A DNA stretch of 32,000 nucleotides from Pyrodictium occultum (GTDB lineage Archaea; Thermoproteota; Thermoprotei_A; Sulfolobales; Pyrodictiaceae), in NCBI RefSeq assembly GCF_001462395.1, contig NZ_LNTB01000001.1, positions 1,410,001 through 1,442,000 of the forward strand. The letters are read 5' to 3'. The notes beneath the pieces are model-generated. The model was given only the letters and a program-made list of their open reading frames with translations. It did not search any database and had not been told where the DNA came from. Numbering within the stretch: position 1 is the stretch's first letter; each line of letters opens with the position of its first letter. Position numbers and translations under genes: made by a program. Positions 1 to 32,000 of this stretch are shown here, in pieces.

Positions 1-43
1 GAGAGTCGTAGGCCACGGCATAGAAGAGTTCATAGTAGACGCC

Positions 44-1021
44 GTGTTCATACTAAGGTTCAAGATAGAGCAGGGGAAGCTGCAGCGCATACTAGAGCTG
101 CGGAAAGCCCGGTGGGCGCCAATACATCAGGCAGAGCTGCCCTTCTACATGAGGCCAGGCATCGTGGTTGAGATAAGCCTGCCAGAGGAGCCGGAAGAGG
201 TGCCCCCGGTAGACTACACCAGGACCTGCAACGTGCTCGAAGCCCTCCTAGCCCTAAGCATAGGCGGGGAGAAGCTCATCGAGGTAAGCCTGCCCGGAAC
301 ACGTAGGGATAGGGAGGATGCACGGAAAGTACTATCCAGCATACTCTCTATACCCGGAGGGGCCCAGGTTCTCGTAGGCCTCTCGAGCACAGTTAGCAGC
401 AAGCTAATAGCCTCCCTCCTAGCAGCAGCCCTCACTAGGGAGAGTGGCAGGAGAACGCTAGTGGTGAGCTTCAAGTCGAGCCCACAGTCCATAATGAGCC
501 TTGTACGGTGCCTGGCATGCAGCGACGCGGGGAACGAGCGGGAGGGGGGCGGGGACAGCTGCAGAGTAGATGACCTGTTATACGTGGTATCGCTCAACCC
601 GACCGCCTACACGGTCAACGAGATCAACGACATGATAGACCTGGCTGTGCGGAGGCTCAAGCCAGACATAGCCATAACGGAGGGGCTTGAAATACTCGAG
701 GCGGTGGCCGGCAAGGGGAACGAGAACTCTATAGCATATAACATGTACAATATGGTGCTCCGGTACAAGAGGAGGGGCATTACCGGGCTCTGGCTCCAGT
801 CATTCCCGCTCCGCCAGGCGATGTTGAAGCAGGCGCTCGCCTCCATGTTCGACATGGGGATATATATTGAGGGCAGCCCCTACACGTCGTCCCAGCTAAT
901 GGGTAGAGCCAGCAAGCTCGCACTGGGGCTGAGCCTGGAGGTTTACCACGCTATAGCCCATACGAGCTTCAATATGCTCGTAGACACCTACCGGCTCCTC
1001 CGCTGGAACTGCTTTGGCTAA
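44..1021 (+). CDS. RecA-superfamily KaiC/RadB-like protein with a degenerate Walker A, probably non-catalytic; possibly 5' partial
   Basis: 325-aa ORF. The C-terminal ~220 aa follow the KaiC-like layout (IPGGAQVLVGLSSTVSSKLIA..RTLVVSF; KPDIAITEGLEIL; GITGLWLQS; DMGIYIE). The GxxxxGK[ST] motif is replaced by GLSSTVSS. There is no in-frame stop between nt 2 and the GTG at 44, so the gene may begin left of the window. Confidence 0.5.
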   Translation: MFILRFKIEQGKLQRILELRKARWAPIHQAELPFYMRPGIVVEISLPEEPEEVPPVDYTRTCNVLEALLALSIGGEKLIEVSLPGTRRDREDARKVLSSILSIPGGAQVLVGLSSTVSSKLIASLLAAALTRESGRRTLVVSFKSSPQSIMSLVRCLACSDAGNEREGGGDSCRVDDLLYVVSLNPTAYTVNEINDMIDLAVRRLKPDIAITEGLEILEAVAGKGNENSIAYNMYNMVLRYKRRGITGLWLQSFPLRQAMLKQALASMFDMGIYIEGSPYTSSQLMGRASKLALGLSLEVYHAIAHTSFNMLVDTYRLLRWNCFG

Positions 1022-1032
1022 AGCTAACCTCC

Positions 1033-1054
1033 CCGGCCCCTCATCCGGGGCCGG
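1033..1054 (+). terminator. GC hairpin just after the KaiC-like stop codon
   Basis: CCGGCCCC-tcatcc-GGGGCCGG gives an 8-bp perfect stem 12 nt downstream of the stop at 1019-1021. A role in termination is inferred. Confidence 0.3.
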
Positions 1055-1252
1055 TGGCATGTACCAGGCGCGTCGATACCTAATAGCCTAGCCAATAATT
1101 TATTCTCCTCACTGGCATTGTGTATTACGCTGTATGGGTCCTCCTCCTTACCTGGCCTCCCAGCAGCGCTGCGGTAAACACCTAATTGCTTGCTCACCCC
1201 TAGGGCTATGGGGGGGGGCAGCACGGCCCCGTCCCAGCCCGAGGGGCCTGGA

Positions 1253-1567
1253 ATGGAGGAGAGGGCGGTGCAGCTTATCCGGGAGAGGCTGCGCAGTATC
1301 GCTCTGGGCGCGCTCGCGGTCCTGGACAGCCTCTCCTTCGCCACGTACCGCGTGGACTTCGCTACCCTCCTCCTGAGGGACCCCCAGGCCGCGTACAAGG
1401 TGCTCCTAGCCTACCAGCGGAGCCCCCATAAGGCGCGCCTACTCCTCCGCAGCATCCTGCTCCCCTTCGCCCAGTCGGCCACAGAGGTGCTGGAGGCTAT
1501 AGACGCGCTCGAGAAGGGGGACCCGGAGCCCCTAAAGCAGCTGATAAACCGGCTGAAGAAGGGGTAG
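1253..1567 (+). CDS. small helical hypothetical protein
   Basis: The track ORF is 1190..1567. The TTG at 1190 and ATG at 1208 would add a Gly/Pro-rich N-terminal extension, so the ATG at 1253 (MEERAVQLIRERL...) is preferred. No family recognised. Confidence 0.4.
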   Translation: MEERAVQLIRERLRSIALGALAVLDSLSFATYRVDFATLLLRDPQAAYKVLLAYQRSPHKARLLLRSILLPFAQSATEVLEAIDALEKGDPEPLKQLINRLKKG

Positions 1568-1624
1568 CCCCCCGGGCTGCATTGATGGACGCCCGGGGAG
1601 GGTTAAAACAGTGGGTTGGAGGGG

Positions 1625-2107
1625 CTAGGCGGCTGGCTGCAGCTCCCCTCTCTCCTCCAGCCTCCTTATCGCCTCGGCGAGCTCGTGCAGCAGCTCCGCG
1701 GGGCTCCCGAAGCTCTCCTTCTCAACCTCGTCAAGGATCCTCTCTATGCTAACGCCGTGCCATGCTAGGCCGGCAAGCTTCTCCTTAACCTGCTCCTTGG
1801 TTACCGGGAAGCCTAGCCCGCGTATCCTCTTGAGCACCTCTACAGCCCAGTTGATGCCCCTCCTGGCGGTCACCGGCAGCTCGCCGCGCTCCTCCAGCCT
1901 CCTTATCGCCTCGGCGAGCTCGTGCAGCAGCTCCGCGGGGCTCGCGAAGCTCTCCTTCTCAGCCTCGTCGAGGATCCTTGTGGCGGGTATCCCGTGGTAG
2001 TAGAAGTCCTTGAGCCTCTCGCGGAGCTGCTCCTTGGTTACCGGGAAGCCTAGCCCGCGTATCCTCTTGAGCACCTCTACAGCCCAGTTGATGCCCCGGC
2101 GGGGCAT
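1625..2107 (-). CDS. protein made of two tandem DUF2795-like domains
   Basis: 160-aa ORF with two 79-aa repeats. Each carries LKRIRGLGFPVTKEQ...HG....RILDE.EKESF.SPAELLHELAEAI. This matches my recollection of the DUF2795 signature (G-x-x-FP-x-x-K-x-x-L ... SPA-E/D). ATG start at 2107. Confidence 0.7.
   Translation of the reverse strand: MPRRGINWAVEVLKRIRGLGFPVTKEQLRERLKDFYYHGIPATRILDEAEKESFASPAELLHELAEAIRRLEERGELPVTARRGINWAVEVLKRIRGLGFPVTKEQVKEKLAGLAWHGVSIERILDEVEKESFGSPAELLHELAEAIRRLEERGELQPAA
1639..2107 (-). repeat. intragenic tandem duplication with a 237-bp period
   Basis: ctcctccagcctccttatcgcc occurs at 1652 and 1889. Block 1652-1730 vs 1889-1967 has about 3 mismatches. Block 1791-1860 vs 2028-2097 is identical. 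The central ~60 nt is diverged. Confidence 0.9.
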
Positions 2108-2482
2108 GGGTCTCCACCTCTACTCTTCTACAGTATCCGTGGATTTCCTGCACATTCATTATGTTATTAGGAAGCGCTTCTACTTAAATGCTTCCCCGGA
2201 GGTTCTGGGGGATTCCCTCCCCGTGGCGCTGCAGAGCCTCCAGGGGAGGCCGGCGGGGCCGGTGGATCCACCGGTGCACCGACGCCCCGGGCTTCGCGGC
2301 CGGGGTGCCGGCGGCTGCTGTGGAGCGGTGCTACCCCTCACCGCAGCCGTCCACGGCCTAGGGCGGAAGCCGTGCGGTTTAACCTATTTAATCCGGGAGA
2401 GGCATTCTAAACACGTGACCATGGAGAAAGGGTACAGCCCTACCGCGCCCAGCGGGCGTCGAGGGAGGCCGGGTTCATCCTG

Positions 2483-3778
2483 GTGGTGCTCGTGGCTAGG
2501 CCCCTGGAAGACCTCGTAGTTGTCACGGTCAACCACCGTACCGCGCCCCTCCGCGTAGTGGGGGCCCTGGAGCCCAGGGCGGGGGAGGCGTACGAGCGCC
2601 TCCACGCCCACACGGACGAGATGGTGGTGCTCGCCACCTGTAACCGGTTTGAGGTCTACGCCCTGTACTCGCCCCGGCTCCTCGCCGAGGCGGAGAGCTT
2701 CCTGGGCAGCTACGCCCGCTACGCCAGGGTTCTCCGGGGGCTGGACGCCGCCCGGCACCTCTTCCGGGTGGCCTCCGGGCTCGAGTCGGCCATACTGGGG
2801 GAGGACGAGATCCTCGGCCAGGTGGCCAAGGCCTACGAGGAGGCGAGGAGGCGGGGCCACGCCGGGAAGTACATGTCTCTCCTCTTCCACTACGCGGTGA
2901 AGACCGGGAAGCTGGTTAGGAGCAGGACGCAGATATCCTACGGCAACGTCGGCGCCCCGGGCGCCGCCGTGCACGCCGCGGAGAAGCTCCTGGGGAGCTA
3001 CGATAGGCGCACCGTGCTGGTCGTAGGCGCGGGGGAGGCGGGCTCGATAATAGCGAGCCTGGTGCGGCAGAAGAGCCGGAGCGCCCGCATAATAGTAGCC
3101 AACAGGACGCTCGAGAAGGCCGCGGAGCTCGCGGAGAGAGTGCGGGGAGAGGCCCACGGGCTCGACGAGCTGCCAGGCCTCCTCGAGGGAGCGGACGTTG
3201 TCTTCCTGGCCGTCACCGCGAGAGAGCCGCTGATCACCCGGAGCATGCTCGAGCGTGTCAGGCCCGGCACGCTGATAGTGGACGTCTCGAACCCGCCGGC
3301 GGTAGAGCAGCCCGTGCCCGAGCACCTCGGCTACATAGGGCTGCAGGGCCTCGAAAGGGTTATCGAGAAGACGCTGGAGCGCCGCCGCATGGAGGTGCCG
3401 AAGGCGGGGAGGATGATCGAGGAGCAGCTGGCGCTGTTCCGCAAGGCCTGGATGAGGAGGGCCGCCGACGAGGCCATAACGGTGATGATGGAGTACGCGG
3501 GCCAGGTCGTCGAGGAGGAGCTGCGGGAGCTGCAGGGCAGGCTCCAGGGCCTCGGCGTCGACGGGGCGGCGGCAAGCATCACCAGGGACTTCGCCCAGAG
3601 CCTGGCGAAGAAGCTCCTCCGCCCCCTCATAGTCTATGCCCACCGCGCGGCCGAGAACGGGAGGACAGGGAACCTGGAGGAGCTGGTCGAGATGTTCCGC
3701 CGCGAGATAGAGAAGAAGACCTCGGCGAGGCCGGAGCGCGACAGCCCCGCCAGGGGCAGGCCCAGCTGCCCCCGCTAG
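2483..3778 (+). CDS. hemA: glutamyl-tRNA reductase
   Basis: 431 aa. Motifs: VTVNHRTAPLRVVGAL, catalytic-Cys motif VVLATCNRFEVYA, SGLESAILGEDEILGQV, and NADPH Rossmann motif VLVVGAGEAGS. GTG start. Confidence 0.9.
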   Translation: MVLVARPLEDLVVVTVNHRTAPLRVVGALEPRAGEAYERLHAHTDEMVVLATCNRFEVYALYSPRLLAEAESFLGSYARYARVLRGLDAARHLFRVASGLESAILGEDEILGQVAKAYEEARRRGHAGKYMSLLFHYAVKTGKLVRSRTQISYGNVGAPGAAVHAAEKLLGSYDRRTVLVVGAGEAGSIIASLVRQKSRSARIIVANRTLEKAAELAERVRGEAHGLDELPGLLEGADVVFLAVTAREPLITRSMLERVRPGTLIVDVSNPPAVEQPVPEHLGYIGLQGLERVIEKTLERRRMEVPKAGRMIEEQLALFRKAWMRRAADEAITVMMEYAGQVVEEELRELQGRLQGLGVDGAAASITRDFAQSLAKKLLRPLIVYAHRAAENGRTGNLEELVEMFRREIEKKTSARPERDSPARGRPSCPR

Positions 3779-4356
3779 CGGCCACCGGCCCGGGTGTAGG
3801 CCGCAGCCAGCAGCAGGGCGCCCGCATCCGCGACCAGCACCGCGTAGGTCTCCAGCACCGCTATAGAAGGCCAGCCCGCCAGGGCCTCCACGAGCAGCGC
3901 CGCCGGGGCGGCGAGGAGCCCCAGGAGCGCCAGCGAGGCGCCGAGCCCCCGCAGCCCCCTCCTCGAAAGCGCGGCGCCCAGCACCGTGTAGGAGGCGTAG
4001 AGCTGGAGGAAGAACCAGTAGGAGACAAACCTGTGCGGATAACTCCCCTCGGGGAACAAGCCTATCATTGAGAGGAAGACGCCGGCCTCCGCGAGCAGCG
4101 CCGCGCCGGCGGCCTCGAGCCGCGTAGCCGACGCCCTGTAGACGGCGGCGCCCAGGCAGAGGACGAGCAGCCCGGCCACAGCCAGGCCGAGGTTGAAGAC
4201 CAGGGGGCAGCAGGCCCTGGGGGAGCCTAGGTCGCTGTAGGCGCCGCGGAGCGGGCTAAACCAGGGGTTAAGGCTCCACGCGGCCAGTATCACGGCCCAG
4301 CCGAGGACCACCACCAGGGCCGCCAGCACCGCCACAAGCCTGCCAGCCCTGGCCAA
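3775..4356 (-). CDS. polytopic membrane protein, DUF998-like
   Basis: 193 aa with about 6 hydrophobic helices. The YSDLGS motif after TM1 resembles the DUF998 ISDLG signature. TTG start. Its stop shares the CTAG with the hemA stop. Confidence 0.55.
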   Translation of the reverse strand: MARAGRLVAVLAALVVVLGWAVILAAWSLNPWFSPLRGAYSDLGSPRACCPLVFNLGLAVAGLLVLCLGAAVYRASATRLEAAGAALLAEAGVFLSMIGLFPEGSYPHRFVSYWFFLQLYASYTVLGAALSRRGLRGLGASLALLGLLAAPAALLVEALAGWPSIAVLETYAVLVADAGALLLAAAYTRAGGR

Positions 4357-4579
4357 GAGGAGCCAGCCACCCCCACGCGCGGCCTCGGCGCCAGAGAGCC
4401 CCCGGGGTGCAGCCCCGGGGCCCCGGGCTAAAACCCCGGAGCCACCGGGGCAGGAGAGCGCAGCAGGCCCTTGAAGGGAGGCCCCAGAGCCCTACCACTC
4501 CCCCGCCCCGGGGGCTTCTCCATGGCGTTTGGGTGGGGGCGCGGGCGGCGCGCCGGGTCTTTCGAATCCGGTATGGGTG

Positions 4580-4617
4580 GTTAACTCTACTGGGCGTCAA
4601 GTTAACCGCCAGTTAAC
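4580..4617. promoter_or_regulatory. three phased GTTAAC palindromes, a candidate operator array
   Basis: GTTAAC at 4580-4585, 4601-4606 and 4612-4617, with spacings of 21 and 11 bp. They lie in a 420-bp GC-rich intergenic region upstream of the DUF998-like gene. Confidence 0.35.
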
Positions 4618-4777
4618 TGCACCATCGCCCGAGTACCCGCCCGCCACTTGGCCAGGGCCTCCCAGGCCGCGATGCAGCAGCCTCCCCGCCGCCCCAGAGG
4701 TCCCAGGCCCCGGGGGCGGTAGCGGAGCCCCAGGGCTGCATGACACCCTGCACCAGCGTGGCCCAGGGGCCCGGGGG

Positions 4778-5260
4778 CTATCCGGCCCCCTGGATCTCGG
4801 CCTTCACCGTCACCGGGAGAGGGTGGGGGAGGGGCTCACGCTCCTCGTAGCGCACAACGGCGTCGAACACCAGGGTCTTGGGAGCGGGGCCGCTCTCCCC
4901 AAGGCTCACCACCGCCCGGGGCTTTGCTATGCTTAGGACCGCTACCACCCTGGCGGTATGCGGGTCCACCACGACTATGTCGAACATGTTGAAGTAGGCT
5001 GCGAGCTGCTCGGCGTTAGCGAGCACCAGTGCCACCTTAACCCCGCCACTCCCGCCCGGTATGTGCACCTTCATCCAGCCGTGGAGCGTTAGCTGGCCGC
5101 TCGAGGGGGGCGTGGCGTTGAGCCTCAGGGGGGATATCTCGACGAGGACCCGGGCACCCGGGCTATGGGCGGGCGGTGGCTTCTCGCCCTCCGCCCCTGC
5201 CTTGGCTGTGGTGCTGGCCACGTGGCTCCTCCCCGGGGTGCTGGCAGCCTGCGTCTCCAC
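4778..5260 (-). CDS. beta-rich ectodomain protein; the downstream part of a gene split by an in-frame TAG
   Basis: 160-aa ORF from a GTG. It starts with a low-complexity Ala/Pro/Thr linker and then a beta-strand-rich region. It has no signal sequence of its own and is in frame with ORF 5267..5422. Confidence 0.6.
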   Translation of the reverse strand: METQAASTPGRSHVASTTAKAGAEGEKPPPAHSPGARVLVEISPLRLNATPPSSGQLTLHGWMKVHIPGGSGGVKVALVLANAEQLAAYFNMFDIVVVDPHTARVVAVLSIAKPRAVVSLGESGPAPKTLVFDAVVRYEEREPLPHPLPVTVKAEIQGAG

Positions 5261-5266
5261 GGGCGC

Positions 5267-5422
5267 CTAGTGCACGGCCTCCTGGCTACTGTTACGCGCA
5301 GCGTAGTGGGCGGGCAGCTTGGTGGCAAACATTGCTATCAAGCCGAGCACGGCGATGGAGGCGGCTAGCGTTAGCACAGCCGCCAGTATGGCCTTGTCGC
5401 CTCCCCTGTCGTAGAGGTACAT
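5267..5422 (-). CDS. 51-aa single-pass membrane peptide; probable N-terminal anchor of the 4778..5260 protein
   Basis: Hand translation gives MYLYDRGGDKAILAAVLTLAASIAVLGLIAMFATKLPAHYAARNSSQEAVH-TAG. ATG at 5420-5422. It is below the ORF-track length cutoff. Confidence 0.5.
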   Translation of the reverse strand: MYLYDRGGDKAILAAVLTLAASIAVLGLIAMFATKLPAHYAARNSSQEAVH

Positions 5423-5667
5423 AGCCGGTGGCGTGACCTCACGGCGTATCGGGATAACCTTGCTCAGCCCACACTCGCTCTAAACGAGTGCAACCTGGCC
5501 GGTATTGAACATAATCTAGCTTCAAAGGGGTGCAGCGCTGGTACACCCCTAGTAGTGCAATGCCGCGCCAGCGGCCCCTAAGGGCTACAGAACCCCGCGA
5601 ATAGGTGAATAAAAATAAACCGGTTCCCTAACCTGGTTCACGCAGGCGCTACAGTATAGGCGCCGTC

Positions 5668-5723
5668 ATGAGTATTACGTGTGCCCGGCCGGCCCCGTGG
5701 CCCCGGCCCCCGCTAGCTAGCCC
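5668..5723 (+). repeat. copy A of a duplicated intergenic unit
   Basis: ATGAGTATTACGTGTG...GCTAGCTAGCCC. The GCTAGCTAGCCC block starts 44 nt after the ATG, exactly as in copy B. Confidence 0.8.
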
Positions 5724-5830
5724 GTCCACGCCCCGCCCGGCGGGCTGTTCTCTCCGAATCTTTTAAGCACAGGGTTTAATGTTTGGGGCATGCTTGTATA
5801 TTAGCCTGGGCGTACCTGTTAGGATCCTCG

Positions 5831-5886
5831 ATGAGTGATACGTGTGGGCCCCCGGCGCCGTGGGGCGCCTGCATGCTAGCTAGCCC
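5831..5886 (+). repeat. copy B of a duplicated intergenic unit
   Basis: ATGAGTGATACGTGTG...GCTAGCTAGCCC. By hand alignment 40 of 56 nt are identical to copy A. The ends are conserved (14/16 and 12/12) and the centre varies. A TATA-like TGTATATTAG lies about 30 nt upstream. Confidence 0.8.
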
Positions 5887-6206
5887 CTGTGCGCCCGTCT
5901 CCGCGTCAAGGCTCCGGGGAACCTATACTGCCGCGTGCAGACATGTTTTGTTGTTTGCCCGTCTGTTAATAGGTTGGCTTGTGCCCTGGGTGTTACCCTC
6001 CGTGGGGTGTGCGCCGGGCCTTCGGGTGTGCGGGCAAGCCCGTATACCCTGGGGCCTGTGTAAGCCTCTCGCCTAACCTGTCAGCCGGTGGCTGGAGGGG
6101 CTGTGGGCGGCCGTGGGTGGGTGTACCGGTTGATGCACGCGTGCACTGCTCTGCCGGGAGCGTGGTGGGTGGCTAGGCGTATAGCTGGCCTCCCGGGGCT
6201 ATATGC

Positions 6207-6701
6207 GTGGTGGCCTCTGGGTTGCCCGGGCGTGTCGTCCTGCCGGATTCTATCCTACGTGCTCTGGAGAGGGAGGCTGAGAGGAGGGAGAGTACCCCAG
6301 AGGCTGTGATTGTAGGGATGCTCCTGCGGCTTGTGGAGCCGGGGGAGAGGCCTGGGGCTCTGCTGGATGCTGCCCGTACGAGCCTGGAGCATGCCAGGGA
6401 GCTGGCTGGGGAGGGTAGGCTTGGGGATGCTTTCCGCCGTGTCTGGGCCTCTGTGCTCATGGCGCTTGATGCTCTCTCGCTCCTCCGTGGGGGCGAGAGG
6501 CCTGGGGGGCTTGCGGAGTACTGGCGCCTTGTCTCGGAGGCTATGGGGGAGCTGGGCGCGGCTGCTGACGCCTGGTATGCGGGGCTGGCCGCGTATATAG
6601 CGTGGAAGGAGGGTATCGGCGATGAGAGGCACCTGGAGGCCATGGCTGGGAGGGCTGGGAGGCTGGTGGAGGAGCTGGAGGCGCGGCTGGGGAGGGGCTA
6701 G
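6207..6701 (+). CDS. RHH-like N-terminus fused to a PaREP1-family (HEPN-related) domain
   Basis: 164 aa. RVVLPDSILRALEREAERRESTPEAVIVGML looks like a ribbon-helix-helix. The rest (LEHARELAGEGRLGDAFRRVWASVLMALDALSL...AEYWRLV...AWYAGLAAYIAWKEG...VEELEARL) fits my recollection of the PaREP1 pattern. The true start may be the TTG at 6222. Confidence 0.55.
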   Translation: MVASGLPGRVVLPDSILRALEREAERRESTPEAVIVGMLLRLVEPGERPGALLDAARTSLEHARELAGEGRLGDAFRRVWASVLMALDALSLLRGGERPGGLAEYWRLVSEAMGELGAAADAWYAGLAAYIAWKEGIGDERHLEAMAGRAGRLVEELEARLGRG

Positions 6702-8383
6702 GCGGGGGTGGGCCTGCTCTCCGGGCTCCTCTTCCCCTGGGCTAGGCGGCGGAGGAGGAGGTAGTACTCTACGCCCTGGATGAGCGCGTCGAGGCTCGCC
6801 TCCACGATGTTGTCGGAGACCGCTACAGTTGTCCATGCCCTGGAGCCGTCGGTGAGGGTTACCTCCACTCTCACCTTGCTGGCTGTGTGCCGGGCCTCGC
6901 CGGGGAGGGTCACGCGGTAGTCTATGAGCCTCACGTTCCCCGGTGTGCCGGGCAGCAGCTTCTCCAGCGCCGCCCTGAGGGCCTCGTCGACCGCGTGCAC
7001 CGGGCCTCCCCCCTCGCCTGCCGCCAGCGCCTCGGCCGCGCCGGTGGAGAGCTTCACCAGCGCCCAGCTCCTTGAGCCCCGTGGGCCGCCCTCGCTTACC
7101 ACCCTCCAGGCCTCGAGCCGGAAGGCCTCCTCGCGTAGGCCCAGCTCCTCCGCCAGGATGAGGAGCGCGGATGCCGGGGCGTTGTCGAAGCTGTAGCCGC
7201 TGTTCTCCAGCTGCTTCACCCTCTCAAGGGCCCTGCGGAGCCTCGGGTCCCGCTTGTCCAGCTCCAGGCCCAGCTCGCTCCTAGCCCAGGCGGCGAGGTT
7301 GGCTGCGCCGCTCAGCTCCGAGACTGTGAGCCTCCTCTCGTTCCCGACGAGGCCCGGGTCTATGTGCTCGTAGGCCCTGGGGGTCTTCAGGACCGCGTCG
7401 ACGTGGACCCCCGCCTTGTGGGCGAACGCGTTGTCGCCCACGTAGGGCTGGTAGGGGTTCGGCTTCAGCCCCGCTAGCTCGTAGACGAGCCTGGAGACGC
7501 TGCGGAGGAGGCGGAGCCCCTCGGGGTTCCGCAGCGCCCTGACGCCGAGCTTCAGCTCCAGGCCGGGGACCACCTGGCAGAGGTCGGCGTTCCCCGTCCT
7601 CTCCCCGATACCGTTGACCGTGGCCTGGACGTGGGACGCGCCCGCGGCCACGCCTATGAGCGTGTTGGCTACGGCGCAGCCGCAGTCGTTGTGCATGTGC
7701 AGCCCCAGGGGCGTCTTCACCCTGCCGCGTACCTCGCGCACCACCTGGTAGACCACGTGGGGCGGCGTGCCGCCGTTGGTGTCGGCTAGGACCAGCCTCT
7801 CGGCCCCAGCCTCCTCGGCCGCCCGGAGGACGCTGAGCGCGTAGTCCGGGTCCTCCAGGTAGCCGTCGAAGAAGTGCTCGGCGTCGAATATGACGCGGAC
7901 CCCGTGCTCGCGGAGGTAGCGGACGGTGTCGTAGACCATGTCCAGGTTCTCCTCGGGGCTGGCCCGGAGCACCTCCCTCACGTGGAGGGTCCAGGCCTTG
8001 CCGAACACTGTTACCCAGCGTGTGCCGGCGTCGAGCACCCTGGAGAGCAGCGGGTCGTCCTGGGGCCTCACGCCCTTGCGCCGGGTGGAGGTGAAGGCCA
8101 CTATCTCGGCGTTCTCGAGGCTGTAGTCCCTTAGGACGCGGAACACCTCAGCGTCCTTAGGGTTGCTGCCGGGCCAGCCCGCCTCGATGAACGCTACCCC
8201 GAGCCTGTCGAGCTCGAGCGCTATCCTCACCTTGGCCTGGAGGCTGAAGGAGACGCCGCGGGCCTGGGCGCCGTCGCGGAGAGTCGTGTCGAGGACCTCG
8301 ACGCTCTCGGGGAGCCTCGCGTCCCCTGGGAGGAGCTTGAGGTACCTGGCTGCGTGGAGTCTAGCCGCGGATTTCCCGACCAC
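6698..8383 (-). CDS. cimA: (R)-citramalate synthase / 2-isopropylmalate synthase family enzyme, long LeuA-related type with a C-terminal regulatory domain
   Basis: 561 aa. Motifs: LDTTLRDGAQ, EAGWPGSNPKD, DAEHFFDGY, LADTNGG, HMHNDCGCAVANTL, NGIGERTGNA. These resemble the CimA-type subfamily. Substrate cannot be fixed from sequence. Confidence 0.85.
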   Translation of the reverse strand: MVGKSAARLHAARYLKLLPGDARLPESVEVLDTTLRDGAQARGVSFSLQAKVRIALELDRLGVAFIEAGWPGSNPKDAEVFRVLRDYSLENAEIVAFTSTRRKGVRPQDDPLLSRVLDAGTRWVTVFGKAWTLHVREVLRASPEENLDMVYDTVRYLREHGVRVIFDAEHFFDGYLEDPDYALSVLRAAEEAGAERLVLADTNGGTPPHVVYQVVREVRGRVKTPLGLHMHNDCGCAVANTLIGVAAGASHVQATVNGIGERTGNADLCQVVPGLELKLGVRALRNPEGLRLLRSVSRLVYELAGLKPNPYQPYVGDNAFAHKAGVHVDAVLKTPRAYEHIDPGLVGNERRLTVSELSGAANLAAWARSELGLELDKRDPRLRRALERVKQLENSGYSFDNAPASALLILAEELGLREEAFRLEAWRVVSEGGPRGSRSWALVKLSTGAAEALAAGEGGGPVHAVDEALRAALEKLLPGTPGNVRLIDYRVTLPGEARHTASKVRVEVTLTDGSRAWTTVAVSDNIVEASLDALIQGVEYYLLLRRLAQGKRSPESRPTPA

Positions 8384-8556
8384 CCATAGCCTCCGTCCCT
8401 CCCGCCGCGGGTGGGAGGCGGGTGGGCTGGGGGCCGGCGGCCTCTATAAACGTGCCGCGGCGCCTGGGGAGGGCTGAGGGGCTTGGGCGAGGTGCTGGGG
8501 GAGGGCTAGCCGCGGGCGTGCAAAAGAGGGGGAGGCGGGCCCCTGGGGGTTCGGGG

Positions 8557-9759
8557 CTACTTCTGCTCCTCCTTGGGGTGGAAGAGGCGGTTGAGGTAGC
8601 TCTGCTCCCAGCGGTCCTTCTGGAGGGTGTAGTCGCGCTTGGGCTCCGGGTCCTTGCTGGGCTTCGGCGGCTGGGTGGTGAAGTTGAGGCCGAACTGGAC
8701 GCTGAGTGTCTCCAGCTTGCCCTGGGTGTTGCCCACGTAGGCCCAGCCGAGGAAGGCGTACTGGACGCTGGCCGGCTGGCCGCCCAGCTCCTCTATGATC
8801 TTGTTGGATGCGTACAGGGCGCTCTCGTAGGCTATCTCCTGGTTCTTGGGGAAGGGCAGCTTCGCGGTGTCGCCGGCCGCCAGCACGTCGTCGTACTTCG
8901 GGCTCCTGGGGTCGGTGGGGTTCCTTACCTCCATCCAGGGGTCTCCGAGGCCCGCCTCGGCTATGAACCTGGGGGCGCGGTTGGGCTCCAGGAGGGCTAG
9001 TATCGTGTACTCTATCTTCTCGCCGCTCTCGAGCACTACCTCGTTGGGGGTTATCTCGACTATCTTCTGGCTTGTTATCAGCTCTATGCCGGCCTCCTCG
9101 TAGAGCCTGGCCACCACGTCGGCTATCACGGGGGGCTGGGTCTTCGGATTGGCGTCCACGTGGACTATCCTGAAGTTGTTCCTCACGCCGCGGTAGCGGA
9201 GCACCTGGTCGATGGCCATAGCTGTCTCGGTCGGGGCGGGGGCACAGCGGTAGGGCATGGGCGGGGCGTAGACGACGACTGTGCCCTTGGTGGCGGTCCA
9301 TACGCGGTGCTTCAGCACGTCCACGCGGCCGGGCTCATAGACGTTGGCTATCCTGTGCCAGTTCTCCCTGTAGCCCTCTATGCTGGAGCCGTCGAACACG
9401 ATGCCCGGGGCTACTATGAGGTAGTCGTACTCTATGCTGTTCTCCTTCCTGGTGACGTAGCTCCTGGTGGGGGACTCGGTGTAGTAGACGCGGCGCTCGG
9501 CCGGGTCGATCTTGTAGACGTTGCCGAACACGAAGTTGATGCCCTTGGCGGCAGCCTCCTCGTAGCCGCGTATCATCCTCTCATACTTCTGCTCGCCGGT
9601 CAGGAGCAGGGGGCGGCTGGGCCCGGTCATGTAGAACGGGTCCTTGGTTATGACCGTCACCTCTACCTGGTCGCCGACGCGGTCCACCAGGTTGTGGGCC
9701 GCGCCCATGCCGGCTATGCCGCCGCCGATTATGACTACCCTCTTCTTCTGGCCGGCCAT
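8557..9759 (-). CDS. FAD-dependent sulfide:quinone oxidoreductase-like flavoprotein
   Basis: The track ORF runs to 9978, but the first 73 codons are Pro/Arg-rich and cross AT-rich promoter DNA. The start is chosen at the ATG at 9759 ([21 protein letters not shown], an FAD dinucleotide fold). Further motifs: PYRCAPAP..E and AAGD. Amphipathic C-terminus. An alternative ATG lies at 9792. Confidence 0.8.
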
Positions 9760-9980
9760 GGCTCCACGCCCTCTCCTGGCGCTATCCTTCATGTATTCGG
9801 GCGTGTAAATACATCGCGGGGTGTAGGGGCATAAAAACGTAGTTGCATCGTATTGAAAATAATAGACTTGGTTGGAGTTGCTTCGGTGAGGCGGGCTCTT
9901 AGCAGAACGCTGCGGGCGGGGCCCGGGTGGGCGCGGAGCCCCCGGGGGCCCCGATCCCGAGGGCAATACACATAGCAATG

Positions 9981-9994
9981 CGAAACTTTATACA
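9981..9994 (+). promoter_or_regulatory. BRE/TATA-like promoter element
   Basis: cGAAACTTTATAca shares the 10-mer AAACTTTATA with the element at 25571-25584. It lies about 95 nt upstream of the sfsA-like TTG. Confidence 0.4.
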
Positions 9995-10088
9995 CATAAT
10001 GATTGAAACTCTTCCACGGTATAGGCCTGGGAGATAAAGGGGGGCGACGGGAGGGCTAGGGCGATAAGCCCCCGGGGGGCGCCCCTGG

Positions 10089-10754
10089 TTGATCCTTGCC
10101 GAGGCACGGGTGGTGGAAGCCGAGCCTGCGGGGCTGCGCTGGCCCTGGCTCCTGGCGCGGCTCGGCGGCAGGCTGGTCCGGGTGAGCGCGGCCAAGGCTC
10201 CCCGGGTGCTGGTGGCCGGGGCGGAGAGGCTCCTCCTCACGCCCTCCGGGCTCGGGGGCTACAGGCTGGCTGCCGTGGCCCGCGGGGGCCTCCTGCTGCC
10301 GGTGGACCACCGGCTTGTGGAAGCGGGGTTTCCAAGGGCTGCTGGGCTCCTCTACCGCGACCCCGGGGCGGTGGTGGAGAGGGAGAGGTGGCTCAACGGC
10401 GCCAGGGTGGACTACCTGGTCTCCACCCGCGGGGGCCTGGTGCTGGTGGAGCACAAGACCGTGGTGCATGCTGGCCTGGGGGAGGCGGTCTACCCTAGGG
10501 GCCGCGTGGACCCGAGGCTGGCGAGGCAGCTGGAGGTCATGTGGAGGGCCGCGGGGGAGGCAGGCGCGAGGGCCGAGCTTGTGGTGGCGGTGGCGGGGCC
10601 CGCCGGGGGGCTCGCGGTCCGGGATCATGGCTTGAGGGGGCTCCTGGCCGCCTGGGCTCCGAGGCTGGGGCTGCGGGCCTACCGTGTCGGGGCCCGCTGC
10701 CGGGGTGGGAGGCTGGAGCTGGTCTACCAGGGGGATCTACCGGTACACCTCTAG
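10089..10754 (+). CDS. sfsA: SfsA-like PD-(D/E)xK nuclease-fold protein
   Basis: 221 aa. ARVDYLV..GLVLVEHKTV...AVYPRGRVDPRLARQLEVM...GARAELVVAV parallels E. coli SfsA RIDFML..CYIEVKSV..YFPDAVTERGQKHLREL..RAVIFFAV. TTG start. An in-frame stop at 10065 limits any upstream extension. Confidence 0.6.
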   Translation: MILAEARVVEAEPAGLRWPWLLARLGGRLVRVSAAKAPRVLVAGAERLLLTPSGLGGYRLAAVARGGLLLPVDHRLVEAGFPRAAGLLYRDPGAVVERERWLNGARVDYLVSTRGGLVLVEHKTVVHAGLGEAVYPRGRVDPRLARQLEVMWRAAGEAGARAELVVAVAGPAGGLAVRDHGLRGLLAAWAPRLGLRAYRVGARCRGGRLELVYQGDLPVHL

Positions 10755-10963
10755 CCCCCTGAGGGCTTCAGGGGGGTGACGAGTAACCCCGGTGAGACCC
10801 GGCTGAAGACCCTCCCCCGGGGGGCCGGGGGAGGGGGTGACTGGAGCCCCGCATCGCCGACCCTCCCTTTAGACCCGCCTCCCACGCCCGGGGGGCTCCG
10901 GCGGAGGAGGGCTGGCCCACGGGGGCGGTGCGAAGACGCGGGGGGTAACCGTTTAATCCGGGC

Positions 10964-12690
10964 TTGGACCGTTATCCCTTCAGTCTCAGGCGCCTGGCCT
11001 TGCCCGGGCTCCCCGAGCGTGTGCCCCGGAGGCCTGGCTACGAGCTGACCCTCAGGAGGATCTATGAGCGGACGCTCAGCCTCTTCCCAGGGATGGAGAT
11101 CGTCTACCGTACCCGGCGGGGCGTGGAGAGGTACACCTTCTCCGCCGCTGCCGAGAGGATGCAGGCCCTGGCCGCCGGCCTCGAGAGCCTCGGGGTGGGC
11201 CGCCTCGAGCCGGTGGCCACCCTTGACTGGAACACCCACTGGCACTACGAGGCGTACTTCGCCGTCCCATGATGGGGGCTGTGCTCCACCCGGTCAACGT
11301 CCGGCTCGCTCCGGCGGAGATAGCCTACATTATGAGGCAGGCCGGGGACCGGGTCGCGATAGTCCACCGCGACTTCCTCCCCCCTGGTGGAGGCTGTGGC
11401 GCCGCAGCTCGAGCGGCTCCGGGCGGTCATAGTGGTGGACGCCGAGTCCCACCCCGACCATATCGCCGGCAGGCCCCTCTACAACTACGAGGACCTGGTG
11501 AGGGAGCACCGGGGCGGCTACGAGTGGCCCGAGCTGGACGAGGACCAGCCCGCCGCAATGGGGTATACCAGCGGCACCACCGGGCTCCCGAAGGGGGTGT
11601 ACCACAGCCACCGGATGATAGTGCTCCACACCCTGGCCGCCGGCCTGCACCTGGCCGCGTCCTCGCCCAGCGTGAGGGTGAGCAGCGGGGACACGATACT
11701 CCACATAGTCCCGATGTTCCATGTCTACAGCTGGGGGCTCCCCTACCTAGCCACCCTGCTGGGCATGAAGCAGGTGACCCTAACAAGCTGGACGCGGGCG
11801 TGCTCCTCCGCCTCATAGCTGAGGAGGGGGTCACCCTCACCGCCGGGGTGCCGACGATACTCTACATGCTGCTCAGCCACCCCGACTCCGAGCGCTACGA
11901 CCTTAGGGGCCTCAAGTTCATCAATGGCGGCTCCGCGCTCCCCAGGGGCCTGGCCGAGCTCGCGGCCAAGCGCGGGGTAAGGGTGGTAGTCGGCTACGGC
12001 ATGACCGAGACGGCGCCGGTGCTGACGATTGCGCTGCCCCACGCCGGGATACGGGACGCGGAGGAGAGGTGGCTGGACTACGCCCTCCGCACCGGCTGGC
12101 CGGTGCCCCTCGTCGACCTCCAGGTCGTGGACGAGGAGATGAGGCCCGTGCCCAGGGACGGGAGGACCATGGGCGAGATAGTGGTCCGCGCCCCCTGGGT
12201 GGCGCCCGAGTACTACATGGACAGTGAGAAGACCCGGGAGGCCTGGCGCGGGGGCTGGTTCCACACCGGCGACGTGGCGGTCTGGTACCCCGACGGCAGC
12301 GTGGTGATAGTGGACAGGGAGAAGGATATCATCAAGAGTGGGGGCGAGTGGATAAGCTCCACGAGGCTGGAGGACGCGATAAGCCTCCACCCCTGCGTGG
12401 CGGAGGTGGCGGTTGTGGCGGCCTACCATCCGAAGTGGCAGGAGCGCCCCGTGGCAGCCGTGGTTCCGAGGCCGGGCTGCGGGGACAGGGTGACCACGGA
12501 GGAGATAAGGCGCTTCCTCATGGAGAACTTCGTCGAGAAGGGCGCTATACCGAAGTGGTGGCTCCCCGGCCGCGTGGTGGTTGTAGACCAGCTGCCCAGG
12601 ACAAGCGTCGGGAAGATAGACAAGAAGAAGCTAAGAGCGCAGCTCCGCGGCATACTGGCCGGGGAGGCTCCGGGGGAGGGGAAAGGCTAG
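10964..12690 (+). pseudogene. AMP-forming medium/long-chain acyl-CoA synthetase with its frame broken three times, either a pseudogene or sequencing errors
   Basis: The protein is continuous only when frames are spliced. YFAVP|MMGAVLHPVNVRL joins at 11266-11268. DFLP|LVEAVAPQL joins at 11379-11384. GMKQVT|PNKLDAGVLL joins at 11778-11780. It has the AMP-binding motif YTSGTTGLPKGV plus GYGMTE, HTGD and PRTSVGKIDKK. Confidence 0.85.
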
Positions 12691-12731
12691 CACCCCCGGG
12701 GCCCTAGGCTCGGCGGCGAGGATGCACCGCG

Positions 12732-13445
12732 TTGCCCGTGGACCCCCGGAGCATAGTCGCCGCAGCCCTCAGGGAGGGCCGCTCCAAGCTCCTCGAGCAC
12801 GAGGCCCTAGCGCTCGTGGAGGCCTACGGGGTGCGGGTTCCGGGCTACCGGCTGGCCCGGAGCCCCCGCGAGGCCGCCGAGGCCGCCAGGGAGATCGGGT
12901 TCCCGGTGGCCCTGAAGATAGTGAGCCCCGACATAGTGCATAAGAGCGATGTGGGCGGCGTGGTGCTGGGCCTCGGCACGCCCGGGGAGGTGGAGAAGGC
13001 CTACAGCGAGGTAATCGAGAGGGTGAGGGAGAGGGCGCCGGGGGCCCGCGTGGTGGGCGTGCTGGTGCAGGCCATGGCTCCCCCGGGCGGCGTCGAGCTC
13101 GTGGTCGGGGCTGTCCGGGACCCCGTCTTCGGCCCCGCGGTCATGTTCGGGCTGGGCGGGATCTTCGTGGAGGTCTTCCGGGACGTGAGCTTCCGCGTGT
13201 CGCCCTTCACCCGGAGGGACGCGGAGGAGATGATCAGGGAGGTGAGGGCGTACCGCATCCTCCGGGGCGTGAGGGGGCTGCCGCCGAGGGATATAGGGGC
13301 GCTCGTCGACATAGTTATGGCTGTCCAGAGGCTCATGGAGGAGAACCCGGAGGTGCGGGGGCTCGACATAAACCCGGTGCTGAGCTACCCGGAGGGGGCC
13401 CTGGCTGTGGACGCGCGCGTGGTGCTCGGGGAGGGGGCTAGGTGA
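12732..13445 (+). CDS. ADP-forming acetyl-CoA synthetase beta-subunit-like ATP-grasp protein
   Basis: 237 aa. LLEHEALALVEAYGVRVP, GFPVALKIVSPDIVHKSDVGGV, VLVQ, GPAVMFGLGGIFVE and DINPV match the AcdB/ATP-grasp_5 layout. TTG start. No alpha subunit is in the window. Confidence 0.75.
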   Translation: MPVDPRSIVAAALREGRSKLLEHEALALVEAYGVRVPGYRLARSPREAAEAAREIGFPVALKIVSPDIVHKSDVGGVVLGLGTPGEVEKAYSEVIERVRERAPGARVVGVLVQAMAPPGGVELVVGAVRDPVFGPAVMFGLGGIFVEVFRDVSFRVSPFTRRDAEEMIREVRAYRILRGVRGLPPRDIGALVDIVMAVQRLMEENPEVRGLDINPVLSYPEGALAVDARVVLGEGAR

Positions 13446-14556
13446 CCAGCCTGGCTAGGGCCTCGACGCCGCCCCTCCGCAGGGCCTCGTGTATCTCCAG
13501 CGCTATTCTCTCCCCGAGGCTGAGGGGCCTGTCGAAGTAGAGGCTGCTGTACTGCCCGCCCCAGGCCATGACCGCGTTGGTGCCACCGCCTATCCTGGGG
13601 GCTATATCGTAGACCACCAGGCCCAGCTCAGGGGTCGCTATGGCCTGGAGGGTAAATGGGCCCAGGACGCCGGGGGGCTCGAGCCTCGCAGCCGCCTCGG
13701 CGAAGCGGAGGCCCAGCTCGAACACCCGGTGGAGCATGCTCTCCCTTATCGTCACGGGTATGTGGCCTATCTCTATCATCCTGGGCTCCACCGCGCCCTC
13801 AAGCCCCTCCTGGATCCAGGCCGGGAGCCTGTTTAGATCGTCTATGTTGGTCTGGAGCCTCCTGTCTATGCTGTGCAGCTCGAGCCTCCCGTAGACGAGG
13901 CTCTGGAAGAAGTTGAGGTTGAAGTGGGCGCCCGGCACATACTCCTCAACCGTCATGGCCTTGAGGCTCTCCTCGTCTATAACCCCCTTCTCCATGAGCT
14001 CCCTGAGCTTCTCGACCGCCGCCTTCCCGTCGCGGGCTATGAAGAAGGCTCTCTCCACCCTCCTCCTGGCCTCGGGGAGCTTCACTATTACGGGGCCGTC
14101 CGCGTCCTCGGGCCTCTCGTAGACCCTCGGCCTGGGGATGCCCGCCTCGTCTAGGAGGCGGTAGTAGTTCTTCCCCCCGACCCTCTCCTCCCAGCGGAGG
14201 AGGAACCGGTTCCCGAACACTGGCACGAGGAACTCGTTCTCTATCCCCTCGTAGCCCACGTAGACCGCGAAGCTCCTGTTGGGCACGAAGACGGTGTTGA
14301 GCCTCCTCATCTTCTCCTGCACTTCATCCCGGAGCATGTCCCGGTAGTCGTCCAGGACCAGCAGCTCGTCCACCACGGGGAGCATGCGGTACGCCAGGTC
14401 CCGGCCCCGCTTGGCCACGGCGAGGGTGCGGAACCCGAGCCTCCGGGCCCCGCGGAGCACGTCTAGGGCGGAGTGGCTGGCGAGTACGCCTATGGTTACC
14501 CGGGAGGGGTCGTAGCGGCGGAGTACCTCCTCCACCTCTCCACGCTCTATGGGCAA
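13438..14556 (-). CDS. purP: 5-formaminoimidazole-4-carboxamide ribotide (FAICAR) synthetase, ATP/formate dependent
   Basis: 372 aa. IGVLASHSALDVLRGARRLGF..., ATP-grasp core, and C-terminal ...GGGTN... are typical of archaeal PurP. TTG start. 8-nt convergent overlap with the previous gene. Confidence 0.8.
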   Translation of the reverse strand: MPIERGEVEEVLRRYDPSRVTIGVLASHSALDVLRGARRLGFRTLAVAKRGRDLAYRMLPVVDELLVLDDYRDMLRDEVQEKMRRLNTVFVPNRSFAVYVGYEGIENEFLVPVFGNRFLLRWEERVGGKNYYRLLDEAGIPRPRVYERPEDADGPVIVKLPEARRRVERAFFIARDGKAAVEKLRELMEKGVIDEESLKAMTVEEYVPGAHFNLNFFQSLVYGRLELHSIDRRLQTNIDDLNRLPAWIQEGLEGAVEPRMIEIGHIPVTIRESMLHRVFELGLRFAEAAARLEPPGVLGPFTLQAIATPELGLVVYDIAPRIGGGTNAVMAWGGQYSSLYFDRPLSLGERIALEIHEALRRGGVEALARLVT

Positions 14557-14624
14557 GCCCGGGGCACCGTATGGGCCGCTGAGGCCCCGGGCGCGGGATA
14601 AAACAGCCCCTTCCCCCGTGGGGG

Positions 14625-15212
14625 CTACTGGAGGGCTACGAGCACGAGGCCCTCGGCGAGACCTATCACCGCGCCGAGGGCTAGGCCGGCGAGCTCTATG
14701 AAGCGTAGCTCCCTGCCCGCTATCCTGCGGAAGAGGGCCTCCATCTCCCTCGAGTCGAGGGCTGATACCTGCTCGGCGACGAGCTCCCCAACCCTGACCC
14801 TGCCGGCCGCGGAGGAGGCTAGGGACTGGAGTATGGGCGAGACTATGCTCTCCGAGACAGCGTCAGCTATCTTGGCCACGTAGCCCTCGAGCGCCGCGTA
14901 TAGGATAGGGTTGGAGCGGAGCATGCCCCTGAGAGCGTTCTCTATGGCGCTCCTCGCCGCCTCCTCCATGCTGGACTGCAGGTCCCGCTGCAGCCTCGGG
15001 GTCTTCAGGTACTCCTCCGCGATCTCCCCGAGCCTCCTGGCGAACTCCTCCTTCTTAGCGGGGATCAGCCCCTGCACCCTCAGGCCGAGGAGGGGTATGC
15101 GGACGGGCCTGTAGGGGCGGAAGAGGAGCTGGACAGCCACCACGTTGGTAACGTAGCCGACGAGGGCACCCACGAGCGTGGACACGAGCAGCGTAGCCAA
15201 GGCCCCGGCCAC
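14625..15212 (-). CDS. DUF445-family membrane protein
   Basis: 195 aa. GYVTNVVAVQLLFRPYRP....GLIPAKKEEFARRLG is the DUF445 signature. It has a C-terminal TM helix. Confidence 0.7.
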   Translation of the reverse strand: MAGALATLLVSTLVGALVGYVTNVVAVQLLFRPYRPVRIPLLGLRVQGLIPAKKEEFARRLGEIAEEYLKTPRLQRDLQSSMEEAARSAIENALRGMLRSNPILYAALEGYVAKIADAVSESIVSPILQSLASSAAGRVRVGELVAEQVSALDSREMEALFRRIAGRELRFIELAGLALGAVIGLAEGLVLVALQ

Positions 15213-15280
15213 GGCCGCTAGGCACCTCTTTCCTGCAGGCCCCCGGGGGGCCGCCCCCCGGCCCCGGTATATAGGGCACC

Positions 15281-15943
15281 CTAGAGCCCCTGCTCCTCCA
15301 TGTAGCGGAGAAGCTCAACGGTCTTGCAGGCCACGTAGCAGTGGCCGAGCGCCGCCACCGCCACGAGCCCCGCCAGGGGGCTGCCGGCGAGCCCGGCGAG
15401 GAAGACTATAAAGAGCCTCACATCCCTCCCCGCTATGCCCGGTATCCTTCCCACCAGCACCGGGTGCCGGCCGGCCAGCTTCTCCCCCACGCCATGCAGG
15501 TAGGACACCATCAGGTCGCCCGTGACGGCGAGCAGCGCGGCCGCCCCCGCCGCCAGGCCCCCGTGGCTGGCGAGCACCGCGAGGGACATGCCCGCTAGGA
15601 GGGCTATGTCGGAGAGCCTGTCCAGCACCGTGTCTAGGAGCGCGCCTGCCCTGCTCTGCCTGCCAAGGGCCCTGGCCAGCTCCCCGTCCACCCCATCCAC
15701 TATGGAGCCCGCCTGCGCCAGGAGCCCGCCCAGCCAGGGAAGCCCGGCGGCGAACGCCAGGCCCCCGAGGGCCACGAGGACGGTGGCCAGCACAGTCACC
15801 GCGTCGGGGCTCGGGGGCCTCGGGAGGCGTAGGAGCATCAGGGTTATCCGGGTTGAGAGCCTCCTGTTTATCAGCCTCGAGACAAGCCCGTCGGTGGGCT
15901 TAGCCAGGCCCGCCGGCCTAGCAGCGGAGCCAGGAGAGGACAT
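15281..15943 (-). CDS. CDP-alcohol phosphatidyltransferase, probable di-myo-inositol-phosphate-phosphate synthase (DIPPS)
   Basis: 220 aa. DGVDGELARALGRQSRAGALLDTVLDRLSD is the D-G-x2-A-R-x8-G-x3-D-x3-D motif. Polytopic. It overlaps the upstream cytidylyltransferase gene by 26 nt. Confidence 0.75.
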   Translation of the reverse strand: MSSPGSAARPAGLAKPTDGLVSRLINRRLSTRITLMLLRLPRPPSPDAVTVLATVLVALGGLAFAAGLPWLGGLLAQAGSIVDGVDGELARALGRQSRAGALLDTVLDRLSDIALLAGMSLAVLASHGGLAAGAAALLAVTGDLMVSYLHGVGEKLAGRHPVLVGRIPGIAGRDVRLFIVFLAGLAGSPLAGLVAVAALGHCYVACKTVELLRYMEEQGL

Positions 15944-16754
15944 GGTCCACCACCCTCCTCCTCTCCCCCTTCTCCGCCTCCTCGAGGTCCCGGGGCGTGT
16001 CTATCTCCGTCCAGGGCTGCCCGGAGGCCTCCGCCACGTAGAGGAGGCCCCGGGCCGCCAGGCCGCTGGTGAGCGTGTTGAGGGAGAGGACCCCGCCCCC
16101 GGAGGCGAGGGCCCGGCGGGCTTCCTCGGCCAGGCCGGCGGGCCTCGCCGCGTGGACCCCGGTGTCCACGTGGCTCCAGTACCGCAGCCCCTTCCCCACC
16201 GCGTAGCCTATGCCGCCGGATGCCTGCAGCCGGGTCGCCTCCTCCACGTCCACGCAGCAGGGGTCGCCGTCGCCGGCGATGCCGTAGTGGGCCCAGCCGG
16301 GGAGGGGCTGGAGCCTGGCCGGGAGGAGGGGCGAGTAGACGTGGTCGCTCATCGATACGTAGACCGGCTCCCAGCCCAGGCCCGGGCAGCCCCGGCTAGC
16401 CAGTAGGAGGCTGTAGCCGTTCTCCCTCCACGGCTCCTCGTTCACAACCACGTCCACCGCCCCGGGGCCGTAGATGCTCTCCGCCAGCCCCCTAAGCTCG
16501 CCGGCCAGCTCCCTCCGGGTCACTATGCACGCCTCGGAGACGCCTAGCAGGTGGAGGACGCTGAGCGGGTACCAGGCGAGGGGCCGGCCGCGGAGCCTCA
16601 CCAGGGGCTTGGGGCCGCCGAGCCTCCTCCCTAGCCCCGCCGCGAGCAGCACCGCATACCGGGCAGCGGCCACGAGGCCGGCACCTCCGAGCTGTGGCGG
16701 CCAACGCACGGGCTGCAGGGCGTCGAGGGGGTCGCCATCGCTGGGCTTCAACAC
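15918..16754 (-). CDS. nucleotidyltransferase, probable CTP:inositol-1-phosphate cytidylyltransferase (IPCT)
   Basis: 278 aa. AVLLAAGLGRRLGGPKPL is the NTP-transferase G-rich loop. It is translationally coupled to the CDP-alcohol transferase. Start uncertain: GTG at 16754 or GTG near 16673. Confidence 0.65.
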   Translation of the reverse strand: MLKPSDGDPLDALQPVRWPPQLGGAGLVAAARYAVLLAAGLGRRLGGPKPLVRLRGRPLAWYPLSVLHLLGVSEACIVTRRELAGELRGLAESIYGPGAVDVVVNEEPWRENGYSLLLASRGCPGLGWEPVYVSMSDHVYSPLLPARLQPLPGWAHYGIAGDGDPCCVDVEEATRLQASGGIGYAVGKGLRYWSHVDTGVHAARPAGLAEEARRALASGGGVLSLNTLTSGLAARGLLYVAEASGQPWTEIDTPRDLEEAEKGERRRVVDHVLSWLRC

Positions 16755-16884
16755 GCCCCCGGAGGCCCGGGGGCTTCAGTGTCGGTGGCTCCGCTCACCC
16801 CCAGGGAGCGGGAGAGGGGCCCTACGGGGATGCCCCCGGAGGTGCAGGGGCCCAGTTAAAAGAAGGGCTGGCTGCAGGAGCCCC

Positions 16885-18789
16885 CTACCCGGCCTTCGGC
16901 TTGGCCTCGGGCTTCTCCTTCTTCTCTATCTTCACGGTCTCGCCGCGCTCTATGCGGAGCCTGGCTGTCCTCGCGAGCTCTCTCACAATGTCGGTTTTCG
17001 TCACCACGCCGACTACGCGGCCCTCCTCGTCCACAACCGGCACGCCGTCCACGTTGTGCTCGCGCATCAGCTCTATAGACTTGACCGTGTCGTCGCTCGT
17101 CCTCACGTATACGTCGCGGAGCGGCACCGTGGCGTCTATCACCAGGAGCGGGGTCACCTTGACGTAGCGGCCCTTCTTGGCGGCGCCGCGGACGAGCTTC
17201 CTGACCCATACCAGCCTGCGGCTCCGGATCCCGGTGACGGCGTCCTCGTAGGCTACGAAGGGCAGCCGGTTGGCGGAGACCACTCCTATTATCCTGGAGC
17301 CGTCGTAGACCGTGAGGGCGTCAAGGTAGAAGGTCTGCATCTTCTTGACCGCGTGGTGGAGGCTGTGGTGCGGGTGCACTATCCCTATTCTGCCCGGTGT
17401 CATCACGTTCTCTACCCTGGCGCGGCCGGCCTGGAGCCGCGCGTAGGCGTCCACGAGATCGTCCTTGGTTATGAAGCCGACGGGGCGGCCGTCATCACCG
17501 ACCACTATCGCTACCTCGGCCTTCGACTCAACCATGCGGAGCGCTACCTGCTCGATGCTGTCATCCGGCCTGACCCTTGGTATGTCGGTGTCCATGACGT
17601 AGTCTATGAAGTAGCGGTCATGCACCCTCCTCTTCCAGATGGGGTCCTTGAGGCCTATGGCACGTAGCATGCTCCACTTGCTAACCACGCCTACTATCTC
17701 GCCCTTCTCATCCACCACCAGCAGGTAGTTGGTCCGGTAGCGGAGCATCATCCTCCGGGCGTGCTCCACGGTATCGTTCACCGTCACCGCCGGCAGCTCT
17801 GGCCTAGCCACGTCGGCGGCGCTGAGCCCCACCAGAGCCTCAGCCTGCGGCTTGGCTACAAGCACCTGCTGCAGCACCGTCTCGGTACTGGCGTAGGTTA
17901 CGCGCTCCTCAGGCCTAACCTCTATCGGCAGCGCAGCCCTCCTAGCCGGCTTCACGCGGCCGGGCTTCGCGCCCTCCAGGTAGGCCCTCGCCACATCGAA
18001 TATCGTCAGCACGCCCACCAGCCTGCCCGTCTCCTCGTCTACGACAGGCAGCACGGGGAAGTCGTTCTCCACCATTATCTTGGCGGCGTACTGGACCGGG
18101 GTCTCGGGGGTGGCGGCCGGCGCGCCGCGCAGCATTATACTGCGTACCTTGGCTATGCTCTTCAACCCCCTCTCGGACTCGCGGTGGAAGAACCAGCGGC
18201 CGGTCTCGGCGAACTCTCTGAGCGATACTATGCCTACAGGTATGGGCTCCTCCCTGCTCCTAACAACAATCTTGCCGAGCTTGCCGTGGTAGACCAGGTC
18301 GCTCCAGACCTTGTTAACTCCCTCATGCTGGGTGGTAATGTACTCCTCCAGCCCCTCGGTGGTCATAACCTCCGCGACGGTTTCAGCGGCGGGCTCGAAG
18401 CCGGCGGCCATCAGCGCCTTCACTATGTCCGCGACGCTCACCACGCCCACAACAACTGGGTTGTCCCTGGACTCTACCACGGGTACAGCGTATACCCGCT
18501 CCTCCTCCATCCTCTTGACAGCATCCCTCACGTCCTCGTCGCGGTAGGCGACAGGCCAGTCGAGCGCGATGTCCTTGGCGCGGAGGCTGGAGTAGTGGCT
18601 GGTTATCTGTATAACCTCCCTCCAGGTGACGTAGCCCTGCAGCTTCATAGTCTTCTCGCTGTCCACGAGCACCGCTATAGGCTCCTCGTTCTCCCGGAGC
18701 AGGGCCCTAACCACCGTGGCAGGGGTGTCGGGGGGCACCACCACCCGCGGCTTCCTAGCAGCCTCCCACACCTTCATTACGAAGCCCAC
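16885..18789 (-). CDS. protein made of eight CBS motifs (four Bateman modules)
   Basis: 634 aa. Eight repeats of the ...P.V.....V..A...M.......PVVD..G..VGVV...D... type were counted by eye. Lys/Glu-rich tail. A TATA-like CTTTAATC lies about 30 nt upstream, so the mRNA may be leaderless. Confidence 0.85.
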   Translation of the reverse strand: MGFVMKVWEAARKPRVVVPPDTPATVVRALLRENEEPIAVLVDSEKTMKLQGYVTWREVIQITSHYSSLRAKDIALDWPVAYRDEDVRDAVKRMEEERVYAVPVVESRDNPVVVGVVSVADIVKALMAAGFEPAAETVAEVMTTEGLEEYITTQHEGVNKVWSDLVYHGKLGKIVVRSREEPIPVGIVSLREFAETGRWFFHRESERGLKSIAKVRSIMLRGAPAATPETPVQYAAKIMVENDFPVLPVVDEETGRLVGVLTIFDVARAYLEGAKPGRVKPARRAALPIEVRPEERVTYASTETVLQQVLVAKPQAEALVGLSAADVARPELPAVTVNDTVEHARRMMLRYRTNYLLVVDEKGEIVGVVSKWSMLRAIGLKDPIWKRRVHDRYFIDYVMDTDIPRVRPDDSIEQVALRMVESKAEVAIVVGDDGRPVGFITKDDLVDAYARLQAGRARVENVMTPGRIGIVHPHHSLHHAVKKMQTFYLDALTVYDGSRIIGVVSANRLPFVAYEDAVTGIRSRRLVWVRKLVRGAAKKGRYVKVTPLLVIDATVPLRDVYVRTSDDTVKSIELMREHNVDGVPVVDEEGRVVGVVTKTDIVRELARTARLRIERGETVKIEKKEKPEAKPKAG

Positions 18790-19038
18790 CCAGGGATAGA
18801 AGAGGGGGGTGCATGAGGATTAAAGACTCATGGTTAGATGAGGGCCTAACAGAAGAAGAGCAGGCCGGGGGGCCGTGAGGGGCACCGTTCTCTCCAATGG
18901 AGTGCTTCTCAAACCCCTCCCAGGGCCGCCTGGCAACGGGTGTCGCTGCGGAGACCCCCTAGGGGTTGCGCCCGGCGGAACGCTGTGGAGCTGAGCGGGG
19001 GGCGGGGGACCCGGTGCCTCATGAAGGATCTGGTGGGG

Positions 19039-19116
19039 TGGTGCCGCGGCCGGGATTTGAACCCGGGTCACGGGCTTGAAAGGCCCGCATACTTGGCCGG
19101 GCTATACTACCGCGGC
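19039..19116 (-). tRNA. tRNA-Glu (anticodon UUC), CCA encoded
   Basis: The reverse complement folds as GCCGCGG / D arm / CGGGC-CUUUCAA-GCCCG / CCGGG-UUCAAAU-CCCGG / CCGCGGC-A-CCA. 78 nt, no intron. Confidence 0.9.
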
Positions 19117-19213
19117 ACGCCGCGCAGCCCCTTTGCCTGGGGGAGGCCGCGGCCCTTGACGGGCGGGTGCCCCCTGCAGGGTTTAATTAGGTTTAGTCAT
19201 GCTGGCTGACGGG

Positions 19214-20620
19214 CTACCCGGGGCTGATGAGCCAGGCCTCCCTGGTTCCGTCCGCCCGGATGAAGACGAGCGTGCCTCCCAGGTACTCCAGCCTGTCTCC
19301 AGGCCCCCAGGGCGCTGCCGGGAGCAGCGTGTCTACATGGCTCAGCCTCCCCGTGCCGGCGTCGATCTTGTAGAGGCCGCTGTGCTGGAGGAGGAGCCAG
19401 AGCGTGGTACCGTTGCACGCCATTCCCACCGCGTAGCGGCCCGGGGCCTTCGCCAAGAGGCTCCAGCTCGAGGAGGTGGCGTTGTACAGCGCTATGTAGG
19501 GCTCCCCAGTGGTCTCATTATAGGCTAGGATGTAGACTGTGTCGCCGCTAGCCGCCGAGACGGTGTAGTTCCCGGCCACGAGCCTGCCACCATTAACAAT
19601 CATCTCACCCGCGGATACGTGGCCGGCCCCGATTGTTTTACCCTGGCCCGTGAGATCTATGATGCAGTAGCTGCTCCCGCCCCCCTGGGCGACGAAGAGG
19701 TAGGGGCGCCCCTGGGCCTCCAGGGCCTCGATGCGGGTCCCCGGCCCCAGGGCTCTGCACGCGCTGGTTGCTAGCTTCCAGGTGTCCGCCTGGCTTAGGC
19801 TGCGGGCGTAGATGCCGCTGGCGTTGACCAGGTATAGCAGGCTCTTCGCGGGGCTATACACTATGTCGGCGCTACAGTTGAACACCGTGCCCGCGTCGAT
19901 GCTGTAGAGGTAGGCCAGCCCGGCGCCGGTAACGTTGTAGACCTCTATGTCTCTCGAGCCGCCTCTTGCGACGAGCAGGATCGTCGACGCAGCCCCGTTC
20001 ACCGTGGCGCTGCCCAGCCACGTGACCGTGCAGTCCAGCATTGTGGACTCGAGGAGGGCCAGGGAATACCGGGTGGGCTGGCTAGCGGCGCCCCCAGCCG
20101 CGGCGGCCCTCGGGGCCGCCGGCACAGGGGCTACCAGGGGGCTGCCACTCACAACGGGGATCACCGCCACCGGGGTGCGGCCACTAGCGTACCCTACCAG
20201 CGTGATGTTTACCCGGTACCCCGGCCCCAGGGCTACGGGGAGCCTGTCAGCCACGTAGGTGCTCCCGTCAGGGCTTTCAGCGACTATCCTTACCCCGCTC
20301 GAGTTCAACCTGTCGAGCATGGTTATGCTCGAGTCGTTCCAGAGCACCGTGACGCCGGTGACGAGCAGGGCGTCGGCGTAGCGGGAGGCTATCTCAATGG
20401 TTAGGTTGGAGCCGTCTAGGCTCCAGAAGATGTCGAGCGCCTTGGCTACAATCGGGGACTTGGACTTCTCTTTCACGAGGCGGGAGGCGAGCTGGCCATA
20501 GCTGTCGAGGAAGCGGAGGAGGAGGATACCCACACCCAGTATTGAGAGCAGTATCAGCGCCAGGATTACGCCCCCCACCAGCGTGCCTACCGCGCGTGAG
20601 CCCCCGCGCATCGCCCACAC
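19214..20620 (-). CDS. secreted or anchored glycoprotein with a prepilin/FlaFG-like N-terminal helix, a small beta module and a beta-propeller-like domain; paralog of the 937-aa protein
   Basis: 468 aa. N-terminus MWAMRGGSRAVGTLVGGVILALILLSILG. Residues ~50-165 and the C-terminus (GDRLEYLGGTLVFIRADGT) align with the neighbour. More than 10 N-x-S/T sequons. Repeated strand motifs suggest a propeller. Confidence 0.75.
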   Translation of the reverse strand: MWAMRGGSRAVGTLVGGVILALILLSILGVGILLLRFLDSYGQLASRLVKEKSKSPIVAKALDIFWSLDGSNLTIEIASRYADALLVTGVTVLWNDSSITMLDRLNSSGVRIVAESPDGSTYVADRLPVALGPGYRVNITLVGYASGRTPVAVIPVVSGSPLVAPVPAAPRAAAAGGAASQPTRYSLALLESTMLDCTVTWLGSATVNGAASTILLVARGGSRDIEVYNVTGAGLAYLYSIDAGTVFNCSADIVYSPAKSLLYLVNASGIYARSLSQADTWKLATSACRALGPGTRIEALEAQGRPYLFVAQGGGSSYCIIDLTGQGKTIGAGHVSAGEMIVNGGRLVAGNYTVSAASGDTVYILAYNETTGEPYIALYNATSSSWSLLAKAPGRYAVGMACNGTTLWLLLQHSGLYKIDAGTGRLSHVDTLLPAAPWGPGDRLEYLGGTLVFIRADGTREAWLISPG

Positions 20621-20631
20621 CCAGGCGGCGC

Positions 20632-23445
20632 CTAGCCGAGTTGGAGTACGAGTAGGCTGCTCGTGCCATCCTCTCTGACGTGGTAGAGCTTGCCGTCCAT
20701 GTATACCAGCCGGTCGCCCGGGCTCATGGGGTAGTAGGGCGCTGTCACCGGGTAGGCGCTCCAGGAGCCAGCCGCGAGGTCGTAGTATTCCAGCTCGCCG
20801 CCCCGGAGCATCGCCCAGAGCCTCCCACGGTCCGGGTCGTAGTCCATGCCCACCGGGTAGAGGGCTGGCACCGGGCCGAGGTCCCGCACCCTGCCGTCGG
20901 AGAGGCTCAGCGCTAGGAGCCGGCCGGCCTCGCCGGTGTGTATGTAGAGGATCGAGCCGGCCTGCGCTGTTGAAGTATAGTTGCCCGGCGCCAGGGGCAG
21001 CTGTATGGTGGAGACCAGCGTGCCGTTCTCTATGCTGTAGACGTACACCCTGTCCAGGCCCCCGCCGGGGTACACGTATAGGTGGGTGCCGTTGGAGGCT
21101 GCGAAGCCTCCCTCAGCTATGCTGCTGCCGAGCGTTATAGTCTTGTTGGCCAGCCACTGCCGCCTAAAGAGGTCGTAGGGTACTGCACGGCTGCCACGCA
21201 GCACCCAGAGCCATGTGGACGCCCCCCTAACCACCGGGTCCATGGCTAGCAGCGTCGCCCCGGTGCCTGGGAGCCCCGCGGCCGTTAGGTCCACCTGCTC
21301 CGCTGCACCGCTCGCGGGATCGTATATCAGCAGACTGCTTGACTGCTCGCTGGCTATCGCTATCCTGCTGCCCGTTATAGTCACCGTGCTTGCGTTGATA
21401 CTCACCAGGTCGAGCTGCAGCTGGAAGCCCGTGAACCGGCTGACCACTATCCTGACACTGAAGGAGCCCTCAACGGGTATCCTGAGGCCGGAGAGGCTTA
21501 TGCTGAGGGGGCCGCTCGCATTGCCTGCCTCGACGCTGTAGACGGGAACGCCGCCGCTTATGATGGATACCTGGTAGCTGTAGGGGCTGCCTGGGTCATT
21601 AGCGTATACCTCGATGCCGGTTATCGAGATCCTGCCGCTGGTATTGTAGCTTATCTCCACGCCCGCCCTGTGAATGGTGAAGAGGCGCTCCGGCCCCACC
21701 TCGGCCTCCAGCTCTCTCACCGGCTTCTTCCGGGGCCAGAACATCAGCGAGGGGGCGTTGTTGAGGCTGCTGGCCCTCGCGTTGTTGTAGCTGGATATAG
21801 TGTAGTGCCTCCTATCTCCGAGCGAGATGCCTATGGTCGGCCTGTCGCCGCTATACCCGTTTATTGAGCCGTAGTCGAACCTTATGAGCCCGTTCTCGTA
21901 GAGCACGACGTCGAAGTCAGCTACACCGTGGTGCCAGTAGAAGTCGGTGTGCCAGCGTATGACTACCCCGGAGCCGTATTGGTCGCTGTAGCCGCTCAGT
22001 ATGTATATGTCGTGCGCGTCGCCGGAAGTCATTAGGTCCTCCCAGAAGGGTGCTATCATTAGCCTCCTCTCTAGCTCGTACGTGCTGTCACTCCAGTCTG
22101 TGATACGGCTCTGGGATATGAACCCGTTGCTGCACACGTAGACGCTGCTGAGCCTTCTATCGTAGAAGGGGAAGCTGAAGGGAAGCGTATACCTCCATGC
22201 ACCATCATCGGCGTGCCAGCCCATGGGGGTGCCGCCGGGTATGACTCCCCTGCGCGGCATTACCCACTCCTGGTACTGGATGGTGTAGCCGGGCCCGTCG
22301 CCCGCTGGGAGGGGCGTCATTACCTTCTCTAGGCCGTAGTAGTCCGGGTCCGGCTGGGTGGCTGAGGGGTTGCCATAGACTAAGAGGATCTTTACCCGTC
22401 CATTCGCCTGGATGCTGGGTATCTTCACCCATATGACTGCCCTGCCTGCTGTGGTGTTCCACTCCTCCACCCAGTAGGGCAGGGGCCGACAATCCTCCGT
22501 GAGCACGCGGATATCGCTTCCATCGCTCCTAGCCTTGTTGAAGTCGAAGTTCGTGGTGTCGAGCTCTATCCTCACCTGTATATCCGTGTAGCTGTAGGGG
22601 TTGGGGTTGGTTACCGTGACCTCGCGGTAGTAGCGCCACCCGGTGTAGGCTGGGCAGAGCACTGTCCCGCTGGACTGTATGTTCAGCGTGTCGCCATCCC
22701 TGGCGGAGAGGCTGGATAGGCTGCCCGACACGTGGGTTCCGTAGACTATGCTGTAGCCGCTAGGCTCCAGGACCCGGCTTGGGCTGAGCACTGCCTGGTA
22801 TATCCTGGTCGCGGTGGTGTAGCCCGAGAGCACCTGGGGGAGGAGCTGTAGGGACACGGCGGGGGACGTGTAGTTACCGCTCGGGGGAGGAGCCGGGGTC
22901 ACGTTGCCCGAGGGGGGTACGTACCTCCTCACCGGGATGACCACCACTGCCGGGCTCGCCGAGAAGCTGGCTACTATGGAGACGGGCTCTACCCCCGCCG
23001 GCGCGCGTAGTGTTATGTTGAGCCTATAGCCCGGGCCCAGCGCCACCGGCAGCCCCGCCACATTGTGGACTGCGCCGCTGGGCTCCTTGACGGTGATCGC
23101 CACGGAGCTTAGGGTGCCGTTGCCCTGATCCATTAGAGTGGTGCTGCCATCGCTCCAGAGCACCGTGACCCCGGTCAGCAGCACCGTCTTGGGGTAGCTT
23201 GTCTCGAGGTGCACGGTCAAAGTACCGCCCTGGAGGAGCCACCAGCCCTGGATGCTCTGGGCTATCGCCAGCGAGGCTGCACGCTCGCTAAGCATGGCTG
23301 AGATTAGTGAGCCGTACTTCTCGAAGGTCGATATAATTACGAGCGAGAAGCCTAGCGCTATGAACACCAGCACCGCTATGAGGACCATGCCGACTATACT
23401 GCCTACGGACCTATACCCTCTGCGCATGAGCATATACCTCTCCAC
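20632..23445 (-). CDS. giant surface glycoprotein: prepilin/FlaFG-like N-terminus, DUF2341-like module, NIDO-like module, Ig-like module and beta-propeller-like module
   Basis: 937 aa. N-terminus MLMRRGYRSVGSIVGMVLIAVLVFIALG. YYREVTVTNPNPYSYTDIQVRIELDT..DGSDIRV....LPYWVEEW......IWVKIP......LLVYGNP resembles DUF2341. LPFSFPFY..VYVCSNGFIS...IAPFWEDL...VLYENGLIRFDY resembles NIDO. Many sequons. Start is ATG 23445, 23433 or 23427. Confidence 0.8.
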   Translation of the reverse strand: MERYMLMRRGYRSVGSIVGMVLIAVLVFIALGFSLVIISTFEKYGSLISAMLSERAASLAIAQSIQGWWLLQGGTLTVHLETSYPKTVLLTGVTVLWSDGSTTLMDQGNGTLSSVAITVKEPSGAVHNVAGLPVALGPGYRLNITLRAPAGVEPVSIVASFSASPAVVVIPVRRYVPPSGNVTPAPPPSGNYTSPAVSLQLLPQVLSGYTTATRIYQAVLSPSRVLEPSGYSIVYGTHVSGSLSSLSARDGDTLNIQSSGTVLCPAYTGWRYYREVTVTNPNPYSYTDIQVRIELDTTNFDFNKARSDGSDIRVLTEDCRPLPYWVEEWNTTAGRAVIWVKIPSIQANGRVKILLVYGNPSATQPDPDYYGLEKVMTPLPAGDGPGYTIQYQEWVMPRRGVIPGGTPMGWHADDGAWRYTLPFSFPFYDRRLSSVYVCSNGFISQSRITDWSDSTYELERRLMIAPFWEDLMTSGDAHDIYILSGYSDQYGSGVVIRWHTDFYWHHGVADFDVVLYENGLIRFDYGSINGYSGDRPTIGISLGDRRHYTISSYNNARASSLNNAPSLMFWPRKKPVRELEAEVGPERLFTIHRAGVEISYNTSGRISITGIEVYANDPGSPYSYQVSIISGGVPVYSVEAGNASGPLSISLSGLRIPVEGSFSVRIVVSRFTGFQLQLDLVSINASTVTITGSRIAIASEQSSSLLIYDPASGAAEQVDLTAAGLPGTGATLLAMDPVVRGASTWLWVLRGSRAVPYDLFRRQWLANKTITLGSSIAEGGFAASNGTHLYVYPGGGLDRVYVYSIENGTLVSTIQLPLAPGNYTSTAQAGSILYIHTGEAGRLLALSLSDGRVRDLGPVPALYPVGMDYDPDRGRLWAMLRGGELEYYDLAAGSWSAYPVTAPYYPMSPGDRLVYMDGKLYHVREDGTSSLLVLQLG

Positions 23446-23857
23446 CTTGATAGACCACCTTCACGTCAGCCGACTCGGCACCGGACCCGAGGCTGCAGGT
23501 TATCCTGGCGAGAGAGTAGGGGGGTACGGTGAAGCCCTCAACCGGCCCCTGGTCTCCATTGGTCAGGTAGACTGTACAGTTCGCAGAAGTCGAGTTGACG
23601 TAGAGCCTCTGCAGCTTCACCGGGTAGTCGCCCGAGGCTACTACAACCTGGAGGTTTCCGCTAGAATCGATGTACGCCATGGCTATATCAAGCGCCTGGT
23701 GGAGCCTGTTCTCAGCCCTGAGAGCGCTCTGCGATATCTCGTTCATCCTCTCGTTAACAGTGCTGAGCACTTTTGCCAGCAGGAAGCCGCCCACCGATAT
23801 CACTATGAGCGCTAGCAGCGTCGCCGACAGAAGCTCGCTCACACCGCGATAGCGCAT
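23411..23857 (-). CDS. small pilin/FlaF-FlaG-like protein with a class III signal-peptide-like N-terminus
   Basis: 148 aa. MRYRG|VSELLSATLLALIVISVGGFLL is followed by a beta-rich domain (NLQVVVASGDYPVKLQRLYVNSTSANCTVYLTNG). It is the first gene of the operon and overlaps the next gene. Confidence 0.7.
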   Translation of the reverse strand: MRYRGVSELLSATLLALIVISVGGFLLAKVLSTVNERMNEISQSALRAENRLHQALDIAMAYIDSSGNLQVVVASGDYPVKLQRLYVNSTSANCTVYLTNGDQGPVEGFTVPPYSLARITCSLGSGAESADVKVVYQGGEVYAHAQRV

Positions 23858-23898
23858 GGCACGGCCCCGTGTATCCTGATGAACAACATCATTTGCCC

Positions 23899-23906
23899 TA
23901 ATATAT
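23899..23906 (-). promoter_or_regulatory. TATA-like box for the pilin-like operon
   Basis: The minus strand reads gcagcATATATTAgggc about 45 nt upstream of the ATG at 23857. A TGATG-aacaa-CATCA inverted repeat lies between the box and the start codon. Confidence 0.4.
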
Positions 23907-24048
23907 GCTGCCTAGGCGCGCTTCCTGAGGCACTGGCAGCAGGACGCCGCAGCCCCTGCACACCATACCTTAGGCAATGGGCGGGGCGTATGGTGGGGGC
24001 CGTGGTGCCTCTAGAGCCCGGCCGAAGGGCTTGAGGGGGTAGGAAGAT

Positions 24049-24127
24049 TGGTGCGGCGGCCGGGATTTGAACCCGGGATCGCCGGCTTGGCAGGCCGGCG
24101 TCCTAGTCCAGGCTAGACGACCGCCGC
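24049..24127 (-). tRNA. tRNA-Gly (anticodon GCC), CCA encoded
   Basis: The reverse complement folds as GCGGCGG / GUCU..GGAC / CCGGC-CUGCCAA-GCCGG / CCGGG-UUCAAAU-CCCGG / CCGCCGC-A-CCA. 79 nt. Confidence 0.9.
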
Positions 24128-24530
24128 GTCCAGGCCCCGGCAGCCATGTAGTGTAGGGCCTAGCCCGGCCCGGGTTAAGAAGCTTTACGGAGGCTCAGCG
24201 GGGGCTAAGGGGAGTCGGGGCTCACCACATCCCCAGCCATGGAGGGTCGGGCACGAAAGGGCCTCCCCACAGCCCCCAGGCGAGGCTGCCGTAGCAGGAG
24301 GGAGCACCATAATAACGGTTTACAACACCTACGACAAGCATTGCGGGAAGCCCGCCCCCATCGCGAGCGTCTCGGCAGCAACCGCGCGGCATCATGGATG
24401 CCAGAGGAGGCTAGACACACGGCGGCTGGCCCTGGCCCGCCGGCAGTGGAGCCGGGCGGCAGGGGGCGGCCACAGCAGGCCCCCAAGTGGAGGCTCTGGG
24501 GGTGGATGCTTAGGCTCTACATAGCCGGCT

Positions 24531-25202
24531 GTGGCCGTCTATACAGAGCCTGGGGCCCTGGCTCTATACGACAGGCGTGGCTTAGGGTGGGTAAGGGTGC
24601 CCCTTGAGGTAGTGGTTGGAGGCAATGGTGTAGAGTGCCGCGCCCTTGTGGAGAGGGGCCGCAACCCAGGAGTCCTCTTCCTCCACGGGTACAGCTTCAG
24701 GTATACGGTCTGGACGGAAACAGGGGCCGTGGAGGCGCCGGCGAGCCTAGGCCTCTCATGGGCAGCCCCCGACATGCCCTACGGTAGGTCGACCTCATGC
24801 ACCTCAAGAACCCCCAGGATTGATGTAAACCTTGCAGTAGCGGGGGAGGCCGCTCGCAGAGCCGGTATCGAGCAGGCCGTTGTAGTCGGAGCGAGCCTAG
24901 GCGCTAGGTACGCCGTGTACCTAGCCCACTCGGCCAGCGTCAAAGGGCTGGTCCTGGTAGGCCCCGCCCTGGGGAGGGATGAGAGAGCCTGGGAGCTGGC
25001 GAGGAGCGTCAGGGCGCCGGTGCTCATAGTCTGGGGTGATAGGGATAGGGTCGTTAGGAGGGGTGCCGTCGAGAAACTCTTGAATGTGTTCCCCAATGCT
25101 AGGCTGGAGGTCGTCGAGGGCGCGGGGCATGTGGTCCAAAGAGACTCGCCCGAAGCCTTCAGAGAGATACTCAGAAAGTTCCTGGAAGAGTTCACGGCTT
25201 GA
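24531..25202 (+). CDS. alpha/beta-fold hydrolase
   Basis: 223 aa. VLFLHGYSF, nucleophile elbow VVGASLGA, and C-terminal GAGHVVQRDSPEAF. GTG start, with an in-frame stop at 24522. Confidence 0.8.
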   Translation: MAVYTEPGALALYDRRGLGWVRVPLEVVVGGNGVECRALVERGRNPGVLFLHGYSFRYTVWTETGAVEAPASLGLSWAAPDMPYGRSTSCTSRTPRIDVNLAVAGEAARRAGIEQAVVVGASLGARYAVYLAHSASVKGLVLVGPALGRDERAWELARSVRAPVLIVWGDRDRVVRRGAVEKLLNVFPNARLEVVEGAGHVVQRDSPEAFREILRKFLEEFTA

Positions 25203-25378
25203 GAGCCGCCTAGGGCTTCCGAGGCAGTCCCGTACACCCCTCGGAGTCGAAGGCTGGGGCTCGTCCCCGGGGCAGGCTATCAATGGAGAGGGGTGGGAGG
25301 CTCTACAGTCACGAGCACCTGGGAGCCTGGGCACGGCGCCCGGGGGCTAAGGCGGGAGACAGGGCTAATGCTTAAAAC

Positions 25379-25398
25379 CCCGGAAGCCGGCTTCCGGG
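25379..25398. promoter_or_regulatory. perfect 20-nt palindrome between a TATA-like box and tRNA-Val
   Basis: CCCGGAAGCC|GGCTTCCGGG. It follows aatgCTTAAAAcc (25367-25379) and ends 24 nt before the tRNA 5' end. Confidence 0.35.
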
Positions 25399-25421
25399 TC
25401 TGATGGGAGCCCCTGCAGGCT

Positions 25422-25499
25422 GGGCCCGTCGTCTAGCCTGGTTAGGACGCCGCCCTCACACGGCGGAGGTCCGGGGTTCAAATCCCCGCGGGCCCACCA
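25422..25499 (+). tRNA. tRNA-Val (anticodon CAC), CCA encoded
   Basis: GGGCCCG / GUCU..GGAC / CCGCC-CUCACAC-GGCGG / CGGGG-UUCAAAU-CCCCG / CGGGCCC-A-CCA. 78 nt. Confidence 0.9.
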
Positions 25500-25570
25500 T
25501 CACCCCAGCCTCCTCACAGGGTTGTCCACACACATTCTCTGGAAGCCCCGGAAGGTTCTCCCCTAGGGCA

Positions 25571-25584
25571 GAAAACTTTATAGG
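25571..25584 (+). promoter_or_regulatory. strong BRE/TATA-like element with no adjacent start codon
   Basis: GAAAACTTTATAgg, followed by a TG-rich tract (25590-25620). The next CDS start lies about 245 nt downstream. Confidence 0.45.
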
Positions 25585-25625
25585 TTTCATTGTGTATTGT
25601 TGTGTGTAGGTGTGTAATTTGAGGG

Positions 25626-25670
25626 CCCTCCAGGGTGATGGGGGCTCTGCTCTAAGCCCTGGAGGGTTTT
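25626..25670 (+). ncRNA. candidate small hairpin RNA or attenuator: 10-bp stem followed by TTTT
   Basis: CCCTCCAGGG (25626-25635) pairs with CCCTGGAGGG (25657-25666) across a 21-nt loop, and TTTT follows at 25667-25670. It starts about 20 nt after the predicted transcription start of the 25571 promoter. Confidence 0.25.
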
Positions 25671-25717
25671 CCCGTGGATGGGAGGCTCGTGCCGTTAGCC
25701 TCGACCGCCACCAGTGA

Positions 25718-25747
25718 AGCCATCTGGATTTCTCAATCCAGATGGCT
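25718..25747. promoter_or_regulatory. perfect 13-bp inverted repeat with a 4-nt loop
   Basis: AGCCATCTGGATT-tctc-AATCCAGATGGCT. It is relatively AT-rich and lies about 80 nt upstream of the truncated OFOR alpha ORF. Confidence 0.4.
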
Positions 25748-25827
25748 GAGGTGGAACTCCCTAAAGTGATACACTCTCACACAAAATGAAGCGGTAGGGA
25801 GAAACGGAGAGCCTGAGGAGCAAGGGC

Positions 25828-28335
<2,508 letters not shown>

Positions 28336-28430
28336 CCCTCATCTATTTGAAGCTTTTAGAATTTTCACCGGAAAGCCTAATCCAGGGATTCATAGGGCTG
28401 GACCCTGAGAACACCCTCTGGGGGGTTCTT

Positions 28431-28943
28431 GTGGAGCCAGTGTATGCTAGTAATGCGGCAGCCCGGGAGGAACCATTCCTAATCAGGAAGGCCAGGCTAG
28501 AAGACTTGCCAATGATAATAGCTATTAATCGTGCCACTCTGCCGGAGAATTACCCTGAGTGGTTCTGGCGGGATCACTTGGAGAAATGGGGTGACGCCTT
28601 CTTCGTCGCCGAGGTTGAAGGGAGGATAGTCGGCTACGTAATGTCCAGGGTGGAGTATGGTGCTCCCACATTCACGAAGGGCTTGATAGTCAAGAAGGGT
28701 CATATCGTATCTATCGCTGTCCTGGAGGGGTATAGGCGCCGCGGCATAGGGACAGCGCTGATGAAAGCTGCCCTAAAGGCGCTTAAGGAGAGATATGGCT
28801 GTAAGGAGGTGTATCTAGAGGTACGTGTCTCCAACGAGCCTGCCATAAGGCTCTACGAGAAACTGGGGTTTAAGAAGGTCCGGGTTATACCGATGTATTA
28901 TCTTGATGGCGAGGACGCGTATCTAATGGCTCGGGAGCTGTAG
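28431..28943 (+). CDS. ard1: N-alpha-acetyltransferase, Ard1/NatA-like GNAT
   Basis: Close to Sulfolobus Ard1 as recalled: INRATLPENYPEWFW, AFFVAE, GHIVSIAVLEGYRRRGIG, EVYLEVRVSNEPAIRLYEKLGFKKV, YYLDGEDAYLMAREL. The track ORF starts at TTG 28347, but 28345-28367 is T-tract/TATA-like. GTG at 28431 or 28440 fits the homolog's N-terminal length better. Confidence 0.85.
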   Translation: MEPVYASNAAAREEPFLIRKARLEDLPMIIAINRATLPENYPEWFWRDHLEKWGDAFFVAEVEGRIVGYVMSRVEYGAPTFTKGLIVKKGHIVSIAVLEGYRRRGIGTALMKAALKALKERYGCKEVYLEVRVSNEPAIRLYEKLGFKKVRVIPMYYLDGEDAYLMAREL

Positions 28944-28954
28944 GCTTTCCCGGG

Positions 28955-29266
28955 CTATTTTAGGCCGAGTCGTTTCAACGCATAGTATATGGTTGACTCG
29001 GGTCTATCCATGCGCCTGGCTATCTCGTACACTGATGCCCCGCTGAGGTAGAGTCTTCTTATCTGCTCCAGCTCCTCGTCGCTCAGCCGCCGGTGCCTAC
29101 GGTAGCGTCCTTTCCTCCTGCGTATCCTCCCCATAGCCTCCAGCCTATCAAGCGTCTTGTACACTGTGCTCATACTATTGCCGCATTGTTTAGCTATCTC
29201 CTTTACTGGCAGCCCCTGGCTGTAGAGCTTCTCCACAATCTCCAGGCATTCGTCCACGGAGGGCAT
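28955..29266 (-). CDS. small DNA-binding protein with two tandem HTH motifs, like an IS630/Hin N-terminus but with no transposase domain
   Basis: 103 aa. LYSQGLPVKEIAKQCGNSMSTVYKTLDRL and LYLSGASVYEIARRMDRPESTIYYALKRL are separated by an Arg-rich linker. ATG start. AAATAAAG box about 40 nt upstream. Confidence 0.7.
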   Translation of the reverse strand: MPSVDECLEIVEKLYSQGLPVKEIAKQCGNSMSTVYKTLDRLEAMGRIRRRKGRYRRHRRLSDEELEQIRRLYLSGASVYEIARRMDRPESTIYYALKRLGLK

Positions 29267-29566
29267 TGCTGCTCCTGCCCTGGCTCTCCAGCTCTCCAGC
29301 CTTTATTTCAGCATTCGGTTCCATACCACAGACCCCCCACCCGCCTATACACTAATACTGGCGTGATGAAGCCGCTACTACCATCGGGCTTTAGAGGCCC
29401 TCTAGAGGGTAATGCTCATATCACGGTATCTAGGCTAGACTGGTTTCAGGGGCTATGACGCCTCGGGCTATATGCTGAGCCTCCTGGATGAAGAGGTGCC
29501 GCGGCACCCTCCCTCTAGCGACGAGAGCCCCCGTGTTGCTAGGTAGAGGTTTGGGGTGGCGTCCCT

Positions 29567-29815
29567 TTGGCAGAGGAGAAGGTTGTGGCCTTCGTGCTCG
29601 CGGTAACCGAGATAGGTAAGGAGTATGACGTCGTTGAAGGGATAAAGGATATTGCGCGTCGGACAGATGTTGAAGTTGAGGCCTACGTGGTCTATGGAGA
29701 GTACGATGTAGCGGCTAAGATTGTGGCTGATGGGCTTAAGAAGGTGGATAAGGTTGTGACCATGATAAGGAGCCTCCCGGGTGTAATGAGGACTGTAACT
29801 CTCATCGCTGCCTAG
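29567..29815 (+). CDS. stand-alone Lrp/AsnC ligand-binding (RAM) domain protein
   Basis: 82 aa. VAFVLAVTEIGKEYDVVEGIKDI..VEVEAYVVYGEYDVAAKIVADGLKKVDKVV.MIRSLPGVMRTVTLIA is the beta-alpha-beta-beta-alpha-beta RAM pattern. TTG start. Confidence 0.7.
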   Translation: MAEEKVVAFVLAVTEIGKEYDVVEGIKDIARRTDVEVEAYVVYGEYDVAAKIVADGLKKVDKVVTMIRSLPGVMRTVTLIAA

Positions 29816-29885
29816 CTGCTGTATGCCCCCGATTTTTGCCTCCTCTGGGCCTCTCTCCGGCTCCTAGAGGTGAAGGTGCATCTAC

Positions 29886-30587
29886 GTGTTCGGCAGGATA
29901 ACGCTTGGCAGCCACAAGGTATGCGGGTTTGAAGTATCGCTAGAGGAGTACGAGGGTAAGTGCAGGTACCGGAGGGACGGTGTCAAAGCGATAGTACCCT
30001 GCACGTCAACCCACCTTTACCCTGCAGCCCCTGTCTTCTACCCAGAGTACCTGGCCAGCTACATTATGGTGAGGCTGGAGGAGCCGGTGGTAGTCGAGAG
30101 CGGGGGCGGAGAGGAGTTCTGGCTCAGCCTTGAGTACGATATAGTGGCTGTAGTAGGCTCTCAGGGCGCGGGCTATGAGCTGGTCGATGCAATGCCGTCT
30201 AAAGGGATTGGAAAGTACGCGCTCTACGGGCCTCCCAGCCGGGGGATACTAGCCCGGTTTATCCCTGCAAGGCCGCTACCCAGGCAGCAGAGGGAGGACT
30301 GCAGCGCGATGGTAAGGGTTGTTGCGAGAAGCAAGTCCTCTAGGCCCGCACGGGTATCGAGGATAGTATTTCCGGCCAGCGCCCTAAGCCTCTACTATGA
30401 CGGTGAGGGGGCGGTTGTGGGCTCAAATATAGAGGTTACAGTAACCAGTCCCTTCACAGCAATCGTCTCCCTCCGGGAGCCGGAGAGGCTGGAGGGCTTC
30501 AGGGAGGCGCCGCGGCTGCTGCAGAGGAGCGGAGTAGGCTCACAGGCTAGATGGAGCCAGAGCTTCGTCATGAGCTATGGTATCTAG
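29886..30587 (+). CDS. hypothetical protein, possibly DUF432-like (unverified)
   Basis: 233-aa ORF with a GTG start and a non-repetitive, balanced composition. It overlaps the next gene convergently by 20 nt. Family assignment is a weak recollection only. Confidence 0.5.
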   Translation: MFGRITLGSHKVCGFEVSLEEYEGKCRYRRDGVKAIVPCTSTHLYPAAPVFYPEYLASYIMVRLEEPVVVESGGGEEFWLSLEYDIVAVVGSQGAGYELVDAMPSKGIGKYALYGPPSRGILARFIPARPLPRQQREDCSAMVRVVARSKSSRPARVSRIVFPASALSLYYDGEGAVVGSNIEVTVTSPFTAIVSLREPERLEGFREAPRLLQRSGVGSQARWSQSFVMSYGI

Positions 30588-31110
30588 CCTCTGGGAGGGC
30601 TATAGTTACTACGCCCGAGCTGTCCCGCGTTATTTCGGCTCCATAGCTCTCCGCAACACCCTCAATCATGCTCTTAACGGCCTTTTCGCCGGGTTTTGTG
30701 GCGGGGAGCAGAATTACCTTATCCCGCTCACGTATGGCTATCCTCGAGTCCTCAAGCATTATGTCAAGAGCCTCCTCTAGGCCAATCTCTAGGCTGCGCA
30801 GTAGGGCACCTAGCCTCCTCCCCTCCTCCCGTGCAAGTTCATGGATATTAGCGTTATTGCAGCTATCCAGGAGCGAGAGAGGAATAAGCACCACGCCTAC
30901 ACGGCGAAGCTTACTATATATCAGCGCCTTTCTGAGCACGAGAGGCGCAAATGAACTGCTCTCCTCGGCTTCCACCGCCCCGGTTAAGAGCGCCCTCATG
31001 TAGGCCGATACAGTCATGCCGTGCCTGGCGGCTATGCCCTTAATTAGGTCGACAAGCTTCGAGTCGATCATTATGGGTCTTCTCTTCCTGCCGGCGCTCT
31101 CCTCGGACAA
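30568..31110 (-). CDS. RHH-like N-terminus plus a ~140-aa C-terminal domain (V4R-like?); paralog of the upstream gene
   Basis: The track ORF runs to TTG 31188. The TTG at 31110 gives MSEESAGRKRRPIMIDSKLVDLIKGIAARHGMTVSAYMRALL, which parallels the neighbour's MSSRKGARKLIAVPEEILQELSVIAKRSGLTISELASLIL. Shared landmarks: LRRVG/MRRLG, GRRLG/VGRLA, and a C-terminal G..V/I....strand. Confidence 0.6.
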   Translation of the reverse strand: MSEESAGRKRRPIMIDSKLVDLIKGIAARHGMTVSAYMRALLTGAVEAEESSSFAPLVLRKALIYSKLRRVGVVLIPLSLLDSCNNANIHELAREEGRRLGALLRSLEIGLEEALDIMLEDSRIAIRERDKVILLPATKPGEKAVKSMIEGVAESYGAEITRDSSGVVTIALPEARYHSS

Positions 31111-31189
31111 GCTGATGTATCCCCGAAGCAGCTGAGAGGCTCGGGTATCTGAGATAGAGGTTTGGCCGCCCCTAGGGGCTTGCTGCAAG

Positions 31190-31768
31190 CTAGCTACTCT
31201 GCCTATAGTTGATAACTAGTATGGAATCATACTCGTCTATCTTCTCAACCCTCTTGCCCATAGCCTCGAGTACGCTGGTCGCTATGGTTTTCAGCATATC
31301 AAGCATACCCGAGTAGGGCTTCTCCGTTATTGATATGATTATCTTCCCCGAGTTGCCATCATTGATCTCCTCTATGGAGGCGTTTGGCACGAAAAGCGAT
31401 ATTATATCCTTCGTGAGTATATCATCGAGCCCGCGCACCTTTGCGAACACTGCTATGGAGGTCGCGAGCCGCCCAACCTCCTTTATAAAAGTGTCACGGG
31501 CGCTTGGGTCTGCAGAGTTAACCAGCTCTACCAGCCCTTTCTGTGGAACAATCACTCCCCCTAGCCTCCTCATGTCGGTGAGCAGCGTCATCTCTGTGAA
31601 AAGCGATGCAATATTATCCCTGCCGTGGAGGGCACGTGCGGCGAAGGATAGTATCAGGGATGCAAGCTCCGATATTGTAAGACCAGAGCGTTTAGCTATT
31701 ACTGAGAGCTCTTGCAGAATCTCCTCGGGCACTGCTATAAGCTTCCTAGCCCCCTTACGGCTGGACAT
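31190..31768 (-). CDS. RHH-like N-terminus plus a ~140-aa C-terminal domain (V4R-like?)
   Basis: 192 aa with an ATG start. A GGTTTAAAGAAG box lies about 40 nt upstream on the minus strand (31801-31812). It is a distant paralog (about 20% identity by eye) of the downstream gene. Confidence 0.65.
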   Translation of the reverse strand: MSSRKGARKLIAVPEEILQELSVIAKRSGLTISELASLILSFAARALHGRDNIASLFTEMTLLTDMRRLGGVIVPQKGLVELVNSADPSARDTFIKEVGRLATSIAVFAKVRGLDDILTKDIISLFVPNASIEEINDGNSGKIIISITEKPYSGMLDMLKTIATSVLEAMGKRVEKIDEYDSILVINYRQSS

Positions 31769-31852
31769 GCAGCGACCCAGCTCCTCCCAATTAGGGCCTC
31801 TTCTTTAAACCTCTAGGAGGCGGCGACGAGCCCTCCCCTAGAGCCGGGACAC

Positions 31853-31872
31853 GAGTAAAAACCTGGGAAAAA
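31853..31872 (-). terminator. two T5 tracts after the partial upstream gene
   Basis: The minus strand reads gcTTTTTcccaggTTTTTac starting about 25 nt after the TAG at 31898-31900. Oligo-T tracts are the usual archaeal termination signal. Confidence 0.4.
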
Positions 31873-31897
31873 GCACGTGTAGATAGTGAGGGAGGAC

Positions 31898-32000
31898 CTA
31901 GCTTACTATCAGAGGGCTAGCCCCCTCCTCCCTGATCTCGTCAATAAGGCTACGTGGGAACACGGCTCTGCTCAAATCCGCGGAGTCAAGTGTTACGGCA
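31898..32000 (-). CDS. 3' end of an unidentified gene continuing beyond the window
   Basis: Hand translation of the minus strand gives ...AVTLDSADLSRAVFPRSLIDEIREEGASPLIVS-TAG. The frame is open to the window edge. Only 33 codons are visible. Confidence 0.3.
   Translation of the reverse strand, partial: AVTLDSADLSRAVFPRSLIDEIREEGASPLIVS

Follow-up and report, generated by a model that had tools for sequence, protein, structure and literature searches.

A small pilin and two pilin-headed glycoproteins: a probable detached module of a type IV pilus-like system in Pyrodictium occultum

The window analyzed here, a stretch of 32,000 nucleotides from the archaeon Pyrodictium occultum, contains a cluster of three genes between tRNA-Gly and tRNA-Glu (Table 1). 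As an initial annotation of this DNA had described, the genes are co-directional and tightly packed; the ORF calls place all three on the minus strand. Depending on the start that is chosen for gene 2, it shares 23-35 nt with gene 1: the gene callers and the NCBI record begin at the ATG at 23433 (933 aa), and a GTG at 23445 would give 937 aa. The spacing between genes 2 and 3 is 11 nt, or 20 nt if the 465-aa start of gene 3 is used. The 933-aa product of gene 2 is CF15_07490 of P. occultum (100% identity). Current annotations list the three as “hypothetical” or “DUF2341 domain-containing,” and gene 1 as deposited begins at a position that cuts off its leader. The TATA-like box that had been reported before the first gene is present as ATATATTA, an all-A/T octamer in DNA of about 60-66% G+C, and 41 nt separate its end from the ATG of gene 1. 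We also scanned for sigma-70 promoters and intrinsic terminators, but this type of scan is unsuited to archaea, and the counts were at chance level.

Table 1. Genes, protein modules, and a candidate promoter in the cluster. Positions are those of the window; residues of gene 2 are numbered from the ATG.
Feature	Position	Strand	Description
TATA-like box ATATATTA	23899-23906	minus	Read from the sequence; candidate archaeal promoter for the cluster
Gene 1	23411-23857	minus	ORF with ATG start, 148 aa
Gene 1 basic leader	23843-23857	minus	MRYRG, residues 1-5; predicted to be cleaved off by a prepilin peptidase
Gene 2	20632-23433 (20632-23445 from GTG)	minus	933-aa modular pilin-like glycoprotein; 937 aa with GTG
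Gene 2 pilin-like module	22933-23433	minus	Residues 1-167; leader MLMRRGYRS; helix 7-60 and beta-sandwich 61-167 (AlphaFold2)
Gene 2 linker	22858-22932	minus	Residues 168-192; Pro/Asn/Thr-rich, flexible; pLDDT <50 at 173-190
Gene 2 DUF2341 domain	22348-22653	minus	Residues ~261-362; Pfam PF10102, E 4e-18, 66 bits (cut-off 23.4)
Gene 2 NIDO-like all-beta domain	21718-22287	minus	Residues ~383-572; Pfam NIDO, E 6.4e-5
Gene 2 beta-sandwich spacer	21343-21717	minus	Residues ~573-697; strand pattern of the model; poorly conserved (identity 0.44)
Gene 2 C-terminal beta-propeller	20635-21342	minus	Residues ~698-933; Foldseek
Gene 3	19214-20620	minus	GTG start, 468 aa; 465 aa in gene callers

The tRNA flanks raised the idea that the cluster is a genomic island. 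We rejected it: the corresponding modules of P. abyssi and P. delaneyi adjoin the same CBS-domain gene and neighbors, and the G+C of the cluster is unremarkable. No pilus assembly genes turned up among the surrounding ORFs that were examined. Pfam scans of 20 flanking ORFs returned housekeeping or metabolic families only, which bears out the initial statement that the window lacks the ATPase, the platform protein, and the peptidase; the scans left out a few ORFs at about 5260-6700, and five further ORFs in 12732-16754 were instead matched, by size and order, to P. abyssi genes downstream of its module, none of which is pilus-related. There is also no arl operon in the window, as judged from the same 20 ORFs by Pfam and the five by P. 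abyssi synteny, and most of the related loci are without one as well.

Each of the three proteins begins with a short basic leader and a [KR]-[G/S/A] site, followed by a hydrophobic stretch of about 20 residues. The N-terminal sequences and helices read as they had been quoted, and the top Kyte-Doolittle windows of 19 residues reach 2.5-3.15. With a slash for the bond, the predicted cleavage sites are MRYRG/VSELL in gene 1 (G5/V6), GYRS/VGSIV in gene 2 (S9/V10), and GSRA/VGTLV in gene 3 (A10/V11). These sites are conserved in orthologs, and 120 of 161 family representatives have the pattern [KR][GASC]/[VIL]S[EP] with a hydrophobic 20-mer (median cleavage position 7). They are in keeping with published archaeal processing sites (KA/IS, RA/LS, RA/VS, and DS/AV). 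None of the three N-termini fits the core FlaFind pattern that we applied, as each has G or E at a position that is aliphatic in this pattern. Judged by sequence, all three proteins have class III-type N-termini, and their cleavage is predicted. A prepilin peptidase appears to be available in the genus, since flagellins and 26 proteins positive in FlaFind are known from P. delaneyi. The two large proteins do share a motif at this end, as had been claimed, but its spacer varies between one and two residues and had been slightly misstated (RG-Y-R-S-VGSIVG in gene 2 and RG-GS-R-A-VGTLVG in gene 3).

The large proteins had also been credited with more than 10 N-glycosylation sequons each. We counted 12 in the 937-aa protein (4.4 +/- 1.9 expected from 1000 shuffles) and 11 in the 468-aa protein (2.1 +/- 1.3 expected), which is above chance and amounts to a 3-5-fold enrichment. 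This enrichment suggests an extracellular location for both.

The small protein can be assigned most directly. The profile of its family matches the type IV pilus subunit of Pyrobaculum calidifontis (8FK7) over the full length, with an E value of 4.1e-11. The AlphaFold2 model (mean pLDDT of 88) has a helix at residues 2-53 and then eight strands that form a beta-sandwich. The initial annotation had proposed a structural comparison, and this returned an archaeal pilin fold: the best Foldseek matches are the Saccharolobus pili 6w8x, 6nav, and 8tib, which align over 138-141 columns of the 148 residues with a TM score of about 0.4-0.53. The protein has an invariant Ser7-Glu8, a conserved YVN-x-T sequon (N88), and two cysteines. 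Pfam gave only noise for this family, and NCBIfam was informative: below threshold, UpsB matched 12 of 18 members, BasA 11 of 18, and arch_flag_Nterm 6 of 18, and family representatives have weak matches to the UpsB (E down to 7e-11) and UpsA models. By homology, then, the 148-aa protein is a type IV pilin related to the filament-forming 8FK7 pilin, and the “short pilin-like subunit” of the initial annotation is borne out by both sequence and fold.

The likeness to 8FK7 (2023, PMC10334743) extends to details. The two pilins are of similar size (144 aa for 8FK7 and 148 aa here), and the YVN-x-T sequon of the family aligns one column from Asn85, which is glycosylated in 8FK7. The 8FK7 pilin has an intramolecular disulfide, and the second of its two cysteines lines up with the second cysteine of the 148-aa protein. 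A KaiC-family ATPase is encoded in the 8FK7 locus, as it is in one related locus that is linked to pilus machinery (L012, below). On the other hand, 8FK7 comes from another order, the Thermoproteales; the available text (PMC10334743) mentions no DUF2341 partner gene for its locus; and 8FK7 builds a filament, whereas the Pyrodictium protein is a candidate shaft subunit. The Aap-type and Ups pilins of Saccharolobus and Sulfolobus, which provide the best fold matches, have the same style of processing site (RA/LS, KA/IS). The window protein differs from Ups in that it scores 22 bits against the UpsB model, far below the equivalog cut-off of 70, and no upsE/F or aapE/F genes are nearby. Pilin-fused giant proteins are not described at the Aap and Ups loci.

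The initial annotation had described the N-terminal layout as that of class III (type IV prepilin-like) signal peptides and of FlaF/FlaG-type proteins. On the second view, the three would be uncleaved monotopic ArlF/ArlG-type or S-layer-associated proteins, with the helix as an anchor and ectodomains that organize the S-layer or matrix. FlaG (5tuh) does occur in the Foldseek list for the small protein (rank 14, E of 2e-3), and some family representatives match ArlF or ArlG weakly (E of 1e-3 to 7e-6). However, these distant representatives score 17-26 bits against an equivalog cut-off of 110, the window proteins have no ArlF or ArlG match at all, and no arl operon was found among the window ORFs that were examined. 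The pilin matches are much stronger (8FK7 and UpsB, above), and members throughout the family keep the [KR][GAS]/ site directly ahead of the hydrophobic segment. The pilin half of the earlier statement therefore holds up, and the FlaF/FlaG half is weaker; we consider an anchor of this type quite improbable.

Gene 2 encodes a multidomain protein with one hydrophobic segment, at the N terminus (AlphaFold2 model with a mean pLDDT of 82). In this model, as in that of the 148-aa protein, the helix is followed by the beta-rich module that had been noticed in the sequence. Aligned by hhalign with the family of small pilins (profile A3), the N-terminal module (profile A4) gives a probability of 93.7% and an E value of 1.9e-7 over 137 columns; direct matches of this module to archaellins are weak (E of 0.02-0.1). 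On this evidence, the small pilin and the first ~170 residues of each large protein are homologs, which fits the earlier description of two large pilin-headed surface or adhesin proteins: hhalign relates the N-terminal modules of both to the small-pilin family. The linker that follows in gene 2 carries two sequons (N181 and N191 in the 937-aa numbering).

The middle of the gene 2 protein is a cassette of a DUF2341 domain and a NIDO-like domain. DUF2341 lies within the most conserved region of the protein, with a mean column identity of 0.69 versus 0.45 for the N-terminal helix. The NIDO-like match falls just below the cut-off (23.5 versus 25 bits); a precomputed PF06119 assignment exists for three homologs (P0005, P0009, and P0010), and the domain is strongly conserved (mean column identity of 0.68). 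Its conservation exceeds that of the pilin module, which is unusual for the head of an adhesin.

For the C-terminal propeller, the Foldseek matches include YncE (3vgz), Pizza6 (TMt up to 0.72), and WD40 propellers. These beta-propellers dominate the list for the full 933-aa model, and the search is uninformative for the DUF2341, NIDO-like, and beta-sandwich domains. A sequence search of the PDB with the profile of the large protein (A2) found YncE (E of 1.3e-3) and otherwise one non-significant archaellin match, and Pfam has a weak match to DUF6923 in the propeller region.

Gene 3 resembles gene 2 at both ends. In BLASTP, the two proteins are 40% identical over 160 N-terminal residues (3e-29) and 35% identical over 117 C-terminal residues (3e-10). 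In the gene 3 protein, a pilin-like module (with the predicted RA/VG site) leads into an Ala/Pro-rich linker and then into a C-terminal region that resembles a propeller. Neither Pfam nor BLASTP against gene 2 found the DUF2341/NIDO cassette in it. Among the related loci that we examined, gene 3 occurs in P. occultum and P. abyssi only. Sequence comparison thus identifies gene 3 as a Pyrodictium-specific paralog of gene 2 without the middle cassette.

The distribution of gene 3 corrects another point. The initial annotation implied a conserved operon of three genes, but synteny shows that the conserved unit is a pair: the small pilin gene is immediately upstream of the large gene wherever upstream sequence exists (about 15-17 loci). 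The middle cassette is swapped in P. delaneyi and deleted in gene 3. The pair is found on contigs that are labeled as Nezhaarchaeales, Thermoproteota, and various Desulfurococcales, and in Pyrofollis.

Pyrodictium is known for its cannulae, and this host, together with the restriction of gene 3 to two of its species, would suit a Pyrodictium-specific component of the cannula network or of an AbpX-type matrix. The wider distribution of the pair argues against this, as neither the Nezhaarchaeales, nor the other lineages with the pair, nor Pyrofollis are known to make cannulae. Cannulae and AbpX have been described as TasA-like donor-strand polymers, whereas no match to a TasA-like or cannula protein came out of our searches by fold and by sequence, which led to pilins, propellers, and YncE. 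There is no mention of DUF2341 or of propeller proteins in the paper on cannulae. We disfavor this explanation and give it very little chance of being correct.

At most related loci, the pair has no adjacent ATPase, platform protein, or peptidase. Among the related loci, type IV pilus machinery is adjacent at just two, both from metagenome-assembled genomes of Desulfurococcales. L012 has a series of four ORFs (for a KaiC-like ATPase, a 131-aa product, the pilin, and a 954-aa DUF2341 protein), and facing this series in convergent orientation are two T2SSF (TadC-like) genes and a T2SSE (FlaI-like) gene. In L014, a T2SSE ATPase and two membrane proteins follow the large gene on the same strand. 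(A scan of all loci for the Walker-A motif found a T2SSE-type ATPase in L012 only; L014, L057, and a partial gene from P. delaneyi were added by a phmmer search after that scan.) Archaeal pilin genes are commonly encoded apart from their ATPase, and most loci of this family are detached, so the lack of local machinery deserves less weight than the initial annotation gave it. Because no ATPase, platform protein, or peptidase is encoded in the window or beside most of the related pairs, we assume assembly in trans.

It had also been stated that the cluster cannot be mapped onto known loci. In fact, its layout resembles that of subclade 4A of the Desulfurococcales, which consists of a pilin, a DUF2341 surface protein of ~880 aa, and a secreted protein of ~370 aa (Makarova et al. 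2016, PMC4858521). In Desulfurococcus, the subclade 4A loci comprise FlaI, TadC, two pilins, the DUF2341 surface protein, and a secreted protein of 367 aa (PMC4858521). Common to both arrangements are a pilin of the FlaG/FlaF/PilA family, an overlapping gene for a DUF2341 protein of ~880-950 aa with one transmembrane segment, and a secreted protein of ~370-470 aa. They differ in that the window module is detached from ATPase and platform genes, the upstream pilin has 148 aa rather than the ~255 aa of arCOG08836, and the third gene is a paralog of gene 2, with any relation to arCOG08837 conjectural. Gene 2 has the features of the COG5306/DUF2341 class, with PF10102 in a large one-TM protein and a pilin gene overlapping upstream. 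Its orthology to arCOG03508/03511 is putative and based on the common domain and layout; for DUF2341 proteins of this type, FlaFind is positive for part of the arCOGs, and certain instances stand alone (PMC4858521). Overall, the module belongs with surface proteins associated with pili, a class already predicted in archaea, and does not represent a new kind of system. A further link between this domain and pili comes from the epd pilus locus of Methanococcus maripaludis, where a DUF2341 gene was recurrent in a screen for transformation defects.

We conclude that the locus probably encodes structural parts of an archaeal type IV pilus-like system, as a module detached from the machinery. The three proteins would be inserted in the membrane, and a PibD/FlaK-type prepilin peptidase encoded elsewhere would remove their leaders after G5, S9, and A10. 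A FlaI/TadC machine, also encoded elsewhere, would then draw the hydrophobic helices at the N termini out of the membrane and pack them into the core of a filament. The 148-aa protein would form the shaft or a shaft-proximal part. The two giant glycoproteins would be modular pilins, whose pilin module enters the helix bundle and whose ectodomain (DUF2341, NIDO-like, beta-sandwich, and beta-propeller) is extended outward on a flexible linker. They may sit at the tip as adhesin or ligand-binding heads and possibly serve as primers of assembly. Two features make a tip position seem most likely: these proteins are bulky, and the Glu that is invariant in the small pilin is missing from them. We found no expression or proteomic evidence for the proteins of the module, and the supplements of the P. 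delaneyi proteomics do not include Pyrde_0743 or Pyrde_0744.

The tip location and the adhesin function are proposed by analogy to bacteria, in which tip complexes and modular pilins include minor pilins with PilY1, CofB, TcpB, and PilB/PilC of Streptococcus sanguinis. In bacterial modular pilins, the pilin module enters the filament core and the bulky binding module only fits at the tip; the same logic may apply here. Like PilY1, the gene 2 protein has a C-terminal beta-propeller, and the analogy is one of function. PilY1 itself is not a pilin, and unlike in PilY1 systems, pilin module and propeller are joined here in one polypeptide. Makarova et al. also likened DUF2341 proteins to PilY1 (PMC4858521). 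A bolder and more tentative reading, which we would not bet on, is that the pair or triad is the archaeal counterpart of the bacterial pilus tip/priming complex, in which a pilin and a PilY1-like propeller or lectin adhesin are fused in one polypeptide; the small pilin and the modular giant pilin together would be a portable cassette for any FlaI/TadC machine of the cell. If so, the duplicated head of Pyrodictium, which lacks DUF2341/NIDO, would be a second, alternative tip, and with such tips, cells could attach to minerals, to the cannula network, or to one another.

A different use for the same parts is suggested by the bindosome of Sulfolobus (BasABC with class III sugar-binding proteins), which likewise combines small pilin-like proteins with large class III surface proteins that are encoded apart from the ATPase. 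The small pilin would then be a short pseudopilus or membrane-proximal scaffold, and the large proteins would bind ligands such as glycans at the surface or in the wide periplasm of Pyrodictium instead of riding on a long filament. The strong conservation of the DUF2341/NIDO cassette would be expected for a ligand that is itself conserved more than for an adhesin under fast evolution, most loci are without adjacent pilus machinery, and 11 of the 18 small-family members have the weak matches to BasA. Yet the window protein scores 12.9 bits against the BasA model, for which the cut-off is 230, and the best sequence match of the small family is a true filament subunit, 8FK7. The window has no bas operon, no solute-binding Pfam family was found in the large proteins, and the related loci show no consistent linkage of the pair with an ABC transporter. 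We view a bindosome-like display as unlikely, and we prefer the pilus module.

To our knowledge, experiments have yet to characterize a tip or adhesin subunit in any archaeal type IV pilus. Such a role for DUF2341 proteins has only been predicted, and this locus, which is compact and well defined, would allow a test in a hyperthermophile that can be cultivated. In practice, the annotation of these genes is improved; our overall view of archaeal pili stays as it was. The surface filaments of P. abyssi, which carries the same module, are already being studied by cryo-EM, and work of this kind could be guided by the pilin module in large DUF2341 proteins, by the conservation of the pair across Thermoproteota lineages, and by a middle cassette that can be swapped or deleted.

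The three genes, all on the minus strand, follow one another head to tail, co-directional and tightly packed, and have the sizes that the initial annotation had given. Genes 1 and 2 overlap by 23–35 nt, and genes 2 and 3 are spaced by 11–20 nt, a range that includes the 11-nt gap reported earlier. The middle gene's 933-aa product matches CF15_07490 of Pyrodictium occultum at 100% identity. All three proteins have class III-type N-termini (a few basic residues and a small residue, then a hydrophobic stretch of ~20 residues), as had been quoted correctly, and the TATA-like box placed before gene 1 is an octamer of A and T only. The motif said to be common to the two large proteins is present in both, but its spacer is 1–2 residues long and not exactly one. 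Each large protein does have more than 10 N-x-S/T sequons: 12 in the gene 2 product (versus 4.4 ± 1.9 in shuffled sequences) and 11 in the gene 3 product (versus 2.1 ± 1.3).

Features of the three-gene cluster and of the gene 2 product (window positions, or residues of the 933-aa protein)
Feature	Position	Strand	Details
Gene 1	23411-23857	minus	ORF, 148 aa
Gene 2	20632-23445	minus	937 aa; 933 aa from the ATG at 23433, the gene callers' start
Gene 3	19214-20620	minus	468 aa; 465 aa as called
A/T-only octamer ATATATTA	23899-23906	minus	TATA-like; ends 41 nt upstream of the gene 1 ATG
tRNA-Gly(GCC)	24049-24127		directly flanks the cluster
tRNA-Glu(TTC)	19039-19116		directly flanks the cluster, opposite side from tRNA-Gly
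tRNA-Val(CAC)	25422-25499		1.3 kb beyond tRNA-Gly, further upstream of the cluster
Gene 2 long helix	residues 7-60		model
Gene 2 beta-sandwich	residues 61-167		model
Gene 2 Pro/Asn/Thr-rich linker	residues 173-190		two sequons; low model confidence
Gene 2 all-beta domain	residues ~193-260		model
Gene 2 DUF2341	residues ~261-362		Pfam, E = 4e-18
Gene 2 NIDO-like domain	residues ~383-572		23.5 bits, slightly below the cut-off of 25
Gene 2 second beta-sandwich	residues ~573-697		model
Gene 2 beta-propeller	residues ~698-933		matches YncE, Pizza6, and WD40 proteins

The deposited start of gene 1 is probably mis-called. The NCBI protein (CF15_07495) has 143 aa and opens with MSELL; judging from the difference in length, this opening, and 99% identity across 97% of the query, it apparently begins five codons past the ATG at 23857. 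A protein begun there lacks the basic leader MRYRG (23843–23857, minus strand), which is conserved in all orthologues. On the plus strand, long ORFs of up to 351 aa (17761–18816, 23252–23815, and 19199–19528) run antisense to the CBS-domain and pilin genes; these are probably the stop-poor frames that are expected in G+C-rich DNA.

Both its fold and its homology identify the small protein as a type IV pilin. Its AlphaFold2 model (pLDDT of 88) has an N-terminal helix of 52 residues and then an eight-strand sandwich, and its top Foldseek matches in the PDB are the pili of S. solfataricus (6w8x) and S. islandicus (6nav) and the tri-pilus 8tib, with alignments that cover 138–141 columns of the 148-residue query. 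FlaG (5tuh) does appear among the matches, at rank 14, below the pili; that the proteins are uncleaved anchors, either ArlF/G-like or S-layer-associated, seems improbable to us. The family profile also matches 8FK7, a type IV pilus subunit from Pyrobaculum calidifontis (E = 4e-11), for which glycosylation at Asn85 and a single disulfide bond are reported (PMC10334743). In the alignment, the small-pilin family's near-invariant YVN-x-T sequon falls within one residue of Asn85, and as we read it, the second Cys of the 148-aa protein is opposite the second Cys of 8FK7. Family members consistently had sub-threshold matches to the NCBIfam models UpsB (12 of 18), BasA (11 of 18), arch_flag_Nterm (6 of 18), and UpsA (4 of 18). 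In an exhaustive profile search, 491 representatives reached E ≤ 1e-3, and nearly all of the 150 matches listed were 100–175 aa long. Eight of 10 sampled representatives had weak matches to pilin models, and one was above the arch_flag_Nterm cut-off. A [KR][GASC]↓[VIL]S[EP] site (the arrow marks predicted cleavage) at about residue 7, before a hydrophobic 20-mer, was present in 120 of 161 small-family proteins and is of the same style as published class III processing sites (KA↓IS, RA↓LS, RA↓VS, and DS↓AV). The Ser-Glu right after this site is invariant in the small pilin.

The large proteins open with a module that is homologous to the small pilin: when the first ~175 residues of eight large proteins were compared with the small-pilin family, profile against profile, the probability was 93.7% (E = 1.9e-7, 137 columns). 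The model of the 933-aa protein (pLDDT of 82, built from 10 sequences), like that of the 148-aa protein, bears out the helix and beta module that had been read from the sequence; the remainder is a predicted extracellular, glycosylated, multi-domain ectodomain. Gene 3 is paralogous to gene 2 and lacks the DUF2341/NIDO cassette; the two products are 40% identical in the first 160 residues and 35% identical in a C-terminal stretch of 117 residues. The predicted cleavage site, [KR]-[SAGC]↓[VI]-[GAS]-[STG], is kept in orthologues of the large proteins, but unlike the small pilin, they have no acidic residue just past it. Bacterial tip pilins lack Glu5, so by analogy, this absence would fit a terminal position in the filament.

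The conserved unit is the pair, with the small pilin gene directly upstream of the large gene and usually overlapping it. We counted about 17 distinct loci with the pair, in P. abyssi, P. delaneyi, Pyrofollis japonicus, several MAGs of Desulfurococcales, one of Nezhaarchaeales, and further contigs of Thermoproteota, and the small gene accompanied the large gene at every locus with upstream sequence. Synteny of all three genes, which the initial annotation had put forward as a check, is narrower, as the third gene was found only in P. occultum and P. abyssi. In P. delaneyi, which lacks the third gene, the syntenic large protein (930 aa; L008:10428-13220) has retained the pilin module (34% identity across 270 residues) and is weakly similar in its C-terminal part (21% identity across about 230 residues), but the middle ~450 residues are unrelated, without DUF2341 or NIDO. 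The middle is therefore an exchangeable cassette, and P. delaneyi shows a swap of domain cassettes inside one genus. In large proteins that have the DUF2341/NIDO cassette, no other part is as well conserved (mean column identity of 0.68–0.69, versus 0.45 for the N-terminal helix). The cassette is ~50% identical to ~970–1000-aa proteins from Archaeoglobaceae and unclassified archaeal contigs (L015:8396-11302, L016:8315-11314, and L024–L039), which open with class III-like N-termini (...KG↓VS or ...RG↓VT), and the NIDO-like part is 35–45% identical to proteins from Planctomycetota and Verrucomicrobiota MAGs. These similarities point to a binding cassette that may be under strong constraint or may move horizontally.

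In one MAG lineage, the pair is near a PF18894 (PhageMetallopep) gene, which abuts the large gene at three loci (L006:12683-13102, L007:6919-7338, and L010:14013-14375) and is about 2.4 kb off at the fourth (L090:15593-16039). A polyprenyl synthase gene is also near the pair at these loci, as are geranylgeranyl-reductase-like genes at most of them.

As the initial annotation had noted, there is no assembly machinery nearby: Pfam scans of 20 flanking ORFs found no T2SSE, T2SSF, or A24 peptidase, only metabolic and housekeeping families. At most loci of the pair, the window included, there is no ATPase nearby. Orthologous pairs are, however, linked to FlaI/TadC genes at two Desulfurococcales MAG loci. 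At one (L012), a KaiC-family ATPase gene (2303-3682), a 131-aa ORF, the gene for a 152-aa pilin, and a 954-aa DUF2341 gene are convergent with two T2SSF (TadC-like) genes and a T2SSE (FlaI-like) gene, followed by a weak pilin-family ORF. At the other (L014), a T2SSE ATPase gene (E = 3.5e-68 to the ATPase of L012) and the genes for two membrane proteins of 246 and 279 aa come after the large gene, on its strand. A Geoglobus DUF2341 protein (N-terminus KA↓VSPVIG) also adjoins a T2SSE ATPase. The flagellar-like pilus locus of P. calidifontis is also reported to contain a KaiC-family ATPase (PMC10334743); together with the KaiC-family gene two genes upstream of the pilin in L012, this suggests that the pair belongs with that type of pilus. 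About 9.5 kb upstream of the pair in P. delaneyi (L008:1-3655) are a partial T2SSE-family ATPase gene, with a 110-aa ORF of weak small-pilin-family similarity beside it (E = 0.003), and an integrase-like gene; these genes may belong to a pilus locus or to an integrated element. In P. abyssi, no such T2SSE-family gene was found within 10 kb upstream of the pair.

The window locus belongs to a predicted and catalogued class, not to an unknown system. Makarova et al. 2016 (PMC4858521) proposed that two large DUF2341 proteins, which they found in Methanococcus Epd pilus loci, are PilY1-like tip adhesins. They also mark several COG5306 arCOGs as FlaFind-positive, record stand-alone copies for Archaeoglobus sulfaticallidus and Korarchaeum, and assign subclade 4A ATPases to Hyperthermus and Pyrolobus, both of the Pyrodictiaceae. 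Furthermore, the DUF2341 gene of the M. maripaludis epd locus had repeated transposon insertions in a screen for transformation defects. The statement that the locus maps onto nothing known was thus too strong, although it is indeed not an Aap, Ups, Bas, archaellum, thread, or cannula locus. The earlier observation is confirmed, and its interpretation is largely correct. A cannula-specific role is extremely improbable, and bindosome-like display at the surface, with no long filament, is unlikely. Our analysis adds that the giant DUF2341 proteins are themselves pilin-headed, that the two-gene cassette is the conserved unit, that a cassette was swapped or lost within Pyrodictium, and that two relatives have direct FlaI/TadC linkage.

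The module very probably belongs to a type IV pilus-like system. Since the genus has flagellins and 26 FlaFind-positive proteins (in P. delaneyi), we infer that the leaders are cut by a prepilin peptidase encoded elsewhere. A FlaI/TadC machine would then assemble the proteins in trans, with the 148-aa pilin as a shaft or shaft-proximal subunit. The giant proteins would be modular tip pilins that present their DUF2341/NIDO and propeller heads for binding. We consider this overall mechanism fairly likely; for the tip position of the large proteins itself, our confidence is evenly divided. We know of no archaeal pilus tip protein that has been characterised, and filaments of P. abyssi are under study by cryo-EM.

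Downstream of the module, a CBS-domain gene and the genes beyond it are in the same order in P. abyssi and P. delaneyi. These shared neighbours imply that the module is ancestral in the genus, and they rule out a genomic-island origin for the cluster. Five further ORFs (12732–16754) were assigned to non-pilus genes downstream of the module in P. abyssi by size and order. Upstream, P. occultum has genes for an alpha/beta hydrolase and a 2-oxoacid:ferredoxin oxidoreductase type of enzyme, whereas P. abyssi and P. delaneyi have the NrdD side, which implies a rearrangement breakpoint on the tRNA-Gly side. The oxidoreductase genes (25828–27362) are unusual: POR (gamma-like) and POR_N are joined in one 307-aa ORF, and another ORF, of 206 aa and with a 10-nt overlap with the first, has the Transketolase_C/PFOR_II part. 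The arrangement may be a true split or fusion, or it may result from a frameshift.
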